Virus record (IMG/VR): IMGVR_UViG_3300008110_010000
Coordinates: 8,199-72,198 of that record
Origin: a virus
Length of the DNA stretch: 64,000 bases
Reading direction: 5' to 3' (one strand)
The notes below the pieces were generated by a model. The model had not been told where the DNA came from and searched no databases. It worked only from the letters and a program-made list of their open reading frames with translations. Shown piece after piece: positions 1 through 64,000 of the stretch. Position 1 is the first letter of the stretch. The number at the start of each line of letters is the position of its first letter. The translations under genes were made by a program, and so were the position numbers.

Positions 1-181
1 TTTTCTTCTTCAAAATTTTTTATGAACCTGTCAAATATCAATTTATTAAATCCTAAATCGGAAATTCTTTTACAATCCCAAACCTCGGATGGATTATAAT
101 TAAATTTTTTACCCACCCTATCTGCATATTCAATAATTGAATTACATTCCTCACCTCCAAAGAAATTGTTTATCGAATAGT

Positions 182-817
182 TCATAATATTTTTTTATCC
201 TTTATATCCTCCACAAATTCTACAACGGGTTCTTCTATTTCTAATAATCCATGAATTATTTTATACATTTCGTAACATCCTTTAGGTCCTGGATGAAAAT
301 CTATTTTTTCTCCAACTCCTTCTTCCCAATTGGAAGTTACCTTAATAAGTGTTACAAAGTCAGAGGTAGGAATGGCGAATTGTTCACTCCATGTAATAAA
401 CACTGGATTATATATTTTTAACCATTTTTGGAGATTTTTTAAAAATTTAATGTCATTTTCCCTAACACCGTTTATCCAATTATTACCTTCAGTGAGTCTT
501 AAATCATCTAATTTTTCGGCAAATTTACTATCCTTATAATATTGTGGCGATCTGTACTGGTTATTTAAATATAGTTCTTTTTTATCCCCATAATACCTTC
601 CGGGTAACCTTCCAGGGTCAGTAAATACAATAACAATTCTATCTCCCTCCATATATTCATCTAAATTACCTAATTGAAAAATTATTGAGGAGTTATCAGC
701 CCCAAGTTTACCATGTTTATAAACTTCGTAGTGTTTTGATAAATAATATCTCCAATGGTATTTTGGTATGTGCCAATCAACAAAAGAATCCCCAAAGCAA
801 AATAATCTCGGTTTCAT
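182..817 (-). CDS. SGNH/GDSL-like hydrolase (paralog family member)
   Basis: N-terminal FCFGDSF block resembles the GDS(L) catalytic Ser motif of SGNH esterases. Family is recurrent in this island. Confidence 0.4.
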   Translation of the reverse strand: MKPRLFCFGDSFVDWHIPKYHWRYYLSKHYEVYKHGKLGADNSSIIFQLGNLDEYMEGDRIVIVFTDPGRLPGRYYGDKKELYLNNQYRSPQYYKDSKFAEKLDDLRLTEGNNWINGVRENDIKFLKNLQKWLKIYNPVFITWSEQFAIPTSDFVTLIKVTSNWEEGVGEKIDFHPGPKGCYEMYKIIHGLLEIEEPVVEFVEDIKDKKIL

Positions 818-1320
818 TAAATTAAAGACGTTCTTTTTTTATTAAACATTATAACTAAAACCCTCCTTTGTCCAGATTCTAACTGTGTAACTTGGTGAAC
901 CTGGTTGTTTCCCTCGAAATTAACATACTGTCCAATTTCTGTAAAATTTACATCCTCTCCATCAATTATTAATCTTCCTCCCACAAATTCATTCGATAAC
1001 AAAATTAACGTGGTCTGTAAAACAAAATACTTATCTCTGTGAGGTTTTGTTAAGTTTCCTTTATCATATATTAATTCATAGAAAAAATCTATTTCATATT
1101 CAGGTTTGCCAAATTTTTCAACAATAAATGAATTAAACTTGCTATCGTGCATCCCATAATATTTCATTGATGTCAGGATTAGTGCATCCTCGCCTTTGAT
1201 AACTATATAGGGATGCTTATATTTTAAATTTTCATATTCTAAAGGATTCATTCCCCCATTTTCCGAAAGTGCTTGATTGATGTAATCGATCTCTTCGCTA
1301 TTTAAACAACCAATATCCAT
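817..1320 (-). CDS. hypothetical protein
   Basis: 167-aa ORF tightly packed with neighbours (its start overlaps the upstream gene's stop). No recognisable motif. Confidence 0.3.
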   Translation of the reverse strand: MDIGCLNSEEIDYINQALSENGGMNPLEYENLKYKHPYIVIKGEDALILTSMKYYGMHDSKFNSFIVEKFGKPEYEIDFFYELIYDKGNLTKPHRDKYFVLQTTLILLSNEFVGGRLIIDGEDVNFTEIGQYVNFEGNNQVHQVTQLESGQRRVLVIMFNKKRTSLI

Positions 1321-1322
1321 AG

Positions 1323-2141
1323 TTATATCAAGATGTTAATTTTTCCTTTAGTCTTTTCCGATATGATTTTATTTTCTCCAATAAAACGGTATATTTCATC
1401 GGAAATTAGTTCATATCCAAGCTTATTTGGATGTACACCAACAAGGTTAATTGGGTTTTTAAAATTCTCCCAAATACTTTTTTTATCAAAACTGGTTAAA
1501 AAGTCCCTAAATGTTTCTTTGCGGAATCCCCAATAGTGCCTAGTGTCGATCAAATCGGTTTTATCAATTTCCCCTATAATATTTTTTGGCAACATCATAT
1601 CGAATCCATCGCAAAACAAATATCTAATACCCAAATTTTTAAACATATATTGCAAATACAATAAATAACCCTGGTTGACTATGTTATAATAATTTTCGTT
1701 GTATAAATTAACCGTGTACCATTCCTTATAGTCGATTTTTAATTTATTATAAATTTTATTTTCCCCATTTGAGCTCAGTATATGATCGTATATGTATTTT
1801 TTGTCTAGATGTCTTTTACTCCATGAATGCCATTCATTATCTGGCGGAAAAAATGGCAATTCTTCCCTTAAGGGGGAAGACCACATTATAATCACTAGAT
1901 CATTCTCTTTAATCCTACCAGTATCTATACATTTACAAACGCAATTAAATATGAATCGATTATCTGATCCACCTACTCCGTAATTTTGGAGGTCTATTTT
2001 TAATTTTTCTGCTAATTGTTTTGGCCAAGAATATTTGCTCCGAATTTTTGTTTTTTCCTCTAAACTACTTACCGCATTCTCTTCTGCTAAATCTCCACCA
2101 ACACCCTCCGTCCAGCTATCCCCGAATGTATATAATTTCAT
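1323..2141 (-). CDS. SGNH/GDSL-like hydrolase
   Basis: N-terminal MKLYTFGDSWTEGVGG (GDS-x-x-G) typical of SGNH esterase block I. Confidence 0.45.
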   Translation of the reverse strand: MKLYTFGDSWTEGVGGDLAEENAVSSLEEKTKIRSKYSWPKQLAEKLKIDLQNYGVGGSDNRFIFNCVCKCIDTGRIKENDLVIIMWSSPLREELPFFPPDNEWHSWSKRHLDKKYIYDHILSSNGENKIYNKLKIDYKEWYTVNLYNENYYNIVNQGYLLYLQYMFKNLGIRYLFCDGFDMMLPKNIIGEIDKTDLIDTRHYWGFRKETFRDFLTSFDKKSIWENFKNPINLVGVHPNKLGYELISDEIYRFIGENKIISEKTKGKINILI

Positions 2142-2803
2142 AACAGGTTTTTTTTAAACATCTTATTGATTTCTCTTTCTCTTACCCAAATAACTAAAAT
2201 ATATTTTACACCATCCACAATTGGTAAACCAGCATGTAATGATTTTTTATTTAGTGTTCTATCCGGGTTTAAATTATTCCACACCAGCAAATCCCCCTGA
2301 TTTCCTTTTATTTTAATTTTTTTCAAAGGAAATTCAGTTTCTCCCCCGATATAATCATCATTTAAATAAAATATTCCGGTTATTAATCGATCACCGCTTT
2401 CCCCATTAGGTATATTCTTTGGGTCTCCGTAGCAGTCATAATGTGGCTTGTATTCTCCCCCAATTCCATATCTTATAAAGGATACCGGGGTTTCTTGCTG
2501 ATTAATGGTTGTTTTTGTTTTTTCTGAGAATATTTTACGAACTTTTTTTAGTAATTCGGATTCATTTCCATATACAGCAATTTCAGCTTTTCTATATTTT
2601 ATATCTGATTCCACATCCCCATTAATTGTTCTCGCAGTTTTAAATTCGTTAAATTCTTTTATTAATTTTTCACAATCCATTTTATCTAATACTTCTGCAT
2701 GTAATTGATATAAAAGGTTATTATTTTCAAAGTATCTCATATAATAGTTTTTAATTTTCCCCAGTTCTTTATGTCCCCGTATCTTATATAAAATAACGCA
2801 CAA
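2138..2803 (-). CDS. 2OG-Fe(II) oxygenase, prolyl-4-hydroxylase-like
   Basis: HYDCYGDP (H-x-D) ... GGETEFP ... LHAGLPIVDGVKYILVIW (distal His plus basic 2OG-binding residue) matches the P4H-type 2OG oxygenase motif order. Confidence 0.55.
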   Translation of the reverse strand: MCVILYKIRGHKELGKIKNYYMRYFENNNLLYQLHAEVLDKMDCEKLIKEFNEFKTARTINGDVESDIKYRKAEIAVYGNESELLKKVRKIFSEKTKTTINQQETPVSFIRYGIGGEYKPHYDCYGDPKNIPNGESGDRLITGIFYLNDDYIGGETEFPLKKIKIKGNQGDLLVWNNLNPDRTLNKKSLHAGLPIVDGVKYILVIWVREREINKMFKKNLL

Positions 2804-3228
2804 TATCTAACCCCTCTTTTTACTTTTTTCACTTCGTGATATTCGCTTGATTTATAATGATATATTTCACCCATCGGTTTCAAGTATGGTTTATCGTTTA
2901 AATAAAACTCCCCACCTTCATAATCATCATTTAATAATATATTAATATTATAAATAAAATCTCTACTGAGTGAATTAGTGGCGGACCCCGAATCTATATG
3001 TTTTTGAATTAGGTCACCCTCAATGTATTTTAATATACCTACATTAATTGTACTAATGTCCAAATTTAAATACTCACTACAATATTGAATAATTAAATTT
3101 TTAATTTCACCGTCTTCGACTTCAAATAAAGTGGAATAGTATGAACCACCAGTCTTCACCCTTTTCCATAAATTTTTTGATTCTGATAACTCAATCAAAT
3201 ACCTACAATGACTATTTGAGATTTTCAT
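2737..3228 (-). CDS. 2OG-Fe(II) oxygenase-like protein
   Basis: HIDSG (H-x-D), GGEFY and a distal HEVKKVKRGVRY segment in P4H-like order. Weaker match than the neighbouring gene. Confidence 0.4.
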   Translation of the reverse strand: MKISNSHCRYLIELSESKNLWKRVKTGGSYYSTLFEVEDGEIKNLIIQYCSEYLNLDISTINVGILKYIEGDLIQKHIDSGSATNSLSRDFIYNINILLNDDYEGGEFYLNDKPYLKPMGEIYHYKSSEYHEVKKVKRGVRYCALFYIRYGDIKNWGKLKTII

Positions 3229-3231
3229 TAT

Positions 3232-3741
3232 TTAAATTAAATTTTTATAGATTTTAATCTGATCTATTTCATTTGTCAATGATCCATAAATTCCAATTCT
3301 TTCTGGGGTTGAAAATTCGTCACATAAAAAATCCTCTGTTTTAAAAATTAATAGATCTCCGTCTTCCAATACTATTTCTTTTATTTCATTTTTTAATCTT
3401 AATGATATCTTACTTTTAAAGGATTTTATAAAAAGAATGAATGAATATTTTGATTTTGGATTTATCCCTCTTTTTAACTGCTTATCGAATTTTATTTCTT
3501 GGTCCAATTCCTGTTCCTGTATATAAGCGAAGGTGTTTTTGACATATACTTGAAAATCCTCTAGAGTTTCTTTTTCTAGGTTTTGTAATATGATTTCAAT
3601 TATTTTTAAAGTTGTGTCCGATTCTAACCACAGGATTCTCTTATTAAATTCGGATTTTACGTGATGTGAATTCAGTATAATATCATATTTTAATAGTTCC
3701 AAATTAATTTTTGGCTTAACGATTTTATAAAACATGATCAA
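3232..3741 (-). CDS. hypothetical protein
   Basis: 169-aa ORF in an operon-like array. No motif recognised. Confidence 0.3.
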   Translation of the reverse strand: MIMFYKIVKPKINLELLKYDIILNSHHVKSEFNKRILWLESDTTLKIIEIILQNLEKETLEDFQVYVKNTFAYIQEQELDQEIKFDKQLKRGINPKSKYSFILFIKSFKSKISLRLKNEIKEIVLEDGDLLIFKTEDFLCDEFSTPERIGIYGSLTNEIDQIKIYKNLI

Positions 3742-4451
3742 GAATTTATATGATTTTTGAAGACGATCCTTCTATTTGTTTCCCTAATAGAATTAAAATC
3801 ATAATTAATATTCGTTGTGTATACTATTCTATCAGATTCTGAACCTAATGTAAGGGTTGGCATATGTTGTAAATCACCAGGAAAAAATAGAATATCGCTT
3901 TCTTTTGGAGTGAATGAATGTAATTTTTCGTCTTCTGTTTTAAAAATAAGATCCCCTTCTCCATCTTTAAGATCCGAAGGAATTTGTATATAAAAAACAT
4001 AGGTCCATTGCGTTTTCAAATTTGTTCTATTCGATGATTCTATCCAGTCATGGGTGTGCATCCATTCCATTTTAAAACCCGGAACTTGTATGTATATCCA
4101 ACTGGATTTTATAAATCTGTCTATTTTGCAAGACAATTTTTTCCTTAAAAAATCCAATGCCTGATTATCTACAGATCTAAATTCATCGCATCCAATATGG
4201 ACGTCCAATGAATTTTGTACCCTGTATGTCTCGTTTTGGTATAAGGATTCGTTTTGATATATTCTAGTTAAAAATTCTTTTTTCGAAAACTGATTATCGT
4301 ACCTTGTCTTGTAGATTGTGTATTTTTCTGACAGCTTATATTGTTCTGAAAAGTTTATTTTTTTCATATTTCCCATATTTAGTAAACAGTTCATTTCCAC
4401 GATATATTTTTTTCGTGGCAATCGATAAATTTCTATCAATATTCGGTTCAC
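3738..4451 (-). CDS. hypothetical protein, possible cupin/2OG-oxygenase fold
   Basis: HTHDW ... GDLIF ... HMPT pattern is suggestive only. The 5' end overlaps the next ORF, so the true start is probably internal. Confidence 0.3.
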   Translation of the reverse strand: MNRILIEIYRLPRKKYIVEMNCLLNMGNMKKINFSEQYKLSEKYTIYKTRYDNQFSKKEFLTRIYQNESLYQNETYRVQNSLDVHIGCDEFRSVDNQALDFLRKKLSCKIDRFIKSSWIYIQVPGFKMEWMHTHDWIESSNRTNLKTQWTYVFYIQIPSDLKDGEGDLIFKTEDEKLHSFTPKESDILFFPGDLQHMPTLTLGSESDRIVYTTNINYDFNSIRETNRRIVFKNHINS

Positions 4452-4770
4452 TATCCCAAGAACAGCTGTTTACCCAGTGCATGGGTGTTTTAAATATCCA
4501 ATGACAATTTTTTTCTAGATTGACATTAAACGTCCATTCGTCACCAATCTTAGAAAATTCGTACATATCATAAACATGGATCTTAACGTTATAATCAAGG
4601 GAATTTAATTCTGATTCAGTTAATTGGTAAATCCCTGAATCCCCCTTCCAGTTAACGAATATTTCTTCCCCCTCATCGATATCTCTAAGAGCAAAAATAC
4701 CTACTCCGTGTATATTGCTCGGCGACATTTTAACGTTCACATGATTTTTGATGTATTCATATGCAGTCAT
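4336..4770 (-). CDS. SET-domain protein (putative protein lysine methyltransferase), paralog A
   Basis: GVGIFALRDIDEGEEIF plus a C-terminal GNELFTKYG block resemble the SET N- and C-motifs of minimal viral SET proteins. Clear paralog of the adjacent gene. Confidence 0.5.
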   Translation of the reverse strand: MTAYEYIKNHVNVKMSPSNIHGVGIFALRDIDEGEEIFVNWKGDSGIYQLTESELNSLDYNVKIHVYDMYEFSKIGDEWTFNVNLEKNCHWIFKTPMHWVNSCSWDSEPNIDRNLSIATKKIYRGNELFTKYGKYEKNKLFRTI

Positions 4771-5243
4771 TATATGAAATTTTTTGGTGTGGTTCTGAAT
4801 TGAGATCCATAGTTTCCTAATATCTCTTCACCTTCTTTTATCTTTCTAATTGCAACAGGTGCCACATTATTATTGCTATCCACGTTACAGTTTTTCAATC
4901 CACTGTTCATAAACATTTTTGGCCAAATGTATATCCAGTGATAACCTCGCTCTAAGGGGAAAAATATTTTTCCATATTCCTTAGGTATGATTTGTTCGAC
5001 CCCATTTTTATCAACAAACCACATTTTATTGTCAAAGGTTTCGTATAAATTTTTTTGGAGCTTATCAGGGAGTGTGAATAATTCTTCCTGTGTAATTGAA
5101 TATATCCCACTCTCCCCATGCCAAAGATCAAAAACAGATTCACCTGCTTCAATATCTCTAATGGCAAAAAATCCAACGCCCTCTACAGAACTCGGCTTAA
5201 GTATTGCTGTGACCTTTTGCTGAAGATATTCTAAAGGAGTCAT
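4770..5243 (-). CDS. SET-domain protein, paralog B
   Basis: GVGFFAIRDIEAGESVF ... GEEILGNYG. Tandem duplicate of 4336..4770 with a conserved HGESGIY block. Confidence 0.5.
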   Translation of the reverse strand: MTPLEYLQQKVTAILKPSSVEGVGFFAIRDIEAGESVFDLWHGESGIYSITQEELFTLPDKLQKNLYETFDNKMWFVDKNGVEQIIPKEYGKIFFPLERGYHWIYIWPKMFMNSGLKNCNVDSNNNVAPVAIRKIKEGEEILGNYGSQFRTTPKNFI

Positions 5244-5407
5244 AAATATCCACAGAATTTAAGAATGTTTTAACTTAATCAGTTCTACAAGTTTTGACAA
5301 TATAGTGAAGGTTTTCTGTTTTTTATCCTCGCTGATCGATGAAGCTTGTCTTAATTTAAGATCAACAGTATTAATTGACTTATATTTTGTTGGTTTTATC
5401 ATGATCT

Positions 5408-7282
5408 TTATATTTTTGGTATTCCTCTGTTATGTGCTAAAATTCCATTAGCAAAAAAGTTATGATTATTTTTAATATCCTGTAAATTATAAACTAGAGT
5501 GGTTTCTTCTATCATGTTTATGTTCACAATTTTTGAGCTCCCCTTTAATAACTTTAAACAGTCTCCAATCTCTATCTTACCGATTTTAGATTCTATAGTA
5601 TACAGTTTATTAGATAGATTATTATCGAATGAAGACCATCCTTTATCTTCAACATATACTGGGTGATCTATGGTACATTTTAAAAATTCACCATTCTCTA
5701 ATTCATACTCAACAATTCGGTCCACTTTTTTACTATAAACAGCATTTACTGTATTGGCCTCAATATTATTTGATAGCATGTTAAGTGTCAGTACAGAATC
5801 ACCAGCAATAATATCCTCTATATTTTTTGTAACACCTTCCGAGATGGTTATTTTCGTGCCTGCAACGAAACATGGTGCATTGTGTGTTACGAATGAATTG
5901 ACAGGAGTTGATCCTGCTATTATGTAGGTGTCAGTATCCTCAACATCAATTTCAACTAAGCTGAAATTGTTTTCATTAATTATTAATATTTCAGAATTTG
6001 TGACCTGCGCTAATGATCCATCATAATCTACTAAGTAATCTGTCGTTGTTTTTATGTTTACAGATTGTTTCCATACGATCGAGTCCATTCCCTCGTCATA
6101 AACTAAGAAAGATTTATGAACCGACGTATAAATTGAATCCTCGTTATTATTTACTGTTATATTAGATAATGTTTTATTCAACAATTCTTTACTATTTTTA
6201 TATATAACAGTAGATGTCGTTAGATTAGATTCCGGTGGTAAGGTGTTTCCTGATATTTGCCAAGTTGGATATGTGAAGTCGTCTTCCGTTAAATCTGTTC
6301 CCCCTATATAATAAGATTTTATTTCTTCCCCGACAGAAATGTTCCCTATTTCTACCTCAGTATCATCAGATTTAATTATTAAATGCGTGTTTAAAATGCC
6401 ATCAATTATACCATCATATTTAATAAAATTTGTTGCAAACTCGTAATAATGTTTATTGTCTATCTTATTAATGTATTGGGCTTCATTATAAATTGATTCG
6501 ACAGGTAATTCAAATGCCGCACTTTCCTGAAATTGTCCTACGTGAATTAGGGACAGATCACCTCCGTAAATAATCGAGAAAGTTCTCACTGTGGAAACTT
6601 TATTATCTGAAACGGTTTGTGAACTTATGTGATATTTTTGTATTACGTTATTTTCTGTTGCCTTTTCGCTGATGAATACTCCCCATCGGCTTTGGTCTGT
6701 ATCTTCAGTGGATTCGCTGCCTATTTTATAAAAATCTATAAGGGAATGTTCCGCATCGCTTATGTTTTTTATTAAGCAATCTGGCAAATTTCCCGAATTA
6801 AAATCCCTAGAAATCGTATCGTATTGTCCGAGTGAGGATGAATGATAAAACTCCGCAACGCTATCCTGCTCATTATAATCACAGAATAGCCTAAGTGTGT
6901 TTAATGTTCCCTTAGCATACTCGCTATCAAAAATGGCTGATTCGTCATACGCCATTCTCAGAACGAATAAGTCTGAAGCATCCTCAACAGGAGTCGGGTA
7001 TATTCTGTTTGATTGCTCTTTTATCTCCTTAAATTCTGTGATAAATGGAGCGTTCGATGTCAATGATTCGGAAAGTTTATCGACTATATACTGATGTATG
7101 TTCGGCTTATGTACTACCGTTACTCTTGTGATGTTATTGCTCTCTAAAACCGAGATAAGGTCGTTAAAATCCAGATAGACTAAATTATTAGTCGAAATAG
7201 TTGTGTCTGTATTTACTTCCAATAGTCTTAAATTGCCAACGCTATCCTCAATAAAATCCGCGGAAAAAAAGGTTCCTTTCAT
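5408..7282 (-). CDS. large protein with C-terminal Hint (intein/BIL-like) autoprocessing domain
   Basis: C-terminal ~150 aa carry Hint blocks: APCFVAGTKI (block A Cys), TIDHPVYV (T-x-x-H), VYNLQDIKNNHNFFANGILAHN (blocks F/G ending HN). Only six residues (RGIPKI) follow HN and there is no +1 Cys/Ser/Thr, so it looks BIL/Hog-like rather than a canonical intein. Confidence 0.6.
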   Translation of the reverse strand: MKGTFFSADFIEDSVGNLRLLEVNTDTTISTNNLVYLDFNDLISVLESNNITRVTVVHKPNIHQYIVDKLSESLTSNAPFITEFKEIKEQSNRIYPTPVEDASDLFVLRMAYDESAIFDSEYAKGTLNTLRLFCDYNEQDSVAEFYHSSSLGQYDTISRDFNSGNLPDCLIKNISDAEHSLIDFYKIGSESTEDTDQSRWGVFISEKATENNVIQKYHISSQTVSDNKVSTVRTFSIIYGGDLSLIHVGQFQESAAFELPVESIYNEAQYINKIDNKHYYEFATNFIKYDGIIDGILNTHLIIKSDDTEVEIGNISVGEEIKSYYIGGTDLTEDDFTYPTWQISGNTLPPESNLTTSTVIYKNSKELLNKTLSNITVNNNEDSIYTSVHKSFLVYDEGMDSIVWKQSVNIKTTTDYLVDYDGSLAQVTNSEILIINENNFSLVEIDVEDTDTYIIAGSTPVNSFVTHNAPCFVAGTKITISEGVTKNIEDIIAGDSVLTLNMLSNNIEANTVNAVYSKKVDRIVEYELENGEFLKCTIDHPVYVEDKGWSSFDNNLSNKLYTIESKIGKIEIGDCLKLLKGSSKIVNINMIEETTLVYNLQDIKNNHNFFANGILAHNRGIPKI

Positions 7283-7500
7283 ACTTAATATTTTCTTTTA
7301 TATCCCAATATAACAAAATGCATCACTTTTTTAGACCATATTTTATATATCTATACCATACCCTCTCGTGTAAAAAATATAAGGCCATCTTGGTTATCAC
7401 CTCAAAGCCGCCAATGGCGATTCCTATTTTTATATTACCTGTTATGGCCCAGCTTAAAATAATCGTATCTAATGTTCCGACTATTCTCCATGTTATAGTT

Positions 7501-7872
7501 TTAGCTATGTGTCTCTTTACCTGAGGCATCAATTGTTCCCTCCCTTATTTTGGTACCGCTTATTAGCGCAATATTTTCTGGGGGCTCGTGGTAAATAACC
7601 TCATAACCTACCCCTCTCCCATAATTGATTGATTCAATGTCGGGAATTATCGAAAGAAGTATTCTGTCAGAATTTTTAACAAAAAACGATTCTTTGGAAA
7701 GATCTTCCAAAATTTGTTGTGCTTTTTTTGGATTATTGGCATCTTGATCTACGTCCCTGATAGCGACCCAAATGTTTTTTCCCTTCTCTAACTGTTGATT
7801 AATAAGCCATTCGTGTCCTTTGTGCCAGTTCTGCCATCTACCTATATAGAGAGCATATTTTTTACCTTCCAT
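7501..7872 (-). CDS. small nucleotidyltransferase (cytidylyltransferase-like, HxGH family)
   Basis: YIGRWQNWHKGHEWL fits the G-x-(F/W)-x-x-x-H-x-G-H signature of cytidylyl/adenylyltransferases. Confidence 0.5.
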   Translation of the reverse strand: MEGKKYALYIGRWQNWHKGHEWLINQQLEKGKNIWVAIRDVDQDANNPKKAQQILEDLSKESFFVKNSDRILLSIIPDIESINYGRGVGYEVIYHEPPENIALISGTKIREGTIDASGKETHS

Positions 7873-7878
7873 TAATAT

Positions 7879-8307
7879 TTATACGCGCAGAAGGAGACAA
7901 AGTTCCACGAAAGATCTTTCTATGCTGGATCCGTTTCGAAAAATTAAAAAGTTTTCCTCAGGACCTTCAAAATTTTTAACGTGTAACTTTTCCTTCCCTC
8001 CGTAATCGTTCCTGGAAAATAAAACCTCTACAACATCGTTATTTTGCTTTAGATCTTCCCTTATAGCACGATAAGGACAAACCATACTTATCACCACGTT
8101 ATGTCCTTTAACCGACATAAAACGAGCTATAGTGAAGGACCTTTCTATGTTCTTGATCCTGCCAGAATAAGAATAGTCAGTATTGGGGAATATTTCCCTC
8201 AGATCATCGCCATCTATCCATACAGTTCCCATTCCTAATCTTCTAACTAAGAGCTCTGCCATTGTAGTTTTACCCGATCCTGGCTGTCCTATTAATAGGT
8301 ATATCAT
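7879..8307 (-). CDS. P-loop kinase, adenylylsulfate (APS) kinase-like
   Basis: Walker A in IGQPGSGKTT plus VISMVCPYRAIRED, which resembles the APS-kinase ISPYR-x-x-R motif. Confidence 0.5.
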   Translation of the reverse strand: MIYLLIGQPGSGKTTMAELLVRRLGMGTVWIDGDDLREIFPNTDYSYSGRIKNIERSFTIARFMSVKGHNVVISMVCPYRAIREDLKQNNDVVEVLFSRNDYGGKEKLHVKNFEGPEENFLIFRNGSSIERSFVELCLLLRV

Positions 8308-8469
8308 AGTAAAGTAATATCTAGTGGTTATAAATAAATGGGTCTCTTTTTCTTAGTTCCTCCAGTTTTTTCTTAAATCTTTTTTTCCTTTTATAGTTGT
8401 CTATACTTTTCTTTATCCAACTGAAAAGAATCAATCCCCTTAAGAACACAAAGAATTTTCTAAAGTGCT

Positions 8470-8817
8470 TCATTTATAATTATTTTTAAATTCCTCTAAT
8501 CCCATGGCTTTATCGTCGATTAGGTAGTCATAATGCAATTTTCCCATTATCAGTCCATGGTGATTTATTCCCCATTCTTTTAAACTATCCAGGGTAAGAA
8601 CATAAAGACTGTTATAAACCTTAACCAGATCTCCATTGAACTGTCCCATTCCCCTAGCAGTGTAAATGTAAATGGTGTGACCCTCATCATAAAGTTTATT
8701 CGATTTATCAATCATGTGCTTTATGGGTACACAATGTTTATATTTATCTGGGCCAAGGTGTTCCAGATTTTTATCCCGGGTACATAATGTATCGTCTAAA
8801 TCAAATGCGTAAATCAT
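8470..8817 (-). CDS. HAD-superfamily hydrolase-like protein
   Basis: N-terminal MIYAFDLDDTLC carries the D-x-D-x-T HAD motif I. Confidence 0.5.
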   Translation of the reverse strand: MIYAFDLDDTLCTRDKNLEHLGPDKYKHCVPIKHMIDKSNKLYDEGHTIYIYTARGMGQFNGDLVKVYNSLYVLTLDSLKEWGINHHGLIMGKLHYDYLIDDKAMGLEEFKNNYK

Positions 8818-8918
8818 AGCGTTAGTTCTTTTAATATGTATTCTGATAATATAATATGGAATATCTCACCATAATGAAGATCTTCAACTTTTCCTTGGTG
8901 TCTCCAAAGACCCAAAGA

Positions 8919-9878
8919 TTATTGGACATAACTGAGCAGTCTTATTAATCTTTGCTTTATGTTATTTTTAATCGTTTCATCCATAGAATAATCCATTTTA
9001 ATAATATTATTTAATTTTTGATAGTTATAGTGACCGCAAACCATTATTAATTTTCTTTTATTCGAAAAATCAAAATTCAGATCTACCCACTTTTCCCATT
9101 TTTTAGAATCGTAGCATACCTCGTAAAACATGTCTATCTGATCCTTTTCCATAAAATCTATTATCGTTTCCGTTTCAATTTGTGCTATTTCTGGCCCAAT
9201 ATTCAAACTATTCAATCCTCTTTTAAATCTTACAACAATATCCGGCCAATCAAGATAATCGCCATTATGTTCCTTTGATTTCTTTCCATATGATTTGCAT
9301 ATTCCGATCATAGATTCTAAATCTTCTATATTGAATTTTCCTATATTTTTTTTATTAGCTATATCTAAACCCACCCCCGATTGAATACACACATATTCTA
9401 TTTTTTCAAATTCATCCCCGGTTAGACCAATTTGTAATTCTCTCAAAAAAAAATCCAGATCTTCAGTGGTAATTTTTTTGATTGCCTCTTCTGTCCCAAC
9501 TTCAAATAAGATGTTTGAATTTAATTTGTGAATGAATTTAATGTTTTCGATTGTTTCTTTTGTCCCAGATTCGATATCTTGGTATTTTTTCCATGGATCT
9601 ATGTGTACGATATCAAGATACTTGGAGTCATTAAAATAAGATTCATATTCGTCAGTGTCTCCTTGCCCTATTCCCCCATGATCCCTTTCTATTATTATTT
9701 CGGATCTTTCTTTGACATAATTCTTGAATGCTTCGGTTGTCCAATTATTAACATATCCTCCATTAAATTCTATCTGTCTTCTGCTTGGCAATAATCCTAT
9801 CTTTTTAGAGCCCAATTCTATGACTGCATCCACTATGTTTTTAGACATTGGACATATGAAATAATTTATTTCAGACAT
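8919..9878 (-). CDS. hypothetical protein
   Basis: 319-aa ORF with no motif recognised. Confidence 0.35.
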   Translation of the reverse strand: MSEINYFICPMSKNIVDAVIELGSKKIGLLPSRRQIEFNGGYVNNWTTEAFKNYVKERSEIIIERDHGGIGQGDTDEYESYFNDSKYLDIVHIDPWKKYQDIESGTKETIENIKFIHKLNSNILFEVGTEEAIKKITTEDLDFFLRELQIGLTGDEFEKIEYVCIQSGVGLDIANKKNIGKFNIEDLESMIGICKSYGKKSKEHNGDYLDWPDIVVRFKRGLNSLNIGPEIAQIETETIIDFMEKDQIDMFYEVCYDSKKWEKWVDLNFDFSNKRKLIMVCGHYNYQKLNNIIKMDYSMDETIKNNIKQRLIRLLSYVQ

Positions 9879-10527
9879 ATTCTATTCCCGTGTATATTTT
9901 AAACTGTTCGATAGCTTGATATCTTGACATTAATTTTCCGCTTTCGAATTCTGTTCTTGCTTCGATAATCCGACCGTTTGTGCAAACGTCCACTGGAGTT
10001 GCATTAAAAATCCACCCATCCAAACTTTCAATTTTGCTCCAGTTTTTCCTTTCTATTATTTCATACTCTATTCCCCGAATTCTACACACATATTGGACTG
10101 CTAGACTAAAACCTCCATTTCCCAGTATGGCTATTTTTTTAACTTCCCTTGGTAAATATTTATCTATGCCAATCCAGTCTGTGTTGTAACCGAGTAATTT
10201 GTTATCAACTATTTTAACAGTATTACACGAACCAATATCTGCGACGGAAGAATCACACCAATCTAAATAATCTAATATTTGCACTTTATACGGCATGCTA
10301 ATTGCAAATCCACCAAATTTTAAGTTCTTAGCGGATTCTACCGATAATTCTATATCGTCGCTATAAAATGATTTATAAATTGCATCAACTGAATACTTCT
10401 GAAAAGCACTATTGAAAAAATGACATCCATTATTTCCTGGGTTCTTTGAAAAAGATCCGAATATCTTAGTATCCTTGTTTATCAACACCTGCGACATTTT
10501 ATAGTGATAATAATATATTTTCAGCAA
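9871..10527 (-). CDS. shikimate/quinate dehydrogenase-like protein
   Basis: ISMPYK (substrate-binding x-x-PxK), LLGYNTDWIG (G-x-NTD-x-x-G) and glycine-rich AILGNGG in AroE order. Confidence 0.45.
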   Translation of the reverse strand: MLKIYYYHYKMSQVLINKDTKIFGSFSKNPGNNGCHFFNSAFQKYSVDAIYKSFYSDDIELSVESAKNLKFGGFAISMPYKVQILDYLDWCDSSVADIGSCNTVKIVDNKLLGYNTDWIGIDKYLPREVKKIAILGNGGFSLAVQYVCRIRGIEYEIIERKNWSKIESLDGWIFNATPVDVCTNGRIIEARTEFESGKLMSRYQAIEQFKIYTGIEYV

Positions 10528-11284
10528 TTATATACTGTCCAGTTTCGTTTGGGTGATGATCGTTAACTAATTCTTCCCAAAATTTTGTATCATAATTTTT
10601 ATATCTGTCAGAATATCTTAAGCATTCATTTGATGTAAACCTCTGAGCGTCGATATTAAATTCATCATCATCTAGCGGAAAGTAAATAATTCTGCTTGGA
10701 TGAGTAATTGTTTTAATGACATTTTCTTTCCTTTTTTGCGTGGAATTTACATCTTTAGGATGTATAGGGTTTAAAAACCAATATTTAACTGTCGCACCTA
10801 TTTTATTTTCCAAATAATCAAAAACAGGAAGTACGTTTTTAAATCCAAGAATTAATAATTCAATTCTAAAATCTAAAACGAAATCTACGTATTTTTTCAT
10901 TTTTTCTTCATCATAAAATTTTTCACTCCTGAAATAATCAATCTGATGCCAATCAAAATCTATCAATACGTCATTTATTTCAAATATGTCTTTACTAGAC
11001 CACGATTCTCTTACGTGGTTTTCGTTAACAAAAGGTACAGGGAACCTATCTGGGTATGTAAACTCGAAAACCACTAAATCCCCCTTCTTTATTTTTTCCA
11101 TCTGCCTGAACAGCTTTACCGTAGATTCAAAATTGGATTGACCACTAAACCCGTTATTTACAAAATTGAATCCAATTTTTTCGGCTAATATTTCTGGCCA
11201 AAATTTCAAGCCGTATTCTTTTTCGTGATGTGGAGAATGAGTCCAACTACATCCGTAAGCCCATAGTGTGTTTTTTGTAATCAT
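10499..11284 (-). CDS. hypothetical protein (possible distant SGNH-like)
   Basis: N-terminal LWAYGCSWTHS is reminiscent of the GDS(W) motif, but weak. Confidence 0.3.
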   Translation of the reverse strand: MITKNTLWAYGCSWTHSPHHEKEYGLKFWPEILAEKIGFNFVNNGFSGQSNFESTVKLFRQMEKIKKGDLVVFEFTYPDRFPVPFVNENHVRESWSSKDIFEINDVLIDFDWHQIDYFRSEKFYDEEKMKKYVDFVLDFRIELLILGFKNVLPVFDYLENKIGATVKYWFLNPIHPKDVNSTQKRKENVIKTITHPSRIIYFPLDDDEFNIDAQRFTSNECLRYSDRYKNYDTKFWEELVNDHHPNETGQYIIAENILLSL

Positions 11285-13178
11285 CTAGAATTTCTATAGA
11301 TTTGAACCATAACATTTTACCAAATTTTCCATCGTGTAATGGAGACATATTTAGAAATATCAGGCCTGTTATAAATTTAATCTTATCGAGATCGAATCCG
11401 TTTTTCCTGATCCATCCCTCATATTCAGATCTAAACTTAATTAGATTCTTTGAGATATGATATTCATATTTAATAGAATAAGATCCTTCAAAGTATGTGA
11501 TATTACTGTCATCTTTCATTAAATTGTATGGGATTATTAATCCGCCATAAAACTTAGAAAGATCGTAATAAATGTCTCCAGATTCTACATTTTCTCCAAA
11601 GCAGTCTCTCCAGTCTATGTAATAGTATTCGCCATCTTCCGATAATATCATATTATCAAAGTGGAGATCACCATGAAAATTAGAATAGAAAGGATTCTCG
11701 TAAAGACAGTCAAATATTTTTTCATCAGATAATATAAGATCCAAAGATGGTCTTTTAATTTCGTTTATTTCATGATCAGAAACAAAATAACTTTCTCCAT
11801 ATTTAGCAAGAAATGATTCTAGTCTTTTATGGGTTTTGTCGACATAAAACTTTTTAAGATCTTCTATGTTTGCAGGGATTGTCTCCTTGGTGAGGAATTC
11901 CAGCTTTGTCAAAAACCTACTAAAATCCCCCAGTTCCCCGCGATCGTATAAAGTTTTACCTTCTATCCAATCGTAATAAAGAAAATTCCCAGCAACATTG
12001 AAATTTGGGGGAACCAAGCCTCTTAAAATTTCTCCTCTAATTTTCCTTCTTTCTAGCAGATCTCTATCTTGTGTAAACTTTAAAAATTTACCCCCGTCCT
12101 TATAGGTTATTTCTCCTATGTCTTTTTTCAAAGATAGCGGTTTATCATTAAAGTACTGTCTAGCTTTATCTAGATCGTCTAGATTTCCGGTATCTAGCCA
12201 TTTTAACTTTTTTGCCTTTAGACTTGTATAGACTTGAGGTGATTCAAATGCAGAAACTAATTCACCGCTTTTAATATTTTCTTTAAGCTCTTTCCAGAAA
12301 GTGGAGTAATCTGATATTCCTCCGAAACCAACAAATGCTAGATCGTATCCGTCAGTACTTTTGTTAACGAAAGATGTTATATTTTCTTTATCGTCCATCT
12401 TCACCGTGGAGTATTTTTCTGGATATGATGTTGAATGAACCCCTAACCAGTTACCGTTTATTCCAGGGATCGGAGAATCTATGATACAATCTCCCATTAT
12501 AAAATAAAAAGGTCTTTGAAGATGCTCGGAGCACAACAGAGCGCTTGTACCTGGCCCAGTTTGCGAAGGATCATAATTCTCGACATTTACGAATGTAAAT
12601 TTGTGATCTGGATAAACTAGATTACAATACTCTTTGACGGAATCTCCCTTGTATCCAATAGCTATGATAAAGTCATATTCCTTAGGGAATTTTTCTATTA
12701 TGTAGGATATGATAGCCCGATTGTTTACCGGCAATAAAGTTTTATTTATGTTGTCTGTTAATTTTTTTAGACGGCTACCTAAGCCTGCACATAATATTAA
12801 AACCGCGGGAGTTTTATGCTCGCTTTCGATCTTTCCATCAGGTCTATTTGTATCATCCTCCACTCGTATTACATCGTCGACCTCCGGGGTAGAAACTTCT
12901 TGCATTATCAGGTCGGTCAAAGCAATTACCCTGTGTTTTTTAGGAGGAATTACGTTATAGTATTGACCTGGGCCGTACACCTCCTTAACAATTTCACCTT
13001 GATCATTCTCCAGCCAAATTTCTGCTTGTCCCGATATGATATAGTTAGTTTCTTTTTTAAAGTTGTGATACTGTAAAGATGTTTTATATCCCTCGTTTAT
13101 ATAGATTCTTTTATAACAATAAGAATCATTAAGTTCTATCCATTCTTCTTTACCCCACGGTTTATAAATTGTTTTCAT
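11247..13178 (-). CDS. trifunctional fusion: cupin (PMI-type) domain + sugar-phosphate nucleotidyltransferase + APH/choline-kinase-like kinase
   Basis: N-terminal KPWGKEEWI ... QYHNFKKETNYIISGQAEIW (cupin_2). Middle LILCAGLGSRLKKLT ... LLPV (G-x-G-x-R NTP-transferase motif). C-terminal HGDLHFDNMIL ... IDWRDC (Brenner H-G-D-x-x-x-x-N and D-x-x kinase motifs of APH/ChoK family). Confidence 0.6.
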   Translation of the reverse strand: MKTIYKPWGKEEWIELNDSYCYKRIYINEGYKTSLQYHNFKKETNYIISGQAEIWLENDQGEIVKEVYGPGQYYNVIPPKKHRVIALTDLIMQEVSTPEVDDVIRVEDDTNRPDGKIESEHKTPAVLILCAGLGSRLKKLTDNINKTLLPVNNRAIISYIIEKFPKEYDFIIAIGYKGDSVKEYCNLVYPDHKFTFVNVENYDPSQTGPGTSALLCSEHLQRPFYFIMGDCIIDSPIPGINGNWLGVHSTSYPEKYSTVKMDDKENITSFVNKSTDGYDLAFVGFGGISDYSTFWKELKENIKSGELVSAFESPQVYTSLKAKKLKWLDTGNLDDLDKARQYFNDKPLSLKKDIGEITYKDGGKFLKFTQDRDLLERRKIRGEILRGLVPPNFNVAGNFLYYDWIEGKTLYDRGELGDFSRFLTKLEFLTKETIPANIEDLKKFYVDKTHKRLESFLAKYGESYFVSDHEINEIKRPSLDLILSDEKIFDCLYENPFYSNFHGDLHFDNMILSEDGEYYYIDWRDCFGENVESGDIYYDLSKFYGGLIIPYNLMKDDSNITYFEGSYSIKYEYHISKNLIKFRSEYEGWIRKNGFDLDKIKFITGLIFLNMSPLHDGKFGKMLWFKSIEILDDYKKHTMGLRM

Positions 13179-13893
13179 GATATTGATCTTGATTATTTCC
13201 CCAATCCATCGTTTTTTGGAATATCGTATTTATAGATATCTCTTCTTTATTTAACTGTCTAGAGTTAGCCCTTACAGTAACGACAGATGTTCTTGGAATT
13301 TTTTTAATTTTTATTTCACTTAGTAAAATGTGTTTGGCTAAGTGATGATGCATGGAGCCGTTACATTCGTTTCCGTCTAATCTTTCCGGTATATTATCAA
13401 TTAATTTTTCGATTAGATCATATTTACCAAAGAAAAAAATATCCTGTATGAATAATTCTTCCCCGTTATTTCTAATCTCTTCTAACCCGTATACAGATCC
13501 CTCTCTTAAATCCTCATCCGAATTTATATTCTCAAAATCGAAATTAAAATCAAAATAATTATCAGGTCTTGTTAGCATGATATAATCATATTTTATACCG
13601 CTTTTTTTGATCATTTTAAGCCCGGATTTCCAGTGGAATATCATCTTTTCTGGATTGGTTAATTCAGAAAACACATCATCTAATATTAAAACATTTGCGT
13701 CTTTAATATGATCTAATATTCTTTTTTCTGTGACTTCCTCGTCGATTATGATGTCTAGTTTTTTATTTTTTTGCTTGGATCTAGACCATGTTGAAAAATA
13801 AACCTCGCAATCAAACTTGCTTAAAAAATTCCAAGAAGTAACAGCAATATCAAATTCCCTATACATCCCATAAACCAAAATTGCAATTTTCAT
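13162..13893 (-). CDS. hypothetical protein, paralogous to the repeated module of 14546..16327
   Basis: Starts MKIAILVYGMYREF, like the two MKIAIC-SGQ-R modules in the next-but-one gene. Confidence 0.35.
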   Translation of the reverse strand: MKIAILVYGMYREFDIAVTSWNFLSKFDCEVYFSTWSRSKQKNKKLDIIIDEEVTEKRILDHIKDANVLILDDVFSELTNPEKMIFHWKSGLKMIKKSGIKYDYIMLTRPDNYFDFNFDFENINSDEDLREGSVYGLEEIRNNGEELFIQDIFFFGKYDLIEKLIDNIPERLDGNECNGSMHHHLAKHILLSEIKIKKIPRTSVVTVRANSRQLNKEEISINTIFQKTMDWGNNQDQYHENNL

Positions 13894-14549
13894 ATGATTT
13901 TTACCTTTGATTTTATTTCATTTTCTATGTATTGGCAAAAATCCCTATGACCCTTGAATGACCAGTGATGGTTTACTATTTCTCCCTTTGTTGCATTGAC
14001 TATTAATTCAAATTTTTCCCAGAGACTTTCTACATCCCAGATATAGCAGAGATTTACTCCTCTATCTTTTAGTAGTCTTTCTCTCAAAAAATTCAGTCTA
14101 AAATCGTGTCTGATAGAATAAGCTTTCTGTGTTGCAAATTCTATTGAAAACATTTTTATGGTCTCTATCTGCTCGTTGGTAAATAATCCAACGGTTGCAT
14201 CTTCAAACCATTTTTGTACGTCTTTTTCCCCTCCCCTATAAACTATAGATTTGACTTCCGGTGAATCATTTTCTTTCGGAAAGTCAAATCTGTGTGACCA
14301 GGTTTTACCTATTATTACTATATCGTCCTTAGAAATATCCTCCCAGTTTTTTATTATAGTATCAATAATAGTATCGTTAGACACCCCAGGTAAACCTTTA
14401 TTTTGTAGAGCATAGTTTATTTTTCTGGATAATAATTTATTCCAAGAAAGGTCATCATCTTTTAACCTATATCTTTGATAATATAGATCATGATCTAATG
14501 TGCCGTCTCCGTATGTAAAAGAACATCCAAATGTCCAGATTTTATTCAT
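13890..14549 (-). CDS. SGNH/GDSL-like hydrolase
   Basis: MNKIWTFGCSFTYGDG block I motif. Confidence 0.4.
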   Translation of the reverse strand: MNKIWTFGCSFTYGDGTLDHDLYYQRYRLKDDDLSWNKLLSRKINYALQNKGLPGVSNDTIIDTIIKNWEDISKDDIVIIGKTWSHRFDFPKENDSPEVKSIVYRGGEKDVQKWFEDATVGLFTNEQIETIKMFSIEFATQKAYSIRHDFRLNFLRERLLKDRGVNLCYIWDVESLWEKFELIVNATKGEIVNHHWSFKGHRDFCQYIENEIKSKVKII

Positions 14550-16327
14550 ATTAATATTTTATCTATGACCTCTGTTTCACCTCCGGGGAACACCGCTATA
14601 TCTTCGAACAGAACCTCATTGTCCCCAAGTCCCCCTAATTTTAATTGTTTTTTGAGAGTTATAAAATTCCTAAATTTGCATATCTGAAAATTAAGAGGGG
14701 TAGTTTGATTCTTTACTCCAATCTCTTTTAAATAGTGATAAAAAACTAACTCAGGTATCAGGTGGTTTCTGCTTTCTTCAAACGTTCTAATGTCTATACT
14801 TGGTAGGTGCCTATAAAAATCGCAAATTTTATCGAACGTTAAAGAATCTGAAAACCAAAACACATCACCAATTGCAAAATGAGGGTAAACATCAATTTTT
14901 CTATTATGTATAGAAAATATAGTATTTGGTTTAACAGTTGATAAAATTTCGATTAAATCAAAAACCTGTCCCCATGGAACATATTGATCGTACCGTAATC
15001 TGATACAAACATCATATTCGAAATTATTTTCTATCTCGTATTGTCTTTTCAATTCGCACGATCTCATCACTGCATAAAACTGGTTTGCACACCAAGTAAT
15101 GGGCGGACCTTCATTTTCTGGATATCTCTCCTCTGCAATGTCAATAACATCCTGGTTTACTCTTTGATTTTTTTCAAAATCCTCAATTAGATATTTTTTC
15201 GGTTTGTATATTTTAATTATTTCATTTAATTTATCATCGTCGTACGGAGTTACTCTATTATTGGCGGTTACATCCAATATTGGTCTGGATTCGCTTTCAA
15301 AATTCCAAGCATGGCAGAAAAAGTCGACAGTGCTATTAGGATCACTTTCAACTTTATTTTTTAGCTTTATTATGTTGTGGTAGCATTTTTCATAAGTTCT
15401 GAATTGACCACTTAAGCAGATAGCAATTTTCATAGTTCTTAATTTTTTTAACACATTGGGTGAAAACCCGGTCTTTTCAAAAATTTCTTTTTTGAATTTC
15501 AAAAGTAGATTGTATCCGATGTGTTTGACGTTTGATAATTTTTGAAACTCGTGATTATATAATATTCTATTGATTTCAACACACTCCCTAAAATTATCCA
15601 CTGGATGATAACCCAGGGAGAATTCTCTAAAGATTGTCCACTTATACTCCATTTCATTTAGAAACTCTATAGATTCTATATTATTTTCCTTGAGATAATC
15701 ATCAAAAAACACGTGATAAAGATCTTTGCTTTTATCTGTTGTGATAATATAGTTATGAAACAATGAAGCCTTATCCATAACTGAGGAATTTGACATAAAT
15801 ACCACATCATGCAGCATTCTGCTTGAAGGATTCTCAAATTCTGTTATTGTGTCGACTAAAAAAATACCATTTTTGATAAAAGAAATGTTGTCGTGAATTA
15901 TATTTTTTAATTTAATCGACGGATCATATATGCAATCCATTCTCATTTTTATTACAACGTCGTATTGAAAATTGTTTTCCTCTTCGTATTTCTTTTTTAA
16001 ATTAACACTTTCATACCAGCTGTACCACATCGGGGAATTTGATGTCCCCTTTTTTAGAGACAAATCGTAATAGTCCTCGTAAATATCAACCTTAGTTTTT
16101 TTTGGTTTGTATATGTTATTAATTTTTATGTAATCATTTAGTTCTACCTTCTTGATATGGGTATATTCATGTTCGGGTCTTTCGTCCCCAAAAAATCTTT
16201 TACCGTCATTAATATCCCACGTGTGTATAAAATAGTCGGCCTCACATCCCTCAATAAAATTGAGTATGTTGATGGAAGAATCAACTGCCCTTCTTATTTG
16301 ACCACTAAAGCAAATCGCAATTTTCAT
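14546..16327 (-). CDS. protein with internally duplicated ~300-aa module of unknown function (possible sugar-modifying enzyme)
   Basis: Two tandem modules begin MKIAICFSGQIRR and MKIAICLSGQFRT. The conserved ...WDINDGKR.../...AWNFESESR... pattern indicates an intragenic duplication. Confidence 0.4.
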   Translation of the reverse strand: MKIAICFSGQIRRAVDSSINILNFIEGCEADYFIHTWDINDGKRFFGDERPEHEYTHIKKVELNDYIKINNIYKPKKTKVDIYEDYYDLSLKKGTSNSPMWYSWYESVNLKKKYEEENNFQYDVVIKMRMDCIYDPSIKLKNIIHDNISFIKNGIFLVDTITEFENPSSRMLHDVVFMSNSSVMDKASLFHNYIITTDKSKDLYHVFFDDYLKENNIESIEFLNEMEYKWTIFREFSLGYHPVDNFRECVEINRILYNHEFQKLSNVKHIGYNLLLKFKKEIFEKTGFSPNVLKKLRTMKIAICLSGQFRTYEKCYHNIIKLKNKVESDPNSTVDFFCHAWNFESESRPILDVTANNRVTPYDDDKLNEIIKIYKPKKYLIEDFEKNQRVNQDVIDIAEERYPENEGPPITWCANQFYAVMRSCELKRQYEIENNFEYDVCIRLRYDQYVPWGQVFDLIEILSTVKPNTIFSIHNRKIDVYPHFAIGDVFWFSDSLTFDKICDFYRHLPSIDIRTFEESRNHLIPELVFYHYLKEIGVKNQTTPLNFQICKFRNFITLKKQLKLGGLGDNEVLFEDIAVFPGGETEVIDKILI

Positions 16328-17474
16328 ACTCTAATAAATAATCTCCAATGTCTAGATTTCTTATAGAATCCATCATTTTTAAAAAATTGGAAGATTTTTT
16401 TTCTAAATTCCCATCTTTTTTATTTTCTATCTCGTACATAAATCTATTTCTGTCGCCATCTCCCAATTTGTAGATTTGCTCCATTGCAAGATCCTTCAGC
16501 TTTGGGTGTAAACAAGATATGTGTAAGTAATTGGGGCTATAGACAAAATTATATTCAATTTGTTCACCGGAAAAAAACTCTCTAAAATTCCACACATTAC
16601 AAACATTCAAAACACTTATTGTCTGGGTTATAGTAATTTGTAATTTTTCTTTTTTCAGTTTTAAAAAATTATCATACACAACTTCCCATTTTGAAGGATA
16701 TCTTATATAATCATTCCTATTTCCAACGTCGTCTATAGAAAGCTGTAGTTTTACCTCCCGAAATTCTCTTAACAGCTCTAAAAACCTGTCTGGTAAATTT
16801 GTACAGTTTATGTTATATACCAGCTTTATATTTTTTGATTTGTCTAGAGAAATCAACTTCTCCAAAAAGTAAAAATGCTCCTTTATCAACGTTGGTTCTC
16901 CCCCGTTGATGTAAATTTCCTCCAATTCGCTAGAATGCTTTAATAATTCATCATACCATTCTTTGTTTTTAAACCAATCGCTTTTATAATCTTCATAGTT
17001 GTAATGATCGTCTCCGAACGTGGACGGAAATCTTTTAACATCTTCTATCCACTTGCTACTTGACATCGGGTTGCATGTTAAACACTTTATGTTACAAACA
17101 TTACCGAGTCTTAATTCGATAAACTTAAGATGTATATTTGGGAGTTTTTCGCTTATACTTATTTTATTGAGATATTTAGCATTTTCTTCATCTCTTTTAC
17201 TCTTGAATCCGTTTTCTTCTATCCTGTAACAACCTATACATTCGATAGGTTTCTCATTATTCATCATCTTTCTTCTAATTTCTGTGAAAGAATCAGAATT
17301 CATAATGTCTTCTATGCTATCCTTACCTAGGGTTAATACTCTATTTTTAGTTTTGGAGAAACAAACCCCATTTTCAAAATTAGCAATACAACAAGGTGAC
17401 ACCAGCCCGTTAGGATGAGTTGCTAAATGCGTAAACGGTAACGAACATATAGTTTTTAAATTTGTGTCCACCAT
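16305..17474 (-). CDS. radical SAM enzyme (paralog 1)
   Basis: CNIKCLTC (C-x3-C-x2-C) radical SAM cluster motif. N-terminal Cys-rich CSLPFTHLATHP ... PCC region is shared with paralogs. Confidence 0.6.
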   Translation of the reverse strand: MVDTNLKTICSLPFTHLATHPNGLVSPCCIANFENGVCFSKTKNRVLTLGKDSIEDIMNSDSFTEIRRKMMNNEKPIECIGCYRIEENGFKSKRDEENAKYLNKISISEKLPNIHLKFIELRLGNVCNIKCLTCNPMSSSKWIEDVKRFPSTFGDDHYNYEDYKSDWFKNKEWYDELLKHSSELEEIYINGGEPTLIKEHFYFLEKLISLDKSKNIKLVYNINCTNLPDRFLELLREFREVKLQLSIDDVGNRNDYIRYPSKWEVVYDNFLKLKKEKLQITITQTISVLNVCNVWNFREFFSGEQIEYNFVYSPNYLHISCLHPKLKDLAMEQIYKLGDGDRNRFMYEIENKKDGNLEKKSSNFLKMMDSIRNLDIGDYLLEYENCDLL

Positions 17475-18793
17475 TCTAATAATTTTTTGTTTTGTCCTAG
17501 AATATTCTCAAATGTTAATGATCCATTTAAACCGTCCTTTCTGAACTCTGCTATTCTTATCATGTTTTCTTTCCCTCTCTTTCTGCCCTCTTTATAATCT
17601 GGATACGATTCTTCGAAAGTTTTTTTGGTTTTTAAATCTTCTAAAGCCTCCACATAAATTTGGGTTTTCGATGTAACCCTTGGCTTAATGTAATCTAGGG
17701 TATCGTCTATAATTTCTTCGAGGATGGACCTAGGTATTGACAATGGAGACATAAGAACAGAGGAATCGAAAGAAAAAGTTGTTTTTATATAGGTTACTAC
17801 ATTTAATTCCACTGCACGATCGAATAATTCTTTTATAGACAGTAGGCCTGGAAGAGTTATTGTAAGATCAAAAACCATTCCATGATCGCCGTATAAATCG
17901 TTTAGAAAAAGACCTCCCTTAAAATTATCTAGCCACTTTTCCCACACTATTCCAGTTCTGATAAATTCAACAATTTTTCCAGTTCCATCTATACTTGCAC
18001 ACAGATTTACCCTTTTAAAATGAGGCAGAAAATCATATAGATTCATTCCTTTATATGATACCCTGCTTAAATTTGTGTTGTATCTTATTATAACATTCTT
18101 GGATTGATTATTATCAACCAAATACTTCATGATATCCCAATGAATGTCCCACATCAATGGTTCACCACCTACCCAATATATTTCTTCTATTCTATTCTCT
18201 TTCACTGCTTCCCAAAGTTCGTTTTCAGTAACTTCTTTCTGGAATTTTTTAAATTTTTCTTGATTTTCTTTTTTATAAAATGGCTCGGTTTCTAAATTAA
18301 TGTTGCCCATTATTTTTCTTTCCGCCTCCCACTGTGAACTTAACAAGTCGCCACACATTCTACATTTAAAATTACACAGATTACTTATCCGATAGTCATA
18401 TGATATTGGTTTCATGTGAGTGTAACCATCATCTTCCGTTTTTTCGAATATCTCGTCTATTTTGTGGGGAAAAAGTGTATTGGTGAAATAACCTTTGTAT
18501 GTGTAAAGATTTAGAATTTGATCGTTACAAACCTGACATTGTGGAATTGACTCTCCGGACATTATTCTTTTTCTAATGTTTTTCATATAATCACTATTCC
18601 AATGATCCTCCAGCGAAACTGGTTTAAAATGTGAGTTATCGTCAGGATTTTCAGAATCTATGTACTGTTTAATATAGTTTGCCTTTTCCCTACTTGCACA
18701 ACATAATCTTCTTTCCCCCTGTGGGGAAAGATATGTGTGTGTCCACGGTGCTGTACAAAAAAATTCATTTCCATCCGAAGGTTTTATTCTCAT
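17456..18793 (-). CDS. radical SAM enzyme (paralog 2)
   Basis: CNFKCRMC motif. N-terminal FCTAPWTHTYLSPQGERRLCC is similar to paralog 1. Confidence 0.6.
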   Translation of the reverse strand: MRIKPSDGNEFFCTAPWTHTYLSPQGERRLCCASREKANYIKQYIDSENPDDNSHFKPVSLEDHWNSDYMKNIRKRIMSGESIPQCQVCNDQILNLYTYKGYFTNTLFPHKIDEIFEKTEDDGYTHMKPISYDYRISNLCNFKCRMCGDLLSSQWEAERKIMGNINLETEPFYKKENQEKFKKFQKEVTENELWEAVKENRIEEIYWVGGEPLMWDIHWDIMKYLVDNNQSKNVIIRYNTNLSRVSYKGMNLYDFLPHFKRVNLCASIDGTGKIVEFIRTGIVWEKWLDNFKGGLFLNDLYGDHGMVFDLTITLPGLLSIKELFDRAVELNVVTYIKTTFSFDSSVLMSPLSIPRSILEEIIDDTLDYIKPRVTSKTQIYVEALEDLKTKKTFEESYPDYKEGRKRGKENMIRIAEFRKDGLNGSLTFENILGQNKKLLEWWTQI

Positions 18794-19710
18794 ATTAATC
18801 TGCTAGATTTTATTATATTCTGCGTATAGAGATCACCCCTTCCGTTTGAAATCCATTCATACAACAATTCTGCCCATAATTTGTGCGATTTGGGTGTTGG
18901 ATGTACACCATATAATCTTTCCTCCAACGGTATCTGTTTTATATAATTTAAAAATGAATTTGATGGCTTGTCTTTCATCAGAAAATTGGATTCTGGTACA
19001 TGGTCCCATTTTAATTTACTCATACGGTATAGATCCTCCCCCCAAATACCTTCAACATATTTGAAAGAATCTATCCATTTCATAATATTTAAGTCTATAA
19101 ATTTTCTTTCCATTTTATAGATATGATGTTCCTCAGGTAAAGCATTGAACAAATAACATGGAATTCCGTACTTATCGCAAAACGTACGTATTTCAAAATT
19201 GTAGTTTATGAAATCGTACGCTCCTTCATAGTCATTTTGAACAACCGATAAATACCACTTAAAGAATTCCCTCATTCCATATTCCTCTTTATTGAAATCT
19301 CCGTTACTGTTTAGAGTTTTTCGGTATATTTTATTATGAGTATTGAAAAAAAATTCCTTTCTAACTATAGAGGTCCATCCAATGACTACAATGATGTCAT
19401 CTGGAGTTTTATTAGGGACAATGTAGTTTTCAAGTAGCCAGTTTAAAAGTGTTTCAAAAATCCATTTGTTACCTACTGCAGGCTTGGCTAAATTTATAAC
19501 CTCTTTTGCCCCTATTAATTCTTTTAAATATGTTGGCCAAATTCTTTCAATCCTATATTGATCGTTTTTTGCGTCAGTATCTTCTTCTATTATCCCGTTA
19601 AATTTATTTATTTGGTGAGGCTTTGATGGAGCTTCCAAAAACTGTGGGTCCACAATTTCACTACCATATGTAAAGCTATCTCCGCACACAACTAATTTCA
19701 TTTCACTCAT
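18790..19710 (-). CDS. SGNH/GDSL-like hydrolase
   Basis: LVVCGDSFTYGSE block I motif. Confidence 0.45.
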   Translation of the reverse strand: MSEMKLVVCGDSFTYGSEIVDPQFLEAPSKPHQINKFNGIIEEDTDAKNDQYRIERIWPTYLKELIGAKEVINLAKPAVGNKWIFETLLNWLLENYIVPNKTPDDIIVVIGWTSIVRKEFFFNTHNKIYRKTLNSNGDFNKEEYGMREFFKWYLSVVQNDYEGAYDFINYNFEIRTFCDKYGIPCYLFNALPEEHHIYKMERKFIDLNIMKWIDSFKYVEGIWGEDLYRMSKLKWDHVPESNFLMKDKPSNSFLNYIKQIPLEERLYGVHPTPKSHKLWAELLYEWISNGRGDLYTQNIIKSSRLI

Positions 19711-21262
19711 CTTTAATATATTTTAGCATTTCATCCTGGATATCGGGTTCGATGTAATCCTGAGATCCTGGATTGCTATTTTGAGGATCTAATACCCATC
19801 CCTCTTTTTTTGCGGTTTCTATCACATCGTCGACATATTTATTAGATTTAGCATCGTCACCATCAACCATTCCTATTTCAAGGGGCTCTATTTTTGTTTC
19901 AGGTATCGAATCGAACCATTCTGATAACATCGGGAATGATTCTTTAAAATTCCTATTTCTTCTTATGTCATATTGAATATAAAAAGATTTAAAATCTCTT
20001 TCTCTAGATTCAATAGATGATGTAAATCTATGCCCAGTTTCAACTTCTCTTATGTAAGCAATCATTCTGATTATTCCATCTCTCTCAATATCTAGTAAAT
20101 CAGAAATATTCTTACTTAGCCATCCCTCTATATGATTTGCTCGTTCAATTCTTATGTCTTGCGGTAGTGTAACTATAGACTGAAAGCTTGGAAACCTTAA
20201 TATATTAAAAGAACAAATCGGGAAATGCTTGCCAAATTTTTTCTTCATTTTAATTACCTCATCCATAAATTCAGTAAGACTAAACAGACACAAAGAATTT
20301 ATAGTCATCATTACGTTTAGGGATGCCAATTTACCTTCTTCACAAACCCTGTACATATTTTTAAGCCATTTTTCCCAGATTAATCCATATCTGATATACT
20401 CAGCTTGCTTCCCTGTTGCTTCGCATGATGTGTAGAGATGAAACGTTTTAAAGCTGTGTGTCGACTTAATAAGTTCTTCCAAGAGTTCGTCTTTCTGTCC
20501 TAGATTGGAGTTAACTGCAAATTCCACACTACAATCCTTATTGGTTTCCCACCATTTCATCAGTTTCCAGAAATCTTGAGACATTGTTGGTTCACCTCCT
20601 GTTACTCTCAATTCTCTTAAAGAATATTGAAGCTCTCCCTCCCACCATTTCCAAAATGCTTCGATGTATGGATTTCCGATATTTTTTTTACCGTATGGGA
20701 GAGAGTGCGAACCATCATGCTGGAAAGCAGCTGCACCATCACTTACTAAATTCTGATATGGGCCGAACTTTTTTATATCATTTTGCCAGGTTGTAGAAAA
20801 TGAAGAATTGCAGTAAGAGCATGCAAAGTTACAATTGGGATCGAATGCAATTTCTAATGTTTTTAGATCCACGTCTTGCTGCCATCCGAGTTTGTTCTTG
20901 GCATCTTTTAGTTCTTCATCGGTGTAAATAACAGATTTATAAACCCGATCAGAAACTTTGTCGCTTCCCATGTCCTCTATTTTCCAGCAATACTCGCATT
21001 CTTTAGGTCTTTCTCCCTCCAGCATTTGTTTTCTGACCAATTTTTTATAGCTAGTGTTGTGTATTGCTTTATAACTTTGCGCAACTTCTGCGAGGGGTAT
21101 TTTATGAGCTGGGGGGTGATGGCAACTAGCTGTAGTTCCGTTTCCTAACCAGATTGTTGCGTTATACCATTTAGCACCACAGAAGGAAGGGGAAACAGAG
21201 TTTATCGCTCTGTCCCTATATTCTTGGTAGCTCTCCTCTCCTTTTTTTGCAAATATTCCCAT
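19703..21262 (-). CDS. radical SAM enzyme (paralog 3)
   Basis: CNFACSYC motif. N-terminal FCGAKW ... SCHHPPAHKIPL is shared with paralog 4. Confidence 0.6.
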   Translation of the reverse strand: MGIFAKKGEESYQEYRDRAINSVSPSFCGAKWYNATIWLGNGTTASCHHPPAHKIPLAEVAQSYKAIHNTSYKKLVRKQMLEGERPKECEYCWKIEDMGSDKVSDRVYKSVIYTDEELKDAKNKLGWQQDVDLKTLEIAFDPNCNFACSYCNSSFSTTWQNDIKKFGPYQNLVSDGAAAFQHDGSHSLPYGKKNIGNPYIEAFWKWWEGELQYSLRELRVTGGEPTMSQDFWKLMKWWETNKDCSVEFAVNSNLGQKDELLEELIKSTHSFKTFHLYTSCEATGKQAEYIRYGLIWEKWLKNMYRVCEEGKLASLNVMMTINSLCLFSLTEFMDEVIKMKKKFGKHFPICSFNILRFPSFQSIVTLPQDIRIERANHIEGWLSKNISDLLDIERDGIIRMIAYIREVETGHRFTSSIESRERDFKSFYIQYDIRRNRNFKESFPMLSEWFDSIPETKIEPLEIGMVDGDDAKSNKYVDDVIETAKKEGWVLDPQNSNPGSQDYIEPDIQDEMLKYIKDE

Positions 21263-21263
21263 G

Positions 21264-21917
21264 TTAAATTATTTTGGCGCTAGGCGCTATTTTATTGAAT
21301 TCGTTGATCGAATGGCTAGAGTATTCTGGATCTTCAAATATAATTCCATGATTTCCGTTCCCACTTTTATCGAATGTTTTAAATTTTGAATTTCTTTCAA
21401 AATCAAAAAACGAGTACAGCTTTTTTGATTTCTCGTCAAAGGAATCGACGATTTCATCGAAAACTGCAATTTTATAAATATCCCCTTTGAACCAGCATTC
21501 ATAAGATCCACTGTATGGATTTATAGATCCTATAAAAATATTCTTGTCTGAATAAGATTCAATTGGACCGGTTTCTTTTTCACCTTTTAAAATTCCATCG
21601 ATGTATATTTTAACAGAATCTGAAACTGTCACCATGACTTCCATTCTTTTATGTATATCATCAACAGGTATCCAGATATCGTTATATTGATAGGGTTTAG
21701 TGTACCAAGAGAATTTAACACCATTTGGTTTCTGTAAAAATATTCCCATATGGTATCCTATCCTTCCTACAATCAACGACTCATCCTCTGCAAACTCAGA
21801 GAGTTGAAAATCCCCATAAAGAGAAAAATTCCCCTCCAGATTTTCAAAATTCTTTGTGTTCGTATTATTTTTAGAATTGTTTGGGATGTAATATGCTTTC
21901 TTTTCGAATCTCATCAA
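21264..21917 (-). CDS. hypothetical protein
   Basis: 217-aa ORF with no motif recognised. Confidence 0.3.
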   Translation of the reverse strand: MMRFEKKAYYIPNNSKNNTNTKNFENLEGNFSLYGDFQLSEFAEDESLIVGRIGYHMGIFLQKPNGVKFSWYTKPYQYNDIWIPVDDIHKRMEVMVTVSDSVKIYIDGILKGEKETGPIESYSDKNIFIGSINPYSGSYECWFKGDIYKIAVFDEIVDSFDEKSKKLYSFFDFERNSKFKTFDKSGNGNHGIIFEDPEYSSHSINEFNKIAPSAKII

Positions 21918-23296
21918 ATTATTTTTTTATAAAATTCCTCAAATTCTGGAAAAACCTTCAAAAAATTGGTGCCTCTTCTTTTATCGTGATTGTCTACAAA
22001 AATTCGGAAATCCCTCCTGTTCTGTAATAAGGTCTCTTCAGGTTCTTCCGTTACCATCCAATCATGAATTCTATTTAACTTATTGATTTCGATGTCGGTA
22101 TATCCAAATCCATCAAGACCAACTCTTATTTGTTCGTAGAAGTCCATTAGCTGAGCTTGCTCTTTTACTACTGCAGACCATTCCTTATCTAATATTTTCA
22201 CTGTCTGGTGTGGAGGCCACCTTAAATAGGACGAGTCTAACATAATAGAGGAGCCATAGTATCTGTGAGGGTTGTGATATTCTTCCTTAAGCTTTACCAC
22301 ATTTTCTATTAACTTTTCATAATTAGGAACGGAAAGTGCGTTATATGTGGACATTATTATTACGGTCAGAGGCTCAATTTCTTTCAATAGAAAATTAACT
22401 CTATCCCACCATTGGTTGAAGACCAAACCATGTCTAATGTATTCAGCTTGTTCTCCCCAGGTATCTGCACTGGTAAATAGTATCACCTCGTTTACCCTGT
22501 TCTCGTCTATCATTCTTTTTAATTTTTCTACCATTAGATTAAAAAGCTTATCTGGTGCTCCTAAATTCGTATTGAGAGAAAAATTTAAATTTCTGTTTGG
22601 GTTTTTTTCATCCAAGATATAATCAAAAACCTTAAAAGTGTCTTTAGACAGAAGAGGTTCCCCTCCCGTTATTCTAAAAGTATGAAGATCTCTGTATAAA
22701 TCAGGCCACCATTTCCAGAAAGCCTCAACGTATGGGTTCTCCTGATTATGCGGTCTTGGGATCATGTTCAGATCCTTCAAATATTCTAAATTGTTAAATC
22801 TAAAGCTGGTAGGATATGGTCCATGCTGCTCTATTTCTTGAACCCATTGGGAAGAGAACGACGGTCCACAATACGAGCATTTAAAATTACAGTGATTACT
22901 AAAAGCTACCTCAACATACTTAGGATTGTAATTTTCTTTCCACCCTAAATCTTTTATTTCATTAAAATATGGGGCAGACCAGGGTTCAGAAGATTTATAA
23001 ATTCTATCGGAAAATGCATTTGATGTATCTTCTATATTCCAGCAATAATCGCATTCATCTGGTCTTTTACCATGAAGCATTTTTCTTCTCTGCTGCTTTT
23101 TATAAACTGTATTATGTAGAGCAGATGGGTTTTTTTCTAACTCTGATAGTGGGATATGATGCGTGCCTGGATGGTGACACGAATGTGTTTGTCCCATTTG
23201 TAAATGAAGTGTTACTTGAGTCCATTTTGCTAAACAAAAGCCACATCCAACATCGTTTAATTTATTTCTAGTTTTGTCGAAAAATTCGTTTAGCAT
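21914..23296 (-). CDS. radical SAM enzyme (paralog 4)
   Basis: CNFKCSYC motif. N-terminal FCLAKW ... SCHHPGTHHIPL is clearly paralogous to 19703..21262. Confidence 0.6.
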   Translation of the reverse strand: MLNEFFDKTRNKLNDVGCGFCLAKWTQVTLHLQMGQTHSCHHPGTHHIPLSELEKNPSALHNTVYKKQQRRKMLHGKRPDECDYCWNIEDTSNAFSDRIYKSSEPWSAPYFNEIKDLGWKENYNPKYVEVAFSNHCNFKCSYCGPSFSSQWVQEIEQHGPYPTSFRFNNLEYLKDLNMIPRPHNQENPYVEAFWKWWPDLYRDLHTFRITGGEPLLSKDTFKVFDYILDEKNPNRNLNFSLNTNLGAPDKLFNLMVEKLKRMIDENRVNEVILFTSADTWGEQAEYIRHGLVFNQWWDRVNFLLKEIEPLTVIIMSTYNALSVPNYEKLIENVVKLKEEYHNPHRYYGSSIMLDSSYLRWPPHQTVKILDKEWSAVVKEQAQLMDFYEQIRVGLDGFGYTDIEINKLNRIHDWMVTEEPEETLLQNRRDFRIFVDNHDKRRGTNFLKVFPEFEEFYKKII

Positions 23297-24603
23297 TATA
23301 GTAATCTTTTTTTAATTATCGGATTGAGACTCTCCAAACAAATTAGATCGTTTGGTAAATTTCTGTGTTTTGAATTATTTGCAATCATTAAATCGTGTCT
23401 TTCTTTATGATTTACCCATGGATTATCTCCAAATAATCTTATATGTTCATTTATACTCGATATAAATATCTTCGATTCAAAGTCGTCGTTATCTAAAATA
23501 AACTCTGGAAGATGATACGAATTAACAAACGGAACAATGTAATCATAATTTCTCCTGAGAATTGATTCAAAGCTATTTTTTATATTCGCTCCGTCAAGTA
23601 ATATACATCCATTCTTGACGTAGAATATTATATTCTTTTTACTATCCTTTAAAATATTTAAAATTATTTGGGATTCTAAATCTTCCGATGATGTGTCCAA
23701 GAAAACATATTCATATTCAAAATGATCAGTAATCATGCTTCTGAGCGTCTCCTTGCTGTTTTTTTCGATCACAAAATATCTAAGATTTTTAAATTTATTT
23801 TTATAAAAGTTTAGGGTAGTTTCCAAAACCCCTCCATAATTTTCTTCAGTTCCATCTACCGAAACAAAAGCACAGACCTCAGTAGAGATGCACGGTATGT
23901 CTTCATATGGTGGATAATGATTGTCTCTAAAATTTACTAGCTGTTTATAAAGAGAATTTGATATGGTTGAAGGAAATTCGCAGTTTGATAACGCAAGGCC
24001 AAAAACAGCTCCCTCTCCTCTTAAATCATCATCAGCCTCCTTCGCTACCTTTTTTCTAAGCATCGAATAAAATTCATAGGTTTCAAACAATTTGTCTATC
24101 TTTTCTTCGTCAATACCCTCGAAATTAAAATACATTAAATCTTCCCATGGAGTAACTGTATTTCTAAATTCAACATTATTTTTTATCAGCTCATCTTTAA
24201 ATTTTCCAAGTTTTGGATTCGTTTCTAATAAGGCTTTGAAATGTATGCTTGTAAATCTGTTGTATGAAAATCCTGGATTAAAATTCTTAGAAATAATATC
24301 ATTTATGAATTCTTCAGAATTTATCAATATCAGATCAGAATCCATATAAAGTATTTTATTATACCCCCTTTTTCTTACCTGGTTAATGAATATAAATTTG
24401 CTATGAAAATCAAAGGTTGTGGAAAAATCGTGCTTTATTATTTCAACCCCTTCCATGTCTTTGAATTCTGACACATTATCGGTGTAAACAAATATTTTAA
24501 AAGATCCACTATCAGTGAAATTCTTTATTAAAAATTTGCAGCAGGTATAATAATACTCAGTATTAGAAGCAATTGTCGCTATTGCTATTTTATTTTCCAT
24601 CAT
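23296..24603 (-). CDS. hypothetical protein
   Basis: 435-aa ORF in the glycosylation array. No motif recognised. Confidence 0.35.
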   Translation of the reverse strand: MMENKIAIATIASNTEYYYTCCKFLIKNFTDSGSFKIFVYTDNVSEFKDMEGVEIIKHDFSTTFDFHSKFIFINQVRKRGYNKILYMDSDLILINSEEFINDIISKNFNPGFSYNRFTSIHFKALLETNPKLGKFKDELIKNNVEFRNTVTPWEDLMYFNFEGIDEEKIDKLFETYEFYSMLRKKVAKEADDDLRGEGAVFGLALSNCEFPSTISNSLYKQLVNFRDNHYPPYEDIPCISTEVCAFVSVDGTEENYGGVLETTLNFYKNKFKNLRYFVIEKNSKETLRSMITDHFEYEYVFLDTSSEDLESQIILNILKDSKKNIIFYVKNGCILLDGANIKNSFESILRRNYDYIVPFVNSYHLPEFILDNDDFESKIFISSINEHIRLFGDNPWVNHKERHDLMIANNSKHRNLPNDLICLESLNPIIKKRLL

Positions 24604-26046
24604 TTATGCTTTGCAATTAATCAGAAGGGTATTGTTGAATACCTCTTTAGTAGAGACTAACTCGTACTTCATACTGTTGAATCCCTCACTTTTATAGTTT
24701 ATACATTTCCTTTGCATTTCAGTTACGAACCTTTTTTCATTTCTTGCTGTTGTTTCCCCCTTTGCCCACTTATTATTTACTAGCCCTTCGTCAATGTGTG
24801 GTAAACACTCGAAAGATCCTTCTCTCCTATAAGGAATTGGCATGTCGCTAACCTCGATGGAATCTTCAACGATTTCTAAATTATAAGCCTTAGCTTTAAT
24901 TCCACTCATTACGTCTTCGATTTCTCCATTTTCTATCAAATCAAATTTAAAATGCAGAACTGGCTTATGTTTTAAATCGTGAAATTTAGTAACATCTCCT
25001 GGAATTTTTACTGCCTTATCAAAAATCATTAATTCTGCAATTTCACCTCTAAAAAATAATGGATTTTCCTCGTCGCCGTTATATCCCACGATAGATTTTT
25101 CTTTATCCCTATACTGAAATAAATCATTATTTATTATTGTAGATTTATTTTCTTTGATTCCTTTTTCGTTAGATCTTGCTAGTTCGTCATTTAGAAAAAA
25201 ATTAAAGTGACCACTTGAAGAATCATAAGATGTTGTTACCCAGGACCAAACACCATCATCCCTCTTGATCCAATTATAGATCTGGGATGATGAAAAATCT
25301 GAAATCATGCTAGTAACAGCTCTGGAGTTGTTAAAAGATATGCAGTACGGACTATATGATTGCTTTCGGAAAACCGGAAATTCTATGAATTTTTTGTCAT
25401 CCGTTCCTATTAGCCAATCTTTATATTTTTCAGGTTGTTGTTCTGCTTTAAATAAAGCACATACCGTATGATCTGATCCCAGTATTTTGTTTATGGATTT
25501 TATCCATGGGATTTCAACATATGAGTTGTCTCCATTAAATCTTGAAAATTTTCTTTTTTTATATTTTTTATAAATCCTTTTTTCAACATATCCTTCGAAA
25601 TAACATCGATAAAAAAGGTCGTCATCTTCCATACCCCAATCCCAATAATCATTAGAATATCCGTTAGTTTTTATAACTTGATCCTTAGTAAATAGAATTA
25701 CCCCACCGAAGTATTGTTCATAATTTAGTTTGAAATCGTACTTCGAAAGTTTTGTTGCTATATGAATTGGATATTTTTCCGGATATGAATAGTCACAATC
25801 ATCGGAGAATGGCACCATATCAACGTCATGCCATGCAATATAATCACATCCATCATCGAAGGCAAACTTGGCTGCTATGTTTTTCATTAGTCCCCTATTA
25901 AACAGCTTATTATCCACCTGATGGGCCACATAAAATTTATGATCTATTCCACGATTTTTTAGATACTCCCCCAGGTCTTCAGTTAGCTTCTGTAAGTGAT
26001 CGAATCTATTTCTGTAAGGTATGCAAATTCCCAGTTTATGACTCAT
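24604..26046 (-). CDS. GT7-family beta-1,4-galactosyltransferase-like glycosyltransferase with C-terminal extension
   Basis: LGICIPYRNRFDHL, FNRGLMKNIA, WHDVDMVPF, YFGGVILFTKDQVIKTNGYSNDYWDWGMEDDDLF: the full set of B4GALT/GT7 signature blocks. Confidence 0.65.
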   Translation of the reverse strand: MSHKLGICIPYRNRFDHLQKLTEDLGEYLKNRGIDHKFYVAHQVDNKLFNRGLMKNIAAKFAFDDGCDYIAWHDVDMVPFSDDCDYSYPEKYPIHIATKLSKYDFKLNYEQYFGGVILFTKDQVIKTNGYSNDYWDWGMEDDDLFYRCYFEGYVEKRIYKKYKKRKFSRFNGDNSYVEIPWIKSINKILGSDHTVCALFKAEQQPEKYKDWLIGTDDKKFIEFPVFRKQSYSPYCISFNNSRAVTSMISDFSSSQIYNWIKRDDGVWSWVTTSYDSSSGHFNFFLNDELARSNEKGIKENKSTIINNDLFQYRDKEKSIVGYNGDEENPLFFRGEIAELMIFDKAVKIPGDVTKFHDLKHKPVLHFKFDLIENGEIEDVMSGIKAKAYNLEIVEDSIEVSDMPIPYRREGSFECLPHIDEGLVNNKWAKGETTARNEKRFVTEMQRKCINYKSEGFNSMKYELVSTKEVFNNTLLINCKA

Positions 26047-27449
26047 ATTCCTACGTTAATTTCTGTTATATTTCCCTCTCTTTTTCTTCCGTGATCTGTG
26101 TACTTTAGATCCGATAATCCGTCTCCAAATAAAAGATTGCTGTTATTTCTTACCTCGTTATAGAATCTTAATTGATTCCATCTAGTTGCTTTATCCTTCC
26201 ATCTATTTTCGAAGAAACCATTTTGCTCATGTTTCATGGATTTAAAGATAGAATCCCTTCTGATCGGAAGGTCTATTTTTTTAAACCAAGGACCTTCCAT
26301 ATCAACAATTTCACATTTGAAAATACTAGCATCGTTTCCGTTTCCTGAAAGATCTACTAACTTATAATTTTCTATGTGCTCTGCATCATAGTGACAAAGA
26401 ATGGATCCGGATTTTTTATATTCCGAAAAGTCGTTTGTTGCTGAAACAGATTTAACTTCATTTTCACTTAAAATTCCTTCTAAGACTACCAAAGAATCTA
26501 TGTACCCCTTGAAAAAATTAGGATCTCCATTTCTTTTAGGATTTCCTGCACCGATAAAGAAATACTTTTCGTCTGAATAATCCTTTAATTCTCCCTCCCA
26601 ATTTGTTTTTCCTATATGTTCTCCGTCTTGATAGAAATTTATTTCTCTCAACGATTGATTTAATGTGATACAAATATTTGTTTGATAATTAGTAGTTATT
26701 TCTGTGTTTATGTATGATGCTTTTTCTTCGGAGTTGAATGTAACAAAATTGTATCTCTTGAATGAATTATAGGAAATTGCAGTGTCATACCCCGGAATGC
26801 TAAAAACCGTATAAACATCAAGATCCTTCGTTGAATCATAAACCAATTCATCGGGGAAAAAAGATGCAAATAATGTTAGATCCTTGTCTATGCAAAAATT
26901 ATTTTTTGCTCTCACAAAAGAATCCTGTCCGTTAAATTTTAGTGATTTATGGAAATTTCTTGTTTTTTTGATGTAATAAGGCTCTGTGCCTATGCTCTTG
27001 TTTTTGCATCTTAGGAAAAGGTCATCATCTTCAAATCCCCATCCCCAATACTTATTTGAATATCCGTTTATCTTTTTGAAATCTTTAATCGGAAACATAG
27101 TGACCCCGCCGAAGTATTCGTCGAATGGCTTTGATCTTTCCCCCGAGTCCTCGTCCTCTATTAGAGTTGCAAGATGAACTGGATGATCACAGTAAGAATA
27201 ATCAACATCCAATGGCAGCAAATCAACATCATGAAAAACCACATAATCACATCTTAAGTTTCTGGCACACTTAAATCCTATATTTAATAGCATCCCTCGA
27301 TTAAATTGCTTACCGTCGTCTTGATTTACGATGATAATTTCATGTGGTATTTTTTCCTCGTTTAGATATTTTACTATCTCCTTGAGAAAAAAATAAAGAT
27401 GTTCCCCTCTGTGGCGGAAAGGAACTATGACTCCTAGTTTTTTATCCAT
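26043..27449 (-). CDS. GT7-family beta-1,4-galactosyltransferase-like glycosyltransferase (paralog)
   Basis: LGVIVPFRHRGEHL, FNRGMLLNIG, FHDVDLLPL, YFGGVTMF ... INGYSNKYWGWGFEDDDLF. Confidence 0.65.
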   Translation of the reverse strand: MDKKLGVIVPFRHRGEHLYFFLKEIVKYLNEEKIPHEIIIVNQDDGKQFNRGMLLNIGFKCARNLRCDYVVFHDVDLLPLDVDYSYCDHPVHLATLIEDEDSGERSKPFDEYFGGVTMFPIKDFKKINGYSNKYWGWGFEDDDLFLRCKNKSIGTEPYYIKKTRNFHKSLKFNGQDSFVRAKNNFCIDKDLTLFASFFPDELVYDSTKDLDVYTVFSIPGYDTAISYNSFKRYNFVTFNSEEKASYINTEITTNYQTNICITLNQSLREINFYQDGEHIGKTNWEGELKDYSDEKYFFIGAGNPKRNGDPNFFKGYIDSLVVLEGILSENEVKSVSATNDFSEYKKSGSILCHYDAEHIENYKLVDLSGNGNDASIFKCEIVDMEGPWFKKIDLPIRRDSIFKSMKHEQNGFFENRWKDKATRWNQLRFYNEVRNNSNLLFGDGLSDLKYTDHGRKREGNITEINVGI

Positions 27450-27651
27450 CTATTGTAGGGTCCTTTGGTTTTATCGATTTATGAAATTCCGTCAGATAGT
27501 ACTGAATCCTGTTGCTCCAATCATCCTTATCAATATCTTCTATCCAAGCTGAAATGTCATCGAGGGAATCTGAGATTCTTTCGAGTGCTTTTACTTTTCT
27601 AAGTTCCAATTCTAAAAATTGATCCTCGTTTGATTTTTTAGCTGTTGCCAT
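27442..27651 (-). CDS. small hypothetical protein
   Basis: 69-aa acidic ORF. Coding status uncertain. Confidence 0.2.
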   Translation of the reverse strand: MATAKKSNEDQFLELELRKVKALERISDSLDDISAWIEDIDKDDWSNRIQYYLTEFHKSIKPKDPTIDG

Positions 27652-27652
27652 A

Positions 27653-28501
27653 TTAGATTGATATTATTTTTTTAATTAAAGAGCTCCATTCTTTATAATC
27701 TTCAAAATAGACGCATCCATATTCAAACATAAAATCAGAATTACTGAGGTCTATCCTAGATTTATTTCTCTTTATAGCATCATACATCACTTTATATTCG
27801 TCAGAATATGAATAATCCTGATTAATATCTGCGACATTTTTGATCCTTTCTAAGCATGTTGAATCCCATTTAAAATGGTGGACCTGGACGGAATATTTTT
27901 CTACTGGTGCAATTAGTGGATGGCTCCATCCTTGCCACCTCCAGGTAGTCTGCCCATTTATTTTTGCATAATGCTGCCCAGAAGTTATTTCAATTCCTCC
28001 TTTAACCAAGCAGATTTTGTTAGGGCATGCGTTACTCATGGGGTATCTGAAAAATCCGGCTATGGGAAACTGGTCAAAGATTGGTACATCTTCAAGTATC
28101 TTACAGAACTCCCCGTTGTTTCCTATCCTGTCTAGAAATCCTCCCCTAATTAATTCCCACCCCTGACTTTCACAATCACTAACCATATAATTAGGTGACT
28201 CAGGATAAACGTGAAATTCGTCTATATCAGCAATCATGTACCAGTTGCTTCTTGATTTTTTTATTTGTTCATTATATAGATCAGTAACCCTGTTCCAATC
28301 AAAGATCCTATCATAAACAGTTTTAACTATTTTTACTTTTTCCTTACCTCTGATGGAACTTCTTACCTCTCTCTTTAAATCTGGATGCAGATCAGATTCA
28401 TAGACCACAAAATTTATTTCATCTACCATGTTATAATAATGATTGATGAAGTGTGGTATTAGAGGAACCCCATGACCTATTATAGATATTAATTTTATCA
28501 A
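27653..28501 (-). CDS. hypothetical protein
   Basis: 282-aa ORF with no motif recognised. Confidence 0.35.
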   Translation of the reverse strand: MIKLISIIGHGVPLIPHFINHYYNMVDEINFVVYESDLHPDLKREVRSSIRGKEKVKIVKTVYDRIFDWNRVTDLYNEQIKKSRSNWYMIADIDEFHVYPESPNYMVSDCESQGWELIRGGFLDRIGNNGEFCKILEDVPIFDQFPIAGFFRYPMSNACPNKICLVKGGIEITSGQHYAKINGQTTWRWQGWSHPLIAPVEKYSVQVHHFKWDSTCLERIKNVADINQDYSYSDEYKVMYDAIKRNKSRIDLSNSDFMFEYGCVYFEDYKEWSSLIKKIISI

Positions 28502-29226
28502 ATCTCTTTTCTTTTAAATAGGGTTATTCCTGATGACGAAGGTTTATCTTTTAATGATCCGTAATTAAATAGACTGAATTTTTCCCATTCAGAGTCGTCA
28601 AAATCTTTTACAAATTGGGATGGACCAGAGAAATCGTGGAAATCTTTTTTCTGATCTTCAGATACTATGAAGCTGGAAGAAAATTTAGGATCTGTGTCAT
28701 GTATTGCTATGATGCCCTGATCGTTCAAAATGTTTTTGTATAACTTAAAATCCTTGTCTACTCCTTCATATGAATGATCTCCATCTATAAAAAGAAAGTC
28801 TATTTTAATATCTTGTAAAACGAAAAAATCATAATATGCTCTTTCTGAAGTTTCTTTAACAAATCTTGGATGGAATGTTTTTCTGTAAAAACTTTCTTCA
28901 TCACACATATTAGATTGTCCCCCTACACCATTACACGGATCTACCACATAAGTTGCTCCGATATTCCCCCAATTATAATCGGGATTTCCCGAGAAAGTTC
29001 CTATTGAATGCAGATCTATTCGGGCTTGTGTTAGAATTCGCGGAATATATCCGCCTCCACTTCCTATGCAAACACAATTTTTAAATCTGAAAAATTGCAC
29101 TAGAGAATAGATCAGAAGTCCATCCCCCATATCCAGATCAGTCGCTCCGTGGGAGTATCTGAACGGGACAGGATTGTCCAAATCGTTGGTTATTCTTTGT
29201 TTTATGTAATCAGTATTCAGAATCAT
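28498..29226 (-). CDS. class I SAM-dependent methyltransferase (TylF/Methyltransf_24-like)
   Basis: CIGSGGGYIPR glycine-rich SAM loop and FIDGDHSYEGV (D-x-D-H-x-Y-E) typical of TylF/MycF-type O-methyltransferases. Confidence 0.45.
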   Translation of the reverse strand: MILNTDYIKQRITNDLDNPVPFRYSHGATDLDMGDGLLIYSLVQFFRFKNCVCIGSGGGYIPRILTQARIDLHSIGTFSGNPDYNWGNIGATYVVDPCNGVGGQSNMCDEESFYRKTFHPRFVKETSERAYYDFFVLQDIKIDFLFIDGDHSYEGVDKDFKLYKNILNDQGIIAIHDTDPKFSSSFIVSEDQKKDFHDFSGPSQFVKDFDDSEWEKFSLFNYGSLKDKPSSSGITLFKRKEI

Positions 29227-29249
29227 CCTTACATTTTACCCTATTTTCT

Positions 29250-29287
29250 ATGAAAATTTCATGCAAAGATTGTCTATGAAATAGACA
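29250..29287. promoter_or_regulatory. two palindromes in divergent intergenic region (candidate operator/promoter elements)
   Basis: ATGAAAATTTCAT (29250-29262) and TGTCTATgaaATAGACA (29271-29287) lie between a minus-strand operon end and the first plus-strand gene. Confidence 0.3.
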
Positions 29288-29334
29288 AGGTTGCATTTTA
29301 TTTAACCGGGGATTATTTTTACATTTACGACATC

Positions 29335-30123
29335 ATGGAAAAGAAGCAAAAAATATTGACTATAGGGGACATTCACGGGAGGGATTACTGGAAATTCATT
29401 ACCCATGGTAGTAGTTACGAATTTGAGCAGTGGGTAACCATGGTGAATGCTGGGGCTAATCCCATGGACGATTTGTTTAAAGAGGATTATCCTTATTTTT
29501 CCGCAGACAAGATAGTTTTTGTTGGTGATTACGTTGACAGTTTCACAATTAGTAATGTTGAGATCAAGAAAAATCTTGAGGATATCATTTTCTTTAAAAA
29601 GACACTACCAAATAAGGTAGTGCTTCTCTGGGGAAATCACGATGTTCAGTATTTTATTCCCAATCAAATCTGTAGCGGATATCGTCCAGAGGCAAGATGG
29701 GATCTACAGATTCTTTTTGAGAGCAATAAAGATCTTTTCCAGATGGCATATCACGAGGGTGATTATCTTTGGACTCATGCTGGTTTATTAAAGCCAGTAT
29801 TAAGTGATCTTTTAAAACATCATCCGGATCTAAAGGAACTTGGTAATGAGGCAGCTATTTTAAACGAGGCATTTAAAATGGAACTCCCCCAAATTTTTCA
29901 GGTGGACGGTGCCAGTGGGGGATGGAGCATGTACGGGGGACCGCTCTGGGTTAGGCCAAATCAGCTTCAAGAATATGGAGTAGACCTGCATCAGATAGTA
30001 GGACACACCCCGGTTTCAGAATTGAAGAATTTAAAAAATAAAAGAGACTATAACATCTGGCTCACAGATTATTTAGAATATAGCTTGGGCGAAGGACTTG
30101 ATCCCTTAACTTTAGAAATATGA
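29335..30123 (+). CDS. calcineurin-like metallophosphatase (Ser/Thr-phosphatase / ApaH-like)
   Basis: LTIGDIHGR, VFVGDYVDS and LWGNHD match metallophosphoesterase motifs I-III. Confidence 0.65.
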   Translation: MEKKQKILTIGDIHGRDYWKFITHGSSYEFEQWVTMVNAGANPMDDLFKEDYPYFSADKIVFVGDYVDSFTISNVEIKKNLEDIIFFKKTLPNKVVLLWGNHDVQYFIPNQICSGYRPEARWDLQILFESNKDLFQMAYHEGDYLWTHAGLLKPVLSDLLKHHPDLKELGNEAAILNEAFKMELPQIFQVDGASGGWSMYGGPLWVRPNQLQEYGVDLHQIVGHTPVSELKNLKNKRDYNIWLTDYLEYSLGEGLDPLTLEI

Positions 30124-30404
30124 TATCGAAAAAAACGAAAGAAAGGGCAAAACAAATTATGAATGGAACATATGTACCTCCAGAGCCAGAAAAGATAGCG
30201 GTTACTTTTGAGGTCACTGAAAAACAATATAAAAAATACAAAAGGTGGAGAAATGCTAAGAAGAAAAAAGAAGGGGAGCTTTACGTCGGAGCAATCGGAG
30301 GAGCATACACTTTTTGTTTTACTGCAACAGGAATAGGTGAAATAGTAACTGTGAAAGCAGCAGACGGAGATGAGTTAGATTTAACAGATTATAATACTTG
30401 GTAA
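30120..30404 (+). CDS. hypothetical protein
   Basis: 94-aa basic ORF whose start (ATGA) overlaps the upstream gene's stop. Confidence 0.3.
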   Translation: MISKKTKERAKQIMNGTYVPPEPEKIAVTFEVTEKQYKKYKRWRNAKKKKEGELYVGAIGGAYTFCFTATGIGEIVTVKAADGDELDLTDYNTW

Positions 30405-30405
30405 T

Positions 30406-31011
30406 ATGAAAGTGATATTTTTAGACAATGACGGAGTAATTTGCCTTTCCAATAATTGGGGATCACGACACAAGAAGCAAAAAAAATGGGGTGGTAGGAA
30501 ACTATCTATGACTACTCGTGAAATGCCCCTTGAATATAGATTTGATAATTTTGATAAAAAAGCAATTAAAATCTTAAATGAAATTCTAGAACAAACTGGA
30601 GCTGAAATTGTAGTGAGCTCCGATTGGAGATTGTATGCGGATTTAGAGGAGTTGGGGAAATACTACACATCCCAGGGTATTATCAAAAATCCTATAGGAG
30701 TAACTGAAATATTTCACCATAAAAATTGGGTAGAAGAAGGTAGAATACCCCCAGATTTTGATTGGTACAGAATCGAAGATAGGGAGCAAGAAAGGCACTT
30801 CGAAATTCTGGAATGGCTAAAGAAGAATCCGGAGGTTACTCAATGGGTAGCTGTGGATGATTTACACATGGGGATTCACGTCGAAGCAAGTTCTTATGGA
30901 GCATTCGATAGAGATTGGGGATTGAAAAATTTTGTATGGACTCCCAGAGCCTGGGAAGGAATTAAACAGTCAGGAATCAAAAAAAAGATTTTAAAATTTT
31001 TAAACAACTAA
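30406..31011 (+). CDS. HAD-like phosphatase
   Basis: MKVIFLDNDGVI carries the D-x-D-G-(T/V) HAD motif I. Confidence 0.4.
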   Translation: MKVIFLDNDGVICLSNNWGSRHKKQKKWGGRKLSMTTREMPLEYRFDNFDKKAIKILNEILEQTGAEIVVSSDWRLYADLEELGKYYTSQGIIKNPIGVTEIFHHKNWVEEGRIPPDFDWYRIEDREQERHFEILEWLKKNPEVTQWVAVDDLHMGIHVEASSYGAFDRDWGLKNFVWTPRAWEGIKQSGIKKKILKFLNN

Positions 31012-31014
31012 AAA

Positions 31015-31224
31015 ATGGAATACGTAATCGCAATTGGAATAAGCTTCGGACTTGCTGCTATCATAGCATTTTTCTGGGTAAGAGGAATTGATAATATGCA
31101 GAAGAATTATCCAGACTATAAAGGGGAAGACTTCCTAAATTGGAACGAGAAGGAAATAGACGATGAATTTAGCAGACAATCCAAACAAAATAACAAAAAA
31201 CAAAATCATGAAGGAGATCTTTAG
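31015..31224 (+). CDS. small membrane protein
   Basis: One hydrophobic helix (IAIGISFGLAAIIAFFWV). Confidence 0.25.
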   Translation: MEYVIAIGISFGLAAIIAFFWVRGIDNMQKNYPDYKGEDFLNWNEKEIDDEFSRQSKQNNKKQNHEGDL

Positions 31225-31555
31225 AAAAGCATTTAGTGTTAAATCATTAGAACCTTTTGTTGTGGGTATTAGTGTAATTCTATTATTAGAATTTGCAATT
31301 TTTCCCGCTCTTACAATTGCCAACACTTTTTTGAATCTATTAGGAGGAGGATTAGGTGTGGGACTTGTGATATTTCTTTACGAATATGTAAAGAAAAAAA
31401 TTCATAATGTTATACCTGATGAACTGCCAGAAGGGGAAACTGAATTGGATTATGTCAACCCAGAGGAACTAAAGCCTAAGAGAAAAAGAAATCCTAAGCA
31501 GTTTCCCGAGGTAAAAAGCGAAGGACCTTTTATAAAAACTAGAAAAAATAAATAA
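31163..31555 (+). CDS. small membrane protein
   Basis: Two hydrophobic segments. The 5' end overlaps the previous ORF, so the true start may be internal. Confidence 0.3.
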   Translation: MNLADNPNKITKNKIMKEIFRKAFSVKSLEPFVVGISVILLLEFAIFPALTIANTFLNLLGGGLGVGLVIFLYEYVKKKIHNVIPDELPEGETELDYVNPEELKPKRKRNPKQFPEVKSEGPFIKTRKNK

Positions 31556-31556
31556 T

Positions 31557-32468
31557 ATGGGACTTTATGATAACGATTATCAGGCTCTAAGACAAAAAGA
31601 GCGTGAAGAAGAAAAATTAAAACAACAATTAAAAATTAAAAAAATGATTAAAACAATCGGAGTTGCAGTTGCAGGATTTTTTCTGCTAGTATTTTTATTC
31701 ATGTCTTGCGAAAGAATTGATGCTGGACATGTTGGGGTGAAAGTTAATCTTTACGGAGACAATAAAGGGGTAGATGATGTTGTGGAAGTTACTGGGATGG
31801 TTTTTTATAATCCATTAACCCACAACATTTACGAATTTCCTACATACGTCCAGCACAAAGAATACGTTGGGGATAATTCATTTATAGTTAACTCTAAAGA
31901 TGGTTCAGAATTTCACGTGAGCCCGATTATTAACTATTCAGTTAAAAGAGAGATGGTACCAAAGATTTTTTCTAAGTATAGAAGAAATCTAGAAAGTATC
32001 GAAGAAGGATTTTTGAAGACCGCAGTATTTGATGCCTTTAGATTAGCAACAAACGTATACACTGCAGATGAGTTAATAGGCAACAGACAGAAATTTGAAG
32101 TAGAGGTCAGAAGAATTCTCGAAGATCAACTAAATAAAGAGGGATTCTACATTCAGCAATTTACGTCAAACCTAGTTTATCCTGAAACATTCAAGAAAGC
32201 TATCGAGGCAAAGAACAATGCTGTTCAATCAGCTTTAATGGCAGAAAATAAAGTTAAACAAGCTGAAGCAGAGGCTAAAATCAAAGTAGCTACTGCGGAC
32301 GGTAACGCTCAAGCGATGTTAACATCAGCTAAAGCTGAAGCTGAAGCCAATAGACTGAAGCAGCAAACAATCACCCCGATGTTATTACAATTGGAATGGA
32401 TTAATAAGTGGGACGGAAAGCTACCAGTATATGGACAAGCACCTATGCTTTATAAACCAGTACAATAA
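31557..32468 (+). CDS. SPFH/band-7 (prohibitin/stomatin-like) membrane protein
   Basis: N-terminal TM helix, then an SPFH-like core and an Ala/Glu-rich coiled coil (QAEAEAKIKVATADGNAQA) typical of band-7 proteins. Confidence 0.5.
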   Translation: MGLYDNDYQALRQKEREEEKLKQQLKIKKMIKTIGVAVAGFFLLVFLFMSCERIDAGHVGVKVNLYGDNKGVDDVVEVTGMVFYNPLTHNIYEFPTYVQHKEYVGDNSFIVNSKDGSEFHVSPIINYSVKREMVPKIFSKYRRNLESIEEGFLKTAVFDAFRLATNVYTADELIGNRQKFEVEVRRILEDQLNKEGFYIQQFTSNLVYPETFKKAIEAKNNAVQSALMAENKVKQAEAEAKIKVATADGNAQAMLTSAKAEAEANRLKQQTITPMLLQLEWINKWDGKLPVYGQAPMLYKPVQ

Positions 32469-32482
32469 ACTAAAATAAAAAA

Positions 32483-33553
32483 ATGAGTATCGCCTTAACT
32501 TATGATGACATCCAATTAGTTCCTGCTTACTCTGAAGTTGTTTCCAGGAGTACAATCAATCTTAACACTTTGGTGACACGAAGATACGGATTAATTAGAC
32601 CCCTGGTGGCTTCCCCGATGGATACGGTGTGTGAACTTGACATGGCCTATAGAATTTTTCTATTCGGAGGAGTTGGATGTATCCATCGTTTCATGCCTAT
32701 TGAAAATCAATCCCGGATGATTGAGATGCTAAGATATAAAATATATGGAGACGGATTTGGTGGTCCTTTCGAGGATTGGGGAATCATGTATGACGATTGG
32801 CATTCTGAGATCAAGCAGATACCTATTATGGCAGCTGTTGGAGCTAATGGCGATTATTTGGATAGAGCAAAAAGTCTAATAAAGAATGGAGCAAATATCA
32901 TCCTCATAGACGTAGCTCATGGACATCATAAAAATGTCAAAGATGCAATCGAATCTATAAAATCTATTAGTCCCGAAATTGATGTGATAGCAGGAAATAT
33001 TGCAACACCAGAAGCTGCTCAAGATTTAGAATCGTGGGGAGCGGACGGATTAAGAGTTGGTATTGGAGGTGGATCCCTTTGTACAACTAGAGTTAAAACT
33101 GGATTTGGTATTCCTAACGTAACTTGTATAGAAGAGATATCAAAAATTGCCACAGTTCCTGTTATGGCAGATGGAGGTATTCGAACTAGTGGAGATATTG
33201 CTAAGGCTTTAGCACTTGGGGCAAGCAGTGTGATGCTAGGATCATTGCTTGCAGGGACAGAAGAATCCCCTGGACAGATAGTTGAAAAATCAACGGGTCT
33301 ATATAAAAGATACAGGGGTGCAGCATCATTAGAAACCAAAACGGTTCACGGACAAGCACAGAGAAATGTAGAGGGGGAATCTACAATTATTCCATATAAA
33401 GGAGGAGCTAAATTTGTTTTAGAGGGATTACTTGACGGGGTTAAATCTGCTCTTTCATATGCAGGTGCGGTTTGTTTGAAAACATATCACCCAAAATATG
33501 TTCAAATTACCAACGCTGGTATGAACGAAGCAAAGCCGCATCTGATAAATTAA
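32483..33553 (+). CDS. IMP dehydrogenase/GMP reductase family enzyme (no CBS insert; GMP-reductase-like)
   Basis: GADGLRVGIGGGSLCTTR (catalytic Cys loop) and ADGGIRTSGDIAKALALGASSVMLGSLLAGTEESPG are hallmark IMPDH/GuaC motifs. The 356-aa length, without a CBS pair, favours GuaC-type. Confidence 0.75.
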   Translation: MSIALTYDDIQLVPAYSEVVSRSTINLNTLVTRRYGLIRPLVASPMDTVCELDMAYRIFLFGGVGCIHRFMPIENQSRMIEMLRYKIYGDGFGGPFEDWGIMYDDWHSEIKQIPIMAAVGANGDYLDRAKSLIKNGANIILIDVAHGHHKNVKDAIESIKSISPEIDVIAGNIATPEAAQDLESWGADGLRVGIGGGSLCTTRVKTGFGIPNVTCIEEISKIATVPVMADGGIRTSGDIAKALALGASSVMLGSLLAGTEESPGQIVEKSTGLYKRYRGAASLETKTVHGQAQRNVEGESTIIPYKGGAKFVLEGLLDGVKSALSYAGAVCLKTYHPKYVQITNAGMNEAKPHLIN

Positions 33554-33603
33554 TTCGGTTCGCACGAAACAAACTTCTTAAAAGATATATAAATTTCATC
33601 ATT

Positions 33604-33985
33604 GGGGGTGTATTTGGCACTTGACAGACATTGGTAGTTCTTTGAGATGATGCAGGCCGAGTTAGTATTGGAAACTCGTTAATCACCTATGCAAACAATA
33701 AACGACGTAGAATTATCTACAATGACCTTCGAAGACGCTATGTCTTTCGTTGGTGCTGATTACGCAATAGCTGCCTAATCCCTCCCGCACACATCGTGGG
33801 GCTTAAAATAGAATGTGAACCCAGGTGGAATATGACTGAACCCGAAATCGAGTCATCTGAATTTGGTAGTTTAATCAGCCAACTATAAACTACATATTTT
33901 GTTTGTAAAGAAAAACAAGCTAAGCCTGTGAATGAGTTTCTTTTAACAGATGGACTGGACACCGGTTCGATTCCGGTCACCTCCA
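33604..33985 (+). ncRNA. ssrA: tmRNA (SsrA-like)
   Basis: 5' GGGGGTG pairs with 3' CACCTCC through a G3:U70 wobble, followed by discriminator A. The tRNA-like T-arm is GGTTCGATTCCGG. An internal tag frame ends ...GADYAIAA-TAA (33764-33778), like bacterial ...YALAA tags. The 3' CCA is not encoded. Confidence 0.7.
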
Positions 33986-34001
33986 CAAAAATTAATTTAA
34001 T

Positions 34002-34634
34002 ATGCAAGACAGAAAAGAATTCCCGTCGTTATTGAAATCGATGGGATTGACCAACAAGGGAGTTGAGGTTGGATCTTTTAAGGGTGACTTTGCTAAAGAA
34101 ATTCTTGAGCAGTGGCCAGGAATATTATATTTAGTGGATCCTTGGCGAGAAATGAAGGAAGAGGAGTATGACGATATTTCAAACATGAAACACCAGGGAA
34201 AAGTTTATGAAAAAACTTTTGAAAACCTAACAGGATTTGAAGAGCGAGCATTAATGATGAGAATGACATCAGATCAGGCTGCTGAATTATTTCCCGACAG
34301 GTCTTTGGATTTTGTTTATATTGACGCAAACCACACTTATGAGCATGTGAAAAATGATATCATGCTTTGGTATCCCAAAGTTAAAATAGGAGGAATTCTT
34401 GCAGGACATGATTTTTTAAAACTAGAATGCTTCAACAAAGAATCTTACGCTAATGGACAAAAGAACCACCCGATTTGGATGTGGTTAGATGGGGATTACA
34501 ATAATAGATTCTATGCTGGAATGTTTGGAGTGAATCCAGCAGTGGAAGAATTTTTGGAATATAATGGTTACGATCTTCATGTCACTAATGAGTTCACAGG
34601 AACTTGGTGGATAGTCAAAAAAAGCAATCTATGA
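34002..34634 (+). CDS. class I SAM-dependent methyltransferase (TylF/Methyltransf_24-like)
   Basis: YIDANHTYEHV and GGILAGHDF motifs. Paralogous in type to 28498..29226. Confidence 0.5.
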   Translation: MQDRKEFPSLLKSMGLTNKGVEVGSFKGDFAKEILEQWPGILYLVDPWREMKEEEYDDISNMKHQGKVYEKTFENLTGFEERALMMRMTSDQAAELFPDRSLDFVYIDANHTYEHVKNDIMLWYPKVKIGGILAGHDFLKLECFNKESYANGQKNHPIWMWLDGDYNNRFYAGMFGVNPAVEEFLEYNGYDLHVTNEFTGTWWIVKKSNL

Positions 34635-35572
34635 AAACCGCCTTTCTAAATCTCAGAAATCACAGGAAGGCTTATCTTATTTGTTCAGTTGGTCAAAGGT
34701 ATATTGATATGGTTGAAGAACTGGTCCGCCAGTTAGACAAATATTCATCATTTCCTGTTTTTTTATACTATTCGGATGGCCAGGTTAATTTTGATTTTCC
34801 CAATCTAATAAAACAGAAGTTTGAAATTGATTCCTCGATAAAGTATGAAATCGAAGGAATAAATCCAGAGAGTGTTAAAACACTAATGCTTACCACAGTT
34901 AAACCCAGGGCTTGCAAGCTTTTATTGGAAAACTATGAGGTAGATGAATTTGTCTTTCTTGATTCCGATGTTTTGGTTACACCTGCTATAGATTCTGTTT
35001 TTCTAAACTATGGCGATTCTATTTCTAACTTTCCTATTTTTCTAAGATATTCATGGGACTGGGTAACCACCAACGGAAAGCAGCATGTTGCAGATATTAT
35101 CTTAGAGAGAATTGGAATTTCTAGGGCTCCAACAGTAACCTCACTTTGTACCTGTCTTTTTATTGCAAACAGAAATTGTAAATCTTTCTTATCTGATTGG
35201 GAAAAATATTGTTCAGATCCTGAAATAATTAAGTTTGCTTTAAGTCCGGAGGGATACGGAGGATTTACCGATGAATCTGTTGCTAACGCAGTCGCTTGGC
35301 TTTATAGATGTAATATTTCCATTCCAACTAATCTTTGTTGGGCTTGGAAATATGAACCAGTGAAATATGTCTTTGATTTTTATGACGGGATAATTTCAGA
35401 TCTAGAAAGACACACTTCACAGCCGACCCATTATAAATTGAGTGGAGAAAATGAAGTACCTTTTGGTCTTTCTGTTATTCCCGAAAGAAAAAATAATTTT
35501 TTAGGATTTCATTTCATCAAAGATCTAGAGACAATTAAAAAAGTTGCAGAAGAAATAGAAAAAAGGTTCTAA
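34604..35572 (+). CDS. putative nucleotide-sugar glycosyltransferase (DxD)
   Basis: FVFLDSDVLV resembles the DxD motif of GT-A fold transferases. The assignment is weak. Confidence 0.35.
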   Translation: MVDSQKKQSMKTAFLNLRNHRKAYLICSVGQRYIDMVEELVRQLDKYSSFPVFLYYSDGQVNFDFPNLIKQKFEIDSSIKYEIEGINPESVKTLMLTTVKPRACKLLLENYEVDEFVFLDSDVLVTPAIDSVFLNYGDSISNFPIFLRYSWDWVTTNGKQHVADIILERIGISRAPTVTSLCTCLFIANRNCKSFLSDWEKYCSDPEIIKFALSPEGYGGFTDESVANAVAWLYRCNISIPTNLCWAWKYEPVKYVFDFYDGIISDLERHTSQPTHYKLSGENEVPFGLSVIPERKNNFLGFHFIKDLETIKKVAEEIEKRF

Positions 35573-35649
35573 TTTCTGAAAATTTTTCTTTTTATCTTCT
35601 ATAATCTAAAACAAAAGGAATATATAAAAATTCCTAGATCTTTAAACAT

Positions 35650-35724
35650 TGCGGGGTAGAGCAGTGGTAGCTCGCTGGGCTCATAACCCAGAAGTCGTGG
35701 GTTCGAATCCCACCCCCGCTACCA
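35650..35724 (+). tRNA. tRNA-Met(CAT), initiator-like, CCA encoded
   Basis: Cloverleaf with anticodon CAT in loop CTCATAA. The anticodon stem has three consecutive G:C pairs (CTGGG/CCCAG) and an unpaired 1:72 (T:T), both initiator features. The 3' ACCA is encoded. Confidence 0.8.
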
Positions 35725-35726
35725 AA

Positions 35727-35850
35727 AAGAAGTTGGTAGCAAACTTGTGTATGATACGTTCCGGCTTCGATTGATAATCGAAGGTATCAAAAAGGAAGAC
35801 GTCTCCGAGGTCTAATTCCCGCAAGTCCCTGCTACCTTTTTTATTGTAAC
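35727..35850 (+). terminator. long structured RNA / compound terminator downstream of tRNA-fMet
   Basis: GGTAGCA ... TGCTACC clamp around an internal perfect hairpin CTTCGATT-gat-AATCGAAG, ending in TTTTTTATT. Confidence 0.3.
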
Positions 35851-35878
35851 CATTTCGTTATTCAATCGTATAATATGC

Positions 35879-36652
35879 ATGAGCAAAAATTTGGTAATTT
35901 ATTTAAATGTCTTTGATGACATATCAAAGACAGCACAAAGTGTAGAATCGATTAGAAGAGCATGTCATCGATGGGGTGCTAATTTTTACGAGGTGACAAA
36001 CGTTCAGTATCCAAATGCACCTTATCCCTTTCTCTGGGAAACCCTTGCAGCTTTTGAAGAGTTCAATCACTATGATAAAATTTTAAATTTGGATCATGAT
36101 ATCATCATAAATTCTAATGCTCCAAACATATTTGAGGAATTAACAGATGAATATGATTTTTGTGCTGTTAGAGACGGGAATCCGGGAGGAAGATTTCCTC
36201 ATAATGATGGATTTCTAAGAGATTCTATTATAAAAACAATTAGTCACGATCAAAATTGCTTTGATCTTTTTCATAGTGTTTTAAAGAATTTTAATTATGA
36301 AAAATACTGGCAAAATTATTTTAATTTAGGTGTCTATCTATTTAACCCCAAAAAATACAATCGATTGATTAAAGAAATCAAGCAATTGGCTTTTGATGAC
36401 AAAAGAGTTTATCAAATGCTTATGGGACAGGGATTTCCTTGGCACGCATTACAGAATTTTTTTAATGCTTACATATCTTCCTCCGATCTTAAAATTAAAT
36501 TAATTGACAATACTTGGAATTGGATTATGCCAGATATATCCGAGGAATATCACGATGATTTTTATCTGGGAAAAATGAAACCAAACATCTATCATTTCTG
36601 TGGAACCCCAACATCAAAGGAGGACCTTCCTTTTTATGACAGATGGAAATAA
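35879..36652 (+). CDS. putative glycosyltransferase (DxD-type)
   Basis: ILNLDHDIIINSN contains a DxD-like motif. The assignment is weak. Confidence 0.3.
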   Translation: MSKNLVIYLNVFDDISKTAQSVESIRRACHRWGANFYEVTNVQYPNAPYPFLWETLAAFEEFNHYDKILNLDHDIIINSNAPNIFEELTDEYDFCAVRDGNPGGRFPHNDGFLRDSIIKTISHDQNCFDLFHSVLKNFNYEKYWQNYFNLGVYLFNPKKYNRLIKEIKQLAFDDKRVYQMLMGQGFPWHALQNFFNAYISSSDLKIKLIDNTWNWIMPDISEEYHDDFYLGKMKPNIYHFCGTPTSKEDLPFYDRWK

Positions 36653-36667
36653 TTAAAATGAATCGAT

Positions 36668-37315
36668 ATGGCAAATGGAGTATACAAAATTACAGAAGAA
36701 TTTGAAAAATCACTCGAAAGCTATACAGGAGCTCCACATGTTGTAACTTTAGACAATCAGAGTAACGGACTTTTTCTTTCCCTATATTATGAAAATTACG
36801 TTAAAAAGAGCATAGAAAAAGGAAGTATAAAAATTCCAAGTCGAACTTATCCTTCAGTTCCTTGCGAGATTATTCATGCTGGCCTTAAAGTAGAGTTTGA
36901 GCATGTGAAAGGTAAGACGATTAAAGGTGCATACCAACTAAAAGGGAGCAAGGTTTGGGATTCTGCATTGTGTTTTACCTATAATATGTATAAGAAAAAT
37001 ACCCATATGTGCGTTTCTTTTACTGGACCATTTAAGCATTTTAAGTTGTCTAAAGGTGGAGCAATATTAACAGATGATCATGAAGCATATCTTTGGTTTA
37101 AAAGAGCTAGATATAGTGGCAGAAGAGAATGTTCTTATCATGACGATCACTTTGATATGCTGGGATGGAATTTTTATATGATGCCAGAATTAGCAGCAAG
37201 GGGTTTACTCATGATGGGACAATTTTATGATCCTACAACGGGAAAACCTAAAAACAATCCAGATCTGGAACTACCATATCCAGATTTATCAAAATTTGAT
37301 ATTTATAAAAAATGA
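36668..37315 (+). CDS. hypothetical protein
   Basis: 215-aa ORF with no motif recognised. Confidence 0.3.
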   Translation: MANGVYKITEEFEKSLESYTGAPHVVTLDNQSNGLFLSLYYENYVKKSIEKGSIKIPSRTYPSVPCEIIHAGLKVEFEHVKGKTIKGAYQLKGSKVWDSALCFTYNMYKKNTHMCVSFTGPFKHFKLSKGGAILTDDHEAYLWFKRARYSGRRECSYHDDHFDMLGWNFYMMPELAARGLLMMGQFYDPTTGKPKNNPDLELPYPDLSKFDIYKK

Positions 37316-39495
37316 GTAAAAAATTATCTATAATAATTCCCTCACTAAACAGGGAAAAATTACTTATAAGTTCTATCAATAGCATAGTAGAAATTTTTAA
37401 TTCATTCAACTTTCAAGATTATGATGTACATGCTATAGTAAATGGGTCAAACAAAAATACAACAGAAAAAATTAGAGAGAATATTTTTTTACATCATCAT
37501 GAAAAAAAATTGAATCCTGGAATAGCGAGAAATATAGGAATTGAAAAAAGCGACTCTGAGTGGATTTGGTTTATTGACGACGACGATGAAATAGTAGGTG
37601 AAAACATATCAAAAGTAATAGATTTTTTATACGACAAAAATGGTAATCATGGATTCGATTTAATAGCTCATTCTTTAAAAAATAAATACATTCCGGAAGA
37701 TAATAAGAGATCTCTATTGGAAAATGTTTGTTTTTTTAAAGAAAAACAGGAGGCATTCAATTACATTTTCAAAAGAGATTTAATAAAAAAGCATAATATA
37801 TTATTTTCCGACGGATTACACGAGGATATCAGATACGTAACAGAACTGATAATAAATTCCTCCATCATTAAAATATTTGATTTTTTCCTGTATAAAAAAA
37901 TTAACCGGGATGATTCGATAACTAAAAATCTCAATCCATCTAGAATAGATGGATATTTACTAGCAATCAGCGAGATTCAATCACTAGATAGCGATGAAAT
38001 TTCTTCGATGTCTAATGGAATAGTGACACAGTGTCTAGGAACTATCCTATATCTAATAAACAAATCCCAAAATAAGTTGGAGCTACTAGAATATCTGGAC
38101 AGCAAATTCACATTTTATCTAAGATCAAAAATAACCGAAACGTATAGTGAAAAAGATACTAATTTCAAATACGCTGTTTCTCTTTACATTAATAAGAAAG
38201 ACAATCTAGTATTTCTTGAAAGATTAAACGAATGCTTTTCTAGCTATCTCTCTTGTAGAGATCTAAAAAACTCAATATTTCTTGGTCCGAAAGAAATAAT
38301 AGGATGCTGTAAAAGATTCTTTTATAATGGTAAGATGAAGGGTGACATCGTTTTAATGTCGGAATCAATAGATGTTAATTTAGATTCTATACTTAAAAGA
38401 AAGGCTGAGGTTGAAGATGGGATAAATTCACAGACATATGAACCTTGTGAGGGGTGCCCTTATATAGAAAGATATAGTAGATTAGAAAATAAAAAAATAA
38501 ACTACATAAGCTTAGAAAATTTCACTTATTGCAACATGCGTTGTACTTATTGTTCTCCTAAATATTATGGGGGTAAAGAAGCAGTATACAACACTCATGA
38601 TATAATTAGTCAATTAATAGATGGTGAATATCTTGACGATAAAGTACACGTTGTTTGGGGAGGGGGAGAGCCAACATTACAAAGGGAATTTGGGGAAATA
38701 ACAGAGAAACTAATAAACATAGAAAATGTCTATAAGATAAGAGTTCTTACAAACAGTCTAAGATTTTCAAACGATCTTTATAACCTAGCATCGAATGATA
38801 AAATAAGGATAGTTACTAGTATAGATGCAGGAACTCAAGATGTATTTAAAAATATCAGGGGAAAAGGAGAAATTTTAACAGTTTTAGAGAACCTAAAAAA
38901 ATATACAGAGCAAACCAAGGATCCAGAGAATCTAACTTTAAAATACATTCTAACTGAACAAAACTATCATTCCAATCAGTTAGAACAATTTGTAAAAACT
39001 ATAAAAGAATTTGGATTTGAAAACAATTTTGTCCAAATAAGTTGTAATTTTTTATATGATCATCTGGGTGATGAGATAATATTTTCAATATACGAATTAG
39101 CAGCTAGACTATTAAATAATGGATTTAAGTTTGTTTATTTTGATGATTTAATCCGTGACAGATTAGCTATAAGTGAGGATATTGCGGATAAAGTAATCAA
39201 TTATTTGTCGGAAAAATACCTCTATCACGATGATATAATTTCTTATAAGAGTAATAAACGGGTAGTTCTTTGGGGAGATGGATACCAATCTAGATGGATA
39301 AAAAACAGCACAACCTTTGGAAAATCTAATAAAATAAGGGGAATCGTTTCCGATATAAATGGATTTAACAATTTGAATTTAAATGTGGGTTTTACAGTAT
39401 CCCCTGCCGCAATCCAACAATTACCAGACATATTTAAGGAAATTAAGAAGGAAAAAGATGTCTATAATAAATTGAAATTCCACATATTTCTATAA
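37312..39495 (+). CDS. fusion protein: N-terminal GT2-family glycosyltransferase + C-terminal radical SAM domain
   Basis: LSIIIPSLNREKLL and FIDDDDE (GT2 DxD) in the first ~250 aa. C-terminal half has FTYCNMRCTYC (C-x3-C-x2-C) and a VVWGGGEPTL glycine-rich SAM motif. Confidence 0.6.
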   Translation: MSKKLSIIIPSLNREKLLISSINSIVEIFNSFNFQDYDVHAIVNGSNKNTTEKIRENIFLHHHEKKLNPGIARNIGIEKSDSEWIWFIDDDDEIVGENISKVIDFLYDKNGNHGFDLIAHSLKNKYIPEDNKRSLLENVCFFKEKQEAFNYIFKRDLIKKHNILFSDGLHEDIRYVTELIINSSIIKIFDFFLYKKINRDDSITKNLNPSRIDGYLLAISEIQSLDSDEISSMSNGIVTQCLGTILYLINKSQNKLELLEYLDSKFTFYLRSKITETYSEKDTNFKYAVSLYINKKDNLVFLERLNECFSSYLSCRDLKNSIFLGPKEIIGCCKRFFYNGKMKGDIVLMSESIDVNLDSILKRKAEVEDGINSQTYEPCEGCPYIERYSRLENKKINYISLENFTYCNMRCTYCSPKYYGGKEAVYNTHDIISQLIDGEYLDDKVHVVWGGGEPTLQREFGEITEKLINIENVYKIRVLTNSLRFSNDLYNLASNDKIRIVTSIDAGTQDVFKNIRGKGEILTVLENLKKYTEQTKDPENLTLKYILTEQNYHSNQLEQFVKTIKEFGFENNFVQISCNFLYDHLGDEIIFSIYELAARLLNNGFKFVYFDDLIRDRLAISEDIADKVINYLSEKYLYHDDIISYKSNKRVVLWGDGYQSRWIKNSTTFGKSNKIRGIVSDINGFNNLNLNVGFTVSPAAIQQLPDIFKEIKKEKDVYNKLKFHIFL

Positions 39496-39521
39496 TAGAA
39501 TATTTTTAAAGAGAATTATAA

Positions 39522-40622
39522 ATGAAAAATAAAAAATTAAAAGTTTCTGTCATAGGAGGGGGTATAAATTCTGCAGTGGGATACGCACACTATTCTGCTA
39601 TTAAGCTTTCAAACAAGTTCGAGATAACCTGCGGAAATTTTAGCAGAAATTCAAAGACTAATAGGGAAAGCGCTGAAATATATGGAGTGAATAAAGTTTA
39701 TAGCGACTATAGGACTATGCTGTTGGAAGAAAAAAATAATATAGATGCAGTTGTAATATTAACCCCTACGGATCAGCATTATGATCAGTTAGACCTTGCA
39801 ATAAGCTTAGGAATCCCTATTGTTTGTGAGAAATGCTTGATCGCTAATAATTTGGAATTAGAAAAACTGAAGGAGAAACAATCTAATAATTTCATAGCAG
39901 TTGTTTTCAATTATCTCTGTTATCCTATGTTGAAGGAATTAAAAAGCATAATTGATTCGGGTGGAATTGGAAAAATTTTACAGATTCAAATCGAGATGCC
40001 GCAAGAAGGATTTCTTAGGCACATGAACGGATTACCACTTAAACCACAAAAATGGAGATTAGTGGATGGAAGAGTTCCCACCCTTTCTCTTGATCTAGCA
40101 ACGCACACATATTCTATAGTAAGATTTTTAACATCACAAAATCCTTTAGAGGTTATTGCAGTCGAAAGTAGTTTTGGAAATTTTCCTGGAATAGTTGATG
40201 ATATAAATTGCATAATTAAATACACGAATGATATAATTTGTAATATGTGGTATAGTAAAACCGCATTAGGGAATAGAAATGGATTAAGGGTTAGAATATT
40301 TGGGTCTGATGGAAGTGCAGAATGGTACCAATTAGAACCAGAAGTAATTCACATGTCAGATAAAAGTGGAAAGATATCTTTGCTAGATAGGGGATCTGAA
40401 GGATTATTAACAGCTAATGAATTCAAATATAATAGATTCAAAGTTGGGCATCCTGTAGGATTTATTGAATCCCTCGCTAATTTTTATGAGGACGTCTATG
40501 ATGATTTTAAAAAAAGTCATGATGATCGCGTTACATATGGTCTAGAGCAATCAGAGGAGTGTATTAAACTGCTAGAGGCAATATCTAAGTCATCCGAAGA
40601 AAAATCTTGGCAATCCTTATGA
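39522..40622 (+). CDS. Gfo/Idh/MocA-family NAD(P)-dependent oxidoreductase
   Basis: N-terminal Rossmann KVSVIGGGINSAVGYAH with Gfo/Idh/MocA-like architecture. Confidence 0.5.
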   Translation: MKNKKLKVSVIGGGINSAVGYAHYSAIKLSNKFEITCGNFSRNSKTNRESAEIYGVNKVYSDYRTMLLEEKNNIDAVVILTPTDQHYDQLDLAISLGIPIVCEKCLIANNLELEKLKEKQSNNFIAVVFNYLCYPMLKELKSIIDSGGIGKILQIQIEMPQEGFLRHMNGLPLKPQKWRLVDGRVPTLSLDLATHTYSIVRFLTSQNPLEVIAVESSFGNFPGIVDDINCIIKYTNDIICNMWYSKTALGNRNGLRVRIFGSDGSAEWYQLEPEVIHMSDKSGKISLLDRGSEGLLTANEFKYNRFKVGHPVGFIESLANFYEDVYDDFKKSHDDRVTYGLEQSEECIKLLEAISKSSEEKSWQSL

Positions 40623-41782
40623 AAAAAATTTTACTGCTCGATACTAACGTTTCATCGTTTCCTATTTATAATTTTTTGGTTAACGAGGGATATGAAGTTT
40701 ATGTTGCTGGATCAAAAGAAAATGATTGTCTGGCAAAATGCTCTACTAATTATATTTTTTTAGACTATTCCAGAATAGAAGAATTAAACAAAATAATTGA
40801 AGATTATAAATTTGATTATATTGTTCCAGGGTGTAACGACATGTCTTATGCTTGTGTTACTAAAATAAATAAATCTAGAAAATTTCCTGGATTAGATCCG
40901 ACTGAAATTTGCGAAACTATTAATAATAAATCGATGTTTAGAGATTTTGCAATTTCGAATGGATTAAATGTTCCCAAGGTTTATTCTTTAAAAGATGCTT
41001 ATTGTGTTAATGTTCCACTAATAATAAAACCAGTTGATGCTTATAGCGGGAGAGGGATTTCTATAGTAAACGAACCAAACAAGATGTTACTAGATTTGGC
41101 TGTTGAAAATGCTATAAAATTTTCAAAAGACAAAAAATATGTAATAGAAGAATACAAAACAGGTCAGCTATACAGTCATTCTGCATTTATAGAAAACAAA
41201 AAGATAGTAAAAGATTTTATAGTTGTAGAAAATTGTACTGCCAATCCTTTTACTGTGGATTCTAGTTATGTTGTACATGATGACTTTCCTGTTAATTTGC
41301 TAGAATCAATAAGGAAAGATATAGAGATAATAGCAAAAATTTTAAAATTAGAGGATGGTCTTATTCATACGCAATTTATAAGGTCTGGAGATTCTTTTTA
41401 TATAATAGAGGTTACCAGAAGATGTCCGGGGGATTTGTATAGCTTGCTGATTGAAAAATCTACAAATTTTAAATATTCACAAAATTATGTTAGACCTTTT
41501 ATTGGGAAAAAAATAATACAATCCACATCAGAAGAAATTAAAAAATACATTTTTAGACACACTATATCTAGCGATGCAGACCTTTTTTCGATTGGAATTG
41601 AATTTAAAAACGAATTGGATATAGATTTATACATTTCTCTTTCTGTTACTGGGGATGAAATGAAAAAATCACCATTCAGTAGATTTGGTCTGGTCTTCAT
41701 TAAATGTAACGATCAGAAGGATCTTGAGAATAAATACGGCCTAGCTTTGAGGAGAGAACTATATTATTATAAGAGTATATAG
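40607..41782 (+). CDS. ATP-grasp family ligase
   Basis: PLIIKPVDAYSGRGISIV is an ATP-grasp phosphate-binding loop. N-terminal pre-ATP-grasp domain. Confidence 0.5.
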   Translation: MAILMKKILLLDTNVSSFPIYNFLVNEGYEVYVAGSKENDCLAKCSTNYIFLDYSRIEELNKIIEDYKFDYIVPGCNDMSYACVTKINKSRKFPGLDPTEICETINNKSMFRDFAISNGLNVPKVYSLKDAYCVNVPLIIKPVDAYSGRGISIVNEPNKMLLDLAVENAIKFSKDKKYVIEEYKTGQLYSHSAFIENKKIVKDFIVVENCTANPFTVDSSYVVHDDFPVNLLESIRKDIEIIAKILKLEDGLIHTQFIRSGDSFYIIEVTRRCPGDLYSLLIEKSTNFKYSQNYVRPFIGKKIIQSTSEEIKKYIFRHTISSDADLFSIGIEFKNELDIDLYISLSVTGDEMKKSPFSRFGLVFIKCNDQKDLENKYGLALRRELYYYKSI

Positions 41783-41798
41783 AGATATTTTTATAGAA

Positions 41799-42122
41799 AT
41801 GATTACAGTAACTGAAAAAGCAGCACAAAGAATTAAATACCTAATAGAAGAAGCAGAAGATTCTAAGTTTTATCTAAGAGTATCTGTTAAAGGGGGAGGA
41901 TGTAGCGGACTTTCATATGATTTATCATTTGATGACGAGATGAACGAAAAAGACACTCTTTATGAAGATAAAGCAGTTAAAATATTAGTGGATAATAAAT
42001 CCATTCTTTATCTGTTTGGAACTGAACTAGACTTCTCTGACGGACTTAACGGTAAGGGATTTCAGTTCGTAAATCCTAATGCCTCCCGCACATGTGGATG
42101 TGGAGAAAGCTTTGCTGTGTAG
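41799..42122 (+). CDS. A-type iron-sulfur cluster carrier (IscA/HesB/ErpA family)
   Basis: 107 aa with a GGGCSG block and C-terminal RTCGCGESF: the three conserved Cys of HesB/IscA. Confidence 0.75.
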   Translation: MITVTEKAAQRIKYLIEEAEDSKFYLRVSVKGGGCSGLSYDLSFDDEMNEKDTLYEDKAVKILVDNKSILYLFGTELDFSDGLNGKGFQFVNPNASRTCGCGESFAV

Positions 42123-42138
42123 CTTGATATATAGCTAC

Positions 42139-42831
42139 ATGATAAAGGGGTTTTCTGAATACATTAACGAAGCTTATAGCAATCCTAAAAATTATACGGA
42201 TTTAAAATACGGAAATCCACAAAAGTGGCAAAAAGAAGCCATGGACAGAGGATCTAACCTTTTAAAATCTGTCAAAGAATCAAATCTTTGGGAAAAATGG
42301 ACTTCTAGTTTACCTCCCAATCAAGATTCAGAGGAGGTAAAATCCGATTTACAAAATTTAATTCTCATGGGAAATTCTTTAACCGAGGAGGAAAAAGAGT
42401 TTGTAAAGGATTCAGAAAATGATATGCTAGGAATCTTTGAGAAATTTTTAAAGTTAAATGGGGTTGATTCTATTAAGAAAGAAGATTTGGAATCGGTAAC
42501 AGATGAATTGGATCCGATCACTTTTATTTTAAAATATCAGTTTAACTATCCTAGACCACTTCAACTGGCTCTTGTCCACGACATACCCCTTTATCCAGAG
42601 CAGCCAACTAACGCTTGCAGTCCCGCTTATCCTTCCGGACACTCAATAGATGCTTTTGTGATTGCTGGATTGATTGCTAAAAAATACCCTCAACTTGCCG
42701 ATGATGTTTCTAAGCTTTCTGAAAGAGTTTCTATGACTAGAAACCTGGGAGGAATACATTTCACGTTTGATTCATCCTTTGGTAAAGAAATAGCAGAAGA
42801 TATACTTTCTTTGGATCTTTTATCCCTTTAG
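42139..42831 (+). CDS. PAP2-superfamily phosphatase (acid phosphatase/haloperoxidase-like)
   Basis: NYPRP, YPSGHS and SRVSMTRNLGGIHFTFD match the K-x6-RP / PSGH / SR-x5-H-x3-D PAP2 motifs. Start moved to the internal ATG at 42139 to avoid overlap with the IscA-like gene. Confidence 0.55.
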   Translation: MIKGFSEYINEAYSNPKNYTDLKYGNPQKWQKEAMDRGSNLLKSVKESNLWEKWTSSLPPNQDSEEVKSDLQNLILMGNSLTEEEKEFVKDSENDMLGIFEKFLKLNGVDSIKKEDLESVTDELDPITFILKYQFNYPRPLQLALVHDIPLYPEQPTNACSPAYPSGHSIDAFVIAGLIAKKYPQLADDVSKLSERVSMTRNLGGIHFTFDSSFGKEIAEDILSLDLLSL

Positions 42832-42948
42832 AAAAATAGTTTAACCGATTAAACTTTCCCGTTTGTTTTATTGAATATATAAATTGGGCTTGATAAAAGG
42901 ATATCTCATTGATACACTAATCATGCTGGAGAAATTGTATGAATTATT

Positions 42949-45900
42949 ATGGCAAATTATAGAATTTTAGGACAAGAAACTGTTAACAATTCGGTAAGTC
43001 CGGGACCTACCCTTGTAACACTTTATACGGTTCCTCAAAATGCTTCCATTCTAATCAATGCAATAACCGGATATAATGAGGGATTTAATAGTGGATATCT
43101 TACCGTTGCAGTAAAAAGGAACGGGGACGAGGACTATTCTCCAGATCAAATTGTTATAAATACTCCCTTAGCACCCGGTGCTTCAATACAAATTTCTCCT
43201 CAATTTTCTCCTGTTGGTTTAACTGCCGGCGACGTAATACTTTTAGTTGGTAATTATTCTCCTGCCCCTACAACAGTAGCGGTAACCTTATTCGGTGAAG
43301 ACGGGGCTTCTAGCGGTGGATCCGGCAATGCAGGAACATCCGGAACTTCAGGAAACAGTGGGGGCTCAAGTACTTCAGGAAGTAATGGTACTAGCGGGAC
43401 TTCGGGAACTAATGGATCTACAGGAACTGGTGGTACTAGTGGTACCTCTGGAATGAACGGATCTATCGGAACTAATGGTACGAGTGGAACCTCAGGTGAA
43501 ACCTTCGGAACTAGTGGAACGTCAGGGGCAGCTGGTGCTCCTGGAGCAGCGGGATCTTCTGGAACATCTGGGGTTTCCGGAGCATCTGGTTCTTCTGGAA
43601 CCTCTGGGGTTTCCGGAGCATCCGGTTCTTCCGGAACATCGGGAAATTCAGGTTCTTCTGGAACATCTGGGATTTCCGGGGCATCTGGTTCTTCCGGAAC
43701 ATCAGGAAATTCGGGATCCTCTGGTACATCAGGAAATTCGGGAACCTCTGGTACTTCGGGAGAATCTGGTTCTGCTGGTACATCCGGATCATCTGGAACA
43801 TCAGGAAACTCCGGGTCATCCGGTACATCAGGAAACTCCGGGTCCTCCGGTACATCAGGAAATTCGGGAACCTCTGGTACTTCTGGGGAATCTGGCTCTT
43901 CTGGAACATCAGGATTCTCTGGGTCCTCCGGAACATCAGGAAACTCCGGGTCATCCGGTACATCAGGATCCTCTGGAGAACCCGGTTCTGCCGGAACATC
44001 GGGATCCTCAGGTACATCTGGTACATCAGGAAACTCCGGGTCATCCGGTACATCAGGGTCATCCGGTACATCAGGGTCCTCTGGTACATCTGGTGCTGAT
44101 GGTACATCCGGTTCTTCCGGAACCTCGGGAAACCCTGGATCATCAGGGACCTCTGGAACATCAGGAAACTCTGGATCATCGGGGACCTCCGGATCCGCTG
44201 GAACTTCTGGTTTAAGCGGAATATCTGCAGGACAGATTTATTATTTTAACCAATCTCAGTCTTCTGACATTTCTCCATATAAAGTCCTTAGTGTTTACCC
44301 ATCAGGAGCTGCTGAACAAACAGTTCCTATGGTATTAACGGGCGGGCAATTGAATGTTCTGGTAAGTCAATTCCTGACCCCCGAATTGGGATTTGCTGTA
44401 ATTCCACCAGGCACTCAGAGATTTCATCTGCATTTTTTAAAACAACAGTTTAATGATGACATAGATGGCTATGTTACCATAGAACTTGCAAATTCGTCAG
44501 GTGTAGGATATGGCACTATTATTCAATCAAACAAAGCTTTAATTGGATGGGTGAGTGTTTCTCAATCTTATGAGCTGTTGGTTGATATTGTTTTACCTTC
44601 AGTATACATAAACACCACAGACAGAATGATTGTCAAGGTTTACGTTGACAATAATGAAGCAACCGTCAGAAATTTAACTTGGTACACAGAGGGGGCTCAA
44701 AACTATTCATATGTAATCACATCGGTTGGAGCAATTGTAGCAAGCTCTGGAACGTCAGGGAGTTCTGGAACTAGTGGATCAAGCGGAACTTCGGGATCCG
44801 GGGGTTCATCAGGAACTAGCGGATCTAGTGGATCGGAGGGAACTTCAGGTAGCTCTGGTACTTCCGGCAGTTCTGGAACCTCTGGAGAAGATGGAACTTC
44901 AGGTAGCTCTGGTACTTCCGGCAGTTCTGGAACCTCTGGAGAAGATGGAACTTCGGGATCTGGGGGTTCATCAGGAACTAGCGGATCTAGTGGATCGGAG
45001 GGAACTTCAGGTAGCTCTGGTACTTCGGGAACCTCTGGAGAAGATGGAACTTCAGGTAGCTCTGGTACTTCGGGAACCTCTGGAGAAGATGGAACTAGTG
45101 GATCTTCAGGTACATCAGGAACCTCGGGGGTGTGCGAGTGTCCACACAGCTACACTATCACGGCTCCAACGGATATCACGTGTTACTCTTTAACAAATGA
45201 CGGAGATCCCGACAACGTAAATAGTACAAACTATCTCGATTGTAACGGGAATCCTGCGGTCATTTACAATAAAATTTTTCTCACACCAGCTACTTATTTC
45301 TGTGCTCAGACCGGATCTGTTACAACTGATTCGGGGCTCACTGTAATATCAGTACCTGATGATCCTGGATCTTGCGACGGATGTTGCGATGGATATGCTT
45401 ATTCTTATACCGACGAAACAGATACTATCATAAGTGGAATCATATATGACGGAGAATCTCTAACTTTCTGTGCGATCCCAGGATCTGTAGTTTGGTCCCA
45501 TACAATAGTAGACAATGGGCATTGTGTAGGAAGTTCAGGTACTTCCGGCAGTTCTGGTTCGAATGGTACGTCAGGTAGCTCTGGTACTTCCGGCAGTTCT
45601 GGATCTTCTGGGACATCAGGAACTGATGGTTCCTCCGGTAGTACAGGTACTTCTGGTTCTTCCGGCAGTTCTGGATCTTCTGGGACATCAGGAACTGATG
45701 GTTCCTCCGGTAGTACAGGTACTTCTGGATCCTCAGGGTCATCTGGAACTTCCGGAACTGATGGATCTTCAGGTACATCAGGTAACTCTGGTTCTTCTGG
45801 AACCTCAGGATCAGCAGGTACATCAGGAAATGAGGGTCCCCCTGGATCTTCGGGAACGTCAGGAATTGATGGAACCAACGGATCGACAGGTTCTTCTGGA

Positions 45901-47580
45901 ACCTCAGGAAACTCTGGTTCTTCAGGTACTTCAGGTACTTCAGGTAGTTCTGGTTCAACTGGTACTTCAGGTAGTTCTGGTTCTTCTGGAACCTCTGGTT
46001 CTTCTGGTTCAACTGGTACTTCAGGTACTTCAGGTACTTCCGGTAGTTCTGGTTCAACTGGTACTTCAGGTAGTTCTGGTTCTTCTGGAACCTCAGGAAA
46101 CTCTGGATCTTCTGGAACCTCTGGAGCATCAGGATCTTCTGGAACCTCAGGAAACTCTGGTTCTTCTGGAACCTCTGGAGCATCAGGTAGTTCTGGTTCT
46201 TCTGGAACCTCTGGAGCATCAGGATCTTCTGGAACCTCAGGAAACTCTGGATCTTCTGGAACCTCAGGAAACTCTGGATCTTCTGGAACCTCTGGAGCAT
46301 CAGGATCTTCTGGAACCTCAGGAAACTCTGGATCTTCTGGAACCTCTGGAGCATCAGGATCTTCTGGAACCTCTGGAGCATCGGGAGCTAATGGATCTTC
46401 TGGAACCTCTGGAGCATCAGGATCTTCTGGAACCTCTGGAGCATCAGGAGCTAATGGATCTTCTGGAACCTCTGGAGCATCAGGAGCTAATGGATCTTCT
46501 GGAACCTCAGGAAACTCTGGTTCTTCTGGAACCTCTGGAGCATCAGGAGCTAATGGATCTTCTGGAACCTCAGGATCTTCTGGAACCCGAGGTTCCTCAG
46601 GAACTTCAGGAGCTTCCGGTGGAAACGGAACATCCGGAACTTCAGGAGCTTCCGGGGGAAGCGGAACATCCGGAACTTCGGGAGCTTCTAGTTCAGCAAT
46701 ATCTAGTAATAACATCGACAACTATGTTGTTACCATGACTGGAAACAATTCCACGCCTTTCCAAGGGGAGCCTAACTTAACATTCGATAATACGAGACTT
46801 TTTGTAACTGGGAAAGTAAGGGTTTATCAAAATCCATTAAGCATAAGTTCAGGAAGTCTTTCTTGGCCTTTAAGATCTGGAGCAAATGCAACAGTTACTT
46901 TAAATCAAAATGTAACTACGTTTACACTTAGCGAATTTGAAGCTGGAGATACTGGGGTATTAATAGTAAAACAAGATGCTACTGGAGGTAGAACAATGGT
47001 ACTTCCCTCTAGTTCACAAGTAGTTGGAGGAGGATCTTATACCCCAACATCCGCTGCAAACTCACAAGACGTTCTTGGAGTTTACTACGACGGAACAACA
47101 TATTTCTGGACCATTGGGCTCGCTAGTGTTACAGGTAACTTACTTACAATAAACAATAATGCAGATCACAGAATATTGACTGCAACTGGTAGTGCTACTT
47201 CGATAGACGGAGAAACAGGATTGACTTATAACAGCAGTACATTAGCAGTAACTGGAGCAATCACAGCAACAGGAGATATCACTGCTTATTCATCTTCGGA
47301 TGAAAGATTAAAGGATAATATTTCGGTTATTCAGGATGCTTTGGAAAAGGTCTCTAGCATAAGAGGAGTGGAATTTGATTGGAACGACAAGGCTCATGAA
47401 GTTAATAGAGGTCACGATCTTGGAGTAATTGCTCAAGAGCTGATTAAAGTTCTTCCTGATGCAGTTAAAGAAAGAGAAGATGGATATTATGGGGTAAGAT
47501 ATGACAGAATTATACCTCTTCTCATAGAGGCTATAAAAGACTTAAGAAAAGAAATAGAAGAACTTAAAAGAGAAAAATAA
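42949..47580 (+). CDS. collagen-like (G-S/T-S/T repeat) fibre protein with Cys-rich insert and C-terminal intramolecular-chaperone (peptidase S74) domain; putative tail fibre
   Basis: Three long Gly-X-Y blocks (GTSGSSGTSGNSG...) where X and Y are almost only Ser/Thr/Asn/Ala. A Cys-rich non-repeat segment (CECPHSYTITAP...CDGCCDGYAY...) interrupts them. The C-terminal SSSDERLKDNISVIQDALEKV...GVEFDW matches the S-D-x-R-L-K-x-N-I autoproteolytic chaperone motif of phage tail fibres/endosialidases. Confidence 0.7.
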   Translation: MANYRILGQETVNNSVSPGPTLVTLYTVPQNASILINAITGYNEGFNSGYLTVAVKRNGDEDYSPDQIVINTPLAPGASIQISPQFSPVGLTAGDVILLVGNYSPAPTTVAVTLFGEDGASSGGSGNAGTSGTSGNSGGSSTSGSNGTSGTSGTNGSTGTGGTSGTSGMNGSIGTNGTSGTSGETFGTSGTSGAAGAPGAAGSSGTSGVSGASGSSGTSGVSGASGSSGTSGNSGSSGTSGISGASGSSGTSGNSGSSGTSGNSGTSGTSGESGSAGTSGSSGTSGNSGSSGTSGNSGSSGTSGNSGTSGTSGESGSSGTSGFSGSSGTSGNSGSSGTSGSSGEPGSAGTSGSSGTSGTSGNSGSSGTSGSSGTSGSSGTSGADGTSGSSGTSGNPGSSGTSGTSGNSGSSGTSGSAGTSGLSGISAGQIYYFNQSQSSDISPYKVLSVYPSGAAEQTVPMVLTGGQLNVLVSQFLTPELGFAVIPPGTQRFHLHFLKQQFNDDIDGYVTIELANSSGVGYGTIIQSNKALIGWVSVSQSYELLVDIVLPSVYINTTDRMIVKVYVDNNEATVRNLTWYTEGAQNYSYVITSVGAIVASSGTSGSSGTSGSSGTSGSGGSSGTSGSSGSEGTSGSSGTSGSSGTSGEDGTSGSSGTSGSSGTSGEDGTSGSGGSSGTSGSSGSEGTSGSSGTSGTSGEDGTSGSSGTSGTSGEDGTSGSSGTSGTSGVCECPHSYTITAPTDITCYSLTNDGDPDNVNSTNYLDCNGNPAVIYNKIFLTPATYFCAQTGSVTTDSGLTVISVPDDPGSCDGCCDGYAYSYTDETDTIISGIIYDGESLTFCAIPGSVVWSHTIVDNGHCVGSSGTSGSSGSNGTSGSSGTSGSSGSSGTSGTDGSSGSTGTSGSSGSSGSSGTSGTDGSSGSTGTSGSSGSSGTSGTDGSSGTSGNSGSSGTSGSAGTSGNEGPPGSSGTSGIDGTNGSTGSSGTSGNSGSSGTSGTSGSSGSTGTSGSSGSSGTSGSSGSTGTSGTSGTSGSSGSTGTSGSSGSSGTSGNSGSSGTSGASGSSGTSGNSGSSGTSGASGSSGSSGTSGASGSSGTSGNSGSSGTSGNSGSSGTSGASGSSGTSGNSGSSGTSGASGSSGTSGASGANGSSGTSGASGSSGTSGASGANGSSGTSGASGANGSSGTSGNSGSSGTSGASGANGSSGTSGSSGTRGSSGTSGASGGNGTSGTSGASGGSGTSGTSGASSSAISSNNIDNYVVTMTGNNSTPFQGEPNLTFDNTRLFVTGKVRVYQNPLSISSGSLSWPLRSGANATVTLNQNVTTFTLSEFEAGDTGVLIVKQDATGGRTMVLPSSSQVVGGGSYTPTSAANSQDVLGVYYDGTTYFWTIGLASVTGNLLTINNNADHRILTATGSATSIDGETGLTYNSSTLAVTGAITATGDITAYSSSDERLKDNISVIQDALEKVSSIRGVEFDWNDKAHEVNRGHDLGVIAQELIKVLPDAVKEREDGYYGVRYDRIIPLLIEAIKDLRKEIEELKREK
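43309..46690 (+). repeat. coding tandem repeats (9-nt GGN-based collagen-like units with higher-order ~54-66 nt repeats)
   Basis: Blocks at ~43309-44210, 44764-45124 and 45541-46690. They create many spurious overlapping ORFs on both strands. Confidence 0.8.
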
Positions 47581-47933
47581 TGACACATTTAGAGCCAGTA
47601 ATAGTTCAAAATGAAATACCTCCATACTTTGATATTTACTTTGAAAACACCCTTCCAGAAGGTGAGGATGAATTTTCTTTTTCTTTTGGACCCCAACCGG
47701 GATACGATACTTGGGAGATAGAATTCGCTGAAGGATCAACTGATTGGGAGGTTAAACCTGATGGCTGGGTACAGATTGAAATAGGATGGGGTCAAGAAAC
47801 ATATTTAACCCCTTTCCATCATTTGAACCAAATAATACATTTAGAATTTAATAGAATCCATGTGATGAAACCCGGAACTCTAAAAACATTAAAATTAAGA
47901 GGTAGAAGAATAGCATTGAAAGATAAATCATGA
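47580..47933 (+). CDS. hypothetical protein
   Basis: 117-aa ORF whose start overlaps the fibre gene stop (TAATG). Confidence 0.3.
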   Translation: MTHLEPVIVQNEIPPYFDIYFENTLPEGEDEFSFSFGPQPGYDTWEIEFAEGSTDWEVKPDGWVQIEIGWGQETYLTPFHHLNQIIHLEFNRIHVMKPGTLKTLKLRGRRIALKDKS

Positions 47934-48634
47934 GCCAGAGATATTACATGACCAGCTTAGGAAGAAGGCCTACTGGACCATCTACTGCTATCATCGGTAG
48001 TGATGCCGATGTTCTGATGTTCAGATATGTTTGGCCAGGAACTTTGAATGGAGGTGATGCTGATACATTCACTGGCATTGAACCAGGAACTGGTACATCC
48101 TATGATGGTATAAAAAATGCTAGCGGGGCACCAACCCGTTATGTTGGATATGCTCCAGGGGGAGGAATGACATCTACTGTGGGCTCGACGACAGGCATAA
48201 ATACCTCAACAACACTCATTTATTGGGCTGGTGATAATACCTCAACTGCTGGACAGGAAGTTGTTTTAGTTAGACCCAAATCAATAGCTGCATTAGACAC
48301 CTCTATAACAAGATGGAAAATCGGAATATATCTCAATTGGTATGATACAGTAGGGGTTGGGTGTATGGACTTTATAATCAGGTGCTACAGTGGTTCAACT
48401 TTCTCGGATACCGGTACAGACATCAGTGCATCAGGGGGAACGCTTTTAAGAACTTACCTGTTTAATGCTAATACAAACAACCAAAATAATCCCTCTGGGA
48501 CTGGATACCCATCGAATGGTATCAATGGATATGCTCAAATCGGTATTTTTGAATTTTTTTCCAGTGGAGATGGGTTTTTTAGATATAATCTAACCTCTAT
48601 CGGGAGCTGCAGTACTGAGAATGATATGGCTTAA
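47930..48634 (+). CDS. hypothetical Gly/Thr/Ser-rich protein (possible fibre-associated)
   Basis: 234 aa, G/T/S-rich, co-oriented with the fibre gene and overlapping its neighbour's stop (ATGA). Confidence 0.3.
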   Translation: MSQRYYMTSLGRRPTGPSTAIIGSDADVLMFRYVWPGTLNGGDADTFTGIEPGTGTSYDGIKNASGAPTRYVGYAPGGGMTSTVGSTTGINTSTTLIYWAGDNTSTAGQEVVLVRPKSIAALDTSITRWKIGIYLNWYDTVGVGCMDFIIRCYSGSTFSDTGTDISASGGTLLRTYLFNANTNNQNNPSGTGYPSNGINGYAQIGIFEFFSSGDGFFRYNLTSIGSCSTENDMA

Positions 48635-48817
48635 TTTTTTTGTAACTTTTTTGTATATTTGTATAAAATAGATATTCAAACGATATATAGATCAATTAAC
48701 ATGAAAAAAGGTTTCAACATATTGCCCCTTCATAGTTCGTTATCATCTTCAACAAGAAGACCGATAACCCCTGTGGAGAATCTGGGCAATTAAGAAACTT
48801 AAATTCATTTTAGTTCT

Positions 48818-48860
48818 AAAAAACCCAGATCTCCTTCAAAAGAGGTCTGGGTTTTTATTT
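48818..48860. terminator. rho-independent-type terminator (bidirectional)
   Basis: AAAAACCCAGATCTC-cttcaaaa-GAGGTCTGGGTTTTTATTT forms an 11-bp stem flanked by an A-run and a T-run. Confidence 0.6.
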
Positions 48861-48890
48861 AGGGTTCTTTGACATTGTGGAAAATAACGG

Positions 48891-48975
48891 AGGCTTGGCA
48901 GAGCGGTCGAATGCGGCAGTCTTGAAAACTGCTTTACGGGTAACTGTAACCGGGGTTCGAATCCCTGAGCCTCCG
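48891..48975 (+). tRNA. tRNA-Ser(TGA)
   Basis: Acceptor GGAGGCT/AGCCTCC, anticodon stem GCAGT/ACTGC with loop CTTGAAA, long variable arm, T-loop TTCGAAT. Confidence 0.75.
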
Positions 48976-48980
48976 CAATT

Positions 48981-49053
48981 GCCTCCTTAGCTCAGCTGGT
49001 AGAGCGACGCACTTGTAATGCGTAGGTCATTGGTTCGATCCCGATAGGAGGCT
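48981..49053 (+). tRNA. tRNA-Thr(TGT)
   Basis: Acceptor GCCTCCT/AGGAGGC, D-arm GCTCAGCTGGTAGAGC, anticodon loop CTTGTAA, T-loop TTCGATC. Confidence 0.8.
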
Positions 49054-49124
49054 CGATACTAACGTAAAACTTGTACACTAACATAATCCTTGTTAGCGTA
49101 CAAAAAGTTCGTTAGCAGTCAAAT

Positions 49125-49211
49125 AGAGAGGTGTCCGAGAGGCTGATGGAGCACGCTTGGAAAGCGTGTTTACGAGCGATCGTAACAAGGGTTCGAATCC
49201 CTTTCTCTCTG
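49125..49211 (+). tRNA. tRNA-Ser(GGA)
   Basis: Acceptor AGAGAGG/TCTCTCT, anticodon stem CACGC/GCGTG with loop TTGGAAA, long variable arm, T-loop TTCGAAT. Confidence 0.7.
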
Positions 49212-49212
49212 C

Positions 49213-49324
49213 ACATGCCGGTGTGGCGGAATGATGACTTGGCCAGTCATAGACGTCCCTGATCTAGAGTGGGGGTGTAACCGAAAAGGACACCGTGAAG
49301 GTAAACAACCCTTCCACCGGCACC
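49213..49324 (+). ncRNA. non-canonical tRNA-like element (~112 nt)
   Basis: A perfect 7-bp terminal helix GCCGGTG...CACCGGC is followed by A-CC. It contains a perfect 5-bp hairpin ATGAC-TTGGCCA-GTCAT with anticodon-like loop (GGC). The D- and T-regions do not fit a standard cloverleaf and the T-loop-like loop has 8 nt. Confidence 0.3.
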
Positions 49325-49328
49325 TTTT

Positions 49329-49414
49329 GCCTGGGTGTTGGAATAGGTAGACAAGACAGACTTAAAATCTGTTGGACTGCAAAGTCCGTGCGGGTTCGAT
49401 TCCCGCCCCAGGTA
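49329..49414 (+). tRNA. tRNA-Leu(TAA)
   Basis: Acceptor GCCTGGG/CCCAGGT (G1:U72), anticodon stem ACAGA/TCTGT with loop CTTAAAA, long variable arm with GGACT/AGTCC hairpin, T-loop TTCGATT. Confidence 0.75.
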
Positions 49415-49511
49415 CAAACCAAAAACAGCGTCGAGCCACATTTTGCGTCGTTCTTGGTCTAGATCTTCTCAACGGGAGAGGTGGCCGCGACCCCGAGGAG
49501 ATCACCAAATT

Positions 49512-49585
<74 letters not shown>

Positions 49586-49594
49586 CATTAAAAT

Positions 49595-49668
49595 GTTGGA
49601 TGTAGCTCAGTTGGCAGAGCACTAGCTTGTGGCGCTAGATGTCGCCGGTTCGATCCCGGTCGTTCAAC
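49595..49668 (+). tRNA. tRNA-His(GTG) with encoded G-1
   Basis: An extra 5' G pairs with discriminator C. Anticodon stem CTAGC/GCTAG with loop TTGTGGC, T-loop TTCGATC. Confidence 0.75.
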
Positions 49669-49674
49669 CATTAT

Positions 49675-49751
49675 CGAGTAGTTCGGGAGTCAGGTTACCC
49701 GGCTTGGTTTGGGACCAAGACAACTCGCAAGTTCGAATCTTGCCTACTCGA
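49675..49751 (+). tRNA. tRNA-Pro(TGG)
   Basis: Acceptor CGAGTAG/CTACTCG (perfect), anticodon stem CTTGG/CCAAG with loop TTTGGGA, T-arm GCAAG-TTCGAAT-CTTGC. Confidence 0.8.
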
Positions 49752-49757
49752 CAAAAA

Positions 49758-49848
49758 GGAGAGGTGCCTGAGTGGCCGAAAGGGCCGGTTTGCTAAACCG
49801 TTGTACGGACTTAAATCTGTACCGAGGGTTCGAATCCCTCCCTCTCCG
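49758..49848 (+). tRNA. tRNA-Ser(GCT)
   Basis: Acceptor GGAGAGG/CCTCTCC, anticodon loop TTGCTAA, long variable hairpin GTACGG...CTGTAC, T-arm GAGGG-TTCGAAT-CCCTC. Confidence 0.7.
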
Positions 49849-49908
49849 CGTAGATTCTAAGCTAATTTTCTTTCCAGTAGGATATATAAATGGACATAAA
49901 AATAGGAA

Positions 49909-50604
49909 ATGGAAATTATCACTAGATTTTTAGACTTCGTTAACGAGTCCATGATTTTAGAGTATCGCCCCAAGTCAGAACAAACCGGGGCTTACTCTAT
50001 TTTTAAAATCACATTCTCCAATGGAGAAACACATTATGGACAACTAAGGGGTATTATCGACCCCGATGTTTATCTTAATACACTAAGATCCGGAGCTAAA
50101 AACGCAGCATCAAAAACGAGGTTGCAAGAAAGAATTCTTTTCGAAGAGCCAAATCCAGACACAGAACTAGTCTTTTTTTCAAAAGACGAGGGTGAGGTTG
50201 TTGAAAAAATGAAAGATCTAGTTAAGAATGATCCTGACAGCATAAATACCCTGAATATGATAGGGTTAAAAAGAAGACTCGGTGTCAAGAATAAAACCAT
50301 TTCAGTTCCGATTGATAAAACATATCTTTCTTCCGATGATCAAATTTTCATAGAAATGGATTATGCTATGAACGATCCGGAATTAAAATTAAGAGTTGAT
50401 CTAGGAAAGACAGCATATAATCCAATAAACAGGAAAAAGTATGTTAAATCGAAAAACAAGAATTATATTAAACTAATTTCATTGGAAAAACCCACAGAAT
50501 TTTCTGGCGAAACTGACTATCCCTATAAAGAATTAATACCCACAGAGGAAATGACAGCGGATTATATCAAGCAGTACTTTGGATTGGGTAAATACTCGAG
50601 ATAA
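49909..50604 (+). CDS. hypothetical protein
   Basis: 231-aa ORF between tRNA clusters. Confidence 0.35.
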   Translation: MEIITRFLDFVNESMILEYRPKSEQTGAYSIFKITFSNGETHYGQLRGIIDPDVYLNTLRSGAKNAASKTRLQERILFEEPNPDTELVFFSKDEGEVVEKMKDLVKNDPDSINTLNMIGLKRRLGVKNKTISVPIDKTYLSSDDQIFIEMDYAMNDPELKLRVDLGKTAYNPINRKKYVKSKNKNYIKLISLEKPTEFSGETDYPYKELIPTEEMTADYIKQYFGLGKYSR

Positions 50605-50644
50605 GTCCCTTAAATCACGCAACTTCTTAAAATTTAATAATATT

Positions 50645-50718
50645 GGACCTGTAGCTCAGTTGGTTAGAGCACCTGACTCATAATCAGTAGGTCCCTGGTT
50701 CGAGCCCAGGCTGGTCCA
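50645..50718 (+). tRNA. tRNA-Met(CAT) elongator-type (or Ile-lysidine)
   Basis: GGACCTG-TA-GCTCAGTTGGTTAGAGC, anticodon loop CTCATAA, T-arm CCTGG-TTCGAGC-CCAGG, acceptor 3' CTGGTCC. Lacks initiator features. Confidence 0.75.
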
Positions 50719-50726
50719 CGATATTT

Positions 50727-51665
50727 TTGTTATGTATGAAAACTATTTGGGTTTTAGAGGACATAAAAAAAGATGGAGAATTTTTCCTTCATGAGGTTGA
50801 GCTCGTTTGTCTGATTGCATCAGTTTCGAATTGGAAGGTGTTATATCCGGAATGTGAAACTGTAATTTATGTGTGTCCCTCAGTTTACAATTATCTAGAA
50901 AAAATTGGAATTTTAAATTTATGGGACAGTGTAGAAACTAATCCTTTATCAAAAAGTGATAATATTAATAGAAGAGCTTTCTGGACTGCTTCCAAGCTGA
51001 AGTGTATGAAAAACATAGAAGCTCCTTTCATAATGATGGATTGTGATTTATATTTCAAAAGAAAAACATTTGAAATCAAGGACTTATCCAAATACGATAT
51101 AATAGTTAATCAGATCGAAGAAGGAGTAAAGGTTTATCCCAGCATCAAAGACAAAATACTAAATCAGATAGTAAATGAATATCCGATTAAATTCGGATGG
51201 AAAAACACACATTCAACCAACGTTTCATTCCTTTATATAAATAATGAAGATTTTAGAATGGAATATGCTAACATCTCATTGGAATGGATGGAAATCCTTT
51301 CGCAAAGATTTTGGGACGATCCTGATTTGAACGGAAAATATATGGTTTTTTGTGAACAGAAGATTTTAAAAGAGCTTGGGGATTTAAGAGTTCAAAAGAT
51401 AGCAGCTCTTTCTCCACAATTCTTTTTCGGAGAAGAAAATACAATTCTGAATATCCCTGATGAATATGGAACTTTTTCAATGAATGACAGTCTAGATTAT
51501 TCTCATCTCCATGCGAATAAAAGATTTGTTCTCAAGGACAGGAGTCTTTTTTTAGATATAAGAAGCGATATTATAGAATCCATGGTAAATCTAAATAGTT
51601 TTACTATGAAACTTTTGCATCAGATATTACTTAAAAATAAAGAAATAATTGGCCCAGTGGCGTAA
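50727..51665 (+). CDS. hypothetical protein
   Basis: 312-aa ORF that ends 17 nt into the downstream tRNA-Leu (starts 51649). Confidence 0.35.
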   Translation: MLCMKTIWVLEDIKKDGEFFLHEVELVCLIASVSNWKVLYPECETVIYVCPSVYNYLEKIGILNLWDSVETNPLSKSDNINRRAFWTASKLKCMKNIEAPFIMMDCDLYFKRKTFEIKDLSKYDIIVNQIEEGVKVYPSIKDKILNQIVNEYPIKFGWKNTHSTNVSFLYINNEDFRMEYANISLEWMEILSQRFWDDPDLNGKYMVFCEQKILKELGDLRVQKIAALSPQFFFGEENTILNIPDEYGTFSMNDSLDYSHLHANKRFVLKDRSLFLDIRSDIIESMVNLNSFTMKLLHQILLKNKEIIGPVA

Positions 51666-51732
51666 TTGGTAGCCGCACTAGACTTAGGATCTAGTGTCGA
51701 AAGACGTGGGGGTTCGAGTCCCTCCTGGGTCA
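51649..51732 (+). tRNA. tRNA-Leu(TAG)
   Basis: Acceptor GGCCCAG/CTGGGTC, anticodon stem CTAGA/TCTAG with loop CTTAGGA, long variable arm, T-loop TTCGAGT. Confidence 0.75.
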
Positions 51733-51740
51733 CACAGAAA

Positions 51741-52358
51741 ATGATAGTTCACTTTATTTGGGTTGGGGATCGAAAAATTCCTCAGCATTTTTTGTCTAAT
51801 CTGGAAAAGTTTAAATCCTTAAATCCCTCTGAAGAAATTCTGGAGTGGGACGATGAGCATTTAATCCCATTAATTAAATCTTACGGCAGGGAAGAACTTT
51901 ATTTTTCTTCTGGTATTTTCCACAAGTTACAAATTGCTAGATACACTGTTTTAGATTACTATGGAGGAATTTACATAGACTATGATCTGAATTGGAAAGT
52001 CTCAGTCAAAGAAGGACTAGGATTAAGAACAGAAAGGGATCTGTGTTTAATTAAAAGAAGATCCCTATATTTCTACAAGAAAGAAGAATCAATCTTAAAG
52101 ATTGATCTATTAGACGATTATGTAATTTTTGCTAAGCCTGGAATTACAAACGGGTTTATAGATTATAGCCTGAACAGGTTCCTAGATAAATCTAGAATCA
52201 AAGAATGCCAAACTGAACCTTTCAGCGTGTATTCTTTGACTGAATGGGTTCACGATTCACAATTCGATTTTGATTGTTTCGATCATACTGAGATATATGA
52301 CAGCGGGGAATGTAAGCTAGCATATCATGATAACAAAAAAACCTGGGAGGGAAAATAA
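51741..52358 (+). CDS. glycosyltransferase with sugar-binding DXD region (Gly_transf_sug-like)
   Basis: MIVHFIWVGDRKIP and GGIYIDYDL match the HFIW(I/V)G ... GGIY-x-D-x-D signature. Start trimmed from 51666 to the ATG at 51741 because the upstream 25 codons are the tRNA-Leu. Confidence 0.5.
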   Translation: MIVHFIWVGDRKIPQHFLSNLEKFKSLNPSEEILEWDDEHLIPLIKSYGREELYFSSGIFHKLQIARYTVLDYYGGIYIDYDLNWKVSVKEGLGLRTERDLCLIKRRSLYFYKKEESILKIDLLDDYVIFAKPGITNGFIDYSLNRFLDKSRIKECQTEPFSVYSLTEWVHDSQFDFDCFDHTEIYDSGECKLAYHDNKKTWEGK

Positions 52359-52360
52359 GA

Positions 52361-52672
52361 ATGCCGACTAAAAAAATAAAAGAGATAGTTAAAGAGTATA
52401 AGGATGCAACCGCCTTTGAGATTTTTGAGGGAGTTAGAGATAATTTTCTCTTTGGATTTATTGGAGCAACTTTGGTAGTTTTCATTTCGACCCGGTTAGA
52501 TATAGGAGTTTTATTGGGTTATATTACATATTACTATTTTATGGGAAGAATTGTAAATCGTCCTAAATACGTGACCTCCTTAGGAAAATTAATAGTTTTC
52601 CCCATTCCCTCTGCACTTGGGGCTTTTGCAGGATACAAGTTAGCTTATTATCTACATCTGATAATTCAATAA
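52361..52672 (+). CDS. small membrane protein
   Basis: 103 aa with two hydrophobic helices. Confidence 0.3.
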   Translation: MPTKKIKEIVKEYKDATAFEIFEGVRDNFLFGFIGATLVVFISTRLDIGVLLGYITYYYFMGRIVNRPKYVTSLGKLIVFPIPSALGAFAGYKLAYYLHLIIQ

Positions 52673-52674
52673 CT

Positions 52675-52746
52675 ACACCCGTAGTTCAATGGATTAGAAC
52701 ACTTGACTACGGATCAAGAAATGTGGGTTCGACCCCTACCGGGTGT
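52675..52746 (+). tRNA. tRNA-Arg(ACG)
   Basis: Acceptor ACACCCG/CGGGTGT (perfect), anticodon stem CTTGA/TCAAG with loop CTACGGA, T-loop TTCGACC. Confidence 0.8.
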
Positions 52747-52799
52747 ACATTTTTTATTTTTAAAAAATCCTCGTAAATTTGATCCTAAATTAAAAAGCA

Positions 52800-53060
52800 A
52801 TGAAAAAGATTCTTCTATTCTTATTAGTTCTAGGATTTAGCTATTCCGTATTTGCTCAGGAACCTAAAACTGTTGAAGTTACAATTCAAAAATTTAGGGA
52901 AATTAAAAAAGATTTGGAAAAGAGGAAAATTGCCTACTATATAGATGCTGGCATTATCCACACAGAAAACTTCGGTAAAGAACCTAAAGAGATCTTGATT
53001 TATGTTTCCAAGGATGAAAACGGACTGAAACAGGTTTTAACTACTGGAAGTAGACCTTAA
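52800..53060 (+). CDS. small secreted protein
   Basis: Signal peptide MKKILLFLLVLGFSYSVFAQ with an A-Q cleavage context. Confidence 0.3.
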   Translation: MKKILLFLLVLGFSYSVFAQEPKTVEVTIQKFREIKKDLEKRKIAYYIDAGIIHTENFGKEPKEILIYVSKDENGLKQVLTTGSRP

Positions 53061-54262
53061 TTATCAACCTTACCAGATCCATGGGTGATTCCCCCCGTTC
53101 CTATTCCTCCTGTGGACTGTACAGCGGAACCTACCTCAACATTTGCAATCGCACTATTGTATGTTTTTGGCATTTCTCTTAAGATTCTATTTACTATTGC
53201 GTTAGAAAGCACGTTCCAGTATTTGGGTAAAAATTCATCAAATTCTGGGTAGTCCTTAAGTGTTTTTGGCTGGTAGATCTTTAGCATCTCCATGATTTGG
53301 GTTTTTATAGAGGTGGGATCGAAACTTTTGATGTCATTTGGCTGTGCACTTACAATTTTTTCAGCATATGGTTGGAGATCCACCTTATAAATTTTACTTA
53401 AATCCATCGGATAAAAATCCGATAAACCAGCAAGACAATATTGAAAAACAACAGCTAAATAGTACGCCGGCGGTTCTTTTGCGAAAACCTTCTTCATCTC
53501 GCTAAATCCGAAAAACGAGCTAAATTTAGAATTCCATTTAGCATTATTTCTTAAGAAATGAGCTGCTTTAATTCCATCAGCGATACTATCTCCTGAAACT
53601 ACTATTTGATCATTAGAGCTAGTTTGAATTTCGTCTGGTTTTTGATCTTGTGATAAAGCTTCTTTGAGTTGATTCTCGAATCTTTTCACAAGATCGGCAT
53701 ATCCAGTTGAGATCCTAACTCCATTTGCTTGATCATATTTTCCATTAACACTTAGACCCATTCCTTTTCTAGTGACCTCTCCAATTTTGATCATCATGAT
53801 TCCCTCAAATGGAAACTTATAATCAAACGAATTTTTAGTAACTGCAACATTCAAATAATGCAAAGCTCTTAATAAAGCTAATAATCCATTTCCCGAACCC
53901 TCGACTTCCAAAACTGTGGAATTATTGAACGGAATCTTGACGGAACCGGTTTCTGTCATTGTGTATTTTTTGCCATCAGCAGTTATTGTTAAATAATCCA
54001 TTCCTGCTTTGACTTTTTTCCCGCTCGTTACACTCTCGAATTTTTTTGCAGCCCCTATCTTTATCATCTCTTCTACTCCGCTTATTTTAAGCGAGGTTGT
54101 GGTATCCTGTTGAATACCTATAGGATTTGCAGCTCCCGCAAAAAGATTGTCAGTGTCTGTGGATCCTATAACGGCTATAAAACCTTTATCTGTTCCTTCC
54201 TGCTCTAAGATTGCATAGCTGTTTCTTTTTAAGAATTGATCGAACGTTTCTAGTATTTTCAT
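53057..54262 (-). CDS. hypothetical protein
   Basis: 401-aa ORF with no motif recognised. Confidence 0.35.
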   Translation of the reverse strand: MKILETFDQFLKRNSYAILEQEGTDKGFIAVIGSTDTDNLFAGAANPIGIQQDTTTSLKISGVEEMIKIGAAKKFESVTSGKKVKAGMDYLTITADGKKYTMTETGSVKIPFNNSTVLEVEGSGNGLLALLRALHYLNVAVTKNSFDYKFPFEGIMMIKIGEVTRKGMGLSVNGKYDQANGVRISTGYADLVKRFENQLKEALSQDQKPDEIQTSSNDQIVVSGDSIADGIKAAHFLRNNAKWNSKFSSFFGFSEMKKVFAKEPPAYYLAVVFQYCLAGLSDFYPMDLSKIYKVDLQPYAEKIVSAQPNDIKSFDPTSIKTQIMEMLKIYQPKTLKDYPEFDEFLPKYWNVLSNAIVNRILREMPKTYNSAIANVEVGSAVQSTGGIGTGGITHGSGKVDN

Positions 54263-54293
54263 AAAGATATATATCTTGTAAATATTCGTTTAT

Positions 54294-55088
54294 ATGAGAA
54301 AAATACAGTCATTTTCACAATTTGTCAGCGAAGCTCAATTTGCTATAAGTGATCCCTCAACAGCAGGAGAGAAATTAGCAGGTGTCCTAGTAGCTAATAA
54401 AGACGCAAAAGAAGAACCAAAGGGAAGTAATAAAGGACCGGAAGTAGACAAATATCTACAATCAGTAGGATTAGGCCCAGGTTTACCCTGGTGTGCAGCC
54501 TTTGTTTATTATATTTTTGACCAGCTTTCCAAGCAACTTGGAACTTCAAACCCACTTCCTAAGACTGGAGGGGTAATGAATCACTGGAATAAATCAGACC
54601 AGGATGCAAAGATTACCATAGATCAAGCTAGGATCAATCCAAATTTAGTTAGGCCAGGACAAGTATTTATAATGACCAGACCAGGTAAAGGATTGGGACA
54701 TACTGGTATAATAGTATCAGTAGATCCACAAAAGAAAACCATGACAACTATGGAGGGTAACACCAACGATCAGCTTTCTGGTGAAGGTAACAGAGTCGGA
54801 ACTAATGTGAGAAAATTGGATCAAGGAACCCTAGTAGGATTCTTGGATTATTTTAAAACAAGTAGAACACCAGAATTTGAAGCAGATCTTTCTAAAGCAA
54901 TAACAGGTCAAGCCACAGCATTACCTCCTCTTTCAGCTGACGATGTTCCAGGAGACGATGTAGTAGGTCCGGTTAAAACCGATGCTGGAGGACAATTAAT
55001 GGCTCAAGCTCTTGGTAATGTTGCAGCGGCAACTGCAAATATGGAAGCTCCTAGAACACCAGAAGAAGTTCCGGTGGAACTTAGATAA
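54294..55088 (+). CDS. CHAP-domain peptidase/amidase (peptidoglycan hydrolase-like)
   Basis: LPWCAAFVYY (catalytic Cys) ... GLGHTGIIVSV (His) ... MEGNTND has the order and spacing of CHAP domains. Confidence 0.6.
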   Translation: MRKIQSFSQFVSEAQFAISDPSTAGEKLAGVLVANKDAKEEPKGSNKGPEVDKYLQSVGLGPGLPWCAAFVYYIFDQLSKQLGTSNPLPKTGGVMNHWNKSDQDAKITIDQARINPNLVRPGQVFIMTRPGKGLGHTGIIVSVDPQKKTMTTMEGNTNDQLSGEGNRVGTNVRKLDQGTLVGFLDYFKTSRTPEFEADLSKAITGQATALPPLSADDVPGDDVVGPVKTDAGGQLMAQALGNVAAATANMEAPRTPEEVPVELR

Positions 55089-55123
55089 ATAGATTATTAA
55101 ATACAAAAATATAATAAGTAGAT

Positions 55124-55420
55124 ATGAAACATCTTAAAGGATATAACGAAATAAGCGAAAGTTTTTTCGATTTTAATTTTGGAAGGCCTACCGCTACAAA
55201 GGCAGCTAAAGACAGTCTAAGAGGAACTGGGGTTTCTGGATATTCAAGGGGAGATCAAAATTACGGAGAAGCTCCAGATCCTAAGAAAGAGGTAGTAATT
55301 TTTCAAGGAAGGGAATTCACGCAGGATCAAATAGAATATGCTGGTTATAACGATCTTGGAGAAATTCCAAGAATTGAAGGAGATAAATTAATTATTGCAA
55401 ATCCTGTTTGGGAAATGTAA
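55124..55420 (+). CDS. hypothetical protein
   Basis: 98-aa ORF. Confidence 0.3.
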   Translation: MKHLKGYNEISESFFDFNFGRPTATKAAKDSLRGTGVSGYSRGDQNYGEAPDPKKEVVIFQGREFTQDQIEYAGYNDLGEIPRIEGDKLIIANPVWEM

Positions 55421-55581
55421 TTTTTTTCTTAAATTTACACGAAACAAAAAATAACGTTTGATATATAACAAACATCTCATGAAGACTCAGTTCACATATA
55501 ATTGCAACCAAATGCCTGAACAAGGTAATAAGGGGGATTATATGGATACGGATCTGGGTTAACATGTCTAAAATATAAATT

Positions 55582-55615
55582 GAAAAACCCAGATCCAAAA
55601 GGTCTGGGTTTTTCT
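55582..55615. terminator. rho-independent-type terminator, same family as 48818..48860
   Basis: AACCCAGATC-caaaa-GGTCTGGGTT followed by TTTTCTTTT. Shares the ACCCAGA...TCTGGGT core. Confidence 0.55.
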
Positions 55616-55621
55616 TTTGAT

Positions 55622-55693
55622 GGCGATTTGGCCGAGTGGTTCAGGCAGGGGTCTGCAAAACCTCTTACTCCAGTTCGACTCTGGAAATCGCCT
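55622..55693 (+). tRNA. tRNA-Cys(GCA)
   Basis: Acceptor GGCGATT/AATCGCC (perfect), anticodon stem GGGGT/ACCTC with loop CTGCAAA, T-arm TCCAG-TTCGACT-CTGGA. Confidence 0.8.
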
Positions 55694-55701
55694 CAGAAAT
55701 T

Positions 55702-55773
55702 GGGGATATAGCTCAGCGGTAGAGCAAGCGACTGTTAATCGCTAGGTCATAGGTTCGAATCCTTTTATCCCCG
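55702..55773 (+). tRNA. tRNA-Asn(GTT)
   Basis: Acceptor GGGGATA/TATCCCC, D-arm GCTCAGCGGTAGAGC, anticodon stem AGCGA/TCGCT with loop CTGTTAA, T-loop TTCGAAT. Confidence 0.75.
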
Positions 55774-55803
55774 CAGATGGTTCTTTGACATATTGGAAAA
55801 CTT

Positions 55804-55875
55804 GGCCCCGTCGTCTAATGGTTAGGACGCCTCCCTTTCACGGAGGAAATTTCGGTTCGACTCCGTGCGGGGCTA
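55804..55875 (+). tRNA. tRNA-Glu(TTC)
   Basis: GGCCCCG-TC-GTCTAATGGTTAGGAC, anticodon stem CCTCC/GGAGG with loop CTTTCAC (same loop as E. coli tRNA-Glu). T-stem somewhat irregular. Confidence 0.65.
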
Positions 55876-55883
55876 CATTCGAG

Positions 55884-55956
55884 GATCTCTTAGCTCAATC
55901 GGTAGAGCACTACACTTTTAATGTAGGGGTTTTGGGTTCGAGTCCCAAAGGGATCA
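55884..55956 (+). tRNA. tRNA-Lys(TTT)
   Basis: Acceptor GATCTCT/AGGGATC, D-arm GCTCAATCGGTAGAGC, anticodon stem CTACA/TGTAG with loop CTTTTAA, T-arm TTGGG-TTCGAGT-CCCAA. Confidence 0.75.
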
Positions 55957-56045
55957 CATAATACCTTATTATAAGCTCATAGCTGAACTCTAATTTTTAA
56001 TCAGATTTAGATACTATAAGCTAAAATAATCTCTTTAAACAAAGC

Positions 56046-56127
56046 GGGAGCATCGCATAGCGGCAATTGCAAGGGACTGTAAATCCCTCCTCTTACGAGT
56101 TCGGTGGTTCGAGTCCACCTGCTCCCA
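56046..56127 (+). tRNA. tRNA-Tyr(GTA)
   Basis: Acceptor GGGAGCA/TGCTCCC (perfect), anticodon stem AGGGA/TCCCT with loop CTGTAAA, long variable arm (bacterial type), T-arm GGTGG-TTCGAGT-CCACC. Confidence 0.8.
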
Positions 56128-56212
56128 CAAATCAGAAGCGGTAAGAAGCGTTACTTCATCAAAATTGGATTTGACAACAACACACGCTGATTAAATATTC
56201 TCTGATTTTATT

Positions 56213-56282
56213 GCCCGATGGTGTAATGGCAGCACAAGTGGTTTTGGTCCACTTAGTCTAGGTTCGAATCCTAGTCGGGCAT
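56213..56282 (+). tRNA. tRNA-Gln(TTG)
   Basis: Acceptor TGCCCGA/TCGGGCA (perfect), anticodon stem AGTGG/CCACT with loop TTTTGGT, T-arm CTAGG-TTCGAAT-CCTAG. Confidence 0.75.
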
Positions 56283-56287
56283 CATTA

Positions 56288-56944
56288 TTACCAATAATAG
56301 GATTCCCATTTAAATTTTTCAATCGGAGTAAATACTGGTTCTTTTGTTCCGTATGATGCACGCTTCTCCACATCATCTTTAGGATTTTGAAGAATTTGGA
56401 GTGCATAATCTACAATTCTGGGTCCATGAGGTAAAACGTGAGTAACTTTATATCGGGATGCAAATTCTTTCACCCTGTTTATTATTTCAGGTAATATCTC
56501 ATAGTATTTTTCACTGTATCTTGATCCCCATGTTCTTTCAATTTTAAGATAATTTTCTGAATCCCATGATGCTCCGGGGGCGTAAACCTTTATAGGGGAG
56601 AATTGATAAACAGTATCTATATACATAGGATGATAATAGGAGATAAGACACTCAAGTTCTTCCAGCTTATTTCCTATGAACCCCTTTATATTTTTTTCCG
56701 CATGTTCTGCTCTTTTGATCTCGTCATTATTTAAGGTGAATCCCCCCCTCCACCCAAGATAACATGCATCAATTAATTTGGACTGATTTCTCTCGCTGAA
56801 AAGTTCCTCTATCTTTTCCTCGTTATAAATTGGCCCAGTTATTACTGTTCTATTATGGAGGATTTTTTTAAATTCCATCCCGAATAGATCTCTTCCTTTC
56901 TGAGAGATACCATAAAAACTCTCGTAAATTGTTAGATGTCTCAC
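56288..56944 (-). CDS. hypothetical protein
   Basis: 218-aa ORF with no motif recognised. Confidence 0.35.
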   Translation of the reverse strand: MRHLTIYESFYGISQKGRDLFGMEFKKILHNRTVITGPIYNEEKIEELFSERNQSKLIDACYLGWRGGFTLNNDEIKRAEHAEKNIKGFIGNKLEELECLISYYHPMYIDTVYQFSPIKVYAPGASWDSENYLKIERTWGSRYSEKYYEILPEIINRVKEFASRYKVTHVLPHGPRIVDYALQILQNPKDDVEKRASYGTKEPVFTPIEKFKWESYYW

Positions 56945-57017
56945 AAATCTATATATTCCGCATTTTTTATTAATAATCCTCTTTATTAAATTTGGGATAG
57001 ATAGGAAACACTTTTAT

Positions 57018-57512
57018 ATGAAAACGAAAAAAATATTAGTGCTAATTTTTCTTTTTTTAATTCCAGCTTGGGAATTTCAAAAAGAACCAGATTTTAAATT
57101 CTTCAAAATAATTCCGGAGGAGGTAGAAAAAATTTCTCATCAAAATCTTTATAATGAAATTATTGAAAGCGGAATAAAATTCCCCGAAATAGCTTTCGTA
57201 CAGGCAATTATAGAATCCGGGAATTTTACATCCGGGCTTTTTAAAAAGCATAACAATCTTTTTGGAATGAGATTTCCAGGAAGGAGAGAAACAACTTCTA
57301 TAGGTAGAAACAAAAGGGGATATGCAAGATACGAAGATTGGGACGATAGCGTAAAGGATTATTTTCATTGGCAATCCTTTTTTATGAGAAGGAGAGACAT
57401 CAACACCAAAGAAGAGTATCTAGATCTTTTAGATGATGTGTATGCTGAAGATAAATCTTATGTTACTGTTATTAGAAAGAATATAAAGCAATACAAACAC
57501 ATTTTTGATTAA
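57018..57512 (+). CDS. secreted glucosaminidase-domain protein (FlgJ/muramidase-like peptidoglycan hydrolase)
   Basis: N-terminal signal/TM segment, then AFVQAIIESGNFTSGLFKKHNNLFGMRF ... YARYEDWDDSVKDY, which resembles the glucosaminidase (AQAALESGWG ... NNLFGIK) domain. Confidence 0.55.
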   Translation: MKTKKILVLIFLFLIPAWEFQKEPDFKFFKIIPEEVEKISHQNLYNEIIESGIKFPEIAFVQAIIESGNFTSGLFKKHNNLFGMRFPGRRETTSIGRNKRGYARYEDWDDSVKDYFHWQSFFMRRRDINTKEEYLDLLDDVYAEDKSYVTVIRKNIKQYKHIFD

Positions 57513-57513
57513 T

Positions 57514-57587
57514 GGACCGGTAGTTCAGCTGGTTAGAATGCCGCCCTGTCACGGCGGAGGTCGCGGGTTCGAGTCCCGTCCGGTCCG
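57514..57587 (+). tRNA. tRNA-Asp(GTC)
   Basis: Acceptor GGACCGG/CCGGTCC (perfect), anticodon stem CCGCC/GGCGG with loop CTGTCAC, T-loop TTCGAGT. Confidence 0.8.
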
Positions 57588-57592
57588 CAAAT

Positions 57593-57632
57593 GGTCAAAA
57601 TTTGAGTAGTAAAACGGTCAAAATTTGAGTAG
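57593..57632. repeat. 17-bp direct repeat x2 (GGTCAAAATTTGAGTAG) between tRNA genes
   Basis: Copies at 57593-57609 and 57616-57632, separated by TAAAAC. Confidence 0.7.
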
Positions 57633-57685
57633 CAAATAATTACTAGGAACTTTTAAAATTTTTTAGCATATAATTTCGGATACTA

Positions 57686-57758
57686 GCAGCGGTGGTGTTC
57701 AATGGTAGCACGCCAGCCTTCCAAGCTGGACGAGAGGGTTCGAATCCCTTTCGCTGCT
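57686..57758 (+). tRNA. tRNA-Gly(TCC)
   Basis: Acceptor GCAGCGG/TCGCTGC, anticodon stem CCAGC/GCTGG with loop CTTCCAA, T-arm GAGGG-TTCGAAT-CCCTT. Confidence 0.75.
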
Positions 57759-57766
57759 CAATATAA

Positions 57767-57805
57767 TAAACCAGATTCTGTCTAATAATCACATCTGGTT
57801 TATTT
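57767..57805. terminator. hairpin terminator-like element between the two tRNA-Gly genes
   Basis: AAACCAGAT-(16 nt loop)-ATCTGGTTT followed by ATTT. Related to the ACCCAGAT terminator family. Confidence 0.35.
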
Positions 57806-57825
57806 AGTAAAAACAGGTTTAGTAA

Positions 57826-57898
<73 letters not shown>

Positions 57899-57933
57899 CA
57901 AAATATAAAAACAAGTATTTTTATAAATAGAAC

Positions 57934-59022
57934 ATGACTGATTATCTAATAGTTGGAGCTGGACTTTACGGATCTATTGTTGCAAACGAATTAAAAAAAT
58001 CAGGTAAGTCAGTTATTGTAATAGATCAGAGAGATCATATTGGAGGAAACTGTTTCACACAAAGCATAGATGGTATTAATGTTCATAAATATGGGCCCCA
58101 TATATTTCACACAGATAATCTAAGTGTTTGGAATTACATTCAAAAATTCTGCGATTTTAATCATTTTAGCTACAGACCAAGGGTTAACTATAAAGGAAAA
58201 ATATATTCCTTTCCGATCAACTTACTAACTTTTCAACAAGTATATGGTATCAGTTCTCCTGCTGAAGTCCAGAAATTACTGGAAGAGATAAGGATTTTTC
58301 ACGAGGATCCAAAAAACATGGAAGAATGGATGCTAGATCAAATTGGACCAGATCTTTATAAAATTTTTATAGAAGGGTATACTACAAAACAGTGGGGAAG
58401 ATCTCCGAAGGAACTTCCTGCTTCCATAGTAAAAAGAATTCCAATACGTCTAACTTTTGATGATAATTACTATAATCATCCATACCAAGGAATCCCAGTT
58501 GGCGGGTACACACAGATTTTTGAAAAACTTCTTAATGGTATAGACGTCAGATTAAATCACAATTATTTTGATAATAAAGAATTTTTTGACTCTCTAGCAA
58601 AGAATGTAATTTACACCGGTCCGATAGACAGATTCTATAATTATGAATTTGGAAAATTAGAATATAGATCCTTAGATTTTAAAACAGAACTTTTAGATAT
58701 TCCGGATTTTCAGGGGGTAGCTGGGGTTAATTATACAGATTTAGATGTACCATATACAAGAATAGTAGAACACAAACATTTTGAATTTGGAAAACAAAAC
58801 CACACGATCATCACAAAAGAATATTCAAAATCGTTAGGTGATCCCTACTATCCAATAAATGACGGAAGAAATCAAAAGATTTATGAAGTGTATAGATCCA
58901 AGTCCGTGGAAAATCCGAAGTTTAATTTTGGCGGAAGATTAGCAGAGTATAAGTATTATGACATGCATCAAATAATCTCGCAAGCCCTTGATTTCTCTTC
59001 GAAAATTAGAATCAAAAATTAA
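57934..59022 (+). CDS. glf: UDP-galactopyranose mutase
   Basis: DYLIVGAGLYGSIVANEL (FAD Rossmann), VIVIDQRDHIGGNCFT and GPHIFHT are the characteristic UGM N-terminal motifs. Length 362 aa is consistent with Glf. Confidence 0.75.
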   Translation: MTDYLIVGAGLYGSIVANELKKSGKSVIVIDQRDHIGGNCFTQSIDGINVHKYGPHIFHTDNLSVWNYIQKFCDFNHFSYRPRVNYKGKIYSFPINLLTFQQVYGISSPAEVQKLLEEIRIFHEDPKNMEEWMLDQIGPDLYKIFIEGYTTKQWGRSPKELPASIVKRIPIRLTFDDNYYNHPYQGIPVGGYTQIFEKLLNGIDVRLNHNYFDNKEFFDSLAKNVIYTGPIDRFYNYEFGKLEYRSLDFKTELLDIPDFQGVAGVNYTDLDVPYTRIVEHKHFEFGKQNHTIITKEYSKSLGDPYYPINDGRNQKIYEVYRSKSVENPKFNFGGRLAEYKYYDMHQIISQALDFSSKIRIKN

Positions 59023-59624
59023 TTTTTGTGATCCTTGTCTTCGCAAAGCATTTCTAATTGTTCCCAGCTAAATTTTGGCTTTTCATTTAAAAAAACAAAG
59101 CATCTCCACTTTTTTTGAGACTCAAAGTAGATATGCTTTTGTAGGTGGGAGGGAATGGCAGCATTTGTCTCAACTCTTTTAACGGGATTGTCAAAAAATA
59201 TTTTAATTAATACAGTGATATTTTCTTTATCGTCCCATTTTCTGATCTGCTCCTCCAATAATCTCCATTCACCCCTATTCAGATACTGATTTTGCATAAT
59301 GCAATTAAGGTAAGAAAATGTTTGCTTTAGGTTTTCCATGTTGTCAGAAAATGTAGCAGCAGGTGCTCCATGTCCTTTATCATACACATTTTTTACATAA
59401 TCATCAGCATCCGAAGTTTTGACTGATTTTTCTGTGTAAAAATCCATTGATCCCCTATTAACATTAGTAGGTCTGTTGGTTGATCTATATTTGATCCATA
59501 AAGGCTGCTCTAATTTCTGCGAATATAAAACTTCAAACACTTGATTTTTAATTCTTACTGTGTCTTGGGCTTTTAATACTACTGATAGTGATAAAAATAG
59601 AAGTACTGATAAAATTCTTTTCAT
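59019..59624 (-). CDS. secreted DNA/RNA non-specific endonuclease (Serratia-nuclease family-like)
   Basis: Signal peptide MKRILSVLLFLSLSVVLKAQD. DKGHGAPAA resembles the D-R-G-H active-site motif, followed by N ... NQ ... GEW ... LEEQ segments in Endonuclease_NS order. Confidence 0.5.
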   Translation of the reverse strand: MKRILSVLLFLSLSVVLKAQDTVRIKNQVFEVLYSQKLEQPLWIKYRSTNRPTNVNRGSMDFYTEKSVKTSDADDYVKNVYDKGHGAPAATFSDNMENLKQTFSYLNCIMQNQYLNRGEWRLLEEQIRKWDDKENITVLIKIFFDNPVKRVETNAAIPSHLQKHIYFESQKKWRCFVFLNEKPKFSWEQLEMLCEDKDHKN

Positions 59625-59626
59625 GT

Positions 59627-60445
59627 TTATTTTTTTCTTTTTAACTCTTTCATCGGAACATTTACATGTTTACCGAACGGCATTTGTTTACTGCTTATCA
59701 TTGCCCAAATAATTTTTTTGTGCCATTTTGGTTTTTCAGGGTCGTGAGCACCACCGTCAGTAAAGTATATGAGGCAGGCAAGATCTTTTCCTTTTTTTAG
59801 AATGTTATCTTCTGCCCATTTTATAGGCGGGTCAAATCCAAGTTCGTTACCACCCGTAGATCCCTGTTTAGAAGGATCTAATTTTTGAGTTGGGTATTTT
59901 AAATAATCTATACCATCTATGTCATCACTGCAATAGATTATCCAAATTTCTTCAGGAGAAAAAGCTTTAAGTATACTTCTAGCTTCTGTCAAGAAAGTAT
60001 TATATTCTTCGGATCCTATACTTCCGGAGGTATCAACTGCAATTACAACTGATCCAAATCCCTCTTCCTTTCCTCTTAGACCAGGAAGGTAAATGCCTTG
60101 ACTAGCATATCTTCTGTTTGGTATTTTATACATTGTAGGTTCCTCGTTGGCAGTCGAAACGTATCTTTGTAATATTTTTCTCCAATTAATCTGTGGATTA
60201 GCTAATCTTTCAACGAATTTTCTAAGAGCCCCTGATCCTCCTCCACTGCCCATTCCTCTGTTTGCAGCATTGTTTACTATTTCTTTTACCTTGTCTTTTA
60301 CAGATTTTCTTTCCTTCTGTATTGGTTTTTCTTTCTGTGGATTCCAATCCCCCTTCTCTTGATCTGGCTTATCTGGATCCCCATCTTTCCATTCGCTTTC
60401 TTTTTCGTCAGAAATGATTTTGTATTTTCCTTTTTGTACGTACAT
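59627..60445 (-). CDS. VWA-like domain protein (DUF2201-type)
   Basis: VVIAVDTSGSIGSEEY resembles a MIDAS-like D-x-S-x-S start of a VWA fold. Lies in an operon with the AAA+ ATPase. Confidence 0.45.
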   Translation of the reverse strand: MYVQKGKYKIISDEKESEWKDGDPDKPDQEKGDWNPQKEKPIQKERKSVKDKVKEIVNNAANRGMGSGGGSGALRKFVERLANPQINWRKILQRYVSTANEEPTMYKIPNRRYASQGIYLPGLRGKEEGFGSVVIAVDTSGSIGSEEYNTFLTEARSILKAFSPEEIWIIYCSDDIDGIDYLKYPTQKLDPSKQGSTGGNELGFDPPIKWAEDNILKKGKDLACLIYFTDGGAHDPEKPKWHKKIIWAMISSKQMPFGKHVNVPMKELKRKK

Positions 60446-60446
60446 A

Positions 60447-61418
60447 TTAAACTTCTATATCTCCGTTTTTATAAACCTTCTTTATAGTTTTAATAGCTCC
60501 GCTATCTAATCTTACTTTTTGTCCGGTTTTAGGTAACTCCAATTCTCCGGATCCTCCCTCGGCATTTCCTGATCCTCCTTCACCTTCACCTTCTCCTTCA
60601 CCTTCACCTTCTCCCTCGCCTTCTCCTTCACCTTCTCCCTCGCCTTCTCCCTCGCCTTCTCCCTCGCCTTCTCCTTCGCCTTCTCCTTCGCCTTCTCCCT
60701 CGCCTTCTCCTTCGCCTTCTCCCTCGCCTTCTCCCTCGCCTTCTCCCTCGCCTTCTCCCTCTCCTTCACCTTCTCCCGGTTGGTTATCATCAATTTCGGG
60801 GGTTTCCTCTTGGGGTTCTTCCGCATCCTTAGTGATTGAATCTTTCTCCCCAAGAACAGTTTCAGTAACTTGATCATGATCTATAGCTCCCGGCTCAAAA
60901 ACGTCACAATATGATTTAAAGAAAGGGTCTATTTTTAATCTACCAGATTTTATCTGGTCATAGATTTCTTCAGCAGAGAGATCCTGGAATTTTGAAGATT
61001 GCATGGTAGTAGGAAGCTTTGATTTTCCAATACCATCTAAAAAAGCTTCAGCTGCCATGTCACATGCTGCGTTCCAGATATTAGTATCTTTACTTCCGAT
61101 CCTATCATAGTGATCTAAAGCAAGATGAGAAATTCCTTGGCTAATAGCCCAGATTATTTCGTCTTCAGAAAGATCTATAACATTTTTAGGATTAAATATG
61201 AATATGGTGCCATCAGTTGAAAAATATTCGCATTCATCAGAAACTCCTACTGGGATTTCAGCAAGAACCCTCCCGAATAATCCCTCTTTCATTAAGATTT
61301 TTGAAACCGATCTTCTAACTCGCATGACTGCTCTTTCATAGTCCTGCTCACTAATTCCGTAACTTGATGAATTTTCTAACAGAATACCATATTCTGCAAA
61401 GTTTCTAATTTTTCTCAT
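60447..61418 (-). CDS. putative metallopeptidase-like (DUF2201_N-type) protein with long poly(Gly-Glu) tract
   Basis: N-terminal half has a His/Asp-rich segment (ISQGISHLALDHYDRIG). C-terminal tract of about 45 uninterrupted GE dipeptides, then a short tail. Confidence 0.4.
   Translation of the reverse strand: MRKIRNFAEYGILLENSSSYGISEQDYERAVMRVRRSVSKILMKEGLFGRVLAEIPVGVSDECEYFSTDGTIFIFNPKNVIDLSEDEIIWAISQGISHLALDHYDRIGSKDTNIWNAACDMAAEAFLDGIGKSKLPTTMQSSKFQDLSAEEIYDQIKSGRLKIDPFFKSYCDVFEPGAIDHDQVTETVLGEKDSITKDAEEPQEETPEIDDNQPGEGEGEGEGEGEGEGEGEGEGEGEGEGEGEGEGEGEGEGEGEGEGEGEGEGEGEGEGEGEGEGEGEGGSGNAEGGSGELELPKTGQKVRLDSGAIKTIKKVYKNGDIEV
60570..60780. repeat. coding hexanucleotide/12-mer tandem repeat (GE)n
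   Basis: ccttctccctcg / ccttcaccttct units repeated about 18 times. Generates a spurious opposite-strand KAREKA ORF. Confidence 0.8.
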
Positions 61419-61419
61419 T

Positions 61420-62988
61420 CTAGATTTCTTTCATTAAAGATCTATATCTGTTCACAAATGGTGTTACATATTGTTCTAGAGAGGTATCACCCAAATAGTT
61501 TTTGATTTCCGGATGAGTTCTTTTTGCCATGTTTAATGCACTCATAGCTAATTCTCCTGTGTTTAAATCTGTTAGATATGTTATAAAATTAGTGAATTCA
61601 TCTTTTGTTAACTGTTGTCCGTTTTTGTATTTGGATGCTAAGTACATGATGCTATAGCCTTTTCTCAGATCAACTCTTCCAGTATTAGAACTCATTGGAA
61701 GTTTTACTGTTTCATCGCTAGGATCCGTAAATATCTTTTCTATTCTATTAACTGGCCAAACCTTCATCGTTTCAAGGAAATCTGTAATAATTGATGATAC
61801 TTTTTTACCAATGTGTTTATCGAAGATAAGTCTGGTAGTTTCTGCTGAGATATCCCCTCCTTTTTCTTTTTGTGCGTCTCTCCTTTCTTTATATTCTCTA
61901 GCAGCATATTCCCATGCTCTTGGTGTAACACCCATTGTAGTTTCAATATCTCCTCCAACTAATCCGCTAGGTAAAACATAGAAATAATCCTGCATAAGTT
62001 CTACAAATGCTATAACCTCGTCGCTTAGATCTGCTTCTTTTCTTCCCCTTGCCCATTTTGTCCAAGATACAGGATCGGAAATAAAATTGACTTGAGCAAA
62101 TCTATTGGCTAGTGCGAAGCTCATTGGTTTAATCATAGATCCTGGTTCATCCTCCGGTCTATTTGCTGCAGCTAGAATTAGCCATTTGCTAGGAATTTTA
62201 TAATTAGCACTTGTGATTTCTCTGTCCAAAACAACTTTGAGCATTGCCGCTTGAACCGATGGGTGTGCTCTGTTAATCTCGTCTAAGAATATAATTCCAC
62301 CCTTCCCCTCGATTTTTTCTATAGTGCCATCTTCCCTCTTGATTTCTCGGTCTCCGTTATCTAAAGGCCAAATCATTGGTAAATAATTTACTGATCTTTT
62401 TACGTCGTAATCTACATCCTTTTCAGCACCAGGTAATCCGGCAACATCCGTCGGTTCCATTAAACTTAGAATTACCTCGATAACAGGAACACCCATTCCC
62501 TTAGTCCCAAAAGATTTTACCACGGAGGTTTTACCAATTCCTGGTGCTCCCCAAATTAATAATGGTCTACCAGTTTCTGGTTTCTGGAAGTGATATGATA
62601 GTTCCCCCGTTAACTGATCAGCATCAACGTCAGTTATTTGAGAGTCTTGGGTCTTTTGAGCAGTTTTCCAAGATGGATCATCAGATTCTTTAATTGAAGA
62701 AATCGATCCGGATCTAAAGTTATACGAACTGCCAGCATCACCCTCTGGAAGGTAAACCTTTACAACACTCCGTGCTTTTGCTATATTACCATTTGCGTCT
62801 TTGAATTGTTCGAACCTTCCAGTCTCCGGATTGTATTTTTTGTCTCTAACTGGAATTTCCCCTTCCTTTTCTGCACGGATTAAATTCATTAGCCAGTTTC
62901 CTGCTTTTTTTAGTAATTCTGCTCCCCTGGAAAATATCCCAGCTTCATTAAGTCTATTAAACTCTTGAAATCCTTTGATTCTTTTCAT
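61420..62988 (-). CDS. MoxR-like AAA+ ATPase
   Basis: LLIWGAPGIGKTSVV Walker A, GIIFLDEINRA Walker B and ILAAANRPE sensor region in MoxR/RavA order. C-terminal extension. Confidence 0.6.
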   Translation of the reverse strand: MKRIKGFQEFNRLNEAGIFSRGAELLKKAGNWLMNLIRAEKEGEIPVRDKKYNPETGRFEQFKDANGNIAKARSVVKVYLPEGDAGSSYNFRSGSISSIKESDDPSWKTAQKTQDSQITDVDADQLTGELSYHFQKPETGRPLLIWGAPGIGKTSVVKSFGTKGMGVPVIEVILSLMEPTDVAGLPGAEKDVDYDVKRSVNYLPMIWPLDNGDREIKREDGTIEKIEGKGGIIFLDEINRAHPSVQAAMLKVVLDREITSANYKIPSKWLILAAANRPEDEPGSMIKPMSFALANRFAQVNFISDPVSWTKWARGRKEADLSDEVIAFVELMQDYFYVLPSGLVGGDIETTMGVTPRAWEYAAREYKERRDAQKEKGGDISAETTRLIFDKHIGKKVSSIITDFLETMKVWPVNRIEKIFTDPSDETVKLPMSSNTGRVDLRKGYSIMYLASKYKNGQQLTKDEFTNFITYLTDLNTGELAMSALNMAKRTHPEIKNYLGDTSLEQYVTPFVNRYRSLMKEI

Positions 62989-63002
62989 TTTTTTATTTTT
63001 TT

Positions 63003-63854
63003 TTAATCCTCGAAAAATCCTGCTGATTTGAGATCGCCAAGATTGTCTATAGTTTGTGCTACGTTTTCTGTTCCTTTTTCTTTTGCAAGATTTGAAATCA
63101 TATCAAAAACACCTTCTGAGAAATTTAATGCAACAAAGTCTCCGGGCTTTTGATTAAAGAGATCTAATAATTCCTGAGTTACATCAAATTCCGGTTCCTG
63201 CATCTCTTTGGGATTTGCAAATTTTAAACCGATGTCCTCGGAAGATGCCGCAAAAAGTTTTTTAATTGTTTCTATCTGGAAATCCATTCCTCCATAAAAT
63301 GAGAATTGTAAAGCCTTGTTAGTTTCGAATCCGTTTGCAATTTTTTTTCTGATGTTCTTTACTACTTCTTCGTCCCATCCTTGTTTTTTCATTAGAATTT
63401 CAAGTATCAATGCGTTACCAGATTTAAAATAAAAAGCAACATTTTGACCAAATCCAGGGATCTCAGAAAAAATTGAAGCCTTTCCTGTTAGTGATCCCGA
63501 CACCATATCAGCTGGAGAATTCATTACCGTATATCCATCCTGATTTGCGCTTCTACTATATGAAATACCTCCCTTAACTTCTGGAGTTTCTGATTTAAAA
63601 TGCGGGCTATTAATAAATTGGGAGGTTTCCACAGTACATGGAACCAATACATATCCAGCTACCCCGCCAGTTCCTAAAAGTTCCGAAGGAAATTTGGTAT
63701 CGGAGGTTGATAGATTTTTATCCACTGATTTGAAGTTTTTATCAACAGGAACAAATATAAAAGCGGAATGCGTTCCTATAAATCCTTCGTTGATAAACCC
63801 AGTAAAGTCTAAGATTCTTTTCATTTTTTTATATATCAAAAAAATAAAGCCCAC
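63003..63854 (-). CDS. hypothetical protein
   Basis: 283-aa ORF upstream of the ATPase operon. Confidence 0.3.
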   Translation of the reverse strand: MGFIFLIYKKMKRILDFTGFINEGFIGTHSAFIFVPVDKNFKSVDKNLSTSDTKFPSELLGTGGVAGYVLVPCTVETSQFINSPHFKSETPEVKGGISYSRSANQDGYTVMNSPADMVSGSLTGKASIFSEIPGFGQNVAFYFKSGNALILEILMKKQGWDEEVVKNIRKKIANGFETNKALQFSFYGGMDFQIETIKKLFAASSEDIGLKFANPKEMQEPEFDVTQELLDLFNQKPGDFVALNFSEGVFDMISNLAKEKGTENVAQTIDNLGDLKSAGFFED

Positions 63855-64000
63855 ATCTGAAATATTTTTGGAAATTTCTCATAAAATGATCATATAAACA
63901 CGATAATGAAGACTTTCGGGAAATTTAGCGCTGCAATTGATTGGACAAAATCTAAAATGTCTGATTATTGCTATGAGGTTCACACAGAAAAGTGGCAAGG

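Follow-up and report, generated by a model that had tools for sequence, protein, structure and literature searches.

What does a phage do with three adjacent genes for a MoxR-type AAA+ ATPase, a peptidase-like protein carrying a long run of Gly-Glu repeats and a VWA protein, and are these three separate components? The question is raised by the window, a 64,000-nt stretch of an IMG/VR virus record, which carries these genes side by side on its minus strand. A sequence-only reading had taken them for a three-gene operon and listed the VWA-like protein second. The operon claim agrees with the layout: the consecutive ORFs are separated by 1-nt spacers, ORF2 and ORF3 lie in different reading frames, and the run is a co-oriented, tightly spaced unit joining a MoxR-type ATPase to a MIDAS-bearing vWA partner. 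There are indeed three genes, but the order is ATPase, peptidase-like/GE protein (ORF2) and VWA protein (ORF3). A gene for a 273-aa protein lies 14 nt upstream of the ATPase gene and at the matching position in loci L001, L008, L009, L015, L018 and L019; it probably belongs to the unit as a fourth gene, and its product had no matches in Pfam, PHROG or PADLOC. An Endonuclease_NS gene closes the run, 2 nt after ORF3, and has the equivalent position in L008, L009, L010 and L015. The coordinates are collected in Table 1.

Table 1. Features of the locus and of the unlinked leader-bearing gene (window positions).
Feature	Position	Strand	Basis or context
273-aa protein, family unknown; leader MKRILDFTGFINE then GF	63003..63824	-	leader scan
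MoxR-type AAA+ ATPase, 522 aa	61420..62988	-	Pfam, PHROG, tblastn
ATPase leader MKRIKGFQEFNRLNE then AG	62944..62988	-	motif scan
Walker A GAPGIGKT	62527..62550	-	ATPase
Walker B IIFLDE	62278..62295	-	ATPase
Sensor-1 region LAAANR	62158..62175	-	ATPase
ORF2, N-half of split partner, 323 aa: leader, zincin-like domain, (GE)33 linker, conserved tail	60447..61418	-	
N-half leader MRKIRNFAEYGILLE then NS	61374..61418	-	motif scan, conservation
Degenerate zincin motif QGISHLALDH (HExxHxxxxH in canonical relatives)	61110..61139	-	alignment, motif table
(Gly-Glu)x33, aa 215-280 of ORF2	60579..60776	-	imperfect 6/12-nt minisatellite
Conserved C-terminal tail of N-half, LPKTGQKVRLDSGAIKTIKKVYKNGDIEV then stop	60450..60536	-	
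ORF3, C-half of split partner, 272 aa: second part of DUF2201_N and vWA/MIDAS	59627..60445	-	
Conserved N-terminal head MYVQKGKYKII	60413..60445	-	C-half
MIDAS DxSGS (DTSGS)	60020..60034	-	near-invariant alignment columns
MIDAS residues STGGN	59846-59860	-	ORF3
MIDAS residues YFTDGG	59750-59767	-	ORF3
DNA/RNA non-specific endonuclease, signal-peptide-like N-terminus	59019..59624	-	Endonuclease_NS 4.3e-22
CHAP-domain protein, unlinked; leader MRKIQSFSQFVSE then AQ	54294..55088	+	CHAP 3.1e-10; leader scan

The Pfam searches proposed earlier (AAA_5, VWA, DUF2201/DUF2201_N) were all positive. The ATPase matched AAA_5 (1.8e-10, 41.4 bits, cut-off 22), AAA_3 (1.7e-09, 38.1 bits, cut-off 27) and AAA in Pfam, as well as phrog_1297 in PHROG (2.2e-51). 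Walker A, Walker B and sensor-1 are all intact, confirming the motifs first read in this protein. Among solved structures the sole sequence match was weak (2r44, E 0.0016). The ATPase also carries an N-terminal extension of about 100 residues, which is missing from the closest fused-clade relative, was clade-specific in the alignment with the ATPases of L008, L009 and L010, and had no match in cultured phages. ORF3 matched the DUF2201 VWA-like domain (2.2e-11, 44.4 bits, cut-off 26.4) and its MIDAS is complete (DTSGS, STGGN, FTDGG), which upholds the VWA-like assignment.

ORF2 matched DUF2201_N, annotated as a 'putative metallopeptidase' domain (6e-14; the two DUF2201_N matches scored 52.7 and 43.7 bits, cut-off 23.2). 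ORF2 covers positions 17-156 of this profile, while ORF3 covers positions 169-271 plus DUF2201; in phrog_1314 the two cover positions 11-162 and 138-393 respectively. As they cover complementary parts of one profile, ORF2 and ORF3 are halves of one family protein. The AF2 model of ORF2 plus ORF3 aligned end to end with single-chain phage proteins (E 1e-18 to 1e-11) of cyanophage S-TIM5, Pseudomonas phage Zuri, Klebsiella phage FBKp27, PBS1 and a Ruegeria N4-like phage. The fused form is present in 58 of the 79 IMG/VR relatives, and close relatives (P0020-P0032 and L010) have a single gene of 466-470 aa. What had been described as a triad of distinct components is a known two-component pair with its second gene split. 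The locus almost certainly encodes a widespread phage MoxR-type AAA+ ATPase and its zincin-like/acidic linker/vWA partner, split in this lineage.

The zincin-like domain was compared in an alignment and a motif table of 127 homologues. ORF2 has homologues at 62-67% identity (P0001-P0007), and its AF2 model reached pLDDT >90 over residues ~20-190. At the motif position ORF2 reads QGISH, whereas canonical relatives read HE(V/I)xH; its motif is without the catalytic Glu and the first His. HExxH is kept in 54 of the 58 fused relatives from IMG/VR, as well as in L013 and L014, which are split, and the QGxxH change is common to a whole clade, fused forms included. Since HExxH is replaced by QGISH, protease activity of ORF2 is unlikely, and on the basis of its motif ORF2 of the window phage is probably not a peptidase. 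The earlier label of putative metallopeptidase with a His/Asp motif thus holds for the domain (DUF2201_N) but not for an active motif.

The partner gene is divided within its low-complexity linker, the C-half taking the helical region along with the MIDAS-vWA domain, and each half carries a dedicated segment at the split. ORF2 continues beyond the GE tract with a 43-residue tail, so the protein does not end in poly(GE) as had been claimed. The last 29 residues of the tail are conserved: all type-A split relatives seen have them, to about 30% identity (L013, L014, L015, L033, L037, L047 and L054), with a variant form in L034. The head of ORF3 has the consensus MxVKxGxY in C-halves, and M1, G6 and Y8 do not vary among 32 split C-halves, which go down to 30% identity. 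The three-gene layout with tail and head recurs in all eight of these loci, also to about 30% identity. L022 and seven other loci show a second split type, and in one phage a single N-half is followed by two alternative C-halves. The spacer between the halves varies among relatives (1, 3 and 9 nt), so the split involves no conserved frameshift. The AF2 models did not bear out the idea of one small beta domain made of tail and head: single-sequence models gave a beta-meander with pLDDT 56-71, and the alignment-based model had pLDDT <55 there.

A decaying module with a gene broken by frameshift, nonsense mutation or misassembly of the repeat would fit the single gene of the close relatives (P0020-P0032, L010), the assembly faults that the repeat does produce (L001, L108) and the loss of HExxH. 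However, the repeat ends 130 nt before the stop/start junction, which is identical in every assembly reaching it, and dozens of protein clusters, down to 30% identity, keep the split with its own tail and head. Moreover, the MIDAS and Walker motifs are intact, and the QGxxH change spans a whole clade, fused forms included. Decay is therefore very improbable and largely refuted; judged from this conservation, the split is old and functional.

The GE tract itself needed verification, as a simple repeat may be a sequencing or assembly artefact. The uninterrupted run in the window counts 33 units rather than about 45, encoded by GGA, GGC or GGT and GAA or GAG codons. The tract was found in 11 other assemblies of the same phage, and therefore it exists. 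The ORF3 protein of these assemblies is identical to that of the window (it is cut off in L006; ORF3 DNA was compared in five assemblies, with 0-2 nt differences). Nine assemblies read through the tract, with 14, 30, 49, 53, 59, 64, 67, 67 and 68 units (the two counts of 67 are from two different assemblies); of the remaining two, L001 has an N gap at the repeat and L006 has its contig end inside it. A further contig, L108, is chimeric at the repeat. The window tract corresponds to the first 27 and the last 6 units of the long alleles, and consequently the length read in the window cannot be relied on. The tract as such is no artefact of sequencing or assembly. The repeat spans 14 to 68 units in assemblies whose ORF3 sequences differ by 0-2 nt, as do their ATPase genes where compared; part of this length variation may be assembly collapse and not biology (L001, L006, L108).

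Residues 191-280 of ORF2 have a net charge of -41, and the GE region is predicted to be disordered (AF2 pLDDT <50). Other split relatives have PGDE, PGEPGDE, GDKEGDKE or TGDTGT repeats at the same linker position. Munch has GD/GQ runs at the matching position, LR756500.1 has an uninterrupted (GQ)x31, and P0020 has a Ser/Asn/Glu linker with no repeat. Aligned with these relatives, the GE tract occupies the site of a variable low-complexity linker found family-wide. Its presence and charge appear constrained, but not its length or sequence. The (GE)n tract would be a flexible polyanionic spacer between the parts of the partner, and we consider this linker interpretation likely. An 'acidic polyproline' linker precedes the vWA domain of ChlD (PMC6604950).

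It had also been proposed that the tract mimics nucleic acid, in which case (GE)n would be the functional core, a polyanionic decoy sequestering DNA-binding host defence proteins. The extreme negative charge (-41 over 90 residues) and the fast turnover of length and sequence, typical of conflict-driven regions, agree with such a role, and a packaged tract could enter together with the DNA. However, the linkers of relatives are chemically diverse, some with little or no charge ((GQ)n, TGDTGT), and those of close relatives are non-repetitive Ser/Asn/Glu/Lys sequences; because of this diversity, a spacer is a better match to the data than a specific mimic would be. The known DNA mimics are proteins that fold and whose charge is patterned. 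Searches of Pfam, PHROG and PADLOC gave no homology signal for DNA-mimic anti-restriction proteins (Ocr/ArdA-like), and there was no other anti-defence signal. The anti-phage defence models of PADLOC matched nothing beyond generic AAA+ similarity. Neither mimicry nor the suggested anti-defence device found support; mimicry is improbable, and the spacer at a family-wide variable linker position is preferred.

The same module is present in hundreds of other phages, as the check proposed earlier was meant to establish. N4 gp24-like ATPases were found by tblastn in 568 phage records, and the module was confirmed in 532 IMG/VR stretches. The window pair belongs to the family formed by the N4 gp24-like ATPase and the neighbouring DUF2201_N/DUF2201 protein of Schitoviridae. 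A pair of MoxR and metallopeptidase-vWA proteins has been reported in jumbo phages (group 2.2; Iyer et al. 2021, PMC7824862). The window pair shares with the jumbo-phage and Schitoviridae pairs the AAA_5/phrog_1297 and DUF2201_N+DUF2201/phrog_1314 families, the ATPase gene in first place, an intact MIDAS and a low-complexity Gly/acidic linker at the matching position (e.g. GDGEGDGDGDGDGDD in Munch). It differs from them in the partner made as two ORFs with dedicated tail and head, the degenerate HExxH (QGISH), the length-polymorphic linker of 33 or more GE units and the ~100-residue N-terminal extension of the ATPase. Munch and the N4-like phages also lack the leader, similar to the T4 capsid-targeting sequence, of the window ATPase and N-half.

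Two further systems are similar in possible working or in composition. The likeness to the Mg-chelatase pair ChlI/ChlD (BchI/BchD), and more loosely to NorQ/NorD and Midasin, is one of possible working and not of family membership; unlike ChlI/ChlD, the window pair is set in a phage, lacks a chelatase H-like substrate subunit and has a partner whose N-terminal module is zincin-like and not AAA-like. Acidianus two-tailed virus also encodes a MoxR ATPase (p618) and a vWA protein (p892). p618 is a major virion component that binds the vWA protein, and a chaperone role in virion morphogenesis was assigned to it (PMC4124505); it serves as a precedent for a MoxR-vWA pair at work in the particle. However, this pair is from an archaeal virus, without zincin-like domain, split or acidic repeat, and its sequence similarity is very remote (ORF892 gave a weak structural match, E 0.065).

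The N-terminal leader shared by the module proteins and an unlinked CHAP protein is a new observation. All four begin with MKRIxxFxxF…[LIV]xE: the ATPase, ORF2, the CHAP protein and the 273-aa protein encoded upstream. The strict motif occurred 72 times in 3623 ORF segments, 71 of them at the first Met, compared to 1 among 4933 internal Met positions and 0 in 6881 shuffles. The ATPase leader is conserved in L008, L009, L013, L015 and in 16 of the 19 long ATPases of IMG/VR loci. The 14 short ATPases from loci without leader (13 loci with canonical HExxH and the QGIIH locus L020) all lack it. The N-half leader is missing from the fused relatives P0020/L010. Unrelated families also carry the leader (the 270-aa upstream family, a 201-aa family, a 306-335-aa family and the CHAP protein). 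AT-rich codon usage explains part of the preference for MKRI-type N-termini.

In T4, too, proteins with nothing else in common share a short N-terminal leader: the internal proteins IPI, IPII and IPIII carry one, the signal by which T4 brings proteins into its head. T4 IPII and IPIII start MKTYQEFIAE followed by A (read from NC_000866), and the window and T4 leaders share Met-Lys/Arg at 1-2, a hydrophobic or aromatic residue at 4, Phe at 7 and [L/I/V]-x-Glu before a small residue, which is also Ala after MKRIKGFQEFNRLNE and MRKIQSFSQFVSE. In T4, residues 4 and 7 are needed for targeting and residues 8 and 10 for processing (PMC9026906). The four window leaders fit the capsid-targeting pattern at key positions 4 and 7 and in the [L/I]xE end, as a pattern match. 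By contrast with T4, they have 13-19 residues and a second aromatic residue at position 10, and instead of small basic proteins they would bring in a large AAA+ machine. In L013 and L042, T4-type portal genes (Portal_T4) are no more than 5 kb away from the module. No match to T4 gp21, the prohead protease, was found in the window or in the DNA of the relatives examined, and no head genes lie within the 64,000-nt window. Residues 7-20 are helical in the AF2 model, and the leader may have another role than capsid targeting, e.g. as a shared oligomerisation helix. Taken by itself, prohead targeting of the module, read from these N-termini, is a tentative proposal with somewhat less than even odds.

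Overall, the best explanation (probability about 0.7) is a split MoxR-vWA module with a GE spacer, perhaps directed by its leaders to the prohead or virion. The ATPase ring would use ATP to remodel a target protein complex, by analogy with ChlI/ChlD, NorQ/NorD and RavA/ViaA. The vWA/MIDAS domain would be the adaptor holding the target or the ring, and the zincin-like domain a second binding surface, with protease activity in addition in the relatives keeping HExxH. The leader, resembling the T4 capsid-targeting sequence and its [L/I]xE cleavage site, would direct the machine to the prohead or virion; because of this resemblance the machine is probably not free in the cytoplasm. The leaderless C-half would ride in through tail/head contact or through the ATPase. 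The earlier idea that the module serves in assembly or ejection is compatible with the jumbo-phage proposal (PMC7824862) and with the leader peptides.

Alternatively, the module may be a cytoplasmic maturation chaperone, for metal or cofactor insertion or for reactivation of a phage or host enzyme, with the leaders as a shared assembly or stability element. Such a role is documented for MoxR-vWA pairs in chelatases and RavA-ViaA. The genes nearby (NT5C, RNase H-like and Endonuclease_NS) belong to nucleotide metabolism or encode nucleases and are not structural, N4-like phages place the pair among early/middle genes (e.g. RNAP2, dCTP deaminase), and the fused forms of N4-like and jumbo phages have no leader. 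However, at positions 4 and 7, whose function has been mapped in T4, the leader has the form of the capsid-targeting sequence, and the L013 module comes directly after T4-type portal genes. Furthermore, unrelated proteins carry the leader (the CHAP protein; the LRR protein of LR756500.1 starts similarly), and this points to a general signal for sorting or processing. A cytoplasmic chaperone is thus rather unlikely, and the leader-directed module is preferred. The start of the LRR protein of LR756500.1, MKYIQTYKDFLLE, was judged by eye to be a leader variant.

The MoxR-type AAA+ ATPase gene and the two ORFs that follow it (ORF2 and ORF3) lie on the minus strand with one-nucleotide spacers (TAG-A-ATG and TAA-T-ATG), in agreement with the operon-like three-gene set of the sequence-only reading. 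As a gene for a 273-aa protein and an endonuclease gene flank the three ORFs closely, the unit consists of five co-oriented genes. A promoter and terminator scan of positions 58800-64000 gave a signal no higher than the shuffled expectation. The window has a G+C content of 35% and harbours 21 tRNA genes and one tmRNA gene. The source is a large uncultured phage, because proteins identical to those of the window occur on contigs from freshwater metagenomes that reach about 150-220 kb.

Features of the window, with coordinates, strand and defining details (a slash marks a cleavage-like site)
Feature	Position	Strand	Details
273-aa gene	63003-63824	-	14 nt upstream of the ATPase gene
273-aa protein leader	63786-63824	-	MKRILDFTGFINE/GF
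MoxR-type AAA+ ATPase, 522 aa	61420-62988	-	
ATPase leader	62944-62988	-	MKRIKGFQEFNRLNE/AG
ORF2, 323 aa	60447-61418	-	
ORF2 leader	61374-61418	-	MRKIRNFAEYGILLE/NS
Uninterrupted Gly-Glu (GE) run	60579-60776		33 units, aa 215-280 of ORF2
ORF3, 272 aa	59627-60445	-	
Non-specific endonuclease gene	59019-59624	-	2 nt downstream of ORF3; Endonuclease_NS 4.3e-22
CHAP-domain protein	54294-55088	+	leader MRKIQSFSQFVSE/AQ
tmRNA gene	33604-33986	+	tag peptide ends …ADYAIAA
21 tRNA genes	35650-57899	+	mostly clustered at 48889-49849 and 55622-57899
624-aa protein	5408-7282	-	C-terminal 150 residues match Hint/intein-splicing and AXH domains
Two 2OG-Fe(II) oxygenases, SET-domain protein, UDP-galactopyranose mutase (GLF, 3.1e-76), 1543-aa collagen-like tail-fibre protein	2138-3228 (-), 4770-5243 (-), 57934-59022 (+), 42949-47580 (+)		
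Radical-SAM-like ORFs (at least five)	14546-23296 (-) and 37312-39495 (+)		

As first proposed, the 522-aa protein proved to be an AAA+ ATPase, of the MoxR/AAA_5 type, in which Walker A, Walker B and sensor-1 are all present, and ORF3 proved to be VWA-like. The DUF2201 domain of ORF3 has a complete MIDAS motif; AAA_5, DUF2201 and DUF2201_N were all matched across the three ORFs. The ATPase matches N4 gp24-like ATPases in 568 cultured-phage records, Schitoviridae and jumbo phages (for example Munch and 7t3) among them, and in these phages the next gene encodes a fused metallopeptidase-vWA protein. The module is common in phages, but usually as an ATPase beside one fused partner, and the MoxR/vWA pair is among the commoner conserved gene pairs of large and N4-like phages. 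A MoxR-vWA chaperone/co-chaperone pair with an N-terminal metallopeptidase has been described in group 2.2 jumbo phages, with a proposed role in virion assembly (PMC7824862). Our literature search found no experiment assigning a function to the phage MoxR/vWA pair, only incidental mentions of DUF2201, and nothing on vWA plus ATPase in N4-like phages. The N-terminal extension of the ATPase was matched by no cultured phage, and Pfam at E<=10 returned nothing meaningful for it. The locus DNA had zero blastn matches in 50,697 phage genomes. Sequence searches of solved structures returned none for the fused relative P0020 and only a weak AAA match for the ATPase, and PADLOC defence models gave nothing beyond generic AAA+ similarity.

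The locus had been described as a triad of three components; ORF2 and ORF3 proved to be halves of one partner protein standing beside the ATPase. The DUF2201_N profile is covered at positions 17-156 by ORF2 and at positions 169-271 by ORF3, which also matches DUF2201, and PHROG 1314 is matched at positions 11-162 and 138-393 respectively. An AlphaFold2 model of ORF2 joined to ORF3 (repeat cut to six units, 78-sequence alignment) had a mean pLDDT of 79, with values above 90 in the N-domain and in most of the vWA domain. It aligned over its full length with single-chain proteins of 380-450 aa (E 1e-18 to 1e-11) from cyanophage S-TIM5, Pseudomonas phage Zuri, Klebsiella phage FBKp27, Bacillus phage PBS1 and a Ruegeria N4-like phage. 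Close relatives occur in the split form (N-halves P0001-P0007, C-halves P0009-P0025) and in the fused form (P0020-P0032, 466-470 aa, 51-62% identity to ORF3), the latter in at least one syntenic phage (P0023 in L010). Among 79 IMG/VR loci, 58 were fused and 14 clearly split.

The head of the C-half reads M-x-[VI]-K-x-G-x-Y in dozens of clusters at 30-38% identity; its M1, G6 and Y8 do not vary among 32 aligned sequences. The order in distant N-halves is always zincin-like domain, low-complexity repeat and conserved tail (…LPxVGxxVxLxxGxxxxIKKVYxNGDIE[VI]-stop); this layout was found in L013, L014, L015, L033, L034 (with a variant tail), L037, L047 and L054. In a second split type (eight loci), the small tail is another one, though similar (…GDVIRDTKxGxYGVVxSID…GEIxYDPIP…), and the C-half starts MKAKIT. 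Judged from these alignments, the split is old and maintained. It provides a natural handle in which the zincin-like domain is uncoupled from the vWA domain. A programmed frameshift from ORF2 to ORF3 was considered and rejected, because the spacers between the halves differ between phages (1, 3 or 9 nt). The ORF2 tail (residues 295-323) and the ORF3 head (residues 1-11) were considered as possible parts of a single small beta domain. The tail/head junction was modelled as a beta-meander of pLDDT 56-71 in a single-sequence AF2 model that was poor overall (pLDDT 41), and had a pLDDT below 55 in the alignment-based model; Pfam at E<=10 gave nothing meaningful for the tail plus head peptide. ORF2 alleles had no entry in the protein-cluster collection.

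In L009, one N-half is followed by two different C-halves (7033-7896 and 7903-8718). One class of vWA-half paralogues (L009; L015 5001-5870) has a Cys-rich insert (DTSCLICQDPNCSHGMSG) that interrupts the MIDAS loop, so that DxSxS is altered. L042 encodes an extra stand-alone DUF2201 vWA protein (279 aa, 435-1274) upstream of the ATPase, in addition to its fused partner and a T4-type portal close by. The endonuclease gene closes the run every time, in split and fused relatives alike (L008, L009, L010, L015), and in the window its product has a signal-peptide-like N-terminus (MKRILSVLLFLSLSVVLKAQD).

ORF2 had been proposed to be a metallopeptidase. It does match DUF2201_N ('putative metallopeptidase'), but its catalytic motif is degenerate (QGISH). 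HExxH is present in 54 of the 58 fused IMG/VR loci, in Munch, in N4-like phages and in the split relatives L013 and L014, while Q/E-G-x-x-H is common to split and fused members of the window's clade. Because QGISH lacks the catalytic Glu and one of the metal-binding His residues, we regard the zincin-like domain of ORF2 as a probable binding module and not a protease; the split variant would show that one clade can do without protease chemistry.

The Gly-Glu tract differs from its first description: the uninterrupted run has 33 units instead of about 45, and it does not end the protein, as 43 more residues come after it. Its DNA is an imperfect 6/12-nt repeat mixing GGA/GGC/GGT with GAA/GAG. 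The tract recurs in other assemblies and is in that respect no artefact, but its length in the window may be collapsed. The ORF3 protein is identical to that of the window in 11 other assemblies (ORF3 is cut off in L006), and DNA differences from the window are 0-2 nt in the ATPase (six assemblies) and in ORF3 (five assemblies). Nine assemblies that read through the tract have 14, 30, 49, 53, 59, 64, 67, 67 and 68 units (the value of 67 was obtained from two separate assemblies); one further contig stops inside it after at least 50 units and another is interrupted there by an N gap. Joining the first 27 units of the long alleles to their last 6 gives exactly the window allele, which may thus be collapsed or deleted. 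The repeat misleads short-read assemblers, since L108 (1-470) is a chimera in which unrelated high-GC sequence is joined to phage within it; the GE linker is a known trap in short-read assembly. Three assemblies (L003, L006, L105) have a clearly distinct synonymous-codon pattern in the tract, and the ATPase of two of them, where compared, is only 2 nt off the window. Tract codons that differ beside a nearly identical ATPase argue that turnover is real and rapid. A 121-aa ORF in another frame (60512-60877, minus strand; KEKAREKA…, …KEKAREKAREKA…) was dismissed as a by-product of the repeat; an N gap pushes the called gene of L001 into this frame.

Other split relatives have PGDE/PGEPGDE, GDKEGDKE, QPGEGEGQGG or TGDTGT repeats at the linker position, Munch has GDGEGDGDGDGD and GQGQGQ runs, and the P0020 group has a non-repetitive Ser/Asn/Glu/Lys linker. 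L098 (LR756500.1, a 462-kb uncultured phage; 5279-6754) has 31 uninterrupted GQ units. This fused homologue has a canonical HEVLH, and its GQ run lies between two CxxC pairs (CPRCNGSG … CPACNGTG), which looks like a zinc ribbon with a dipeptide repeat inserted. The GE tract is predicted to be disordered (AF2 model) and residues 191-280 of ORF2 have a net charge of -41. Given this charge, the predicted disorder and the varied linkers of relatives, the tract is best read as an exaggerated, unstable version of a family-wide linker. An acidic, proline-rich linker also precedes the vWA domain of the chelatase subunit ChlD (PMC6604950). No evidence was found for the suggested nucleic-acid mimicry. 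The linker appears to be only loosely constrained and free to change in both length and sequence, which would make it a built-in strain marker.

The ATPase and ORF2 share an N-terminal leader, M-[KR]-[KR]-[ILV]-x-x-F-x-x-[FY]…[LIV]-x-E, with otherwise unrelated proteins: the 273-aa protein, the CHAP hydrolase, and families of 201 aa and 306-335 aa. Leaders were also found in L008, L009, L013, L015, L018-L047 and L098, where the start of an LRR protein is visibly similar, and persist in relatives with as little as about 30% identity. Over all fetched DNA, the strict pattern matched 72 of 3623 ORF segments, 71 times at the first Met and once among 4933 internal Met positions, and had no match in 6881 shuffled N-termini. 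By family, the 72 matches divide into ATPases (29), N-halves or fused partners (21) and proteins of other families (22). It was present on 16 of 19 long ATPases (492-535 aa), the remaining three looking similar. All 14 short ATPases of leaderless loci (13 with canonical HExxH, plus the QGIIH locus L020) lack it, as do leaderless fused forms and their 400-aa ATPase.

The N-termini of T4 internal proteins, read from NC_000866, are MKTYQEFIAE/A (IPII, IPIII) and MKTFKEFTSTTTPVSTITE/A (IPI). The features that they share with the leaders are Met1, Lys or Arg at position 2, a hydrophobic fourth residue, Phe7 and, at the end, [LIV]-x-Glu with a small residue after it. T4 propeptides have 10-19 residues, with capsid targeting set by residues 4 and 7 and cleavage by residues 8 and 10 (PMC9026906). 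A T4-type portal lies within 5 kb of the module in the leader-bearing L013 and L042 (PF07230, E 3.6e-64 and 6.5e-61). When T4 gp17-gp24 were compared with all fetched DNA, only gp20 (portal) matched, in these two loci only; no head genes were found within the window and no gp21-like protease was seen in fetched DNA. Acidianus two-tailed virus, whose virion-resident MoxR ATPase binds a vWA protein (PMC4124505), is a precedent for such a viral pair. From the leader scan, the T4 likeness, the portals and this precedent, prohead or virion targeting of the leader-bearing proteins may reasonably be inferred.

The locus encodes an AAA+ motor with intact motifs, a vWA adaptor whose MIDAS is also intact, a zincin-like domain that lacks catalytic residues and a polyanionic linker predicted to be disordered, on separate polypeptides with conserved end pieces and tight operon spacing. 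By analogy with characterised MoxR/vWA systems, the ATPase ring would remodel a target complex gripped by the vWA/MIDAS and zincin-like halves, with the GE linker as a flexible, charge-repelling spacer. The leaders point to the prohead as the site of action; the principal rival reading is a maturation role in the cytoplasm, linked to the adjoining nucleotide-metabolism and nuclease genes. We give roughly a one-in-three chance to the following reading. In a clade of aquatic uncultured phages (at least two with a T4-type portal), a T4-like targeting and cleavage leader is borne by the MoxR ATPase, the zincin half of the split partner and unrelated proteins; the machine is loaded into the prohead and trimmed by a protease, the vWA half is carried in, and the GE tract is a DNA-repelling spacer. 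Under prohead loading, the machine and its upstream 273-aa partner would be sent to the core, where the prohead protease would trim the leaders after loading. The leaderless C-half would enter through the conserved tail/head contact, or possibly via the ATPase, and the hypervariable polyanionic (GE)n would repel DNA inside the DNA-filled head. The core might then be remodelled or cleared from inside, or the machine ejected with the DNA into the next host. Should the leader serve for capsid targeting, the machine would be located in the prohead and the leader would define a packaged protein set in uncultured phages that is predictable from sequence alone, a prediction directly checkable by virion proteomics.

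The module itself is of an already known kind, and the poly(GE) triad as first noted is largely ordinary once the family placement is known. As far as found in the literature and phage collections searched, four features are new: a conserved three-gene form with the partner split, a clade that has lost HExxH, the hypervariable dipeptide-repeat linker, and the leader resembling a capsid-targeting sequence on an AAA+ machine and unrelated proteins.

Accessory genes of the window include radical-SAM, glycosyltransferase, methyltransferase, 2OG-oxygenase and collagen-like tail fibre genes. The run of radical-SAM-like ORFs lies beside glycosyltransferase, methyltransferase and aminotransferase genes, which suggests a large modification or biosynthesis island.
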